Assembly (NCBI GenBank): GCA_964016885.1
Contig: OZ024742.1
Location: 228,532,001-228,596,000 of the forward strand
Reading direction: 5' to 3'
Length of the DNA: 64,000 nucleotides
Origin: Eledone cirrhosa
Lineage: Eukaryota
Below, in pieces: positions 1 through 64,000 of the stretch. The translations under genes were made by a program, and so were the position numbers. A model generated the notes under the pieces. The model ran no database searches and was not told the DNA's origin. It saw only the letters and a list, made by a program, of their open reading frames with translations. Positions within the stretch are counted from its first letter, which is position 1; every line of letters begins with the position of its first letter.

Positions 1-1822
1 GATTTCTGCCATGCACAGTGGCAACATCTGCTCTAGGGTTAAAGTAAACGGCTACCTCTCGGAGCCGTTTCAAATCACCCGGTCCATCAGGCAGGGGTGC
101 CCCCTCTCCTCCCTTCTGTACGTATTGGCTCTCGAGCCACTGCTGCGGAAGTTGGAGTTGCTTTGGGGCATACCCCTGGAACCGGGATTGCACAAAGCGG
201 TCTCGGCCTATGCCGACGACGTAACAGTAATGGTGGCGGACGCCTCGGAAATCGGGGCGATCGCCACCCTACTGGAGGAATACGAAAGGCTGACGGGGGC
301 TAGGCTGAACCGGGACAAGTCAGTCGGTTTGCAACTCGGAACGTGGAGGGGCAAACCGATGCCGTGCGACGGTGTCGTCGGACGGTGGACGGAGGGCCCG
401 GTGAAGGTGCTCGGGGTTTGGTTCGGACCGGACCTCCAGGTGGAGAAGAATTGGGGCGAGGTGACGAGCAGGGTGTTTGCGCTGACCCAGAAGTGGGCCA
501 AGTGCAAACTATCGTTGAAAGGTCGGGCGGAGGTGGCGAACGCTTACATAGCGTCCGTCATCTACTACCGCCTGACCGTCGTGCCTTGCCCTAAGGAAAC
601 GCTCACCATCATGGAGCGCATGCTCTTCCAGTTCCTCTGGAAGAAGCGGCCTCCCATGGTGAGGAGATCCATCTGCTGCCAGCACCCTTCGAAAGGTGGG
701 CTGGGTATGCCGTGGCTGTTGATGCGTAGGCACGCATTGAGGCTACGGCATCTACAGGTATTCCTCACCGGTCAGCCGGTGTGGGCCCCGTTTGTGAGGC
801 GAGCCTTCCCACAGCTCGTCTCGCTCACTGAGCTGCAATCCTGGGTGAAGCAAAGACCGAGAAAACTGGGCAACTAGCACACCGAGTGTGCCCAGGCGCT
901 CACGGCTCTCTGACAAGCGGACCCGACTATCAGTGGAGAATCCACCTCGACATTCTATAGAGGGCTGGTGGCTAGCAGGGGCGACGACACCCTTGGAGAG
1001 TCGCTAGGCATGGAGGAGGACGAACTGGCCAGCCTGTTCGGTAGAACTTTCGACCCGGGACCCATGGACAACTTCCAGAGGTCCCTAGCCTGGCAGTGTT
1101 ACCGGGGGGCTCTGCCCGTTCGAGAAAAGCTCTACAGACACGGGCGCCCGGGCAGGGATCCAGCGAAAAAGATCTGTCCCAGATGCGTGCGCGACGAGGA
1201 AACCGTTGCGCATGCACTGGTACACTGCCCGGGCGTTGCCGATCTGTGGGGCTACGTCGAACGACTGCTGTCGCGTGTGGCGCCGATTCGATTAACCGCC
1301 GAGTCTGTGGTGAACATCAAGCCGCCGCCTCCCTTCAGAAACGAAGCAGAGGCGGTCTTTCTGTGCGTAATAGCCATGATGAAAGAGGTTGTGTGGTGGA
1401 CGCGCCTGAAAGGTCTGAGGTCGGGTGACTTTCTCTCCGGCCATCACCTGGTTTACTTCTTCCGATACCACTTCGGAAGAAGGATCAGGATGGAGAGAGA
1501 AGTGCTTGGCCCCAGACAGTTTTATGAAAGGTGGGTGAAAGAAGCGAGAATGGCTCGTGTAAATGGGCCTTCTCTCTACATTGTTCTGTAGGTGAAGAAG
1601 TGAAGAGGAAAGGGGGAGCGCCTCCTCTCTGGGCTTCCCCCGCGAAAAGGGTTGCACACTTTTCGGGGGTATGTGCAATCCCGAACACGCCCCCTCCCTT
1701 TTGAGGACTTTTTATTATTATATTATTATTGTTATTCCTTTTTCTTTACTCGATTTATGTAAACTCCCCCACTGTGTATTTGTCCCCTTCTTTTGTGCCC
1801 TCGTGGCAAATAAATAGAAATT
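1..1822 (+). mobile_element. Tx1-clade non-LTR retrotransposon copy A (3' part, cut by window edge); pseudogenised ORF2
   Basis: RT motifs IRQGCPLS and YADD, C-terminal CPRC..H...HC zinc knuckle; near-identical to 5729-7550; Trp codons changed to stops at 875-877 (TAG) and 911-913 (TGA); AATAAA then (TATC)n 1823-1851. Confidence 0.93.
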
Positions 1823-2053
1823 TATCTATCTATCTATCTATCTATCTATCTTGATAGAGTAAGACACGCTTCACATCGGCTCCGCTATTCCATCGGGATT
1901 TACCCTTACTATTGTAAGTACCGGATAAATTTTTCAGTGCAACACATTTGGAACACTAACCCCTGTTTTTTAGGGAAACATTTTTGCATTTACCCCCTTT
2001 TTAGGGGGTAAAATAAATATCTATTTTTGCCGAAAAATTTCTTTCTTGGCAGC

Positions 2054-3879
2054 ATGGCGGAAAAGATGGCAGACATGTCTGCCATTAGCTCTGCCACGCC
2101 CCCCAAGTCTGAAGAACAAAAAATAATTACAACAAAATTAGACAATGAAACAAACAAAGAAAATGAAAAAACAAATGTTAAGGAAAATGAGCAAACAGAA
2201 AACAAACAAACAGAAAATAATGCAAATAACAACAGGGCAACTTTCGCACAGAAAACAAAACAATCCATTACATACACACCAATTGACCTAACTGCCGCCA
2301 GAGAAAAACTGGCCGAAGCAAAGAAACACATTGTTTTGGGGGAGAACGGAATGTTTTCCATTAACTCCCCCCCAGAATTCAAGAAAGCCAGAGCAGAAAA
2401 CACAGTTCTCTACAGAACTATACTGAACCAGACGAGAAAGCCAGCACAGCCCAGCCAAATGGAAATAGAGTTAGTCCTAAAAGACTATATGAAGAATATT
2501 CTCTTCATACGAAAGGACCGACTCTATGGCAGCATTTCGGTCCTAACAAGAGACAAGGAAACGGCGGAGAAGCTTTCCTTAAGCCCACTCTCATCGACAA
2601 CATATAGCTTCTATCCCTCCTACATGGGTAGAAGAACACAGAGAGTAAAAGTAAAAACAATGCTGCCCACAATGGACTTCTGGTGGGCTATTGCTGGCTT
2701 CATTGATATGGGCGAAGACACTATGCTGTCAATGGGGAAGGCAACTGGAGATGCGTTCCTGGGAATGGGCCTCGACATACTAGTCCAAATGAGGCCCGAA
2801 AGAATAGCACAAATCCCGGATCGCATCTGGCTGGATGACCTTACCCCAATAGACATAATTGTAGAGGGGAGAAGACCAGCATGCTATTTATGCATGGAAA
2901 GGGGACACGTTAAGGCTAACTGCCCGAAACGTATCCCCCAAAAAGGACTATTGCCCACACCCACCACAAACAGTACACCAACACCACCCACCTCCAAAAA
3001 TACACTAATACCACACACAGCAAACAAAATACAGACACCACCAACCACAAACACAACACAAACATCACCACCACCAGCACCAAACACAAGCACGACACAA
3101 AAACCACCACCACCAACCACAACACAAACACCTCCATCACCAACCACAAGCACGACACAAACATTACCACCACCACCACAAAACCCATTCCAAACAAATA
3201 ATAAAAAAAACAGTAACAAATCTACCCCTCCCGCAAAAAAAAACAACCACACAACACGTCCCTCCCACCTAGCGCTGAAGAGTTCCCCCCAACTTCTGAA
3301 GAAGAAGGAGGAGAAGCCTTCAGACAAGTTAAAAGAAAAAAAAGAAAACACACACCCAGCACACCACAAATAACCCACACACAAACACCAACTCCAATCA
3401 AAAACACCCCACCCTCAACAAACAAAAATAAATCTGCGCCTCCCCTCTCCGAAACATTGACAGCATCACAAAAAAAGACGTTGCAATACACATATATAAA
3501 TAAAGAAAACAAAAAACTGGTTAAATTAATAAACAATAACCCTATGGTGCAGACCGAAGGGCCAAACTTTATCTCAACAGAGAACTTCACCCATTTAAAA
3601 ATGATAAAGGTCCCTCTGGACCTTTATCGTTCCTTAAAAGAACAATTTAGACGGGACGTGAGCCCCCCCTGTTTAAAACCGTTAAATCGCGTCCTCTTGA
3701 AAGATTTCCCCATAACCGCCCCTCTCCCTGACACAACTCCAAATACCCCAACCCCACCACACACGTGTACCCCCACACCACCACAAAACATCCCTCCACC
3801 CAACACACCTGATGCCATGGAAATTACGCAACCCGGAGAGGTAAGTGCTTTTCTTTCTTCACTTTCAACACCAAAATAG
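2054..3879 (+). pseudogene. Tx1 copy B ORF1 (Gag-like nucleic-acid-binding protein) with one frameshift at about 3202-3245
   Basis: ATG at 2054; CYLCMERGHVKANC knuckle; P/T-rich linker; homology to copy E continues in the -1 frame (PHNTSLPPSAEEFPPTSEEEG...YTYIN...NRVLLK) after A8/A9 runs. Confidence 0.85.
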
Positions 3880-6800
3880 ATCAATTGAGAGTTGGCTATT
3901 TGAACGCGCGTGGCCTGGGCTCAGCTTGGAAGCAAGCAAAGCTTCTAAGTGACCTCAGGTCACAAAGTATAGATGTGATGGTTGTTTGCGAGAGTCGGAT
4001 CAGCAGCGTGAGACAGCTGGCGCCCGCCTTCAATGACTTTGAGATGCACGCATCTCTCTGTCAACCCGGAGGCGGGGGGGGGGGGGGAGTTGCCGTACTG
4101 CTGGATAAACGTCTGACTCTCGACGTACAGATTGTTCACTCGGACCCGGGGGGTCGATTACTGGTGCTGGACGTCGAAGGCGGTGAAGGCGGGGCTTTCA
4201 GACTGGTCGGTCTTTATGCTCCCATCGGGGCGGAAAGAGCCGACTTCTTCCAGCGTCTGGAGACTTTTCTGGGAACGTCGCGTTCCCTGCTTTTAGTGGG
4301 GGACTGGAATGGAATCCTAGATGCGCGTTGGGACTATGCAGGGGCATGTCCCGATAGAGGGGGGTGTAGCAGCCTCAAGGGGTTACTCGATCGATTCGAC
4401 CTGGTCGATAGATTTCGACTAGATTGTCCAACTGCGCCAACCTGGACCTGGGCAAACCGCAGTGGACAATCTAGATCGTACCTAGATAGGTTTTTGGTTA
4501 GGAGTAAGGATAGGGACGTATTTAGTTGTCCAGAACTGATCATGGTTGGCTATTCAGATCACAAATTAGTGACCTGCGAGGTCAACCTTGATAGAACGCA
4601 TAGACAGGGTCCCGGTTACTGGAAGATGAACTTGTCCTTACCGACAAAGAAAGATTACAGAAACCGGATTAGTAGCTTAGTTAAGATGCGGTTGACGGGA
4701 GCGATCATCAACAGTAGGTGGTGGATATCTCTAAAGAGAGAGATTAGAGTAAGTTCGATAGGTTACAGTAAGGAACTAGCGGCGAATAGAAATAGGAGGG
4801 AAAGGGAGTTAACAGATAAACTAGAAGAGGCGATTAGGAGCGGAGACGTAGCCAGAGTGTTAGCGACGAGAACGGCATTGAGCCAGTTCTTTGACGCGAA
4901 GCACGAAGGCTGCGTTGTCCGAAGTAAAATACGTGCTTTAGGAAACGAGGGGACCAAAGCTGTTAGCTGGGCCCGCGTGACAGAAGCCAAGAGTGGGATT
5001 AAATCCACCATTCGGTCTTTGCGAGACCAGGATGGACGGGTGATCCTTGAACCTGAGCGAATGTGCGAGACCTTTCAAAGGCACTTTGCTCGACTGTTCG
5101 GAGGTGGCGGGGGGCCGGACGGGGATGTGGACTTCGGTCCATACCTCGACGGTCTACCGCGTCTTTCGAGCGGCGAAGCGGAGTGCTGCGAAAGGCCAAT
5201 CACAGCCACTGAAATCGGGGAAGCGCTCAGCCAATGCAGCAGACGCAAATCCCCGGGTCTCGATGGTCTACCATACGAACTTTATTTAGCTATGCCGGTC
5301 TTGTTCTCCGAACTCCTCGAGGCTGTCTATTGCAACTGGCAACAGAACGGGAGAATTCCCTGTTCTGTGACCAAGGGCGTGGTCACGCTAGTGAGGAAGG
5401 ACGAGAGCAAGGGGGACGACTTAAGTAACTTTAGGCCCATAACTCTGCTGAATGCAGAGTTACAGATTTTGGCCAAGGTGTTGGCGAAGAGGTTGGCGCT
5501 TGTGGTGGGTGGTTTGGTGGGAGACGCGCAGACATGCGCTATCCCGTCCAGGTCCATTCACGACAACCTCCACCTCATGCGATACATCATAGAGAGGGTT
5601 GGCTACGAACCCGGCTTTGGTGGGGCTCTGATCAACTTGGATCAATCTAAGGCGTTCGATAGGGTCGACCATGGTTACCTGGATGCGGTGCTAGCGGCGG
5701 CGGGCTTCGGACCCGTTTTCAGGGGCTGGATTTCTGCCATGCACAGTGTCAACATCTACTCTAGGATTAAAGTAAACGGCTACCTCTCGGAGCCGTTTCA
5801 AATCACCCGATCCATCAGACAGGGGTGCCCCCTCTCCTCCCTTCTGTACGTATTGACTCTCGAGCCACTGCTGCGGAAGTTGGAGTTGCTGCGGGGCATA
5901 CCCCTGGAACCGGGATTGCACAAAGCGGTCTCGGCCTATGCCGAGGACGTAACAGTAATGGTGGCGGACGCCTCGGAAATCGGGGCGATCGCCACCCTAC
6001 TGGAGGAATACGAAAGGCTGACGGGGGCTAAGCTGAACCAGGACAAGTCAGTCGGTTTGCAACTCGGAACGTGGAGGGGCAAACCGATGCCGTTAGACGG
6101 TGTCGTCGGGCGGTGGACGGAGGGCCCGGTGAAGCTGCTCGGGGTCTGGTTCGGACCGGACCTCCAGGTGGAGAAGAATTGGGGCGAGGTGACGAGCAGG
6201 GTGTTTGCGCTGACCCAGAAGTGGGCCAAGTGCAAACTATCACTGAAAGGTCGGGCGGAGGTGACGAACACTTACATAGCGTCCGTCATCTACTACCGCC
6301 TGACCGTCGTGCCTTGCCCCAAGGAAAAGCTCACCATCATGGAACGCATGCTCTTCCAGTTCCTCTGGAAGAAGCGGCCTCCCATGGTGAGGAGATCCAT
6401 CTGCTGCCAGCACCCTTCGAAAGGAGGGCTGGGTATGCCGTGGCTGTTGATGCGTAGGCACGCATTGAGGCTACGGCATCTACAGGTATTCCTCAACGGT
6501 CAGCCGGTGTGGGCCCCGTTTGTGAGGCGAGCCTTCCCACAGCTCGTCTCGCTCACCGAACTGCAATACTGGGTGAAGCAAAGACCGAGAAAACTGGGCA
6601 ACTGGCACACCGAGTGTGCCCAGGCGCTCACGGCTATCTGGCAAGCGGACCCGACTGTCAGTGGAGAATCCACCTCGACATTCTATAGAGGGTTGGTGGC
6701 TAGCAGGAGCGACGACACCCTTGGAGAGTCGCTAGGCATGGAGGAGGACGAACTGGCCAGCCTGTTCGGTAGAACTTTCGGCCCGGGACCCATGGACAAC

Positions 6801-7319
6801 TTCCAGAGGTCCCTAGCCTGGCAGTGTTACCGGGGGGCTCTGCCCGTTCGAGAAAAGCTCTACAGACACGGGCGCCCGGGCAGGGATCCCGCGAAAAAGA
6901 TCTGTCCCAGATGCGTGCGCGACGAGGAAACCGTTGCGCATGCACTGGTACACTGCCCGGGCGTTGCCGATCTGTGGGGCTACGTCGAACGACTGCTGTC
7001 GCGTGTGGCGCCGATTCGATTAACCGCCGAGTCTGTGGTGAACATCAAGCCGCCTCCTCCCTTCAGAAATGAAGCAGAGGCGGTCTTTCTGTGCGTAATA
7101 GCCATGATGAAAGAGGTTGTGTGGTGGACGCGCCTGAAAGGTCTGAGGTCGGGTGACTTTCTCTCCGGCCATCACCTGGTTTACTTCTTCCGATACCACT
7201 TCGGAAGAAGAATCAGGATGGAGAGAGAAGTGCTTGGTCCCAGACAGTTTTATGAAAGGTGGGTGAAAGAAGCGAGAATGGCCCGTGTAAATGGGCCTTC
7301 TCTCTACATTGTTCTGTAG
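3876..7319 (+). CDS. Tx1 copy B ORF2: APE endonuclease, reverse transcriptase, CCHC; uninterrupted but probably inactive
   Basis: APE motifs NARG, CESR, YAP, GDWN, SYLDR, SDH; RT motifs SPGLDGL, FRPITLLN, DQSKAFDRV, QGCPLS; catalytic YADD reads YAED (5937-5948); start codon is ATA where copies C and E have ATG. Confidence 0.93.
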   Translation: MDQLRVGYLNARGLGSAWKQAKLLSDLRSQSIDVMVVCESRISSVRQLAPAFNDFEMHASLCQPGGGGGGGVAVLLDKRLTLDVQIVHSDPGGRLLVLDVEGGEGGAFRLVGLYAPIGAERADFFQRLETFLGTSRSLLLVGDWNGILDARWDYAGACPDRGGCSSLKGLLDRFDLVDRFRLDCPTAPTWTWANRSGQSRSYLDRFLVRSKDRDVFSCPELIMVGYSDHKLVTCEVNLDRTHRQGPGYWKMNLSLPTKKDYRNRISSLVKMRLTGAIINSRWWISLKREIRVSSIGYSKELAANRNRRERELTDKLEEAIRSGDVARVLATRTALSQFFDAKHEGCVVRSKIRALGNEGTKAVSWARVTEAKSGIKSTIRSLRDQDGRVILEPERMCETFQRHFARLFGGGGGPDGDVDFGPYLDGLPRLSSGEAECCERPITATEIGEALSQCSRRKSPGLDGLPYELYLAMPVLFSELLEAVYCNWQQNGRIPCSVTKGVVTLVRKDESKGDDLSNFRPITLLNAELQILAKVLAKRLALVVGGLVGDAQTCAIPSRSIHDNLHLMRYIIERVGYEPGFGGALINLDQSKAFDRVDHGYLDAVLAAAGFGPVFRGWISAMHSVNIYSRIKVNGYLSEPFQITRSIRQGCPLSSLLYVLTLEPLLRKLELLRGIPLEPGLHKAVSAYAEDVTVMVADASEIGAIATLLEEYERLTGAKLNQDKSVGLQLGTWRGKPMPLDGVVGRWTEGPVKLLGVWFGPDLQVEKNWGEVTSRVFALTQKWAKCKLSLKGRAEVTNTYIASVIYYRLTVVPCPKEKLTIMERMLFQFLWKKRPPMVRRSICCQHPSKGGLGMPWLLMRRHALRLRHLQVFLNGQPVWAPFVRRAFPQLVSLTELQYWVKQRPRKLGNWHTECAQALTAIWQADPTVSGESTSTFYRGLVASRSDDTLGESLGMEEDELASLFGRTFGPGPMDNFQRSLAWQCYRGALPVREKLYRHGRPGRDPAKKICPRCVRDEETVAHALVHCPGVADLWGYVERLLSRVAPIRLTAESVVNIKPPPPFRNEAEAVFLCVIAMMKEVVWWTRLKGLRSGDFLSGHHLVYFFRYHFGRRIRMEREVLGPRQFYERWVKEARMARVNGPSLYIVL

Positions 7320-7564
7320 GTGAAGAAGTGAAGAGGAAAGGGGGAGCGCCTCCTCTCTGGGCTTCCCCCGCGAAAAGAGTTGCACACTTTTCGGGGGTAT
7401 GTGCAATCCCCAACACGCCCCCTCCCTTTTGAGGACTTTTTATTGTTATATTATTATTGTTATTCCTTTTTTCTTTACTCGATTTATGTAAACTCCCCCA
7501 CTGTGTAAATGTCCCCTTCTTTTGTGCCCTCGTGGCAAATAAATAGAAATTTATCTATCTATCT

Positions 7565-10500
7565 AGTCTGAGATAGAGGAAGTTGTGTGCCAGTCGCGCT
7601 GGTAAGTTTTTGTCATCTTACTTATAAACAACAAAAAGTATTGTTTTAAAAAATATACCACTATATAGATTGACCCTCCGACTAAATTGTCAGTGGGTGG
7701 GTCATTGAAATTTTCATAAAAATTTACAACAAATTGTTTTAACTATGAATGATAAAATTGAAGCGCTTCCCGCCATAAGTGGAAATGAAAGCGTTGAAAA
7801 CAATGTCACTATGGCAACAGGTAGTGACCGAGATAAATCACACCAAGTATGGAAACACATACGGCACAAAAAAATATTGAATAAGAAAAAACACAACTTC
7901 ACAAATGAACTCCACAACCACAAATCAAGCAATTGAGAACAACAAAAACAACGACAACAATGACAACAACAGCAACCATAAAAAAATCTTTTGCCACAAT
8001 AAGCAAAGGAACTTTTACAAATATTGATATTTCCAATGCAAAGGAAATGATCAATGAAGGAAAAAAATATATTACCTTCGAGGAAAAAGGGGGATTTAAA
8101 ATAACCTCTCTGCCACAAGTCAAAGCCGAAACTATGCGAAGGACTGTGATTTTTCGCACGATTTTGAATAAACAAAAAAAAACCGGCTTTCCTTACTCAA
8201 GGCGAAATTTAAATCGTCTTGAAAGAGGCAATGCCGGAAATACAATACATACAAAGGGCTAAACTGTATGGAAGCATTTCGGTGCTCTTCAAAAGTGAGG
8301 CCCTTGCGAAAAAATACTCAGTGACCCCGGTCACCTCTGCCACACACACCTTTTTCCCTACATACATGGGAAAAAGAACACAAAGAATAAACATTACCAA
8401 TATACCACCCAACATTAACATCTGGTGGATTCTGGCAGGGTTCTTGGAGGAAGATGAAGACACAAAACTGTCGATTCAAAAATCCACAAGAAACACCTGG
8501 AACGGCACAAGCCTGGAAATTTTGGTCCAAATGAAACCGGACAGAATTTCCAAGATACCAGAAAGGGTGCCAGTAGACAATACCAATTACATTCACATTT
8601 CGGCAGATGGGAGGAAGCGACATTGTTTTAAATGCGCGAGCACATCGCATTTAAAGGCCTCCTGTCCCCTCTTACGAACAAACACCACCACCCCCACAAA
8701 AGTACTTTTACCAACACCAACTCCAAAACCACCACAACAACAACAACAACACACAAAGCAAGCAAACTCACGAAAACAAACAACTGTTAACCCACAAACA
8801 ACAGAAAAAACACAAACAATTCCCCTGAAAAACACTGTCCCACCCCATCCCACTCCATCCAACACTACCACAATCACACACACAAACACACCATCACCAC
8901 ACAACATACCCCTCCCACACGCCCCTGATGACGATTCATCACCAGACGAGGCTACTTCTCCATCCCCAAGTGAAGATGAAGGAGAGCCTCGTAAATAAAA
9001 AACACAAAAAAAAGAGACACAACAAAGCCACAAAAACAACAATCACCAACACAAACACACAACCACCAATACAAATAACAACACAAACACCACCATAATC
9101 TAACCCCCCCCCCCCATCAGAAAAACAAACACCAACACTACCCCAAACACAAATGCCCACCATAAAAAGAAAACTACAAAATGAACAACAAACCAAAACA
9201 ACACAACAAAAAAAACAAACAACAATACACATACATTAACACAAACAAAAACCTAATGGAGGTCATCTCCCAAAACCCCAAAGTAGAAACTGAGGGGAAA
9301 ACTTTTGTAAAAGCAAACTCTCAACCACACCTAAAACTGATAAGGGTTTCGATAGAGACCTATCAGACATTGAAAGAAAAGTTTTCACAGGACGTTGGCA
9401 ACCCCTGCCAAAAACCAATAAACCGTGTCCTGTTGAAATGTTTGCCATCCCACTCAACACCCCCACCAGAACTGAAATGGAGATTGAACAACCCGATCTC
9501 CAGGAAATGAAAAGGTAAGTGCAACTTTACGTCCTTTTTGCCAACCCTTCTCCACCAACATGGCTGACTTACGAGTTGGAAGCGCGAATGTGCGTGGCCT
9601 AGGGATGCCCTGGAAACAGGGCCAACTTTTAAACGACCTTAGGTCACACGGTATAGATGTAATAGCCATCACCGAGTCCAGGATCCACAACAGGCAGCAA
9701 CTAACCCCCATCTTCAATGTCTTTGAGATCTACGCATCTCTCTGTCAGCCGGGAGGTGGAGGGGGAGTGACTATCATGTTTCGGAAAAACCTGGATCTCG
9801 AAGTACAGCAAGTACACTTGGACCCGGAAGGTAGACTGGTAGTCCTAGACGTAAACAGTATTGGAGGTGGAGCCTTCAGACTGGTGGCCGTTTATGCCCC
9901 GACCGGACAATCACAATCGCGGCCAGACTTCTTTAAGCGCCTGGAGTCTTTTCTGGGAACGTCTCGCTCCTTGCTTTTAGTGGGGGACTGGAATAGTATC
10001 CTAGATGCACGATGGGACTATGTGGGAGCATGTCCCATTAGAGCGAGGTGCAACAGCCTCAAAAATCTATTCGGCCAATTCCAACTGGCCGATAGATATC
10101 GACTAGATTTCCAAACTGCACCACAGTGGACATGGGCAAATCGCAGCGGGACATCTAGATCGTATCTATATAGGTTTTTCATTAGAGAAAAGGACAAGAA
10201 GATGTTAAGCTATCAACAAATGCACATGGTTGCCTATTCAGATCACAAACTAGTCGTCTGCATAGTCAACCGTGATAGAATACATAGACAAGGACCTGGA
10301 TACTGGAAGCTGAACGTGTCGTTGCCGGCACGAAAAGCTTACAGTGAACGGATAAGTAGATTAGTTAAGCAAGAGTTAACGGGTGCCATCGTCAACAATA
10401 GATGGTGGTACTCTCTCAAGAGAGCAATTAGAGTAGAATCGATAGGGTTTAACAGAGAATTAGCTTTAGAGAAAAACAAATCAGAAACAGAACTAGTAGC

Positions 10501-12543
10501 CAAAGTAGAAGAGGCGCTTAGGAGTGGCAACGCAGCTTGAGTGCTAGCATCGAGAACGGCACTGAACCAGTTCTTCGACGCGAAACACGAAGGCTGCGTG
10601 GTCAGAAGTAAATCACGTGCTCTAGGAAACAAGGGAGCCAAAGCTGTTAGCTGGGCCCGAGTGGCGGAAGAGAAAAGTGGCAACAAGTCCACGATTCGGT
10701 CTTTGAAAGACCAAAACGGACGCGTGATACTTGACCCCAGGCAGATGTGCGCGGCCTTTCAGTGGCACTTTGCGCGACTGTTTGAGCAGAACGACGGTGC
10801 ACCGAACGAGGCAATGGACTTTGGTTCATACCTCGACAGCCTGCCGCGTCTCTCGAGCATGGACACCGAGTTCTGCGAAAGACCGATCACAGCCACTGGG
10901 CCGCTGCGGGAAACGCAAATCACCCGGTCTAGATGGTCTACCCTATGAGTTTCGGCTGGTTTCGGTCCCATTTTCAGAGGCTGGATCAAGGCGATGCACA
11001 CCAGCATCTGCTCGAAGGTCAAGGTGAACGGCTACCTATCAGAGCCGTTCGCAATCACGCGTTCTATTCGACAGGTATGCCCTCTCTCCTCCATTCTGTA
11101 CGTATTGACACTAGAGCCACTACTGCGGAAGTTGGAGGTTTTGCAAGGCATCCCTTTAGAACCGGGACTGCGAAAAGCGGCGTCGGCTTATGGTGTCGAA
11201 AACCTCGGAAATCGAGGTAATCGGCAACCTACTACAGGAATACGACAGGTTAACAGGAGCAAATCTGAACCCGGACAAGTCTGTCGGTTTGCAACTCGGA
11301 ACGTGGAGAGGCAAACCGATGCCGTCCGACAGCGTCGTCGGACGCTGGACGGAAGGACCGGTGAAATTGCTCGGGGTCTGATTCGGTCCAAACCTCCAGG
11401 TGGAGAAAAACTGGAACGAGGTCATGGCCAAGGTATTTGCGCTCACCCAGACGTGGGCAGAGTGCAAACTGTCTTTGAAAGGTCGAGCGGAGGTGGCGAA
11501 CACTTTCATAGCGTCCGTCATCTACTACCGCTTGACTGTCGTGCCTTGTCACCGTGAATACCTCACCAGAATGGAACGCATGCTCTTCCAGTTCCTGTGG
11601 AAGAAGCAGGATCCACTGGTGAGGAGATCCGTCTGCTGTCAACACCCTTCCAACGGAGGGCTGGGCATGCCGTGGCTAATGATGCGCAAACATGCGCTGA
11701 GGCTACGGCATCTTCAGGTATTCCCCACTGACCAACCGGTGTGGGCACCGTTTGTGAGACAGGCCTTCCCACAACTTGTCTCGCTGACGGAGCTGCAGTC
11801 CTGGGTCAAGCGAAGACCGAAGAAGATGGGCGCCTGGCACATTGAATGCGCCCAGGCGCTCAGAGTCCTCTGTCAAGTGGGCGCAGCAATCAGTGGAGAC
11901 TCCACTTCGACATTCTATAGAGGGTTAGTACTTTACAAGTGCGACGACGTGCTCGGGGAGACTCTAGGCGTCGAAGACGACGAGCTCACCAGTCTGTTCG
12001 GTAGGACTTTCCGCCCGGGACCTATGGACAACTCCCAGAGGTCCCTGGCCTGGCAGTGTTATCGAGGAGCTCTACCCATTCGAGATAAGATCTACAGGCA
12101 CGGACGCCCCGGCAGGGATCCTTCCAAGAGGACGTGTCCAAGATGCGAGCAGGACATTGAAACCGTCTTGCACGCAATTGTACACTGCCCGGGCGTAAAC
12201 GACCTGTGGAACTATGCAGAACAACTGCATGTGTGAATGCAAGGTGGGTGAATGAAGCGAAAATGGCCCGAGTGATTGGGCCTTCTCTGTTTATAAGCCT
12301 GTAGGTTAAAGAAGAGAGCAAAAGGAAGAAGGGAGCACTTGCACAACACGCTCCTGAAGTTGAGGGTTGTTCTATCGACGGGGTATTAAACAACCCATTT
12401 GTGGCGTCTCCCCCCTATTGGGGATTTCGATTGTTATAATTGTTTGTTTTATATTTTTTTTTACACGACTGTATGTAAAATCCCCGGCATGTGTCTTTGT
12501 ATTGTCCTCTTTTCTTGTGCGCCCTTGTGGAAAATAAAAAAAA
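7565..12543 (+). mobile_element. Tx1-clade copy C, divergent family, full-length but decayed (frameshifts, stops, internal deletions)
   Basis: ORF1 fragments 7745-9518 (CFKCASTSHLKASC), ORF2 from ATG 9560 (APE motifs), deletions in RT near 10945 and near 12235; (TATC)n tail 12544-12608. Confidence 0.92.
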
Positions 12544-12608
<65 letters not shown>

Positions 12609-12638
12609 CGTCTGCCTGTCTGTCCGTCCGTCTATCTA

Positions 12639-15505
12639 TTTCTGGGAACGTCCCGCTCCCTGCTGTTATTGGGGGACTGGAATGGAATCCTAGATGCACG
12701 TTGGGATTATGTGGGAGCATGTCCCGATAGAGGCGGGTGTAACAGTCTCAAACAGTTAATCGGCCGATTTCAACTGGCCGATACATATCGACTAGATTTT
12801 CCAACTGTGCCACTGTGGACGTGGACCAACCACAGCGGAACATCTAGATCGTACCTAGATAGGTTTCTAGTTTGAGTTAGTGATAGGGACATGTTAAGCT
12901 GTCCACAAATGTTCATAGTTGCCTATTCAGATCACAAACTAGTAACCTGCTTAGTCAACCTTGACAGAACCCATAGACAGGGACCCGGCTACTGGGAGGT
13001 GAACTTGCGTTACCGACATGCAAAGCCTACAGTAGACGGATTAGCACTTTAGTTAAGAAGCACTTTATGGGGGCCATTGTCAACAACAGATGGTGGTACT
13101 CTCTCAAGAGAGCAGTTAGATTAGACTCGATAGGTTTTAGTAAAGAATTAGTGTTAGATAGAAATAAGACCGAAAAGGAACTGGTAGATAAAGTAGAAGA
13201 GGCACTTAGGAGTGGCAACGTAGCCAGCGTACTAGCGACGAGAACGGCCTTGGACCAGTTCTTCGACGCAAAGCATGAAGGCTGCGTTGTCAGAAGCAAA
13301 ATACGTGCTCTGGGAAACGAGGGAGCCAAAGTTGTTAGCTGGGACCGAGTGACGGAGGCGAAAGATGGCAACAAGTCCACGATTCAGTCTTTGAAGGACC
13401 AAGACGGACGCGTGATACGTGAGCCGAAGCAGATGTGCGCGGCCTTTCAGAGGCACTTAGCTCAACGGCGCTGAGCCAATGCGGCAAATGGAAATCTCCA
13501 GGTCTTGACGGTCTACACTAAGAATTTTACGTAGCAATGCCGGACTTATTGGCCGGTCTCCTGGAAGCGGTCTACTGGCAGCAGAACGGGAGAATTCCCA
13601 GTTCTGTGACCAAGGGCATAGTCACGTTAGTCAGGAAGGACGAGAATAAGGGGGATGACATAGGCAACTTCCGACCCATAACTCTGCTAAACACAGAGTC
13701 ACAGATTTTGGCCAAAGTGTTAGCAAAGAGGCTGGCGCTTGTCGTCAAAAACGTGGTGGGAGAAGCGCAGACATGAGCAATCCCGACCAGGTCCATACAC
13801 GACAACCTCCACCTCATACAATACATCATAGAGAGGGTAGGGTGTAAACCCGGCTTCGGTGAGGCCCTGATCAACTTGGATCAGTCTAAGGCTTTCGATA
13901 GGGTTGACCATCGTTACATGGATGCGGTTCTCGAGGCGGCAGGCTACGGACACGTATTCAGAGGCTGGATTGCTGCAATGTACAGCAGTGACATCTGCTC
14001 AAGGGTCAAGGTGAACGGCTACCTCTCGGAGCCGTTCCATATCATTCGATCCATCCGACAGGGATACCCTCTCTCCTCATTCTGTACGTACTGACTCTCG
14101 AGCCACTACTGCGGAAGTTGGTGCTATTGCAGGGCATCCCTTTGGAAGCGGGACTGCGAAAAGCGGAGTCGGCCTACGCCGACGACGTGACAATAATGGT
14201 GTCAAGCACCTCGCAAATCGGGGAGGTCGGCATCTTACTGAAGGAATACGAAAGGTTCACAGGAGCGAAGCTGAACCGGGACAAATCCGTCGGTTTGTAG
14301 CTAGGAACGTGGAGAGGCAAACCGATGCCTTCCGATGGCGTCGTCGGACGCTGGACGGAAGGATCGGTAAAGCTGCTCGGGGTCTGGTTTGGTCCGGACC
14401 TCCAGGTGGAGAAAAACTGGATCGAGGTGACGGCCAAGGTGTTTGCGCTCACCCAGAAGTGGGCCGAGTGCAAACTATCCTTGAAAGGTCGAGCGGAGGT
14501 GGCGAACACTTTTATAGCGTCCGTCATCTACTACTGCTTGACCGTCGTGCCTCACAGTGATCTGGCAAACGGACCCGGCGATCAGTGGAGACTCCACTTC
14601 GTCATTCTATAGAGGGTTGGTCCACAGCAATTGCGACGACGCGCTAGGAGAAACTCTAGGCGTAGAATAGTACGAACTGGTCAGTCTGTTCGGTAGGACC
14701 TTCCGCCCGGGACCGATGGACAACTTCCAAAAGTCCCTGGCCTGGCAGTGCTACCAAGGAGCTCTACCAGTTCGAGACAAGCTCTACAGACACGGGCGCC
14801 CGGGAAGGGACCCTTCGAAAAAGATCTGTCCGAGATGCGTGCGCGACGAGGAAACCGTCGCGCACGCATTTGTATACTGCCCGAGCGTTACCGACCTGTG
14901 GGACTATGTAGAACGACTTTTGTCGCGGGTGGGACCAATCCAGTTGACCACCGAGTCCATTGTCATGATCAAACCGCCACCCCCTTCAAAAACGAGGGAG
15001 AGGCGGTTTTCCTATGTGTTATGGCTATGGTGAAAGAGGTTATATGGTGGTCGAGGTTAAAAGGGTTGAGTTCAGACACCTTTCTCTCCGGCGAAAAACT
15101 GATTCGTTTTTTAAAATATCATTTTGGAAGAAGAATCGGGATGGAGAGAGAGGTGCTGTACCCCAACAGATTTGATAAAAGGTGGGTGAATGTGGAAAAG
15201 ATGGCCCGAGTGGTTGGGCCTTCTCTCTATATAAGCCTATAGGTTGAGGAAAAAGAGGAAGAGAGGAAGGGAGTACTCACTCTTGGTGTTCCTGGAGATG
15301 AGGGTTGTACATTTTTTCGGGGTGTGTAACGCCTGTGTAACGCCTCCCCTGTGTAACGCCTCCCCTGTGTAACGCCTCCCCCCTATTGTGGATTTCAATT
15401 GTTATTTGTTATTTTATTAATAGTTTTATTTTCATATACCTGTATGTAAACTCCCCATTTGTATTCGTCCCCTACTTTTGTGCCCTTGTGGCTAATAAAG
15501 AAATT
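12639..15505 (+). mobile_element. Tx1-clade copy D, 5'-truncated within APE domain, decayed
   Basis: Starts at FLGTSRSLLL directly after a TATC/TGTC tract; RT motifs incl. YADD; ends GPSLYISL* at 15242, then 3'UTR, AATAAA, (TCAA)n(TCTA)n tail 15507-15605. Confidence 0.92.
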
Positions 15506-15506
15506 T

Positions 15507-15605
<99 letters not shown>

Positions 15606-18600
15606 AGACGTGTGTCACTTCGCGGAGAAGTTTCCGTTAATTTATGTAAGAAAAAAATGTGAGTTTTTAGTTAAATTTTATATCATTGTGTAACTTGACC
15701 ACCCGTCTGGACCTTCAGGTGGTGGGTCAACTCATTTTCGCCCCTACAGGGGCGGAATATCCATTTAAAAAAATTTTTCTCCATCGAATCTTTGAAAAAA
15801 TATTGTAAAATTTTGATTACGTTATGAACGCTGCGTCCAACGATAATGGTCGTGGAGAGGCGGTAAGACTACAAAGCTCGCAGTCAACAACGTCTTCTTC
15901 ACTAGATACTATAGAGATGGAAAGACAAAATGAAAATAAAAAAACGAATTCATATCCAAACAACACAAATGACACCAAACAGTTCAATGACAACAAAAAT
16001 AACAGCAAAACCAATAATGATGATAAAAGCAACAATGATAACAACAACAAAGAAAAAAATAAAGACAACGCCAATAACACCAGCATCAAAGACAACAACA
16101 ACACCAAGGAAAATACGGATGATACCAACATCGGTGACAACAAGAATAACAACAACAATAACAACAATAATGACAACACCACCAATACGGATTCCACAAA
16201 GAAACCAAAATCTCCTTTGCAGAGAAAGTTCAAAAAAAGGAGGAATTGATATATCTCGACATAACAAATGCTGAACAACTTTTAAAGGACGCTAGGAGAT
16301 ATGTCACTTTCGAAAAAAATGGTGATTTCAGCATCAATTCTCCGGTAGAAATTCGCAAGGAAACTGCTCTCAAAACGATAGTTTTTAGGACAGTTTCCAA
16401 TTCTACCCGAAAACCAGTCCAATTGTCACAGAAAGAAATTGAACTGGTTTTCAAAAATTCAATGAATGATATTGCATTCATTCAAAGAAGCAAACTTTTT
16501 GGGAGTATTTCGGTACTCATGAAGGATCAATTGACGGCCCAAAATTACTCTGTGTCGCCAATTGTATCCAACCTGTACACCTTTTTCCCTACATACATGA
16601 GAAAAAGGACACAAAAGATCAGAATCACAAGTGTCACACCAAAGGTGAACATATGGTGGATACTGTGCGGCTTCATCAATTTTGATGAAGACAGAATACT
16701 GTCAGTAGGAAAGTCCCCCAGAGATGTATTCAATGGGACTAGCATTGAAGTTCTGGTGCAAATGAGCCCAGAGCGAATAGCTATGATCCCACAGCGTGTA
16801 CTCCTGGACGGACTCACCTACATAAACCTTTCGGTTGAGGGTAGGCGGCCTTCATGTTACCATTGCTTTAGCAGGGGTCACCTGAGGGCTTCCTGTCCTA
16901 AAATAATGAACCAAAAAAAGGTTCTTCTGCCGACACCCATCAAAACAACACAACCACCAACATCACCACCACAACAACAACACCAACATAAAAAAATAAC
17001 CACAACAAACACAGTCCCACCCAACCCCACTCCACCTAAAACCACTGCAAAATCACATACAGACACAACAGCTCCCCAAGACATACCCCTTCCCAATCAC
17101 ACAGACGATACAACAGATGAGGCTATCTCGCCATCACCCAGTGAAGACGAGGGAGAACCCCATCGCTCGAAAAGAAAGACAAGACATCACAAAAGCAAAA
17201 AACCAGCAAACACTACCACAAACATACAACCACCAACACAAACAACAAAAATATCACAAACAAAACCCCCACCTCCTGAAAACAAAATACCTACAACAAA
17301 ACGAAAGCACACACAAGAACTACAGACAAAAACAAACACAACACAAGAAAATTACACTTACACTTACATAAACACTGAAAACAAAACACTAATGGAGACC
17401 ATCACGAACGACCCTTCGGTTTTCACCGAAGGGAAAACTTTCGCCCACATTATTAAAAATAGCAAAAAACTGAACCTAAAACTGATTAGGGTCCCTATAC
17501 AAACTTATAGGTCCCTAAAAGAAACATTTGAGAAGGATGTGGGGAATTCCTGCGTGAAACCACTCAACCGCGTCCTTCTCAAATGCCTCCCCACCCCAGA
17601 CACCCCCATCCCACCAGACCCCACCCCACCAAACATCTGCATCCTCACCCCGCCGGAAACCACCACCCATCCAGACAACCCCTCCAACACCCCCATGGAA
17701 ATCGTGCGGCCTGGTCCCCAGGAGGCGAAGGGTGAGTGATCTCTTTTCCTCTTTTAACTTTTCAGCACCAACATGGCCAATATAAGAGTTGGATGTGTGA
17801 ACGTACGCGGCCTGGGGATGCCCTGGAAACAGGGCAAACTCTTAAACGACCTCAGGTCGCACAGTATGGATGTGGTAGCCATTTGCGAGTCCAGGATCCA
17901 CGGCGAGCGACAGCTGGCCCCCATCTTCGATGACTTTGAGATCTACGCATCTCCCTGTCAACCGGGGTGGAGGGGTGGGGGCGGAGTTGCCGTTTTGCTG
18001 CGGAAACACCTGGGCCTCGTAACACAGACAGTACATCTGGACCCGGAGGGTCGACTGGTGGTCCTAGACGTTGACAGTAGTGAAGGTGGAGCCTTCAGGC
18101 TGGTGGCCGCATATGCCCCATCCGGGACACCGCGGCCAGACTTCTTCAAACGTCTAGAGACTTTTCTGGGAACGTCGCGCTCCTTGCTTTTAGTGGGGGA
18201 CTGGAATGGAATCCTAGATGCACGTTGGGACTATGTGGGAGCATGTCCCGATAAAGGGTGGTGTAACAGCCTCAAACAGTTAATCGACCGATTTGACCTG
18301 GCCGATAGATATCGACTAGATTTTCCGACTGCGCCACTGTGGACGTGGAGTAATCGTAGCGGAACATCTAGATCGTACCTAGATAGGGTTCTAGTTAGAA
18401 ATAAGGATAGGGACATGTTAAGCTGTCCACAAATATTCATGGTTGCCTATTCAGATCACAAACTAGTGACCTGCATGGCCAACCTTGATAGAACCCATAG
18501 ACAAGGACCCGGCTACTGGAAGCTGAACTTGTCGTTACCGACAAGCAAAGCATACAGTAGACGGATTAGCACTTTAGTTAAACAGCACTTGACAGGGGCG

Positions 18601-20362
18601 ATTGTCAACAACAGATGGTGGTACTCTCTCAAGAGGGCAGTTAGATTAGACTCGATAGTTTTTAGTAAAGAATTAGCGTTAGATAGAAATAGAACCGAGA
18701 AGGAACTGGTAGATAAAGTAGAAGAAGCAATTAGAAGTGGCAACGTAGCCAGCGTGCTAGCAACGAGAACGGCCTTGGACCAGTTCTTCGACGCAAAGCA
18801 CGAGGGCTGCGTTGTCAGAAGCAAAATACGTGCTCTGGGAAACGAGGGAGCCAAAGCTGTTAGCTGGGCCCGGGTGACGGAGGCAAAAAGTGGCAACAAG
18901 TCCATGATTCGGTCTTTGAAGGACCAAAACGGACGCGTGATACGTGAGCCGAAGCAGATGTGTGCGGCTTTTCAGCGGCACTTTGCTCGGCTGTTCGGGG
19001 GGAGCGGCGCGCCGGGAGAAGCTATGGATTTCAGTCCATACCTCGACGGCCTACCGCGACTCTCGGACAGCGGGGCAGAGTTCTGCGAAAAGCCGATTTC
19101 AGCCACTGAGATAGGGGACGCGCTGAGCCAATGCGGCAAACGCAAATCTCCAGGTCTCGACGGTCTACCCTACGAATTTTACGTAGCAATGCCGGACTTA
19201 TGTTCCGGTCTCCTGGAAGCGGTCTACTGCAACTGGCAACAGAACGGGAGAATTCCCCCCAGTTCTGTAACCGGGGGCGTGGTCACACTAATCAGGAAGG
19301 ACGAGAATAAGGGGATGACATAGGCAACTTCTGGCCCATAACTCTGCTAAAGACAGAGTTACAGATTTTGGCCAAGGTGTTGGCAAAGAGGCTGGCGCTT
19401 GTCGTCGAGAACCTGCTGGGAGAAGCGCAGACATGCGCAATTCCGACCAGGTCCATACACGACAACCTCCACCTCATGCGATACATCATAGAGAGGGTAG
19501 GGTGTAAACCCGGCTTCGATGGGGCCCTGATCAACTTGGATCAGTCTAAGGCTTTCGATAGGGTTGACCATCGTTACCTGGATGCGGTGCTCGAGGCGGC
19601 AGGCTTCGGACCCGTGTTCAGGGGCTGGATTGCTGCAATGCACAACAGCAACATCTGCTCAAGGGTCAAGGTGAACGGCTACCTCTCGGAAAAAAGATCT
19701 GTCCGAGGTGCGTGCGAGACGAAGAAACCGTCGCGCACGCATTCATACACTGCCCGGGCGTCACTGACCTGTGGGGCTATGTAGAACGACTATTGTCGCG
19801 TGTGGGACCAATCCAGTTGACCACCGAGTCCATTGTCATGATCAAACAGCCACCCTCCTTCAAAAACGAAGGAGAGGCGGTTTTCCTTTGTGTGATAGCT
19901 ATGGCGAAAGAGGTTGTATGGTGGACAAGGTTGAAAGGGCTGAGGTCAGACACCTTTCTCTCCGGCCAACAACTGATTCTTTTTTTCAAATATCACTTTG
20001 GAAGAAGAATCAGGATGGAGAGAGAGGTGCTGTACCCCAGCAAGTTTTATGAAAGGTGGGTGAAAGTGGCGAGAATGGCCCGAGTGAATGGGCCTTCTCT
20101 CTATATCAGCCTGTAGGTTGAGGAAAAGAAGGAGGAGAGGAAGGGAGTACAAACTCTTCGTACTCCTGGAGATGAGGGTTGCACATTTTTTTTCGGGGGT
20201 ATGTGTTACCCATATAAACTGTCTCCCTCTATTGGGGAAAATCGACTAACTTTTTAAATTCCATTTGTGATAACATTTTACACGTTTTTATTGTATGTAA
20301 ACTTCCTCCTTTGTATTTGTCCCCTTCTTTTGTGCCCCTGTGGCTAATAAAGAAATATATCT
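15606..20362 (+). mobile_element. Tx1-clade copy E, third family, full-length with about 1.1 kb internal deletion in RT at about 19690
   Basis: ORF1 15824-17739 (one frameshift near 16200; CYHCFSRGHLRASC), ORF2 from ATG 17773; junction ctctcgga/aaaaagatct joins mid-RT to the zinc knuckle; ends AATAAA...tatcta. Confidence 0.93.
16246..17739 (+). CDS. Tx1 copy E ORF1, main open segment (RRM-like region, CCHC knuckle, P/T linker, conserved C-terminal domain)
   Basis: 497-aa open frame homologous to ORF1 of copies B and C. RRM-like assignment is inferred from Tx1/L1 ORF1 architecture. Confidence 0.85.
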   Translation: MIYLDITNAEQLLKDARRYVTFEKNGDFSINSPVEIRKETALKTIVFRTVSNSTRKPVQLSQKEIELVFKNSMNDIAFIQRSKLFGSISVLMKDQLTAQNYSVSPIVSNLYTFFPTYMRKRTQKIRITSVTPKVNIWWILCGFINFDEDRILSVGKSPRDVFNGTSIEVLVQMSPERIAMIPQRVLLDGLTYINLSVEGRRPSCYHCFSRGHLRASCPKIMNQKKVLLPTPIKTTQPPTSPPQQQHQHKKITTTNTVPPNPTPPKTTAKSHTDTTAPQDIPLPNHTDDTTDEAISPSPSEDEGEPHRSKRKTRHHKSKKPANTTTNIQPPTQTTKISQTKPPPPENKIPTTKRKHTQELQTKTNTTQENYTYTYINTENKTLMETITNDPSVFTEGKTFAHIIKNSKKLNLKLIRVPIQTYRSLKETFEKDVGNSCVKPLNRVLLKCLPTPDTPIPPDPTPPNICILTPPETTTHPDNPSNTPMEIVRPGPQEAKGE

Positions 20363-20880
20363 ATAGGTTTAGTTATTGTTATGCAATTGAATATATTTCT
20401 GAAGGATGTAATTGTTTTTTTTTTTACTTTATATCTAGCGTGGTATGTACATGCTAGGCAATGTTGAGATTAGGTATATGGGTGGTAGTTGTTTGAGTTT
20501 GTGGATGGCGTTGGATTGGGATGCCTTGGGGTGCCTTGGGGGCCTTTGGGGTGCCTTGGGGTGCCTTGGAGTGCCTTGCGTTTATGTTAAAGCAATTATC
20601 AGTCATGGTTGTATATATTTCTTGGGATATAGTATAGTAATTTAGCAAAATCACAACAAACCTAGCAATTCGATGAGTAGAGATAGAGACTAAATGTTTG
20701 AAATAGTAGCTAAATCTCCCTCAAATCACGCACTATTCCAATGAAAATAAGAAAGACACATTGGACGTTGTAGTCCTAGATATACGAAAACGAAAAAAAA
20801 ACAACAAAAAAACGGGCTGGTTATAGCTGGAATGTTTTTGATCACAGATCTATTCGATCATGGTGTTTGGGGATAAAATA

Positions 20881-20926
20881 CTACTGCTACTACTACTACT
20901 GCGGCCACTATTGCTGTTGCTGCTGT

Positions 20927-20995
<69 letters not shown>
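20881..20995. repeat. (CTA)n microsatellite
   Basis: Direct reading. Confidence 0.95.
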
Positions 20996-21237
20996 AGCCA
21001 TACTTAAACCCCTCGGACAACCCCTCTTGCGATGTAAATACCAACCAACCAGCTAGCCAGCCACACAGCCTCGCATAAGAGGGTAGGGCGGTCATTGTCT
21101 CAAGTTTCAACGCAACTCAATAATGCATCTCGCCCATGGCTATCTTGTCGAACCTTTTTTGGAAGCACAAGGAGAAAAAAAACAACAACAAAAAAACAAG
21201 AAAAAAGAAGAAAAACAAAGTACTTAGAACAAACAGC

Positions 21238-21425
21238 AAAGAAAAGAAAAGAAAAGAAAAGAAAAGAAAAGAAAAGAAAAGAAAAGAAAAGAAAAGAAAA
21301 GAAAAGAAAAGAAAAGAAAAGAAAAGAAAAGAAAAGAAAAGAAAAGAAAAGAAAAGAAAAGAAAAGAAAAGAAAAGAAAAGAAAAGAAAAGAAAAGAAAA
21401 GAAAAGAAAAGAAAAGAAAAGAAAA
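21238..21425. repeat. (GAAAA)n pentanucleotide microsatellite
   Basis: Direct reading. Confidence 0.97.
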
Positions 21426-21907
21426 AAGGAAATTAAAAAGGAACTTCTCAGAAGATTCGAGAATGAGAAATAATTTGAAGAAAAGTTATTCCTCCGTTCG
21501 TTACAAAATACCATTATCTTGCTAGCACTGTTCTATTTGACAGCTAAATAATTCAAGAGCGGTTTCATGGCAGTCAGTAGTTTATTTCAAGTATTTTGAG
21601 AAGAACGAGACAGGGAAGAGGGAGACTAGTTCATAGAATGTTTAGAATTTATAGATTTCTACGCTAAAATGAACTGTTCGTTCGTTGGAATTGGAAGTTA
21701 ATCAAATTGGTAGTAATCGATTGTGTAAAATTGTTTAGATTTTGAAAAAAAAAACAAAAAAAAAAACGTTTAAAAGTAAATACACTCTTTGTTAGAATTT
21801 GTCATATAAACTCACACAGACAGAAATGTATAACACACACTAATGTATATACAGACAGACACACACAGACAGACGCATCTATGTATATGATTTAATATTT
21901 CACATAT

Positions 21908-21964
<57 letters not shown>

Positions 21965-22187
21965 GGCTTTTATAGGACTAGAAACTGTTCATTCGGGAGA
22001 AATCAGAAATCCGAATGAAATAGTCCTAGTCCCGTAGAAGCCATTTTTATATTAAATATATATACTCTGCTATGTATTGAGTACCTTACTTACTGTGGTT
22101 ACCCCCGATTGAACCCGGGTTAAACATATATATATTATATATATACAATATATTAATAAATGGAAACTATATTTATAAAACCATAAT

Positions 22188-22253
22188 TATTTTATTATAT
22201 ATATTTCAAGGGCAACCAAGGCAAATTATGGTGCGCTTTCATCAGATAAAATA
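22188..22253 (-). ncRNA. Minimal type I hammerhead ribozyme, inverted twin of 22324-22389
   Basis: Reverse complement of the plus-strand motif within the inner inverted repeat. Confidence 0.72.
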
Positions 22254-22323
22254 TCCAGCGAACTTCAACCGTCAAGGAGTCTTTTTTACGGGTATGTCAA
22301 TATTTATTTATAAAACAAATCTG

Positions 22324-22389
22324 TATTTTATCTGATGAAAGCGCACCATAATTTGCCTTGGTTGCCCTTGAAATATATATAATAAAATA
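22324..22389 (+). ncRNA. Minimal type I hammerhead ribozyme (Penelope-type)
   Basis: TATTTTAT-CTGATGA-[AAG c GCA CCA loop TGG t TGC c CTT]-GAAA-TATATA-TA-ATAAAATA: 8-bp stem I, stem II, palindromic stem III, AUA cleavage triplet. Confidence 0.75.
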
Positions 22390-22674
22390 ATTATGGTTTT
22401 ATAAATATAGTTTACATTTATTTCACTTAGGTGAAACAATTTTACACAATCGATTACTACCAATTTGATTAACTTCCAATTCCAACGAAAGAACAGTTCA
22501 TTTTAGCGTAGAAATCTATAAATTCTAAACATTCTATGAACTAGTCTCCCTCTTAATATATTGAATATTTACTCCACTAACCAGTTGAGTGCTTTATATT
22601 AGTTATAACATTTTTAAGCTTGTTCAATCCCAACAAATTAAATATAATCTCTGCATATATTATATATATATATA

Positions 22675-22779
<105 letters not shown>

Positions 22780-22910
22780 GTGAGGTTTTTTTTACAAAAT
22801 GAAAAATAACCGAGGTGTCCTACACGAGTGGAAATATAAAGAAAAAGAGATGAAATCGAAAATGCAACTGAAGTCTTATTTTTTTTAAAAATATATATAT
22901 TTATTTGGTT

Positions 22911-22948
22911 CCTTTACCGGTTTCGCAGTTCTTCTGCTTTTCAAAAGG
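22911..22948 (-). ncRNA. Minimal hammerhead ribozyme with variant UUGAAAA core in Penelope terminal repeat
   Basis: Minus strand: CCTT-TTGAAAA-GCAG-aagaa-CTGC-GAAA-CCGG-TA-AAGG; stems I and II pair perfectly, stem III is the palindrome CCGG. Confidence 0.7.
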
Positions 22949-23465
22949 TGAGTTGAGATGGAGGGTCTGTGGTTTTTCTCACATCTGGTTGGTCTCTAAA
23001 TGTTACTTGTTTTATATGGAAAAAGTGGCTCGAAAGCCAGGTTTTTCGAGAAGTAATTTGATTGGTTTGTCAATAATTATAATAAATTTCGCGCCAGTTC
23101 GCGTTACAATAGTTCTTCAAATAAGAGAGAGGGGGGGGGGGGTTGTCACAGGTTGTTTTTTCATATATGAGTGTTTGAATTTCTTTTTACTTGAAAAAAG
23201 GAGGCTCACGAAGGCTTTTTTTTGGTTGGTTATAAATGAAATTTGGCTGTCACGTGAACAAGTTTTCATTACATTTTTGCGCCCTTATTTGGAAAACTAT
23301 TCTGTAGTCTTTATAGTGAATGTTATGACAATGGAGAGATAGTGGTCAAGGGAAAAGGGATTGGGAGAAATGTTCTGGTTCAGTGAATATGGCCAGCTGT
23401 CAGAGTTCAGGTGTCAGAGTTCAGATTTTCTATTGAGACTGAAGATATGTGTTTATTTGTGTGCT

Positions 23466-23501
<36 letters not shown>

Positions 23502-23965
23502 TATTGGAAGATGATTCTATTAGTAGAGATGGGGGAGGGAGTTGTATGTGTGTGTATATGGGTGTTATGTGTGTGTGTGCGAGTATGTTAAGATGGAGAG
23601 AATATATATTTTGTGTGTGTGTATATATATATATGTGTGTAGGAAAGTGGTTCTATTAGTAGAAATGGGGAGGGAGTTGTAGGTGTGGGGGTTGTTATGT
23701 GTGTGTATGGGTGTTATGTGTGTGGGAGTATGGTTAGCATGTTAAGATGAAGAGAATATATATTTATATATATAGTGTGTGTGTGTATGTGTGTGTGTAG
23801 GAAAGTGATTCCTTTAGTAGGAAGATGATTCTATTTTCGTGTTTGCTGTTGTATTGCCAGTGCAAACGTATGTTAAGGTTTATTTAGTTCGGGTTTTTAT
23901 TTTCTAAAGTAGAAGGTGTTATGTGTGTGTGTGTATGTCATATTGTGGTGTTGACATAATGTATA

Positions 23966-26293
23966 TTAAACCTTATTTAATGTTGGTCTATATTTTTGAA
24001 TAAACATATTTTCCTTATTTATTCGCATTTGTTCTGTTGTATTGTTAGCGCAAAGGTAAAATGGGAAGACTTGGAATTTGGGTGTCTTATTACTTGCGCA
24101 AATGTCTAGATATGCACTTAGTGGTATCTGTCTCGTGGTTGGATCTCGTAATTGTTGGCGATGAACTGTCATTCTGTTTCTGAGTGTGAGTTTAGTTTGT
24201 CCTATATAATCTTCATTGCATCCTTTACATTTAATGGCATAAATTAGATTTTTTGATGAGCAAGTGAAGTGATTTTTTACAGTAAAATTTTGTCCTGATT
24301 TAAATGTATACGTGTTGCCTTCAATGAGGTGAGTGCAGGTTCCACAATTAGAGCGACCACATTTTTTGATACTTGGTTGTGGGTTTGTGGTAGGTAATTT
24401 GGCATTGGTGAGTAATGTTTTTAGTGATTTTGGTTGTCTTTTGCTTTTGATTATTTTGTGTGTTTCAAGGGCTTTTTTCATTCTTGGGTTTTGTTTTAGT
24501 AGTGGGATGTTATTGTGAATAGTGTTGTAAGCTTCCGCATTTCTTGGGTTGTGTGTTGAGATATATGATAGAATATTGGACGTACCTTGAATTTGTTTCT
24601 GTTTCCGTAATTCATCAATGCCTATTGCTTTAGCCCTTTCTATTCCATTATTTATTAGTAATAGTGGGTACTCTCTCTCAAGTAGAATTTCCTTTAATTC
24701 TTGAAGTCTTTTATTTCGCGTTTCATAATTGGAGACAATTGTGCAAATTCTTCTTGCTAGGTTAAAAGGAATGTTCGTCTTCGTGTGCTTTGGATGGTTG
24801 GAGGTGAATAGCAGATATTGTTTGGAATCTGTTGGTTTGTAGTGTATGTCAGTTTCGATATTTGTGTCTTTTTTTGTGATTAAGATGTCCAGAAATGGGA
24901 GTTGATCTTGGCTGTATTCCATTGTGAATTGGATGTGGTTATTGATGCCGTTTATTAAGTTTTTGAAATCCTTCAGTTGGTCGAGTGTGTGGGACCAAAG
25001 AATGAGGCAATCGTCCAAGTAGCGTTTCCAATTCTCTGATAAATATTTGTGAAAGTTCAATCCGTATTTTGATTTGGACTGTTCATATATCTGGACTTCT
25101 AAGTATGCCATGACTAAGTTGGCATAAGTTGGAGCGGCTTTTGTGCCCACCGCAGTCCCCGATATTTGCTTGTAAGTATTGCCATCGAAATCAAAAAAGT
25201 TGTTCTGTAGGATGAATTTTAATCCCTCAGTGATGAAGCTTTTTTCTATTCTGTCAGGTATCTCATTGGGATATTTCTCTAGCCAGAATCCTATTGCTTC
25301 TAGTCCGTATTGGTGTGGGATCGTTGTGTAGAGATTCACTACATCGAAAGACACAATAATAGTGTCGTTGTTGACATGTTTGGGGAGGTGGTTTAAGAGG
25401 TCCAGATCGTCTCTTACAAGGCTTGGTATGTGTTTCAGTATTGGTTTCAGTAGTATGTCTATAAAGTTGCTCAATCTGTGTGTTTCACATTGTGGGCCCG
25501 CTACAATTGGTCTTAATTTAAGGTCTGTGGGGTATTGTGTGTTCACGCAGGCTGAGGTGGATTGTTTACAGGCATCGTTGATTATTTTACATTTGTGGAT
25601 CTTCGGAAGTCCGTAAAGGTTGCTGGTTTTGTATTCAAAATTTGTTAAATAATCGCGTTCCTTTTTAGTTAGGTCTTCCTGGTATCGATAAATCAGTGTG
25701 TTTAATTTGGTCATTATTTTTGATTGCTGGTAGTTTTTTACTCTTTCATAGTAATTAGTATTTTGTAAGAGAGAGAACATAGAATTTTTATATTTTTCAG
25801 CCTCCATAATGACAACAGTACTTCCCTTGTCCGCTTCCTTAATTACAATGTCCGTATTGTTTTTTAGTTCATGGATAATCTCCCATTCCCTTCGACTTGT
25901 GTTGGGTTTGGGTTTAGGTTGCGGTAGTTCATGGTATGGGAAGGTAGCTATGTGGTCACAAAATTTGTCCAGAACTCTGTTTCTACCTTTTGTTGGGTTG
26001 TAGCTGCTTTTATTCCGTACAATTGATTCGTCGTTATTATCCTTGTCAAAGAATTCTTCTGTGAGACGTAATTTTCTACAGAAGTGTGAGATATCGTCAT
26101 TTATCTCGTTGGGGTTAGGATATTGTGGTGTTGGTGTGAATTTCAGACCTTTGGAGAGAATTTTTACTTGTTGGGCTGAGAGGTTTGTATTTGAAATGTT
26201 AATTATTTTCGGTTTTTCAAAATCGGTTTGTGCCACCGGGTGTCGTGAGTCCTGTAGCCTTGGTCTAAAAAATGATTTTTCTGGAATGTTTTT
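23966..26293 (-). CDS. Penelope-like reverse transcriptase + GIY-YIG endonuclease (ORF2); frame open from 26293, no AUG near start
   Basis: LSKGLKFTP, IKEADKG, YGLPKIHK, FDVVNLYT, GTAVG, RYLDD, LPFLD; CGRSNCGTC linker (Neptune-type); LIY..C..C...YIGQT...R...H nuclease motif. Confidence 0.95.
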   Translation of the reverse strand, partial: KNIPEKSFFRPRLQDSRHPVAQTDFEKPKIINISNTNLSAQQVKILSKGLKFTPTPQYPNPNEINDDISHFCRKLRLTEEFFDKDNNDESIVRNKSSYNPTKGRNRVLDKFCDHIATFPYHELPQPKPKPNTSRREWEIIHELKNNTDIVIKEADKGSTVVIMEAEKYKNSMFSLLQNTNYYERVKNYQQSKIMTKLNTLIYRYQEDLTKKERDYLTNFEYKTSNLYGLPKIHKCKIINDACKQSTSACVNTQYPTDLKLRPIVAGPQCETHRLSNFIDILLKPILKHIPSLVRDDLDLLNHLPKHVNNDTIIVSFDVVNLYTTIPHQYGLEAIGFWLEKYPNEIPDRIEKSFITEGLKFILQNNFFDFDGNTYKQISGTAVGTKAAPTYANLVMAYLEVQIYEQSKSKYGLNFHKYLSENWKRYLDDCLILWSHTLDQLKDFKNLINGINNHIQFTMEYSQDQLPFLDILITKKDTNIETDIHYKPTDSKQYLLFTSNHPKHTKTNIPFNLARRICTIVSNYETRNKRLQELKEILLEREYPLLLINNGIERAKAIGIDELRKQKQIQGTSNILSYISTHNPRNAEAYNTIHNNIPLLKQNPRMKKALETHKIIKSKRQPKSLKTLLTNAKLPTTNPQPSIKKCGRSNCGTCTHLIEGNTYTFKSGQNFTVKNHFTCSSKNLIYAIKCKGCNEDYIGQTKLTLRNRMTVHRQQLRDPTTRQIPLSAYLDICASNKTPKFQVFPFYLCANNTTEQMRINKENMFIQKYRPTLNKV

Positions 26294-27405
26294 TCATTGG
26301 TATTATTATATCTAATGGTATTTCCCCTGTTGTTGTGTGGTCTTGTATAGAAGTTTCGGACGTATTGAGGTTCGGTTTGTTGATAGTCCGGGTTGTAGAT
26401 TTGGTTCCTTTGTGTGGGTTGGGATCTATGGTTTTGGAACAGGCTCTGTGTGGGCAGGGGTCTACGGTTTTGGAATAGGTTTTGTGTGGGTTGTGATCTG
26501 CGGATCAGATCCTGCCTTGTGTTCGGGGATCTTTGGTTTTTGTTAGTAGGGTTATAGTTTTGTCTATGGTTTCTGGGATTATCGTTATAGTTTTGCTGGG
26601 GGTATGTTGGACGTTTTGTTACTTTTTTTGTTATTTGTTGTGCATGTGGTGTGTGAGTTTTAGTTTGTTTTAAAAATGGGTTACCTGTATGTTGTTCATT
26701 TTTGAAGTCCATTTCGTAGTTGTTGAACCAGGTGGCGTTTTTTTCCCATCGCTGGAGGGATGTGAGTTCTTCATCCTCACAGTTTTCTTTCCAAAGTTTT
26801 AGGTTTTTTTTGTAGAGTAGGCCTTCAGAGTGCTTTGAGATTTCTGTGTCCATCTGTTGGTCGAGTGACTTGAATTTTTCTTCGTTGGAGTTGGCTCTTA
26901 ATCGCAACAGTTCTATTTCTGTTTTAAATTTTTCCAATGCCATCTTTTCCCTAAGTCTTTGTTGGTTTTCTGGTTCATTCGGGATGGGTTTTATTTTGAG
27001 TTTTTTGGGGAGGATGATTGGGGTAGAGTTTAGCCACTTTTCATATATGTCTGCCTTGCCATTATTTTTTAGGAGATTCCAAAGGGCGAATTTGCGGGCT
27101 GTGAGCTTTTGAGTCCATATGTTGATTAGGGTGTTTTTCACTGAGTGGACATCTCGTAGATTGGGTTCTAACGGTTGTTCAAGCTTTTGGAGCATTGCTG
27201 TTTCAATGGTTTCGATTAGCTTAGTTAATACTGGAGTAATATTCGTCTCTTGGGTATTTTCTGTTTCTTCGTGGGGTCCTTTTTTATAGATGTGTATTTG
27301 GTCCACTTTGTTGGTCAAAATTGAGAGTTTAGAGGAAATCTCTTTGAGTTCATTTAAGATGTCCTGGTTCAGTGAGTTGTTGTTTTGTTGAGACTTTGGT
27401 GGCAT
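26203..27405 (-). CDS. Penelope element upstream ORF1 (400 aa; coiled-coil-like N-terminal half, Q/N/R-rich tail)
   Basis: Uninterrupted ATG-started ORF inside the terminal repeats, overlapping ORF2; heptad-like L/I spacing; 12-aa repeats RSQPTQNLFQN. Confidence 0.8.
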   Translation of the reverse strand: MPPKSQQNNNSLNQDILNELKEISSKLSILTNKVDQIHIYKKGPHEETENTQETNITPVLTKLIETIETAMLQKLEQPLEPNLRDVHSVKNTLINIWTQKLTARKFALWNLLKNNGKADIYEKWLNSTPIILPKKLKIKPIPNEPENQQRLREKMALEKFKTEIELLRLRANSNEEKFKSLDQQMDTEISKHSEGLLYKKNLKLWKENCEDEELTSLQRWEKNATWFNNYEMDFKNEQHTGNPFLKQTKTHTPHAQQITKKVTKRPTYPQQNYNDNPRNHRQNYNPTNKNQRSPNTRQDLIRRSQPTQNLFQNRRPLPTQSLFQNHRSQPTQRNQIYNPDYQQTEPQYVRNFYTRPHNNRGNTIRYNNTNEKTFQKNHFLDQGYRTHDTRWHKPILKNRK

Positions 27406-27657
27406 TTTCGGTCTTCGTGTGGTGGATATATATTAGAAAGTGAAGTTTTTTTTACAAAATGAAAAATAACCGAGGTGTCCTACACGAGTGGAAGTATAAA
27501 GAAAAAGAGATGAAATCGAAAATGCAACTGAAGTCTTATTTTTAAAAAAAATATATATATTTATTTGGTTCCTTTACCGGTTTCGCAGTAATCTCTCTCT
27601 CTCTCTCTATATATATTTGTATACACACACACATACATATATATACATATATATATA

Positions 27658-27755
<98 letters not shown>

Positions 27756-27766
27756 TATATATACAC

Positions 27767-27823
<57 letters not shown>

Positions 27824-28157
27824 TAAGAAAATTAACAAAGAAAAGACAAGACAGCGAACGGAAAAAAAACGAAAAGGATTTTTTTAAGGGGAAAAAATTA
27901 TTAATAAAAAATAAATATACAAACGAAGGACACAGAACTCCATCGTTATCGGCCGTTGAGATGGACTTGGGCAGTTTCGACCCCCTACCAACGGTACTGC
28001 TGATCCATTCGGGGTCACAGCCTCTGACATAAGCCAAACACTGTCCAAAGGGGTAAGCGACGAAATATATAAATAAGTAGGTTATTTAGGAGATGGAAAT
28101 ATATATTGCAATATAATAATTAAATATATATGTATAATTATACATATGTATGTATGT

Positions 28158-28768
28158 ATGTCAGGTCACCAGTTGGTGCTACTGGTAACATGTATCCCAG
28201 TACAACCTGTCTCATGGTCGGGTCGTTGGCGACTAAACTGGCAACCCCACCAAGGTTTCTTGGTGAGGAGGGTGACTTTGGACATCCTGCAGGACTAAAA
28301 ACAAAACCTGTCAAAGGGCAAAGGAGCTCTTAAGAGTCAATGGCCATCCAAAATCATCAGGAGAGATGACCCCTTAGCCTTTGTCAAGGCAGAATTCTAG
28401 GAGAAGGAAAACTCTGATATAACACCTGCAACCCTGATAGTATCCAATGATGTTGACTTGTTCTTCTTTTTGGTAAATATCATCTTGGTTAAGAGAGTGG
28501 GACTGGCTTTGTGCAGTGCCTTTGCTCACTATAAAAGCTTCACGGCACAGGCATTGCTTTATATCTGGAGATCTCTCTGCACTTGTCGTCACATGGTACC
28601 ATGGGCCCAGCACTATGTGTCAATAATTGTCACAGGTGTAGTGTTTGTACCAGAGTTTTCAAGTCGCTGGCTGGACTAAAAAGTCACACTCGTTCAGCGC
28701 ATCGGTAGGGGTTCTCCTACATGGATATAAAGTAGTGGCCGTACTCGAAAACGAGTTGGCAGCCACCA
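28158..28768 (+). mobile_element. About 610-bp non-coding repeated element with terminal hairpins (possibly a non-autonomous RTE-like retroposon); full copy
   Basis: Near-identical inverted copy at 46177-46787; left-truncated copies at 29258-29587, 29765-30047, 30671-31078; divergent relatives at 30118-30593 and 32980-33180; all abut microsatellite. Confidence 0.7.
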
Positions 28769-28880
28769 TGTATGTATGTATGTATGTATGTATGTATGTA
28801 TGTATGTATGTATGTATGTATGTATGTATGTATGTATGTATGCGTGTATGTATGTATGTGTGTGTATGTATGTATGTATG

Positions 28881-29244
28881 TTCTTCTGGTTTTATAATTT
28901 CACATATTTTTTCCCAATAGAGAGAGAGTCGATTGCTAACATAGACACAAGACTCTCTCATTGGAATTTACACAACATCAACTAGGTAGATATGTATGTA
29001 TGCATGCATGTGTAGATATGGATGTTATTGTATGTGTGGATGTGTATGTTTTGAGTTGTATGTGTGCATGTGCATACGCTTTGTACATGTGTATATGCAA
29101 ATATTAGATGCAACATTCTTGGAATGTTTTACATATTTTTGCTGTTCTATTAATGGATTGTACTTGTAATTTCCTAACTAGTTGTGTTCTTTCTGTTCCT
29201 GTGAAGCCCAGCTTCTCAAGATTTGTATTGAAGCAGTTACTAAC
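28881..29244 (-). mobile_element. R4/Dong-like element family B, 3' end fragment between (TATG)n tracts
   Basis: Homologous to 32015-32435; a 38-bp terminal piece recurs at 29653-29690. Confidence 0.7.
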
Positions 29245-31084
29245 TGTATGTATGTATGGTATCCAATGATGTTGACTTGTTCTTCTTTTTGGTAAATATC
29301 ATCTTGGTTAAGAGAGTGGGACTGGCTTTGTGCAGTGCCTTTGCTCACTATAAAAGCTTCACGGCACAGGCATTGCTTTATATCTGGAGATCTCTCTGCA
29401 CTTGTCGTCACATGGTACCATGGGCCCAGCACTATGTGTCAATAATTGTCACAGGTGTAGTGTTTGTACCAGAGTTTTCAAGTCGCTGGCTGGACTAAAA
29501 TATCACACTTGTTCAGCACATCGGTAGGGGTTCTCCTACATGGATATAAAGTAGTGGCCGTACTTGAAGGCGAGTTGGCAGCCACCATGTATGTATGTAT
29601 GTATGTATGTATGTATGTATGTATGTATGTATGTATGTATGTATGTATGTATGTTCTTCTGGTTTTATAATTTCACACATTTTTGCCAAAATGTATGTAT
29701 GTATGTATGTATGTATGTATGTATGTATGTATGTATGTATGTATGTATGGTTAAGAAAAAAATATGGTTAAGAGAGTGGGACTGGCTTTGTGCAGTGCCT
29801 TTGCTCACTATAAAAGCTTCACGGCACAGGCATTGCTTTATATCTGGAGATCTCTCTGCACTTGTCGTCACATGGTACCATGGGCCCAGCACTATGTGTC
29901 AACAATTGTCACAAGTGTAGTGTTTGTACCAGAGTTTCCAAGTCGCTTGCTGGACTAAAAAGTCACACTCGTTCAGCGCATCGGTAGGGGTTCTCCTACA
30001 TGGATATAAAGTAGTGGCCGTACTCGAAAACGAGTTGGCAACCACCATGTATGTATGTATGTATGTATGTATGTATGTATGTATGTATGTATGTATGTAT
30101 GTATGTATGTATGTATGTCGGGTCCATCTTGAGTGCTACTGGTAACATGTAACCCAGTACAACCTGTCGCATGGTCGGGTCGTCGGTGACTAAACCGGCA
30201 ACCCCACCAAGTTTACTTGGTGAGGAGGGTGATTTTGGTTACCCTGCAGGACAAAAAACAAAACCCGACAAAGGGCGGAAGAACTCATAAGAGTCAACGG
30301 CCATCCAAAAGTGTGTAAATATGTATATACATGTATGCATGTGTATGTATATATATATGTATATATGTATATATGTATATACATATATGCATGTGTATGT
30401 ATATGCGCGGGGACATAGAAATAATCGGGCTGGATACTGTCGCTCAGAGAGTGGGATTGGCTCAGTGCGCAGTGTTTCCTCACTTAAAAAAAAAATCTTC
30501 ACGTACAGGCATTGTACGATATCATTAATTGATAATGATTAATAATGTTATATCTTGCAATGGCCATACTCGATAACGTGGGGACAGCCATCATGTATGT
30601 ATGTATGTATGTATGTATGTATGTATGTATGTATGTATGTATGTATGTATGTATGTATGTATGTATGTATGAGAGATCACCCCTTAGCCTTTGTCAAGGC
30701 AGAATTCTAGGAGAAGGAAAACTCTGATATAACACCTGCAACTCTGATGGTATCCAATGATGTTGACTTGTTCTTCTTTTTGGTAAATATCATCTTGGTT
30801 AAGAGAGTGGGACTGGCTTTGTGCAGTGCCTTTGCTCACTATAAAAGCTTCACGGCACAGGCATTGCTTTATATCTGGAGATCTCTCTGCACTTGTCGTC
30901 ACATGGTGCCATGGGCCCAGCACTATGTGTCAATAATTGTCACAAGTGTAGTGTTTGTACCAGAGTTTTCAAGTCGCTGGCTGGACTAAAAAGTCACACT
31001 CGTTCAGCGCATCGGTAGGGGTTCTCCTACATGGATATAAAGTAGTGGCCGTACTCGAAAACGAGTTGGCAGCCACCATGTATG

Positions 31085-31929
31085 TTTTCTCTTTCTCTTA
31101 ATTTTGAGTATATTTTTTTGACCGGCCACCTTCCTGGTGGCAAGGTTGTAAAAGAAAAGAAATTGTCATCCCTTGAATCGCAAGAATGTTTTGCAAATTT
31201 TGAAGGTGCCAGCTATCGCAGCCATTTGTAGACTATGAATTAGGGAGCTGCGCTTTTTGTCCGCAAATCCAAGTTCAGTCATACTTTGGTCCAAGCGGGT
31301 TGGTATATAACCCGTAGCACCAATAATGATGGGTATGAAGCTAAAGGTGTATCTTGGATACTGGATTTGTAAACTCCTCATCAATGGTCCGTAGATGTCC
31401 TCCTTTTCCTGTATTTTTCTGACAACGTTTACATCAAGTGGGCAGCTGATCTCCACAACAGAACACGTTTTCAATGTGTGGTCCCAAACTACAATATCAG
31501 GCCGGTTGTGCTTTAATCTGGTGGCAGTTTTTATTTTCAGGTTCCACCAGTATTCCTTAGTGCCATCTGTCTCAATATATTCTTCCTCGTTTGTTGTTAA
31601 TTTTGTTTTCCGAAGTGCGTTCCAGATGGTTCTAGCTATCCCATCGTGTCTCATGGGGAGGTAGTAGCGAGATGACATTCTTTCGCAGCTGGCAACAATG
31701 TGGCTTACATCCTCGATCTTTGTTTTACATAGCCTACATTTATTGTCAGCTGCTGGCCCTCCTCTTTTGTGCAGCAGATATTTGGTAGTGAGTTCTTGTT
31801 CCTGTATTGCATAGAGATATCCCTCAAGGTGTGATGTCATAAACTTGTCGGAACTCCATGCCAGGCTTTTTGAGTGGTTTATCCCCTCTATGGTCTGTGT
31901 TTTACACCTCAAGTATCCATGCACAACTT
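31085..31929 (-). mobile_element. R4/Dong-clade non-LTR retrotransposon family A, 5'-truncated; CCHC + restriction-like endonuclease (coding 31929-31166)
   Basis: EGYLYAIQEQEL, CRLC...EDVSHIVASC, RHD, RPDIVVWD...VVEISCP, EKEDIY, PIIIGATG are characteristic of the R4-clade RLE region; both junctions lie in (CATA)n. Confidence 0.9.
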
Positions 31930-32014
31930 GTATGTATGTATGTATGTATGTATGTATGTATGTATGTATGTATGTATGTATGTATGTATGTATGTATGTA
32001 TGTATGTGTGTATG

Positions 32015-32126
32015 TTCCGGTTTTATAATTTTACACATTTTTACCAATAGAGAGTGAGTCGGTTTCTAACATAGATACACGACTCTTTCATTGGAATTTA
32101 GACATCATCAACTAGGTAGATATGTC

Positions 32127-32199
<73 letters not shown>

Positions 32200-32620
32200 G
32201 TATGGATGTTAATATATATATGTGGATGTGTATGCTTTGAATTATATATGTGTATGTGTATATGCTTTGTATCTGTACATGTATACATGCAGTTATTACA
32301 TGCAGAATTTTTGGAATGTTTTACATACTTTTATTGTTCCATTAATGGATTGTACTTGTAATTTCCTAAATAGTCGTGTTCTTTCTGGTTCTATGAAGCC
32401 CAGCTTCTCAAGATTTGTACTGAAGCAGTTAGTAACATATCACGGAGCCCCAATAATCAAGGTATAAATCTGATGGTATAGTCAGGGTGGAGTATCTGCA
32501 GATTCCTCATTAGTTCTGCATAGATATTTTCCTTTTCGCTAATCTTTAATATTATATTGGCATCTGCTGGACAGCTAACTTCCACTACTCTGCATGCCTT
32601 CTCTTCCCTGTCCCACATTA
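32015..32620 (-). mobile_element. R4/Dong-like element family B, 5'-truncated RLE C-terminus + 3'UTR
   Basis: WDREEKACRVVEVSCPAD..EKENIY..., then frameshifted IIGA...LGF...LQ...GTIKVCKTF, homologous to family A; flanked by (TATG)n. Confidence 0.85.
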
Positions 32621-32980
32621 TATGTATGTATGTGCGTATGTATGTTTGTATGTATGTGCGTATGTATGTATGTATGTATGTATGTATGTATGTATGTATG
32701 TATGTATGTATGTATGAATGCATGCATGCATGTATGTATGTATGTATGTATGTATGTATGTATGTATGTATGTATGTATGTATGTATGTATGTATGTATG
32801 AATGCATGCATGCATGCATGCATGTATGTATGTATGTATGTATGTATGTATGTATGTATGTATGTATGTATGTATGTATGTATGTATGAATGCATGCATG
32901 CATGCATGTATGTATGTATGTATGTATGTATGTATGTATGTATGAATGCATGCATGCATGTATGCATGTATGTATGTATG
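32621..32980. repeat. (TATG)n/(CATG)n compound microsatellite
   Basis: Direct reading; further (TATG)n tracts at 28769-28880, 29588-29748, 30048-30117, 30594-30670, 31930-32014. Confidence 0.95.
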
Positions 32981-33744
32981 GTCAAGTCGTTCCTGAGTGC
33001 TACTGGTAACATGTTATCCAGTACAGCTTGACGCATGATCGGGTCGCCAGCGACTAAACCGGCAACGCCATCAAGGTTGCATGGTAAGAAGGAGGATTTT
33101 GGACACCCTACAGGACGAAAAGCAAAAGCTGACAAAGGGCGGAGGTACTCATGAGAGTCAACGGTCATCCAATAGTGTGTACATATGTATGTATTGCGTG
33201 GGTGTGTAAATATGTATATGTGGGTGCGTCAGGATTGTTTGCGTGCGTGTGTATATGCATGTTTATAAGTAAAAAAAGGTTTACTTTTAAACTTTTTACT
33301 AATTTTTTGTTATTTCATTTTATCTTATTTATTTATTTGGATAAAACTGCGGTTGATACAGCTACCGATCATCTTGCATCAGCTCGTCATTGGATTCTGG
33401 CTGTTGATTCTTAGAGAACAGCATGTATGTAGTACAAGCACATGCGGCTTTGATCTCCTTGTGCAGATATCTATTCAAAGTCCTGCGGCGATGGGGTAGC
33501 CACGCCGGATACAGACCTAACAATATGGAGGTATACAGCTGCTAATCTATATGTAGGTGGCTTAAGGTTAGTCCAACATTGTCAGTGATCGGAGTAGGAA
33601 CTGTTTAGGACGGAGTCTTTTGTGACTGAGTAGCCCTTTCAAGGAAGAACACTGCTTACCCAAATCTTGGCCCGAGAACAACAGATTTCTTCCAGAGAAA
33701 GATAGAAAGTGAGAGAGAGGAAAAGAGAAAGAGATATTGAGGAA

Positions 33745-33885
33745 GAATCAACCTCAGGACTTGACTGGTATTTTTTATTGACCTCGAAAGGATGAAAGGC
33801 AAAGTTGACCTCGGCGGGATTTGAACTCAAAGAGCAGAGAGCCAGAATAAATACCATAAAGCATTCTACCCGACGTTCTAATCAT
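33745..33885 (-). mobile_element. tRNA-derived SINE fragment
   Basis: Reverse complement of gagttcaaatcccgccgaggtcaactttgcctttcatcct family body. Confidence 0.7.
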
Positions 33886-33890
33886 TAGAA

Positions 33891-34053
33891 CGTCATGGGC
33901 AAGCTGCGGGCCGCGAATCTTTCTGTATGACTCGCCTAAGTCACCTAAGTGAAATCTTTCTGATTTTTTTACCCCACCTTTACAGCCGCGGCCCGCCTGG
34001 TGATGAACTATATCTCATGCGGCCCGCTTCTCGAAAAAGGTTGCCCATGCCTG
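33891..34053. mobile_element. hAT-like MITE (related inverted copy at 43129-43397)
   Basis: Termini catgggcaa...ttgcccatgcctg, subterminal gcggcccgc motifs; shared body cacctaagtgaaatcttt. Confidence 0.6.
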
Positions 34054-34439
34054 TTCTAATGACTGCCAATTCGCCGCCTATAATCACATACGTACAACAC
34101 AACAAAATATATCGAATAAATCCAATAAATGACTGAAACTATCAAAATGGAATATTTTACTCATCCATAATTGTAAGATAAACAATATTTTTCCTAAAAG
34201 TAATTCCTCTTTTAGCTCTCCCTCCACTCTCTCTCTTTCAACATCTCTTTCTCTCTTTCCCTCTCTTTCTGCCTCTCTCATATAAGCACACACACTTGCT
34301 ATCCAATTTCCATAGCGTGACAGTCGTTTTAACAAGTAATACCTATTTTAGTACTCTCTCTTTCTCCTCTTTCGCTTATTTACACACGCACATATCTTCT
34401 CTTTTCCATACAGACATGAGATTAAACAAAGTCGGCGTT

Positions 34440-34630
34440 GCTACCGCCGCCGCCGCTGCCACCACCACCAGCAGCATCAGCAGCATCACCAGCACCACCA
34501 CCACCACCACCACCACTACCAACCAGTGCCACCAGAAGCTGTACCAGCACTACCACCACCATCAACCAGCGCCACGATGACGACCATCACCACCAACCAG
34601 CGCTGCCACCACCACCACCACCAACAACCA
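34440..34630. repeat. (CCA/CAG)n compound trinucleotide repeat
   Basis: Direct reading. Confidence 0.85.
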
Positions 34631-34730
34631 GGACCGCCCTCTTTCCCTCTCATACACCCACCAGCCCTTTTCTAACATGAGAGACATTTTAGACGGCATG
34701 TACTACAGAATTACCATTATAGATTGGCTT

Positions 34731-34926
34731 GGCACTATCGGTAGAGAGTCAGTCACCATGCTTTGCAGCATAGAGTTATGGCCTTTTACATACTGAGTTT
34801 AAATCCCGCCGAGGTTAGCTTTGCTTTTTATCCTTACAGGGTCGATAAAATAAAGCACCAGTAATGCGCTGGGTTGACTTAATTGATCCCCCCCCCCCCA
34901 ATTGCTGGCCTTGTGCCTAGAGTACA
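34731..34926 (+). mobile_element. tRNA-derived SINE (same family at about 35080-35215, 38216-38423, 50631-50806, 58873-59056, 59545-59672 on plus; 47925-48040, 48065-48200, 48585-48798 on minus)
   Basis: Box A-like tggcactatcgg, box B-like gagttcaaatcc, shared body tttgcctttcatcct..ggggtcgataaaataaagtaccag, tail gctggccttgtgcct. Confidence 0.8.
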
Positions 34927-35279
34927 AATTATTATAGATAATGCATTGCACAAAGTATTATAGGGTGTGGATACGAAGATTCCTCAACATTTTGAGTCCT
35001 GATTGTAAAAACACTGACATCATAGCAATTCCCCCCGCCATAAAAACAAAGAACGTTAACTCCAATCATTAATATTTCGTAGTTACGTCCCTTTACGATC
35101 TGAGTTCAAATCCCGCCGATGTTGACTTTGCCTTTCATCCTTACGGGGTCGATAAAATAAAGTACCAGTAATGCACTGGGTAATTGCTGGCCTTGTGCCT
35201 AAAGTAGAAACAATTAATATTTCTATATAGTTGACTATATATACTGTTGGAAAAGTGGAAACAATTATATGTATATATA

Positions 35280-35395
35280 CTAACTGAGGTACCCGGCTTC
35301 GATCGAGAGAACAGTTAAGAGAAGACCGATAAAGGAGAAAACGACTGTATTGGATGTGTTGTCTGGTTTACAGTATGAGGTGAGACCGTAATGTA

Positions 35396-35494
<99 letters not shown>

Positions 35495-36101
35495 CAAAAA
35501 CAATAATAAAACTTCCTTATTAGGCTCAGGAAATAAACTGCCGATTAAATGGTAGCTTTGGCCTTGGCTTTTAAATGTTGTGAAATGACCATAGTCAGTA
35601 TGATCTTTTTCAGCTCCAAAGGACGTCATCTGAAACGTAGCAATATACTGCATAACATTGCTTCTGAAGTGTTTAGCTTCGTTAGCACGGTCTGTAAGCA
35701 GTATATGGATAAAAGCTGCAGGGTCCTCTGTCAATGGAAGCCTAATATTTTCTCCTAAGCAACGCATGCCAAGTGTAATATCCATGCTATCAATTGCGAC
35801 TTTAGGATCATTTCTATAATTCTTTGATGGGCCATATGAAAACGCAGCTCTTAGCCAGTTTATTCTGCCTTGAAGAGTCGTTTGTGCATCGCAAGTGTCA
35901 TTGCCTCTTGATGATTTCCATATTGAACCTCTGTTTATTGCGATAGTCTTTCTTCTTGCCTTAATCCTTGTTTCCTGTCTCAGGTTCTGTACACTTTCAG
36001 AAAGTTGCGATCGTCTTTCTTGTCTTAACCTTTCTGTTTCCCGTCTCATATTCTGAATTAGGTCAATAATAACATGACACTATAATAAAAAAGCTAAATT
36101 A
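35280..36101 (-). mobile_element. Helitron remnant with RepHel N-terminal coding fragment, interrupted by a hAT insertion
   Basis: KHFRSNVMQYIATFQMTSFGA...TFKSQGQSYHLIGSLFP matches the Helitron N-terminal region; 3' end has hairpin-like tcgatcgaagccgggtac then TTAG|T. Confidence 0.8.
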
Positions 36102-37170
36102 GTATACACCAAAGGTTCTCAACCCATTTCGACCAAACCCCACCCTTTTGCGCCTCGAAATCACGAAACGCCCCCCCCCCCCCCCCCCACCCTATTTTTC
36201 CATTTTTCAATATACTACTGATTTTGATATCAGTAGATTACTAAAAAATTGATTAACGATATTCCAAAGATACCATTGCAGGCAGTTGAAAGTATAAATA
36301 CATTCCTTGAAAAGAAGTATATAAATTTCCAAAATAGGAACATAAATGTTCTTTTTTATGAATAGGGACCAGTTGAATTTGTTAAATTCCCACCAGACGA
36401 TACCAGCTATTTTGAACATTTATACAAGAGCAACTCTGTCTATCCAAAGAGTGCTCTTATCTGGAAGAAAGTGGCAATTATATCATTTCAAAGCTTTCCA
36501 ATTTTCCCTTTAATGAAACGGACAGAATAAATGTTGATATCTAACTTGATGTCCCCTCCGCTTTGTGAGCTTAGAGACAACGGAAGTGGGTTTTCATGAC
36601 CACGTAAGAGGGTATATTCATTAGTAAACGGTAAAATATATACAACAAATGATTAAGTGAATTGTGGTAGATGGTTTCCAGTCCAGTCAGACTGCAACTA
36701 CAAGTAAAAAATCTACTTACTTTGACCTCGTTTCAATGGAACCCTTGAGCTTCATGGAGTTTAGCTAACTCTTTGACGTCAGGATGGATTTTCGTAAGAT
36801 GTAGCCGGAGATCTCCACGTGTAATCACATTGTAGCGGTTGCAAGCCTTACTGTGCACCTGGAAACAGCGCCAAACCCCTCTCAACTAAGCTAGGAAAAA
36901 GCAAAGCAAATCTCTTAGCCTCTGCATGTAGGAGTGAAAATCGACGTTGAATTTCCTCTTGCATCCAAAAAAAGGGTTCACCTATTTTGGAAAATTTAAT
37001 TTTGATAATGTCATCTGTCTGAAGTTGAATTAATTCTTCCTGAAATTTAATGTCCAAATCGTCGACGTTAGCTATGAAGGGATCTGCTATCCACATTGGG
37101 ATCTCCATCTGCATAAGGTCGACAAACCGTTCTCTCATGTGGGCGACTGGCCGACAAACCGTTCTCTCAA

Positions 37171-38104
37171 ATGGGCGACTGGCACATCGAATGTGCTCAG
37201 GCGCTCACAGCCCTCTGGCAGGCGGACCCGGCGATCAGTGGAGACTCCACTTCGTCATTCTATAGAGGGTTGATCCGCAGCAAGTGCGACGACGCGCTCG
37301 GAGAAACTCTAGGCGTAGAGGAAGACGAACTGGCCAGTCTGTTCGGTAGGACCTTCCGCCCGGGACCGATGGACAACTTCCAAAAATCCCTGGCTTGGCA
37401 GTACTACCGAGGAGCTCTACCAGTTCGAGACAAGCTCTACATACATGGGCGCCCGGGCAGGGACCCTTCGAAAAAGATCTGTCCGAGATGTGTGCGAGAT
37501 GAAGAAACCGTCGCGCATGCATTCATACACTGCCCGGGCGTTACCGACCAGTGGGGCTATGTAGAACGACTATTGTCGCGGGTGGGACCAATCCGATTGA
37601 CCACCGAGTCCATTGTCATGATCAAAGCGCCACCCTCCTTCAAAAACGAAGGAGAGGCGGTTTTCATTTGTGTGATAGCTATGGCGAAAGAGGTTGTATG
37701 GTGGACAAGGTTGAAAGGGCTGAGGTCAGACACCTTTCTCTCCGGCCAACAACTGATTCTTTTTTTCAAATACCACTTTGGAAGAAGAATCAGGATGCTG
37801 TACCCCAGCAAGTTTTATGAAAGGTGGGTGAAAGTGGCGAGAATGGCCCGTGTGAATGGCCTGTAAGTTGAGGAAAAAGAGGAAGAGAGGAAAGGGGTAC
37901 AAACTCTTCGTACTCCTGGAGATGAGGGTTGCACATTTTTTCGGGGGTATATGTTACCCATATGAAATGTCTCCCCTTATTGGGGAAAATCGTTTAATTT
38001 TAAAATTACATTTGTGATAGCATTTTACACGTTTTTATTGTATGTAAACTTCCCCCTTTGTATTTGTCCCCTTCTTTTGTGCCCCTGTGGCTAATAAAGA
38101 AACA

Positions 38105-38141
<37 letters not shown>
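37171..38141 (+). mobile_element. Tx1-clade copy F (family of copy E), 5'-truncated, with (TATC)n tail
   Basis: ORF2 C-terminus and 3'UTR nearly identical to 19700-20360; tail 38106-38141. Confidence 0.92.
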
Positions 38142-38807
38142 CCAACAGGAGGCTCGCACTCACTACTCCGTGGTAGAACCAATATTTAATATAGCATTAT
38201 AACTGGTGAAAAAAAGGCGGCGAGCTGGTGGAATCGTTAGCACATCTGGCGAAATCTTAACGGTACTTCTTCCGTTTTTACGTTCTGAGTTCAAATTCCG
38301 CCGATCTCAACTTTGCCTTACATCCTTTTGTGCTCGATGAATTAACTACCAGTAGTGTACTAGGATCGATTCAATCGACTGAACCCTAAACCCCAAATTT
38401 CATGCCTTGTTCCTAGAGTAGAAATGATTATAACTGGTGAACATTTTCACCCACCACCACGTTTGGCCCACTGTGCCTCTCCTCCAGGACGTAATAGCCC
38501 TTTTGTGTCCTTGAGTTTGAGACCCCTCTTCTACACACACACACACACATATATATATTTAACTTTTTTTTCTGTCTCTGGACTACGCCCATGCTGGAGC
38601 ATCACCTTGGTAAGTTATGGGAACGTCAACAAACCAACAAGCATTGGTGCAAACACAAACGCAAAGACACACACATACATATATACATATATACGACGGG
38701 CTTCTTTTAGTTTCGATCTATCAAATCCACTCACAGGGCTTTGGTCGGCTCGGGCAGTGGGACTGAACCCTGAAATATGTGGTTGGGAAACAAGCTTCTT
38801 GTCACAC

Positions 38808-38868
<61 letters not shown>

Positions 38869-38924
38869 ATAATATATATATTACACACACACGCACACAC
38901 ATATATATATATAACCTTACACAC

Positions 38925-38977
<53 letters not shown>

Positions 38978-39078
38978 CCTTACACACTTAAATATAAATG
39001 CATGTATATATATACAAATGTATAAATGCATAGCTATATACATACGTATATGTATGTATATATGTATGTATGTACATT

Positions 39079-39115
<37 letters not shown>

Positions 39116-39469
39116 GTAGATTTATATGTATATATATATATATTCTTTCCTCACTTACATTTCGACCAGGTTGGATGGTCTTTATTCTCTCTCGTCTACG
39201 ATTTCACAGAACTTATGTTCATCGATTTCAGGGACTTGACTCCTTCTTCCTCATTTTTCGTTGCATTACCATCTCTGTTTGTTTACTGTCTCGCTCGTTC
39301 CCCTATTTACGTGTCCCAACGATTTTCTTTAGCCGTTGCTCGCACTAACCAGAGGTATATGGTCTTTAAATCGATGAAATACCAATGAAGGTTGGAATAT
39401 CACTGATGAAGGACTAAATTTATTCATATGTATATATATATATATATATAAATATATGTATGTATGTAG

Positions 39470-39539
<70 letters not shown>

Positions 39540-39794
39540 CTACATACATACATACATACAAATAAAGATTCAGCGAGAATCGCATTTCGGCTGGCAGGAA
39601 AAGCGAAGCGAAACGCAAAAATCAGAAATGATACTGGCAAAGTGCTCCATAGTTAAAAACCAGAGCTAAACAATGTGTTAAGAAGCCATACAAAACTGAA
39701 AAGTTGGTCAAGAAGGCATTAACCACCCAAGCCAAACACCAAATCAAGCTAAACAGGTCAAAACAAAATAAATGATACATACATACATATCTAC

Positions 39795-40684
39795 ATGATG
39801 AAACACAAATACCAACATATCTGTATTTATATTGTAAAAGAAAATTTAGTTAGCTAGAATGAAGTATACTAATTATAATATTACAGTCTGCCCATATCGA
39901 TTTAATATAATAAATCAACAAAGACAAGCAGTATTGCCAAATGGCCTTGATGTTTAGACACATTTAAATTTCAAAATCAAACCTGTTCCGTAGATAAGTT
40001 TAAACTTTAAAATCCAAATATGTTTCGAGATAAAAAAGTGTAAGGATATCATGCCCTGCTCTCTTCAGTAAACATCCAGGAGCAAATTGATATGCTTCAC
40101 TTCCAAATATTTTAAAAGACTGTGTAACGCACATGGTTTACAGTTTCTAGCTAGCCTCATAACCGTACTGCTAGAAATAACAGCCGTATATATGAGGCTA
40201 CTTTCAGCTCAACCTAAGGAGCAATAATATTAAGTGTAATGAATTCTTTTACAATGAAATTAGCTCAAAGAAAGAAATAGTTCTGAACCGTGTAAAACAT
40301 TTAAATATAAATTAATATATATGATGAAACACAAATACCAACATATCTGTATTTATATTGTAAAAGAAAATTTAGTTAGCTAGAATGAAGTATACTAATT
40401 ATAATATTACAGTCTGCCCATATCGATTTAATATAATAAATCAACAAAGACAAACAGTATTGCCAAATGGTCTTGATGTTTAGACACATTTAAATTTCAA
40501 AATCAAACCTGTTCCGTAGATAAGTTTAAACTTTAAAATCCAAATATGTTACAATATAAATACAGATATGTTGGTATTTGTGTTTCATCATATATATTAA
40601 TTTATATTTAAATGTTTTACACGGCTCAGAAATATTTCTTTCTTTGAGCTAATTTCATTGTAAAAGAATTCATTACACTTAATA
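39795..40684. repeat. Direct duplication (39795-40024 / 40321-40550) joined to an inverted duplication (40228-40361 / 40551-40684)
   Basis: Read directly; few mismatches. Confidence 0.88.
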
Positions 40685-41396
40685 CATATATACATACATT
40701 TATATTTAAGTGTGTAAGGATGTTGATATGATCTATGTCTTCTTTTTTGGTAAGGAGAACATTTTTGTCGCCAGATTTTATTACCTAGGGAATTTAAATA
40801 CAACACCTCTGGCTGAAAGTTGACCGGGAACTCAACCTCATTAATAACTAACGCCGACCTGTGTGTGTATATATGTGTGTGTGTATGTATGTATGCATGT
40901 ATGTGTGTATGTTCACCACCATTGCTTCTTGTCATTTCTGTTGAAGTAGTCCTTACTTTCATTCTCTTTGATTTCTTTTGATTTTCTTTTATCTCCCTAG
41001 GGAATTCGTTGACAAGCTTCTTTAATTTATTTTCTTTGTTTTCTTCATTCAAATCACTGGCTGTCTAAGAGACATACAAATATGACTTATAAAACTTACC
41101 AAACTAAAGGGGCTTCTAGCGCCCTCAAAGTTTCAAACGCCCCTTACTGCATAACGCCCCCCCCCCCCCCCCCCCTAACGCCTCCTTACTGAATAACGCC
41201 CACCTGGAGCTACGAAACGCCCCGTTGAGAACCTTTAGTATACACCATAGATTAATTTCAAATAGTATCAATTTTTTCTGTGTTCTGTAAAATCAAAGAC
41301 TTGTGCAAAACGACTTTATATAAGCTAGCGCAATATTGTTAAACATCCAACCGATACTTTGAGCTATAGTTTAAGCCGATTCTAGACTTTAGTGGG

Positions 41397-41499
<103 letters not shown>

Positions 41500-42356
41500 C
41501 CTCTCTCTCTCTGAATATCTAACGCTTTAATGGTATCTCCCTCTGTAAAACGGCCTCTCTCTTTCTCCCTCTGCTTCTTCTTCTGTGTCCTTCTCTCTTT
41601 AGATGTGTGTGTATTCGTTATGTCAGTCGTCACAGAAATGTATGTATACTGACACACACATACACTCTCACGTACTCTCACACACATATACTTATCAGTC
41701 ATCACATATGTATGTGTAGATTTGAGTGTGTGTGTTTAATTCTCTGTGTATCAGATTAAATATTTACGGGATGATGTATGTGTATGAAACTTACTAAGGC
41801 CTAACGTACATAACGAACGCGCAGACATACACACACTCACAGACACATACACACTCATATACAAAATGTGACGTCGAGTAATCAAATGTCCGTTGACTAT
41901 GGTAGATTATTTAAAATAAAATGTTATGTTGTTTTAATCCAAATGAAAATAAAAATTGCATGTTATTAATCCCGGGGTCTAATACTGTTATCTTGTAAAA
42001 TTTGATTTCATTTGGTAAAGCCGTTTGAGAATGCATAAGGAAAAGAGAGACAGACAGAAAAAGAATTATATATAGAGAGAGAGATTGCACCTGTGTGACA
42101 AATAACAAATAAATATGTTTATAATATATGATTACACAAGTAAATAAACACCTTTGACTGTCTGTAAGCAAATATAACATAAATATATATAAACACACAC
42201 GCGCGCGAACACATACCAATGCATTCATATGTGTGTGTACGTATGTGTATGTGTATATACATATACACATACGTACACATTATCCATATCCATCTGACTA
42301 TCTATTTATATATATGTATCTCTCTCTTATATATATATATATATATATCCACCCAG

Positions 42357-42434
<78 letters not shown>

Positions 42435-42547
42435 ACACACACACACACACACAAACACACACTCACACATATATATACATACACACACAAACATTTATTT
42501 TTTATTCAGTGATATCTATTTTTCATTCTCATTCTGCACCTGTTATC

Positions 42548-42606
<59 letters not shown>

Positions 42607-42611
42607 TACAT

Positions 42612-42722
<111 letters not shown>

Positions 42723-43685
42723 TATATAATGTTGCAGCTTTTAAATGGTTTTGTAGCGACTACACATTCAATACAATAATAACCTACGTATTTCAATAGC
42801 TGGAAATTATGTTGCCATAAAATTACAATACCGAAACAAGGCAACAGACGTGTAAAACGTTTGGCTAAACAATCTTTACAGCAAATTATTTCGTCTTGTC
42901 TCTTTGTGACGTATTGATATTATAATAGATCTTTGAATTACACATTTCTGAGTGTCTTCAGTCTCACTGCCGTGATTTGCAAATATTGATGGATTTAGTT
43001 CTTGTAATGTAGTGGTTCGAAAACTTTGTTACCATTGCGACACATTTTCGCAAATCAATTATCCTCCGGGAACTTTTTAATATATATATATTTATCAAAT
43101 ATACAACCATTTCCGGTATAACTTATACCAGACATGGGCAACCGCTTTCGAGAATTGGGCTGCATGAGATATGTCTCATTATCAGGCGGGCCGCAAGCAC
43201 TAATTTACATTCGTTCCCACATTAAAAAAGGGCGGTAACTCAGGTTATTTTGATTTGTTTAATTCAAAATTCGTAGACGTTGTTTTCCTCGATCGTAAAA
43301 ATTATAGAAAGATAAATTACGACTGAAAAGTTGGGGTAGAAACAACCAGAAAGATTTCACTTAGGTGACTTAGGTGAGCCATTCAGAAAGCTTCGCGGGT
43401 CGCAGGTTGCCCATGATTGTTTTATAGTATGTGTAACATACATAACGTTGCAATAGCAATATTCTTTCATATAAGGAACAATAGGGGTAGTTATTCTTCG
43501 ACGAGGTGACAACAATCGCTGAAATCATACATAAGAATAACTTATGTGGTGTGTGTGTGTGTGTGTGTGAGAGGGGGGGGGGTAATTGTTTGTGTGTGTG
43601 TGTGTGTGTGGGGGGGGGGGGGCGCATACAGATGTCATGTAGTTTGTTACCTTAGTGTTTGAAACACACTTACATACACACACTC

Positions 43686-43748
<63 letters not shown>

Positions 43749-44513
43749 TATAGAGAAAAATACTGCAGGTAGCACATGGTAACATGTAATAAAATAAGTC
43801 CCTCATCAGTGATTTGCCGAAGATCATAGATATTTCATTGCATTAAAAATCATATATCTCACTTCGGTGCAATAATAACCAAAATAAGTTATTAGGACAA
43901 TTAAAACGCGTAAAGCGAGTGAGACAGGAGAACAACAGAAAATATAGCATACCTTAGGGGAGAAACAAGCTTCAAAAATTATTCGTTTAGCATAAGCTAG
44001 GTGAATATATGAGAGCTTAGAGAATAGTACCAACACGAACGAAAGCTATTGAGCAGAGAGAGAAAAAATAGCGTTCGTGAGTGCAGGATGAAATGAAGAG
44101 AAGAGGGAGAAAAACAGTGAGTGAGTGAAAGTGTGAGGAAGAGTTAACGGACAAGACAGAGGGGGAGAAACAGAGAGAATGGGGGAACAGTAGGAGAGAG
44201 AGAAAAAACACAGAATCGCAGTGGTAAATATATGTATTAAAATATAGAGAAAAATACTGCAGGTAGCACATGGTAACATGTACCATACATTTATAGACCA
44301 CAAACCACACTATACACCACACTATACATCTACAGACCACAAACCGCACACCACAAATCGTTATTATTATCATTATTATTATTTATATTATCTTTCTTAC
44401 AGTGGACTTTTCTGAAGCAGGAAGAGCTGACCATTCCATTACGATAATTAACCCAGCAGGAAAGACAATTCCTTTTGAATTAAAAGAAAATAATGCTAAT
44501 ATATATATATATA

Positions 44514-44935
44514 TATACTATATAAATGTCAATTTCTGTCTATGTATCTGTGTATAACCAGTTGGCGCCTACACCAGTGATCCGATCCTGATGAAACTTT
44601 ACACACATGTTAAGCTAATATTAAAAAAACAGGACTGGCTAATTGGATTTCAATAAAAATCAATAATGCAACCCCTGGGGAATCTTTACACTGGAGGAGG
44701 AAAGAGAAGACGTTTCAGTGAGAGAGGGGGAAGAGGAGATACTACTACTGTACGTTAAACCCCCTTCCCACTACCCCCTTCCTCCTCCCACATCTCAGTC
44801 CTCCAAAACGAGGCAACAATTTATTAGAAATATACATAAAAAAATTTCAAACAAAGCAGACGACAATCTAATTTTGGTTGACGACTGAACAGATATCTCT
44901 GTATGTATGTATATATCTATATCTATATATCTATA

Positions 44936-45003
<68 letters not shown>

Positions 45004-45819
45004 ATCCACTGATATGGGTTCTGAACACGTGCCTACGCTTAGGTCACATTAAGGTCAACTACAGCAATCGGTGATAAGTTTAAAAAAAGTTGGTTTACCA
45101 TGAGATTAGTCCAAAGAATAAAACCCAAATTGAATGTGGATGAATATTCGATATTTGTACTCCCAGCATAATAATTGAAACATACCGTCTGTGAGAGTAG
45201 AGTTTAATTTGTCGATATTTTGAGGTATCGGATCGTGGGAAGATTAACACGAATTAAGAAGATGTAACTTCTCCCCCATTATTGACATAAGGGTCTCTTT
45301 AGGGCCAACACTTCTGATTGTTCATCCGATTAATTATGGTGTGTTTTCTCGGGTTATGTCTGCTATAGGGAGAAAACGGGATGGTTTTATTGAATTGCTT
45401 CAGTTATTCGAAGGGATTTACAAACGGTGATATACAGGGTGCTTGAATATGTTCACTCGGTTATAATTTCTTCAATAATTGCAATGACTTCCTCAATTGT
45501 TCTGTGTTTATTCTTGAGTGCTAAGGCAGTAATTTTGATATTCTTATACATAAGTTTGTTGAATAAGTTCAATACTCTTCGAGCTCAAACTTCCCCGGCT
45601 TATTCACCCTGAATGAAGAAATGTGGATGGAAGAAGGACTTATAACTTAAACAGCTATTGATAGTTCCACACAAAAAATTGATCTGCCATAAATACACCT
45701 AGCAAATGTTGATATTGAAAATCCAATATGAGCACCCAGGGTCGCTAGCATTTTTAGGCGCACTCTGGGAACTGCGAATAACCCCACCTTTCCCGGGTAC
45801 TACCGGGTACTGCAGCTAG
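44514..45819 (+). mobile_element. Non-autonomous Helitron-like element
   Basis: 5' tatactatataaatg..(ctgt-like)..ccgatcctgatgaaacttt; 3' hairpin cccgggtactaccggg followed by CTAG|T; inserted in (TA)n. Confidence 0.65.
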
Positions 45820-46176
45820 TATATATATATATATAAATTTAAAGGTATAGTATCAGGAAAAACAAATGACTAGGCAAGAAGTAAAGGTTAGAAGAGAAAG
45901 ATTTATTCAGATAAATACATCTTTCTCTTCTAACCTTTACTTCTTGTCTAGTCGTTTGTTTTTCCTGGTACTATGCTTTTTACTATCATAATTACTCCGT
46001 GATCTTCTACTTAGATACTGTACCTAAACCCTATAATTGGACTGTTACCGTACCTCCTGTAATGACCAAGTCAAGAAAAATACTTTGGTAAGCAATCTTC
46101 CATATTTAGTTTTGTTTGCACATTGATTCACACAAACAAATTTTAACCTGACATAGCTTCGTATATATATATATAT

Positions 46177-46787
46177 GGTGGCTGCCAAATCGTTTTCGAG
46201 TACGGCCACTACTTTATATCCATGTAGGAGAACCCCTACCGATGCGCTGAACGAGTGTGACTTTTTAGTCCAGCCAGCGACTTGAAAACTCTGGTACAAA
46301 CACTACACTTGTGACAATTATTGACACATAGTGCTGGGCCCATGGTACCATGTGACGACAAGTGCAGAGAGATCTCCAGATATAAAGCAATGCCTGTGCC
46401 GTGAAGCTTTTATAGTGAGCAAAGGCACTGCACAAAGCCAATCCCACTCTCTTAACCAAGATGATATTTACCAAAAAGAAGAACAAGTCAACATCATTGG
46501 ATACCATCAGGGTTGCAGGTGTTATATCAGAGTTTTCCTTCTGCTAGAATTCTGCCTTGACAAAGGCTAAGGGGTCATCTCTCCTGGTGATTTTGGATGG
46601 CCATTGACTCTTAAGAGCTCCTTTGCCCTTTGACAGGTTTTGTTTTTAGTCCTGCAGGATGTCCAAAGTCACCCCTCTCACCAAGAAAACTTGGTGGGGT
46701 TGCCAGTTTAGTCGCCAACGACCCGACCATGAGACAGCTTGTACTGGGATACATGTTACCAGTAGCACCAACTGGTGACCTGACATA
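46177..46787 (-). mobile_element. Full inverted copy of the 610-bp hairpin-ended element
   Basis: Reverse complement of 28158-28768. Confidence 0.8.
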
Positions 46788-46889
46788 CTCTCTCTTTCTC
46801 CTAGAGGTTGGCATTCCTAGTATTATATATATATATATATACGCGTGTGTGTATGTGTGTGTATTTGTATGTCAACCTGAGTGGATCTG

Positions 46890-46924
<35 letters not shown>

Positions 46925-47214
46925 AAAGGTAAACAGAAATAACAACACAGTCGGTACAGTATATGGAAGGGATATATTAAGTTAACGTTTGAAATAGCAG
47001 GAAGAGGGTCTTAACGTTTCGGACGCTAGTTCTTCATCCATCAGTTGAAGAATGCGAAATAAGATAGATTGAAGGGATGGGCGGGATAGAATTGGAAAAA
47101 ATGTCTTTAGATAAAAATAACAGATCCACTCAGGTTGACATACAAATACACACACATACACACACACATATATATAATACTAGGAATGCCAACCTCTAGG
47201 AGAGAGAGAGAGTA
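46786..47214. repeat. Inverted repeat (about 46786-46891 / 47118-47214) around a degenerate hammerhead-like Penelope remnant
   Basis: Arms ctagaggttggcattcctag...ctgagtggatctgtta and reverse complement; minus strand ctgatg..gtccGAAACGTTA at about 47010-47046. Confidence 0.8.
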
Positions 47215-47349
47215 TTCAATACATGTGTAGTGTAACAAATCTTTTTTATTGAGGGAAGTGAAGCTATTATTAAGTTTCATCTTAGTTATGAATCATTGTA
47301 TCGTGGAAATCAAGGAATTTAAAATTTATTATTGAATTGGGTCAGTGTG

Positions 47350-47388
<39 letters not shown>

Positions 47389-47470
47389 GGGAGGGTGGGA
47401 TGATGCGGATAGTTTATATATAGGAGAGGTCAAATTTGCTTTATAATTGTGAAACAATATAAATTTTTAA

Positions 47471-47740
47471 CAGGTGCGTTTTTAAAAAATAAACAAACAC
47501 TTCAAAAATTTGAAAATTTAGGTCATATATAAAAACTAACTCTGCTTCATTGTAGGATAATTTTGAAAGATCAAGCGAGATGCTTTTGGCAAGATATTTA
47601 GTAATAGAGGGAGGATGGCTGGATGACGTCGTTGTATTGTTTGTATTAATTTGGTTTCATCTAAATGTATGTAACTATGTTTTTAGATTTGACCTAAATA
47701 TTAAATATTTTAAAGAATTTGTTGTTTAAGGAAGCACCTG
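47471..47740. mobile_element. Old MITE-like fold-back element
   Basis: Imperfect arms caggtgc...tttaggtca..taaaaac / gtttttagatttgacctaaa...gcacctg. Confidence 0.5.
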
Positions 47741-48946
47741 CCAATCATTTCTATACAAATTGACATCGCTGGGTGGAGAAGGAATTCTCTTGGAAACTAC
47801 GTGGTTTCGGATTCAGACACCAAGCTAAATACATATTAGTATTATACATGCAACAATGGTTGCTAATATATGGACAAGACCAGAGGTTTTTTTTTGGATG
47901 AGGAGACATGAAAGTTGTTTTTAATTACTTCAGTATATCACTGGTATGAAAGGCAACATTGACTTCGGCGAGATTTGAAACCAGAACGCAGAGGCTCGTA
48001 ATAAAATACTGCTATGCATTTCATCTGCCAATCCTCTGTCCTAATAAGAGATGTGATAATTCTTTCTAATATAGACGCAAGGCTATCAATTTGGGGGAAG
48101 GGGAAATTCGATTAAATCAGCCCCAGTATTTTTTCATCGATCCCAGGAAGGATGAAAGGCTAATTTGATCTCTGCAGGAATTGAAACCAAAACATAAAGG
48201 GATGAAATATAATGTATTAATTATTTGATTTAGTACATATGTGCAATGAATATATAATACCCCCTCCCCAAGTTACCTCCATATCGACTTACAACCCAGG
48301 GGTGAGAATGGAACCCTGGCGTAAGCCGGAAGTACTTGTATATATTTAACATCTTTCTTTATCAAATAATTTATGAAATTCTGTACTTGAAACATGAAAT
48401 GTCATCATCATCGTCAACTATTGACGGGATGTCATCAATAACAGTTGAAGACATAAACCTGTGGCGGAGTTCGAATCCTTTTTGATAATTATGATACAAC
48501 ACACAGTTCATATCAACTTTCATCATCTACTACCAACAGACCGTTTATGACTGCAATGTAGAACAATAACAATAGTGTGTAATATTGGTTTCTGATTTAA
48601 CCACAAGACCAACAATACTGTGGGACAGGAAACCGATTAAATCGACACTAGAGCATTACTGGTACTTTATTTTATCGACCCTGTAAGGAAGAAAGGCAAA
48701 GTTAACCTCGACAGGATTCGAACTCAGACCCTAAAAGGCCGTAAATTTATACCACAAAGCATGTTGTCCGACGCTCCACTGATACTGATACTGCCAATTC
48801 ACTGCCATCACAATAGTGTGTAATATAGTGTAGTATGTAATTTGGAGTTTCATCCAATTATAGGTCTGAATATAGCTTATTTCTTTCAGCCTGGGCGGAA
48901 AGGAAAAGAAGGAAAGAGAGCGGAAGAGTATGAGAGAGAGAGAAGG

Positions 48947-49024
<78 letters not shown>

Positions 49025-49646
49025 CAACTAATTACTCGATTGGTACTTTATCGACCTCGAAAAGTTGTTGAGCTCGGTGTGATCCGAACTGAGAGCGCAG
49101 AGAGCAGGAAGAAAATCGCAAATCATTTTTTTTTTTTTTAACATACTAACAATTATGCTAACCCACCATCTTAGCCGGGAGTTCCACAACTAGTATTCAT
49201 CAACATAGAAAGTTAATTTAGTCTTTAAAGCCTTAAGATATTTCGATATTCTATTATTTACATGTAAACGGTTTCCATTTGTATTTCTCGTTATCATCTC
49301 AGTTCTTCTGTTTAGTTTACTGCCCTGCAGCTACAGGCTGTCATAAGCAGTCTGTCGATAACCAGAGATGATAGTTCATATTCCCAGTGTAGTATTTCGT
49401 ATTTAACATTTTTGATACCAAACTGCATGAAATCGCCCCAGGATCTGGGATACAGAAATGTCTATTTTAAAGTGTCTATATTTATCTAAAATAATCATAA
49501 TTTTATGTAAGAACATTTGTTACATTTAGCTCCTCATACCAGCTTAATCATTCTTTCATACATTAGCACACGGTTGGCAATTTTGAGGAAAGGGAAAGTC
49601 GATTATATCGACTTCAATAATTAAGAGGTAATTTATTATATATAGT

Positions 49647-49934
49647 GGAGGTACGTGGCTTAGTGGTAAGGGTGTTGGACTTACGATCATGATGTCGTAG
49701 GTTCGATTCCTAGGCTGGGCTGCGTGTTGTGTTCTTGAGCAAAACACTACATTTCACGTTGGTCCAGTATACTCAGCTGAAAATGAGTACCAGCAATAGC
49801 TGGGGGTTTAACCCAGCGATGGACTGGCGCCCTGTCCAGGTGGGAGACTTGTACTCTCAGTCGCTTCACGCTATGAAACCGGGATAAGCACCGGCCAAAT
49901 GAGCCTTCTGGCTTAAGACAGACTTTAGACTTTT
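49647..49934 (+). mobile_element. tRNA-derived SINE, second family; 3' half repeated at about 50230-50390; related pieces 50830-51135 (-) and 63920-64000 (+)
   Basis: Box A TGGCTTAGTGG, box B GGTTCGATTCC, body gttcttgagcaaaacact...gcgatggactggcgccctgtccagg, tail agacttt repeats. Confidence 0.8.
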
Positions 49935-51534
49935 AGATATATACTAGACCACCCGTGACCCGTTGGGTCACTTTAACTTCAAAATATTTTTAAAAAATCA
50001 TATTCATTTAAAAATAATTTTTAAATAATTAAAATATACACAGACATGTATATAATGTGAAATGAAACTGGAAGGCCCACACATATACGTGTGTGTATGT
50101 ATATATATATGAATGTGTGTGCTTGTATACACACACATATATACATATATATATATATGTGTGTGTGTATATGTGGGTGTCTGTGATCTATATACACTGA
50201 TCATAGACACTCACATATAGATATACATACAGCTGAAAATGAGTACCAGTAATAGCTGGGGGTTTAACCCTGCGATGGATTGGCGCCCTGTCCAGGGAAG
50301 GGGGGAGTCTTGTGCTCTCAGTCATTTCACATCATGAAATAGGGAAAAAAACACCGACCTAATGAGCCTTCTGGCTTAAGACAGACTTTAAGCTAACCTA
50401 AGTTAAGTTAAGTTATTATATCGACACCGGAAGGATAAAAGTGAAAGTAGACCTCATAATTAATAAAGAAACCAGTTAATCTCTTTGTTATGTTTCTAAT
50501 AAAATACACAAGCTGTGTTTCAATGTTTATTTAATTTAGAGGGATTTAGTAAAATAACTTCTATGAAACAAAACAGCTTATTTTAAAGCATTCATCTCTA
50601 ACTGGAAACCTAGCATTATTTTGGGATTAGCAGTATCGGTAGAGGGTCGGACGCCATGCTTTGCAGCATAGAGTTACGACCCTTTGCAGTCTGAGTTCAA
50701 ATCCCGCCGAGGTTAACTTTGCCTTTCATCCTTGCGGGGTCGATAAAATAAAGTACCAGTAATTCACTGGGATAATTGCTGGCCTTGTGCCAAAAGTAGA
50801 AACAATTATTTTATGTAAAAATATTTTGTAATGGACAACCGTTGGCTTCAACGACCAGTGTTCCTGTTGCCAGAACAACGGAATAGCTTACTCCAGACAT
50901 TAAAGTTCAAATGACTAATCAATCCATAGACTCGTGTACCAGAGAGATTCAGCGTGATACAGTGTATAACAAGGTTATCCCTTTGAAATACAGCTGAGTG
51001 GAATGGATCAACAGAAATAAAGTATTGTTCAAGGACGTAACATGCCACGCATGCTCATGATCGGCTCATGATCATACTCACACTCATGTGATTACGATCA
51101 TGAGCCGAACAACCTAACCACAAAGCCACATGCCTTCATTTTTCTTAAACAATGTTACAAGCACCAGCTTAATAATGAAAAAAACGTTAGGGTTTTATTT
51201 GTAATTTTCGTTATCATTTCAATACGTCTACTTAGTTTACTGCCCTGGAGCTAGTAAGTGTTTTGGTCGAGTATATTCTAATTACTGATGTATCATCACA
51301 AAATTTTACTTCTGCCGCCATTGGTATATTTGCAATCACAGCAAAAATGGCGGTTACTCTGCCTGACAAACGCCTGAAGGGGAAAACGCAACAATAGACA
51401 AAAACAAAAACAAAACTTCGGTTATTTATTTACTATGAGTTAATGAAACTAACTCCAATGGACGGAAATAAACATCCAAAGGTGACGGAAATTACTATGT
51501 ATGATTATTATAGCATGACTGATTAATAACAAGA

Positions 51535-51600
<66 letters not shown>

Positions 51601-51623
51601 ACATACATACACACATACACACA

Positions 51624-51712
<89 letters not shown>

Positions 51713-52026
51713 GTATGTATATATCCGTATGTGGTTGACGGCTGAAAGAAAAGAGTACTCAATACCGAAGTAGAGTTTTAATATTCATTTTATTAAGGCT
51801 AAATAGTGAGTCTTGTTACTCTAGACACCCATCCCAATCCCCACCCTATACCAGATAAGGAAAGACATAAATACTTCCATTTACTTGGACAGCCAGCTTC
51901 CTGATGATTTCTCACGAATGAAACAGCTCTAGTCCTGTAGAAGCTCGTCTATATTAAAACTTTTATACTATGCTATGTATTGAGTAACTTACTTACTGTG
52001 GTTACCTCCGATTCAACCCGGAATAA

Positions 52027-52080
<54 letters not shown>

Positions 52081-52256
52081 TATACGCGGGGCGACTGAAA
52101 AGCTTCGAACCTCCAAGAGACGGTAGCATATACAAATATTTTCTTGTTCTATTTTCAACGTAGTCTCTCTTTGAGTCCACACACATTTTTCACCGGTGCC
52201 GAAGTGCCTGGATGTCGCTGAAGTAGAATATCTTAGTTTGGTCCTCACCAGAAGAT

Positions 52257-52298
<42 letters not shown>

Positions 52299-52300
52299 GT

Positions 52301-52358
<58 letters not shown>

Positions 52359-52593
52359 GAAAGGGGAGAAACCATGTGTTGCTGGTAGTTAGCTTGAATA
52401 GAGTTGGAATAAATGTGTGTTGGTTTGTCCATGGTGAGTAGAGTATAATGGTAGTTTGTTCGGGAGTATATATATATACAGTATATATATATATATATAT
52501 ATATATAATTCACCCAGTACACGTTGTAATGTGTTAGAGTTGAAGATACAATAAAATGCATCCAGAACACACACACACATATATATATATATG

Positions 52594-52673
<80 letters not shown>

Positions 52674-52744
52674 TATGTATACGTACATACCTATATGTAT
52701 ACAGACGTACACTAGTATGCACACATATATATATGCACGTATGG

Positions 52745-53193
52745 ATTATAATGCTCGGTGTGTTTGTAAACAAACATCCCGAATTAAGCCGTACAGTGTC
52801 TAGCAACCATCGTTGCTCATTTGTTCAACACTGACAAAGGAACGCTGTACTAGTCTCAAGCTTATTAGCTATCGTCAGCAACGCATACCTCCCTGCCAGA
52901 TGATTGAACGTCTGAAAGTATATACTTTCCTTATGCATATTAACGGCTGAGCAGCCTAATTTGCATATCGAGTGAGTTAATCGGCCGGGCGCACCGAAAA
53001 CGATAAAGGGAATACATTCCTGCCAGACGTTCAATCATCTGGCAGGGAGGTATGCGTTGCTGACGATAGCTAATAAGCTTGAGACTAGTACAGCGTTCTT
53101 TTGTCAGTGTTGAACAAATGAGCAACGATGGTTGCTAGACACTGTACGGCTTAATTCGGGATGTTTATTTACAAACACACCGAGCATTATAAT
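52745..53193. repeat. Long near-perfect inverted repeat (52745-52914 / 53024-53193), MITE/fold-back-like
   Basis: About 170-bp arms with about two mismatches and a 109-bp spacer. Confidence 0.9.
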
Positions 53194-53414
53194 AAATGTT
53201 CGGTGAATCCATACGTACATATATATATATGTGTGCATGTATGTATATATATATACATACTACTGTACGTCTGTATACATATATGTATGTACGTATACAT
53301 ACTTATATTTAAGTAACAGCCGTACTAAGAGTGAGAAATGAAATTTCGTTTCATTTTTTCCGTTTATATATATATATATATATATGTACATACACACACA
53401 CACACACATATATA

Positions 53415-53479
<65 letters not shown>

Positions 53480-53512
53480 TCACATATATACATACAAACA
53501 TATATAGATATA

Positions 53513-53556
<44 letters not shown>

Positions 53557-53589
53557 GAAAAATTTGAACAGGGACAGAACAGAGAGGCA

Positions 53590-54860
53590 GTACAATAAAT
53601 GTTTATTAAATTCACGCTCAGGAGAGTGGGGAGTAGGTGGGGGACGACGTTTCGGGCATAAGCCCTTCTTCAGGTGAGAAGTGTGTGGGAACAGAGTTCA
53701 AAAGGTGTGTGGGGGAGTGGTGGAGAGACATATAGCGAAAGGAAACGATGCGAATGAAAAATTAACAAATAAAGACAAAAAATATAATAAATAAAAATAA
53801 AGCATGATCAAAATACAAGGAATGAGAAAATTAAAAAATAAAGGCATGATCAAAATAAACTGAAATTAAAAGGGGGGTAAACAGGTGGTGGAAGGGTGTG
53901 GGGTGAGTAGGGGTGGTGGCGGGTGGAGTGGGGAGAGGGAGACGGGGTGTCCGAACGGGGAGGGCTGAAGGTGGTGTGTGTGGTTAGGTGTGCGTGTGTG
54001 TGTGTGTGTATGTGAAAGTGAGGGTTGGGGGAAGAACGGGGTTGCATGTTCAGGAAGAGGTGTGTGTGGGGGGTGTTTTTGTGGGTCGGAGTGTCTGTGC
54101 GTGTGTGGATAGGGGGTGGGGGGAGAGGAATCAGGAGGCTGAGGGTGTAAATATGTGGTGGGAAGCACGTGTGTGTGGTTTAAGCGTGTTGTGGGTGTGG
54201 GTGGCGTGTGGAGAAAAAAATTTTTTTTGGGGTGTGTGTGTGGGTGAGTTATATAGGTGATGGCGTAAGAGGATGGTTGAAAAGCTGGTAAGTTCCACGG
54301 ATGTTTGGAGATTTGGTTAGAAGTCAATTTCGCGTGTGGGTAATCCAAGAAGCGGTGGTCGGAAGAGGAGAGATATGGGGTGCGCGCGCAACAGGAAGTG
54401 GTCAGCAGTGGGAGTGCTGTGGTCAGTTGGTGCTGAGAGGTGGTCGGAAGGGCATAGCAGCAGTCGGTGGAATGGTAGGGAGGCGAGGATGGGTAGGTGT
54501 GAGAGTTGGAGTGAGGAGGGTGTGTGTGTGTATGTGTGTGTGTGTGTATTAGTAGGGGTGTTAGTGGGATGAGTGAGTGTGGAGCGGAGGTGTGGGTGGA
54601 GCGGGGAGAGAAGGGTGTGTGTGGTTCAATGGAGGGAGTGTGGTGTACTGGTGTGTGTGTAGTTTGGTGAAGAGGTGTTAGTATACGGGAGGTGGGGAGG
54701 GGTGGAAAGCAGGTGTGAGTGGGGGTTAGTGGTGGTAGGGTGTGTAGAGTTGGTGGTGTACGAGGGTGTGTGGGTACGTGTGCGTGGGGTTGGGGGGTGT
54801 TAGTGATGTTAGTTGCGTGTGGGGTGGGTGGTGTAAGTGGGTGCGTGTGTGCGTGTGATA
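53590..54860 (-). mobile_element. Degenerate Penelope-like 3' remnant with hammerhead-like motif at about 53644-53675
   Basis: Minus strand CTGAAGA-A-GGGC-ttat-GCCC-GAAA-CG-TC; decayed LPVAR / RE...LQT nuclease-like words; CA-rich UTR. Confidence 0.55.
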
Positions 54861-54905
54861 AGGAATACATTCACATATATACATACACACACACACATAT
54901 ACTCA

Positions 54906-54972
<67 letters not shown>

Positions 54973-55324
54973 GCACACACACTCACACATATTTAGTTCG
55001 TAAAAAAGTGATTAAATACTTAATAGATACAGTAAAGTATGTGTTTAACAACTTCATGTTTGAATTTTCCATTTTTCAAATTTCATGCAGATTAATGATA
55101 GAATGTTTTTCTCCTTATCTTCTGAATTCTTAATGGATGGGAAAAACTAATAAAATTCGTTACATATTCGAAGGGATAAAAATATAACTTTCCATCAAAA
55201 GAGATAATTGCTTTTGGTTCATATAAAACAGGAATAATGGTTCTCAGAGACCCAGGTAACATTCTTCTCTTAGTAATTCCAAGCTTCCTCAGTTCCCTCT
55301 CCAATTTTGAAGTGTCATCTAGAG

Positions 55325-58300
55325 CAGTGGTCGCCAACCTTTCTAAAACCGAGGAACCCTCTAAATATTTTGAATTCTTCACGGAACCTATACAATACAA
55401 AACTTTTCAAAAAAAATAATAAAGTATTTATTTATTTTAGTGTTTCATGCGTGTGTATGTAATCGAACACAATGGCTTTTCTGCTGCTGCGCCCCATCAG
55501 TGAGTTTAGAAAATCGAGGTTCAACACTAGTTAATGCCAGTCTCATACACTCGTCAATTGCTGACAGTTTATTCCTCTTCTTTGTGCAGATTTCCACCAA
55601 CTGCGAAAACCCTTTTTCGCACAAATAGCTAGATGGGAATAAAGTCAAATACTTCAATGCAAGTTGGCTGATTTCATTAAACTCCCCAATCAAGAATAAG
55701 TCGATCCATAGTTCTTTCTTTCTGCTTTCGAATATCACTTTCAGGTCTTCGTTTGAATTCAAATCCATCAACTGTTGTAAGCATTGGGCAGGTAGTAAAT
55801 TTTTACAATTTCCAGCGTCATTTTCTGACACTAACTGCTCGATCTCGGTGAACGGGTTTTTTATCCATAAATTTCCGCTAACAATATCTTTTTCCATCAA
55901 GTCAAAATAATCTGAAAAATCTGTGGAAAGCACATTTAAATGAGAAAGAATAATCTTCTTTAGATTGCTGGAGTCAAAATTTTCTCTCTTTTTAAGCTTT
56001 ATTTCAAGGTTTGAAAGTAATTGTCCGATTCAATTCTTTTTATAAAGATGTTTAATTTTGATTGAAAATATGTAATAAAATTGATTGAAGTAAAATTATC
56101 TGCATTGTTACCCTGAAGACACTTATTTAGTTTGTTCAGTTCACCAAAAATGTCTACTAAATAAGCGAGTTGCACATTCCATTCATTGGTTTCTAATACA
56201 CTTGCTCTTTCATCATTCTGTTTTTTTAGAAAAACTATTATTTCTTCTCTCAGTTCAAAAACTCTCTTCATAGCATCCCCAAAAGACAGCCAACGCACAT
56301 CATTGTTCAATAACAATCTATTATAATTACTTCCAGAAGATTCACAAATAAATTCAAACATTCTATAATTTTTTGCTCTTGCATGGATCAAATTGATAAT
56401 TTTGACAATGTCTTTCAGCTGGTCATTTAATATTTGAGCATCTCTGTCTTTGAATTTTTTTTAACACAAAACCTCTCGATGAATCATACAATGATTTGAA
56501 ATACAATTTGGGGTCTGTTCTTTAATTTTTGCAATCAAACCAGAATTTTTACCAGTCATTGCAGCTGCTCCATCTGTTGTTATTGAAGTCAACTTGCTCC
56601 AAGATACACCATTTAAAAAAAAATACTCTTCAATTTTATTGAATATATCTTGACCTTTAGTTGTGATGTCTAATGCCAGACAAAATAAATACTCTTCTAC
56701 TAATTCTTTTTTATCAAGGTCTACAAACCGTACATAGCAAATTAATTGAGCCTTGTTATTAATATCCGTAGTTTCGTCCACTTGCAGTCCAAAACATGGG
56801 GTTTTCTTTAGTGGAGTTAGTATCTGATTTTCTATATCAGAAGAAATATCAATTATCCCTCTTTTTACGGTATTTGCTGACAATGGTAACTGGCTTAATT
56901 TTTCTTTGTCCTTAATACTGCAGCTTTCAAAAAGATTCTCTGTAGCAATTTTTATACTTGGCAGAATTAACTGTTCTCCTAATGTAAATGGTTTCTTGTT
57001 TTTACCAATCAAATGTGAAATCTCAAAAGATGTTCTTGTTAAAGCTTTATTTCTATCTGACTTTTTACAAAACAAGTCATACATATTAGCTTGTGATTTT
57101 TTTATGTTGTTTTTCAGCGAAGTAAAGTATTCCAGTGACTTGTTTTTATCATTGGTGTGATTAGTATTAATGTGTCTTTTAAGTTTTGCAGGATTTAAAC
57201 AGCTATTTGATAGAACTTTTTAACATAGCAAACACATGGGCTGATCTGGTGTATCTTTTTTAGTGTCAGCTTTTTGAAATCCATATCTAACATAATCATC
57301 ACACCACTGTCTAACCTTACTGCTGGTATCTAACTTCAGCTTCTTTGCAGTAGACATCATATCAATGTTATTTATCTACAGTTAACATTTTTAATATGAC
57401 ATTAATAAACAAGAGAAATTAACAGTTTTTTTAATTACAAAAAGTACTTAAATTAACTTTAATTTTAGATATTTGGAAAAACTTAACTAGTTAAAAAAAA
57501 ATTTTAATTTTAAAAAATTGAAATTTCTCCATTTTAGGATGGCAAACATTATTTAAAGTCTTATAATAATATTAAAATAATAGGGGTTACTGAAAAAGGT
57601 GCAAATTTATGAACTAGAAGAAATTTTTTTCAGAGTCCAGCACTTCCTGCATATACTACTTTAGGGTCGTATTAAATATTATTGGTAATGTAAATATATT
57701 TCATCAAATGAATACATAATTGTGTGGCAAAGTTTATAGTGTATGCATGGAATACAAAATTACCTTTGTTAGTAGTCAAAACTTTACAGGCGTTACATTT
57801 TCTGTGCAAAGTACAACAGAATGTAACGTGTTCTTATTTAGAATTGTCTGTGGAACTGGATGCATGTTGAAAACGACTAGTAAGCGAGTTCACTCAGTGA
57901 GGAAACTTTAGACGACTTTAAAGCTTTTGTGAGGGCAGCAGATTAAAACGTGTTCTCTATTGAAAACATTCTACTGAACTTACGTTGTGAGAACAGCGAA
58001 CTGACCCTGCCTCTTAGCTGAGAGACCTCGCTGAACTGAAGTTTTCAGTTTAAAGTTATGCTGTCATCGACCAACATTTACTTGTTCGTGATTGGTCAAT
58101 TTCTAAGTTCAAGTGTATTATCAGTAGTAGTCAAATTCTCGGAATTCAGAAAACTATGTCTTTCCAAGAATTGATGCGAAATTGAAAGTATTCAATTTCC
58201 ACGAATCTCAGAACAGTGTTTTTCTGCTAATTCAAGTGAGAAACTGGAAGTAGTGTTTTCCACGAATTGGAGTGGAGAACCTGTGTACACTACAATAGTA

Positions 58301-58457
58301 CTTGTTCATTTATACATTGCACCTTTGGTATTTTCTTTGCACCTCATTCAGAAAACCCAAAATATTAATGGTAATGTAAATATTTATTTTTTTAAGGAAC
58401 CCGGAGTTTGTTTTACGGAACCCCAAGGTTCCGCGGAACCCATGTTGGCGACCACTG
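55325..58457 (-). mobile_element. hAT (Buster/Charlie-type) DNA transposon, full length
   Basis: TIRs CAGTGGTCGCCAAC / GTTGGCGACCACTG; perfect 8-bp TSD ATCTAGAG at 55317-55324 and 58458-58465. Confidence 0.96.
55445..57360 (-). pseudogene. hAT transposase pseudogene (BED finger, DDE, dimerisation domain)
   Basis: YVRYGF..PMCLLC*..NPAKLKRH; LQVDETTD, TTDGAAAMTG, HCMIHRE, VRWLS, LAYLVDIF, FPSSYLCEKGFS; a stop and frameshifts near 56460 and 55990. Confidence 0.93.
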
Positions 58458-58683
58458 ATCTAGAGTAATTTCTTCACTCAAGCATCATATTATAACGAGC
58501 AAGCTTTTCAACTCTTAATAGTTATATTGACTGAAACAGAATTAACTTTGAAGCAGTAGCTTTTTGTGAACTCTTGATTTGTAATGGCCCTTAAAGTTGG
58601 GTTTATTGGTTTATTGGTAATTCATTAGATATATATACACAATGTACACTATGGTTAGGTATATTAGTATTTCATTTGATATA

Positions 58684-59206
58684 CAGTTGTACCCGGTATT
58701 CAGCGGGGTTACGTTCCTAGAGCACTCGCGAAGAGTGAAAAACCGCGAATATTGGACGTGGTCCATAAAAATGCCTATAAACGTCGAAATATAACGTAAA
58801 ATATGATAAAGAAAGAGGGAGCGTCTTGTGCAAATAGACCGGCAAATACGGTATATTGTTATTAATTATTTTTGGCAGTATCGGTAGAAGGTTGGATGCC
58901 ATGCTTTGCAGCATAGAGTTACGCCCCTTCATGGTCTGAGTTCAAATCCCGCCGAGGTTCACTTTGCCTTTCATCCTTACGGAGTCGATAAAATAAAGTA
59001 CCAGTAATGTATTAATACTGAGATAATTGCTGGCCTTGTGCCCAAAGTAGAAACAATTAATTATTTAGCGTTAATATATATATTGCCACGAAAAAAGCCA
59101 TAAAAATCGCGGAAGATATTTACGATGCCGCGAATATGCGGTGGTTTCCACAAACGATTATTAGTTAGTTTTCAAGGAAAATTCAGCGAATGTTGGAGGT
59201 ACACTG
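58684..59206. mobile_element. pogo/Tigger-like MITE containing a SINE
   Basis: TA|CAGTTGTACC...GGTACACTG|TA termini, internal cgcgaata motifs. Confidence 0.6.
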
Positions 59207-60389
59207 TATATACAATCTATACTATAGTTGGGTGTATTAGTATTTCATTTGATATATATACAATGTATACTGTTCGTTTCCGGTTTGGATTCATCTCCAC
59301 TTCCTACCGTGGGTGAAATTTTTCTTATGGAATTTGATTTATTGTCGAACCCATAGCGGCGGAAATATCTGGCGTTCTTGGTCCCCTGACTACCCTTTGC
59401 TTACTGCACTAGGGATGGAGATTGCCATGTACAAAACCGAGCCCCGCCAATTGGACTGGCTTCTTTCAGCACATCTCCCTCACCATTCTCCTGGATAACT
59501 CATTCGCCATTTTGTCCTCCGATTCGATAGAGTAGTAGTTTTATTTTCAGAATCGGTAGAGCGTAGGACAAAATACCTTCAGGTATTTATCCCGGTTCTC
59601 TATGCTCTTAGTTCAAATCCTGCCTGGATCAACTTTCTCCTTCATCCTTTCAAAATCAATAAAATAAAGTACTTGGTCTAGGGCCATGGATTGATACAAT
59701 TGTTAAAGCGTCGGTTGAGATGAATTGTGGTATTACGTTTTAAGTTCATATCCCGCTGTAGCCTACTTGTGTGTTAAACTTAATCCGTCGCCAAGCTTAA
59801 CATCACCACATATCCATTGAGTGACTTTAGCAGAGTCAATTCTGCTGCAAGTATTCGGACCAGGTTTTCAGTTTCACGATAATTTGCTCCTATAATTTGC
59901 GCTGTATATCACTATTTCCCAAATTTATTTTGCTGCTGAACCCTTATACGAATTTCAAAAAATTGAATTTTGCACACCGATGCACATTCAGTTGTTTAAT
60001 CAACTGAACAATTTAACGAATATGTAAACTGGATCCTCTGCAGACACGTCTACCCTTAATATAATTACCAAACCGAATCAGTGTGACAATATATGACACG
60101 GCTAGACCTTTGAATTAAAAGGACATTCCATCTTGTATAATAGTGTAAGTGTTTGAGTATTCCACACATATGTGTACCATTTAACATGGCAAAATATATG
60201 ACAAAGCTTGACCAGTGAATTGCAGGTACTACAGCTTTTCTCACACTTTCTCTCTACGCTATTTCCCTCAGGAGGCGTGGGTAAACCCAAGACTATGATA
60301 AAAGGCACTTGACAAGCGTACCAAATTGAACCCAGCACAGCATGAATGCGAACCAATCAACAGGACCAACTATGGCTGGCTGGCTGGCT

Positions 60390-60782
60390 ACCACCACCAC
60401 CAGCACCACCACCAATACCACCACCACCACCACCTCAATCCCCCCCTCCACCACCACCAGCACCACCACCAAAACCACCAGCACCAGCATCAGCAGCAGC
60501 ACGACACCAATACCACCACCACCACCAGCACCAGCACCACCACCAAAACCACCAGCACCAGCATCAGCAGCATCAGCAGCAGCACCGACACCAATACCAC
60601 CACCACCACCACCACCACCAGCACCACCACCCAAACCACCAGCACCAGCACCAGCATCAGCAGCAGCAGCAGCACCGACACCAATACCACCACCACCACC
60701 ACCAATAGCCCACAATACCACCACCACCACCACCACCACCAATAACCCCCAATACTACCAGCACCATCAGCACCACCACCGC

Positions 60783-60840
<58 letters not shown>
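60390..60840. repeat. Compound (CCA/CAG/CTA)n trinucleotide repeat
   Basis: Direct reading. Confidence 0.9.
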
Positions 60841-60842
<2 letters not shown>

Positions 60843-61289
60843 CACCTCTCAGTCGTTCATCCTCTTAATTCTTGATAAATAAATAAATCTATTCGGATTG
60901 CTGGTCGTCGCTCTTAGTTTAGTTTACTTTAGCCAAATGGTTGAGTTTTAATGTTTCACTAATAAATTAACTGATTAACTCTAATATAGACACAAAGACA
61001 GCCAAATATACACTGAGATACATTCAGTGCACAAAATAACGATAAATAGATACGAAAAAAAAAACAAGAAAATAAAAGAACGGAAGCGAAGAAAAGAGTT
61101 AAAAAGTAATTCAAAGGAAGCAGACGACATCATCAGACTGGAATGAAGTATTTTCAATTATGAGTGTCTTTCTTTCTCAATCACTAGTTTTCCTTCATTA
61201 ACCTGTCACATCTTTGTCCTTCTGTGAAGATATTACCAAAGAAATGTTTCTATTGAAAGAAAAAAATCTGGCTTAAATAAGACGTCGGT

Positions 61290-61645
61290 GACAACAACAG
61301 CAACAAATAATGGTAACAACAACAACAACGACGAAAACAAAAGCAGCGACAACAATAACAATAACGACAACAACAATGTCAACGACGACAACAACGACAC
61401 CAACTAGTTCAACATTAATAACAATAATAATAACAACAACGACAATAACGACAACAACAACAACAACGACAACGCCATCTAGTCCAACAATAATAACAAC
61501 AATAACAACAACAACAACAACAACGACAACGCCATCTAGTCCAACAATAATAACAACAATAACAACAACAACAACAACAACGACAACGCCATCTAGTCCA
61601 ACAATAATAACAACAATAACAACAACAAAGACAATGACACCAACA
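61290..61645. repeat. (AAC/AAT)n field with three exact 60-bp higher-order units
   Basis: aacgccatctagtccaacaataat recurs at 61471, 61528 and 61585 (period about 57-60 bp). Confidence 0.85.
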
Positions 61646-61698
61646 ACTAAAAAAAAAACACCAGCAATGAAAACAAAATAAAGATACCCCCCCGCCCC

Positions 61699-61763
<65 letters not shown>

Positions 61764-62179
61764 CTCAGATGTATAATTATATACACAGACAGAAATACAC
61801 GCATAATTATATTATATTCTTACACACACAAAGAGGCATATGTGTATACACATATACAAAGACACACACAAGTACTTACACAGACATATATATATACAAC
61901 AGTTTCATTACATATGTACATTAACAGACATAAACGTACATATATACACACAGTCATATACACATACATAATCATATAATTACACACATACATACACACG
62001 GATACATACGCTCAGTGATATAATTACACACACAATATCACATTCACATAGACTTACACATACATACAGACAAATAAGTAGACACAGAATTATATCGCTA
62101 CACACGCAAGCACAAATACACATAGTCGTATAATTATAAACGCACAGACGTATACTTATGTGCATACACACACATTTAT

Positions 62180-62231
<52 letters not shown>

Positions 62232-62348
62232 ATAAATGTGTGTGTATGCACACACACACACATATATATATATATATACATATATGTGTATATGCATATA
62301 TGTGTATATATATATATATACATATATGTGTATATACATGTGTGTGTA

Positions 62349-62416
<68 letters not shown>

Positions 62417-63189
62417 AGCCCACATATATATCATATATATATACATACATAAACACATACTTACATAAACACATGCATATATAAACACATACATATATAA
62501 ACTCATGCATATAAAAACATACACACGTATATCCATATATATATATATACATACCCATACTAATACATAAACACATACATACACACATACATACATCAAA
62601 CATACATACATACATACACACAAACATACATACATACATACATACATACATACATACATACATACATACATACAAACATACATACATACAAACATACAGC
62701 TATACTTATCTGTACCAATATACACCCAAACAGAACGGAACAAGAGACAGCACCATATGAAAACAAACAACAACCACAGCAACAACAAAATAAACAAAAA
62801 ACAAAATATAAATCACAACACCAATGATAACCATCAGAATAGCAGCAGCAACAACAGCAGCAATATTAACAATATCAGTAGTATCAGCAGTATTAACAAT
62901 AACAGTAGCAGTTGCGCAGTATTGAATTTATATAGTGATTCTCTTTTTGAGACTTTCTATCATGTGATATTATAATCGTTTACATTTTTTTATTATATTT
63001 TTCCTCCTTCATTCAATAAGGCCCCAGAGACAAGAGTATCTTTTGCTGTGATAGACAGTTTTGTTAATGTAATTACTTACGTTGACTCTTAACGTCCTCT
63101 ACTTCACGAAAGCCTATTAAAAAGACATACTTTAAAAGTACAAAACAACACTAAGACTGCATCACATTATAATTTGAAGTCTATATTCT

Positions 63190-63810
63190 AATATTGCGAA
63201 ATTTTACAATAATCTATTCACAAATAAAGATACTATAACCATTTTAATTAATAAACTACATAAAACCACATTTGCATGACATTCTTAAAAATACAAAACA
63301 TTATGGCTGCATAACATTAAAATTTGCAGTCTTTATTGTAATACTGCAAATTTTCACAATTTATCCATAAGTAAAGATACTATAAACATTTCGATTAACA
63401 GACCATTTAAAACTACAGGAGCAAAATATTCTTGGAAACAATACTAACATTTTTTACAACAATCTCTCAACTAGTAAAGATGTAACAAACTATATGAAAC
63501 TACATTAGTAAGACATTCTTGAAAGGAAAAATTACTTCATCGTATTCAAAATATAGATATTTAGACAAATATTACAAATCTTAATAAGAATCTATCCACA
63601 AGTAACGATACAATAAATATTTGAATTAACAAACCACAAGAAACAACATTAGAAAGACATTCTTGAAAAGTATAAAGCAGCTCCATAACTATCAACTTAT
63701 GAAATAAAGGTTTCAGACTAAAACTGCAAATTTCTACAACAATCTGTCCACTAATCAAGTCGCTATAAACATTTGAATTACCAAATCCATTTTTATAGAT
63801 ATTTTCTGCC
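63190..63810. repeat. Degenerate tandem repeat, about five units of 110-150 bp
   Basis: Recurrent gcaaattt..acaa..atc..c...taaagatac.ataaacattt..attaac....gacattctt at about 63195, 63345, 63450, 63575, 63723. Confidence 0.65.
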
Positions 63811-64000
63811 AAATAGTTACAGGATGTTAAAAATAAAGAGCTATGATTTTGTTGTCAGAAAGTCGGAGGAGGAATTTAAAAAAAAAACCTTTTCCGGGTT
63901 CATATCCAAAATAAACTAAGCGCAGGCATGTCTGTGTGATTAAGGAGTTTACATCGCAACAATGTGGTTCTGTGTTCAGTGAAACTAGATGGCATCTTGC

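Follow-up and report, generated by a model that had tools for sequence, protein, structure and literature searches.

Introduction

LINEs need far more ORF1p than ORF2p, a difference thought to be due to poor reinitiation on the unspliced bicistronic RNA. ORF1-only elements are known as HAL1 (half-L1).

In the Arabidopsis element EVADE (EVD), U1 at one 5′ splice site starts splicing and also blocks premature termination, as described in the accessible part of PMC5580714. In foamy virus, U1 binding to the major splice donor suppresses polyadenylation independently of splicing (PMC3694450, accessible part). In human L1, a donor in the 5′UTR (G98U99) is conserved and rarely spliced; its mutation resulted in 5-fold less RNA, which was ascribed to RUNX3, and splicing is described as harmful (PMC5860796, accessible part).

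Here, we analyzed a window of 64,000 nucleotides from Eledone cirrhosa (GCA_964016885.1, contig OZ024742.1, positions 228,532,001 to 228,596,000), in which ORF1 of LINE copies has a 5′ splice site at its end. The initial annotation had proposed that ORF2 of these elements is a spliceosomal intron. The donor is real; ORF2 as an intron is unproven. As in EVADE and the shGAG strategy of plant Ty1/copia elements, a conserved 5′ splice site ends the gene of the structural protein, and conservation is stronger at the donor than at the acceptor. EVADE differs, according to the same part of PMC5580714, as it is an LTR element with a single gag-pol frame and a short, RNA-proven intron around the protease that is coupled to early polyadenylation, whereas here the element is a two-ORF LINE and the candidate intron, known from sequence alone, is the whole 3.5 kb ORF2. 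The human L1 donor is a LINE donor kept for tens of millions of years and rarely used, and it resembles the promoter-proximal site of our elements. However, it is located in the 5′UTR, and spliced genomic copies (SpIREs) make up ~2% of full-length L1 insertions, whereas none were found here; the accessible part of PMC5860796 describes no donor at the ORF1 end. An earlier description of such a LINE donor was not found in the open-access literature searched (Repbase entries and subscription journals were outside its scope).

LINE copies in the window

The slash marks the splice border in the following list; all features are on the forward strand.

1852–7552 (+): LINE copy B, full length, of a young family, (TATC)n on both flanks
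1911–1919 (+): promoter-proximal donor-like site of B, ATT/GTAAGT, ~62 nt from the 5′ end
2054–3879 (+): ORF1 of B with CCHC knuckle, frameshifted in the window copy, no Pfam match
3838–3846 (+): 5′ splice site at the ORF1 end of B, GAG/GTAAGT, phase 0
3848–3866 (+): C/T-rich tract directly 3′ of the B donor
3876–7319 (+): ORF2 of B with APE endonuclease, reverse transcriptase and zf-RVT; the start is ATA, not ATG, in family B
7296–7320 (+): candidate acceptor of B, judged by sequence only, a pyrimidine run encoding PSLYIVL, then TAG/G
7329–7331 (+): TGA which would end ORF1 of B three codons past a 3840/7320 joint
7538–7543 (+): AATAAA poly(A) signal at the 3′ end of B
1586–1592 (+): copy A (family B, 5′ part beyond the window), ORF2 end CTGTAG/G
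7599–7607 (+): promoter-proximal donor-like site of copy C, CTG/GTAAGT
9512–9520 (+): ORF1-end donor of copy C, AAG/GTAAGT; family mainly phase 2
12299–12305 (+): ORF2 end of copy C, CTGTAG/G
15237–15243 (+): copy D (5′-truncated; family phase 2, phase-mismatched), ORF2 end CTATAG/G
15656–15664 (+): promoter-proximal donor-like site of copy E, GTGAGT; a second one, GTAAGA, at 15646
17729–17737 (+): ORF1-end donor of copy E, AGG/GTGAGT, phase 1
20111–20117 (+): ORF2 end of copy E, CTGTAG/G, then a phase-1 stop

ORF2 matches PF03372, PF00078 and PF13966 (the last one below its curated cut-off), and its best PDB match is LINE-1 ORF2p (E 4e-50). With its predicted APE-RT-zinc-domain ORF2 and an upstream ORF1 carrying a CCHC nucleic-acid-binding motif, the element is classified as an L1/Tx1-type LINE. 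We presume that it belongs to the Tx1 clade, a label taken from the initial annotation; homology searches gave no match named Tx1. The presumed likeness to Tx1 lies in the two ORFs, the ORF1 CCHC knuckle, the APE-RT-zf ORF2 and a putative insertion into microsatellites. In Octopus vulgaris, the recently active families listed include L1-Tx1 (PMC13282606).

(TATC)n or (ATT)n borders the copies, which nest in arrays; these repeats may represent either tail or target. A small-RNA gene target was not found in Rfam. The window copy of B is damaged, with a frameshifted ORF1 and YAED as its RT motif, while ~613 codons of ORF1 are open in many other genomic copies. A putative subfamily B2 was rejected, as it is identical to family H.

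Conservation of the 5′ splice site at the ORF1 end

The initial annotation reported the donor letters at 3841 (B), 9515 (C) and 17732 (E), and all of them are present. The conservation extends wider than the window showed: a consensus 5′ splice site is located 24–47 nt upstream of the ORF2 start in all 15 families, including those with unrelated ORF1 ends. An ORF2-anchored motif search found G/GTRRG upstream of ORF2 in 28 of the first 30 loci, 27 of them with T at +6. In ORF2 itself, G/GTRRGT occurs 23 times per 54,487 nt, which corresponds to 1.7% per 40 nt. The frequency of the ORF1-end donor is thus far above chance.

The donor is in phase 0 in B, in phase 1 in E, M, N and N2, and in phase 2 in C, D, F, G, H, J and K, where it overlaps the ORF1 stop. 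With every phase of ORF1 represented, the motif is not accounted for by a codon or by the stop. No variant departs from the splice consensus (GTAAGT, GTAGGT and GTGAGT, with GTAATT in R), and the C/T tract behind the donor has a pyrimidine share of 76–92% in 16 representatives.

Neutral inheritance, in which related families merely kept these letters, has to be considered because the spacers of close families align. The spacers between ORF1 and ORF2, which had been described as unalignable, in fact have in common, through shared descent, the donor, the C/T tract and a context of the C-AC-CAA type. However, fourfold sites differ by up to 0.50 among the 15 donor-bearing families and only 17/129 are unchanged over the same families, so that four unchanged donor positions are expected by chance at ~3e-4; the positions flanking the donor show 4–7 changes each. 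The motif also recurs at ~40% protein identity. We therefore regard this explanation as very improbable overall and, for the donor, as largely refuted. From the sequence comparison, selection on the ORF1-end motif as a 5′ splice site is well supported. A selected donor between the two ORFs would mean that this lineage recruits the first step of the spliceosome on purpose.

Donors in related elements

In a relative from another host (~40% protein identity), the ORF1-end donor is also present. AAG/GTAAGT directly follows the ORF1 stop in 55/55 counts (overlapping loci) and is 13 nt from the ORF2 start. A second donor is located ~14 nt past the ORF2 stop (52/52), and ~240–260 nt beyond it, the 3′UTR contains a non-coding pyrimidine tract with a TAG acceptor (48/52). 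In a second relative family, L345, the ORF1-end donor is absent. Relatives at 25–31% identity are mostly without a donor upstream of ORF2, which makes the donor a feature of a sub-lineage.

Located between the stop of ORF1 and the start of ORF2, and overlapping the former in phase-2 families, the motif with its tract could alternatively serve termination-reinitiation in ORF2 translation, form RNA structure or bind protein as DNA; its likeness to a donor would then be a resemblance only. ORF2 of family B starts at ATA, the mode of ORF2 translation start is unsettled (PMC3894237), and the human L1 5′UTR donor overlaps a RUNX3 site (PMC5860796, accessible part). Against this stand the three phases and the variable distance to the ORF2 start, in the families as well as in the relative, the variation of the motif, which tracks the splice consensus, and its recurrence near unrelated 5′ ends and after ORF2 in relatives. 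No covarying structure was found over the ORF2 stop region, which the fold covered (covariation term −0.32 kcal/mol). Hence, we consider such a role improbable. A hairpin spanning the ORF2 stop, in which the pyrimidine run would pair with the purine run, was rejected, as it is absent from the consensus fold.

The candidate acceptor at the ORF2 end and in the 3′UTR

If ORF2 is a retained spliceosomal intron, it would start at the ORF1-end donor and end at the ORF2 stop or, in family K, at a distal CAG in the 3′UTR. Splicing of a portion of the transcripts would give an ORF1-only mRNA and thereby raise ORF1p over ORF2p, and only unspliced RNA would retrotranspose. We consider this less likely than not. 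The donor at the ORF1 stop in every family and the Ty1/copia precedent (PMC5580714, accessible part) argue for it, and the lack of an ORF1-end donor in L345 argues against it.

As first noted, TAG followed by G ends ORF2 at 1591, 7319, 12304, 15242 and 20116, with a purine run after each. YTRTAG terminates ORF2 in 18/20 end clusters, and the next base is mostly G, which again favors an intron. TAG shows 1 change and the +1 G 2 changes; 16/34 and 75/129 silent sites, respectively, change as little. By this comparison, TAG/G appears no better conserved than silent sites, so that neutral inheritance still stands for the acceptor side. The proposed TAG/G acceptor thus holds for copies A to E and is not universal. 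It had been expected in other intact members, but it is lost in the abundant family K (20 of the first 100 ORF2 starts listed, 4 intact ORF2s), where ORF2 ends with TAA/A in 15/15 distinct ends. The donor persists in K despite this loss. Family N has TAG/T and a weak tract (59% C/T), and is without a distal acceptor in 4/4.

In K, a U-tract CAG is located 73 nt before the poly(A) signal in 14/14. Since this CAG is common to R, which retains TAG, it is older than the TAG loss in K, and together with the ORF1-end donor, the post-ORF2 donor and the 3′UTR acceptor of the distant relative, it favors an intron. Distal YAGs behind U-rich tracts are also found in TAG-keeping clusters, and the distal CAG of K may be due to chance. 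A competing AG 7 nt upstream of the acceptor is present in C, D and E, as had been cautioned; it was gained and lost among families, which does not favor an intron. Inside ORF2, five acceptor-like columns are equal to or better than the end acceptor from coding alone. A conserved internal ORF2 acceptor was rejected, as these columns are mostly at protein-constrained codon positions.

Phase of the donor and the downstream stop

Joining 3840 to 7320 in B gives ...GE/VKK and a stop (phase 0), and the joint in E gives ...K G and a stop (phase 1). Both close ORF1 as the initial annotation stated. For C, it had predicted an end at once; however, the family is in phase 2 (23/28 counts, overlapping loci included) with the ORF1 stop within the donor, and the joint would append ~28 residues to ORF1. 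The window copy of C is a frameshifted exception.

The first stop after the joint is within 3 codons and in the phase of the donor in 9/15 families: B (phase 0), H, J, G and F (phase 2), and E, M, N and N2 (phase 1). The expectation is 4.7–5.3, and P is ~0.01–0.02 if families are independent; owing to their common ancestry, there are ~3–4 independent contrasts. The matches speak for an intron, while the mismatches in C, D, R, F2, F3 and F4 and the small number of contrasts speak against it. Fusion of ORF1 to ORF2 by a mini-intron in the spacer was also considered and rejected, as the fusion is out of frame in B and E and the C spacer has no AG.

Taken at its full extent, the intron would be a property of a LINE lineage present in Eledone cirrhosa and in at least one distant host, with an ORF1-only mRNA that has a normal 3′ end, a donor phase and a stop that co-evolve 3.5 kb apart, and an acceptor that shifts between the ORF2 stop and the 3′UTR. 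This is conceivable, though we give it less than even weight. If splicing is true, it would be a mechanism, new for LINEs, of adjusting the ratio of the two proteins and a subgenomic RNA strategy like that of retroviruses.

Searches for spliced copies and spliced RNA

The initial annotation had named precisely spliced genomic copies as a check and their absence as refuting; none were found. Family B, which has 379 exact unspliced ORF1-end donors and 653 exact ORF2 ends genome-wide, gave no precisely joined copy, nor was any B copy found joined to an exon with a third base other than A. Genome searches with C, E and K also gave no precisely joined copies. For seven crown families, there were 2 matches, both in unrelated DNA (control 8), and no joined copies, as compared to 4,485 unspliced donors. 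HAL1-type elements would match the genomic product of the proposed spliced RNA, and no such copy was found here. As RNA without ORF2 is a poor substrate under cis-preference, the missing copies are only moderate evidence against an intron. Copies of B spliced at the 5′ donor were not found either, although such RNA would still encode ORF2, and none of 4 matches for the 5′ donor of copy E was spliced.

Reads were assessed as contigs in four runs of one study, with the kind of run unrecorded, over 1852–12540 of the window (copies B and C; D and E omitted). Among the joints listed for these runs, which are not recorded as RNA and whose contigs drop rare forms, no donor-to-ORF2-stop junction was found. 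In one of them, X4 (kind unrecorded), single contigs cross the donor (3715–4061) and the ORF2 stop (6951–7560) unspliced, which argues against an intron. X4 comprises 88 million letters, and its summed depth over ORF1 of B exceeds that over the ORF2 start, the reverse of X1–X3. From its size and the reversed pattern, X4 is suspected to be RNA, though contig depth cannot rank gene parts. The depth is low (34.7) already at 3765–3770, upstream of the donor, and the depth pattern was not used as evidence. The B variants in X4 equal the intact sub-variant L097 at 12/12 listed sites.

Proposed U1 binding on unspliced RNA

The best reading, which we hold with about even confidence, is that the donor is a predicted U1-binding site on mostly unspliced RNA. 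The ORF1-end 5′ splice site would bind U1 snRNP, and the bound U1 would mainly sustain the transcription and stability of the long intronless RNA instead of excising ORF2. It would guard against premature cleavage or termination, or support expression, as in Arabidopsis EVD and foamy virus. Translation of ORF2 would reinitiate on the unspliced bicistronic RNA, at the Kozak-like start downstream of the donor. In EVD, a single site has both roles, and a small amount of spliced ORF1-only RNA may therefore exist alongside. U1 binding, which the initial annotation had named as a caveat, fits the observations at least as well as an intron does. If the RNA is unspliced, the element would be a clear example from nature of U1 sites serving a LINE in the production of a long intronless RNA.

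The matched stops in 9/15 families, the distal CAG of K and the 3′UTR acceptor of the relative are not in favor of U1 binding. Moreover, the donor and the ORF1 stop are at most a few codons apart, a position in keeping with a real exon end. HUSH-type protection was rejected, as it is independent of the 5′ splice site (PMC8770142, accessible part) and would leave the conserved donor unexplained.

AATAAA or ATTAAA occurs 0–2 times per family in ORF2, and most are located upstream, in the A-rich ORF1. With few of these signals downstream of the donor, the side on which U1 usually protects, there would be little for it to guard. The foamy virus donor differs in this respect, as it belongs to the LTR of a retrovirus, in which a defined poly(A) site follows closely (PMC3694450, accessible part), and no such conserved site was found here. 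A poly(A) hexamer is located 100–400 nt upstream of ORF2 in 13/15 families, as expected from A-rich coding. By inspection, a donor-like site near the 5′ end is present in 13/14 families with a located 5′ end, the exception being N. The clade has at least 13,083 ORF2 starts in the Eledone cirrhosa genome, so that host transcripts could also be affected by these donors, which are strong and number in the thousands.

Elements in the window

The window (G000:C3:228532001-228596000, our handle for the assembly and for contig OZ024742.1) is part of a 3.0 Gb genome. The following elements were found; those marked "by eye" were assigned by eye.

1-20,370: five nested LINE copies (A to E) between TATC microsatellites
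23966-27432 (-): Penelope-like element, an upstream ORF followed by an RT with a GIY-YIG-like C-terminus (by eye)
31166-32065 (-): restriction-like-endonuclease LINE, C-terminal fragment (by eye)
37169-38113: sixth copy of the same LINE clade, 5'-truncated, a few nucleotides deleted where ORF2 ends
55445-57219 (-): hAT-like transposase, broken (by eye)

A domain scan of ORF2 gave APE endonuclease, RT and zf-RVT. LINE-1 ORF2p is the top solved-structure match, and the closest named match is an Argonauta hians protein (61% identity). The Tx1 label is that of the initial annotation; no named Tx1 match was among the protein matches obtained. Family letters past A-E are our own. Recombination between families occurs, as P (locus L242) combines an M-like 5' half with the 3' end of K, and K1 and K2 (L227 and L247) have ORF2 in common with unrelated 5'UTRs. 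Intact ORF2s are numerous in family B, a young family, despite an ATA start, which overlaps the ORF1 stop (3876-3879) without an ATG in all 26 B starts compared. This is a putative non-AUG or reinitiation start. Common to the 3'UTRs (7340-7545 and homologous ends) are two hairpins, in which some changes are compensatory, as well as TGTA motifs, a U-rich stretch and an AATAAA immediately before the microsatellite, which is (TATC)n in the crown families and (ATT)n in K, N and M.

The donor at the end of ORF1

Splicing is known from Drosophila copia, and HAL1 (half-L1) elements are ORF1-only. The initial annotation proposed that ORF2 is a spliceosomal intron, running from a 5' splice site at the ORF1 end to TAG/G at the ORF2 stop (joint 3840/7320 in B). 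The donors (B 3841, C 9515, E 17732) and the TAG/G sites (1591, 7319, 12304, 15242, 20116) were all correct on checking the sequence. The ORF1/ORF2 spacers, described as unalignable, could be aligned among close families.

The B donor is invariant and in phase 0 relative to the ORF1 codons in the 30 best B loci, and the E donor is invariant in 30 E loci (phase 1 in 29/30). Family C is older and mostly in phase 2 (23/28 counts), with the ORF1 stop falling within the donor. Hence, the predicted closure of ORF1 by one glycine and a stop applies to frameshifted C copies such as that in the window, and fails for the phase-2 majority.

We then used a degenerate motif inside ORF2, which makes no assumption on the spacer and has 13,083 genomic matches. 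On contig C1, the first 30 loci (not a random draw) include 28 with G/GTRRG upstream of ORF2; the other two are single altered copies from donor-bearing families. One copy per family was then compared for 16 families, or 15 in tree counts after removal of the recombinant P. The families differ by 0.07-0.50 at fourfold sites, of which 17/129 are unchanged across the 15. Donor positions +1, +2, +5 and +6 are invariant, a count to be read with caution as the donor was located by that same pattern. The real test is the occurrence of the pattern inside a 50-nt window in 15/15 families vs 23 matches in 54,487 nt of ORF2. Family R, outside the 15, has CAG/GTAATT at this site. The donor is kept although the ORF1 ends before it defy alignment between K/N and other families, and a pyrimidine tract (76-92%) always follows directly. 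Its phase (0, 1 or 2) varies by family. These comparisons place the donor under selection; that the motif has a translational or other role seems unlikely, and its neutral descent most improbable.

The candidate acceptor at the ORF2 stop

TAG ends 18 of 20 end clusters (113 distinct ends) and is mostly followed by G. On the tree, TAG changes once and the +1 position twice, a degree of change also seen at 16/34 twofold and 75/129 fourfold sites. The C-terminal ORF2 peptide is not conserved in distant relatives, yet several acceptor-like columns inside ORF2 are produced by coding alone. The acceptor case is less convincing than the donor case. Loss of GTRAGT or of TAG/G from intact families had been named as counting against the proposal. 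The latter is lost from family K, which accounts for 20 of the 100 starts listed first and has four intact ORF2s; its ends read TAA/A in 15/15, and its donor is perfect. K carries a CAG behind a U-rich tract, 73 nt before the poly(A) signal (14/14). This CAG is common to R, which retains TAG; distal YAGs are present in other clusters too, and in N the tract is poor and a distal site is missing.

Past the proposed joint, translation in the phase of the donor would reach its first stop after three codons at most in B, H, J, G, F, E, M, N and N2; the match is missing in C, D, R, F2, F3 and F4. This gives 9/15 families vs 4.7-5.3 expected (P 0.01-0.02), which kinship of the families cuts to some three or four contrasts that are independent. 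The count leaves out K and P, which lack the TAG, and Q, whose donor phase is not assigned; the pairing in R is based on one internally deleted copy. Phase coupling is the best point in favour of splicing, yet suggestive only.

Spliced copies and reads

A search for ORF1-3'UTR copies lacking exactly GT..AG had been suggested, and it returned none. Exact-match genome searches gave no precisely joined copy of B, vs 379 donors and 653 ends in unspliced form, and none of E, C or K (denominators uncounted for E and K). Four B matches with an altered acceptor are point mutants. For seven crown families, the joint pattern had 2 matches, both unrelated DNA (control, 8; unspliced donors, 4,485). Cis-preference weakens this test; as a counterpoint, the entire 3'UTR would be retained in the spliced RNA, which could matter only if abundant.

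None of the read runs (X1-X4) is on record as RNA. In X4, single contigs cross the donor and the ORF2 stop unspliced. The 3840/7320 joint was absent among the X4 contig rows listed, and contigs lose rare forms. The contigs show the unspliced form, which is compatible with splicing as well. Summed X4 contig depth is greater over B ORF1 (1852-3700) than over ORF2, with the drop preceding the donor; runs X1-X3 show the reverse. If X4 is RNA, the drop might point to transcripts that terminate early, within ORF1, which contig depth cannot establish.

Promoter-proximal sites and possible U1 binding

A donor-like GTRAG or GTAGGT lies about 28-100 nt from the 5' end in 13/14 families with a located 5' end (by inspection). 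The 5'UTRs bearing these sites are often unrelated, and a consistent acceptor is absent.

Promoter-proximal donor-like sites (by inspection): window 1914, 7602 and 15646-15659; loci L227, L228, L229, L235, L238, L239, L241, L243 and L247

In E and H, the site is followed about 93 nt downstream by a branch-like motif, a tract and a YAG, arranged around a hairpin. A 5'UTR-spliced genomic copy of B was not found. For E, the four altered-acceptor matches comprise three point mutants and one copy (L397) that starts exactly at the candidate acceptor behind unrelated DNA, either by chance truncation or as a retrocopy of a host-exon splice.

Each element has two donors, which are maintained although no acceptor is fixed and no spliced copy was found; this fits U1 binding with little splicing, a reading about as likely as not. 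Suppression of premature termination by U1 is described for EVD (PMC5580714) and foamy virus (PMC3694450), and human L1 keeps a rarely used donor in its 5'UTR (PMC5860796), which the present sites resemble. The weak point of the U1 reading is the scarcity of poly(A) hexamers further downstream, in ORF2. ORF2 as a spliceosomal intron, favoured by phase coupling and disfavoured by the missing joined copies, is possible but somewhat doubtful. The two can both be true. Searches of an open-access library gave no description, for Tx1-like LINEs, of a donor at the ORF1 end or of a spliced RNA with ORF1 alone, a negative on which supplements and Repbase annotations could bear. The portions consulted of an Octopus vulgaris repeat paper, which describes active L1-Tx1 families (PMC13282606), leave splicing unmentioned, and those of a review of non-LTR protein biogenesis give no splicing route (PMC3894237).

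Relatives

Related proteins at 37-41% identity are encoded in tandem arrays inside a bacterial MAG (Arenicella). The MAG appears contaminated with eukaryotic repeats, and these LINEs are most likely mis-binned animal host DNA. One relative family has AAG/GTAAGT right behind the ORF1 stop in 55/55 counts, from loci that overlap. A further donor comes shortly past the ORF2 stop (52/52), and some 240-260 nt beyond it lies a TAG preceded by a pyrimidine tract (48/52); all three are retained in the DNA. The relative family at L345 lacks the ORF1-end donor; its 3'UTR has a donor and, downstream of that, acceptor-like tracts. Among 27 more distant loci (25-31% identity, sequence before ORF2 present), only a few have a site like a donor, and its position varies. 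The copies seen at L351:7480-7740 and L345:3548-3900 retain what looks like a complete 3'UTR intron, with a donor, about 250 nt, a pyrimidine tract and TAG, and these relatives are arranged head-to-tail in units of about 6.4 kb.
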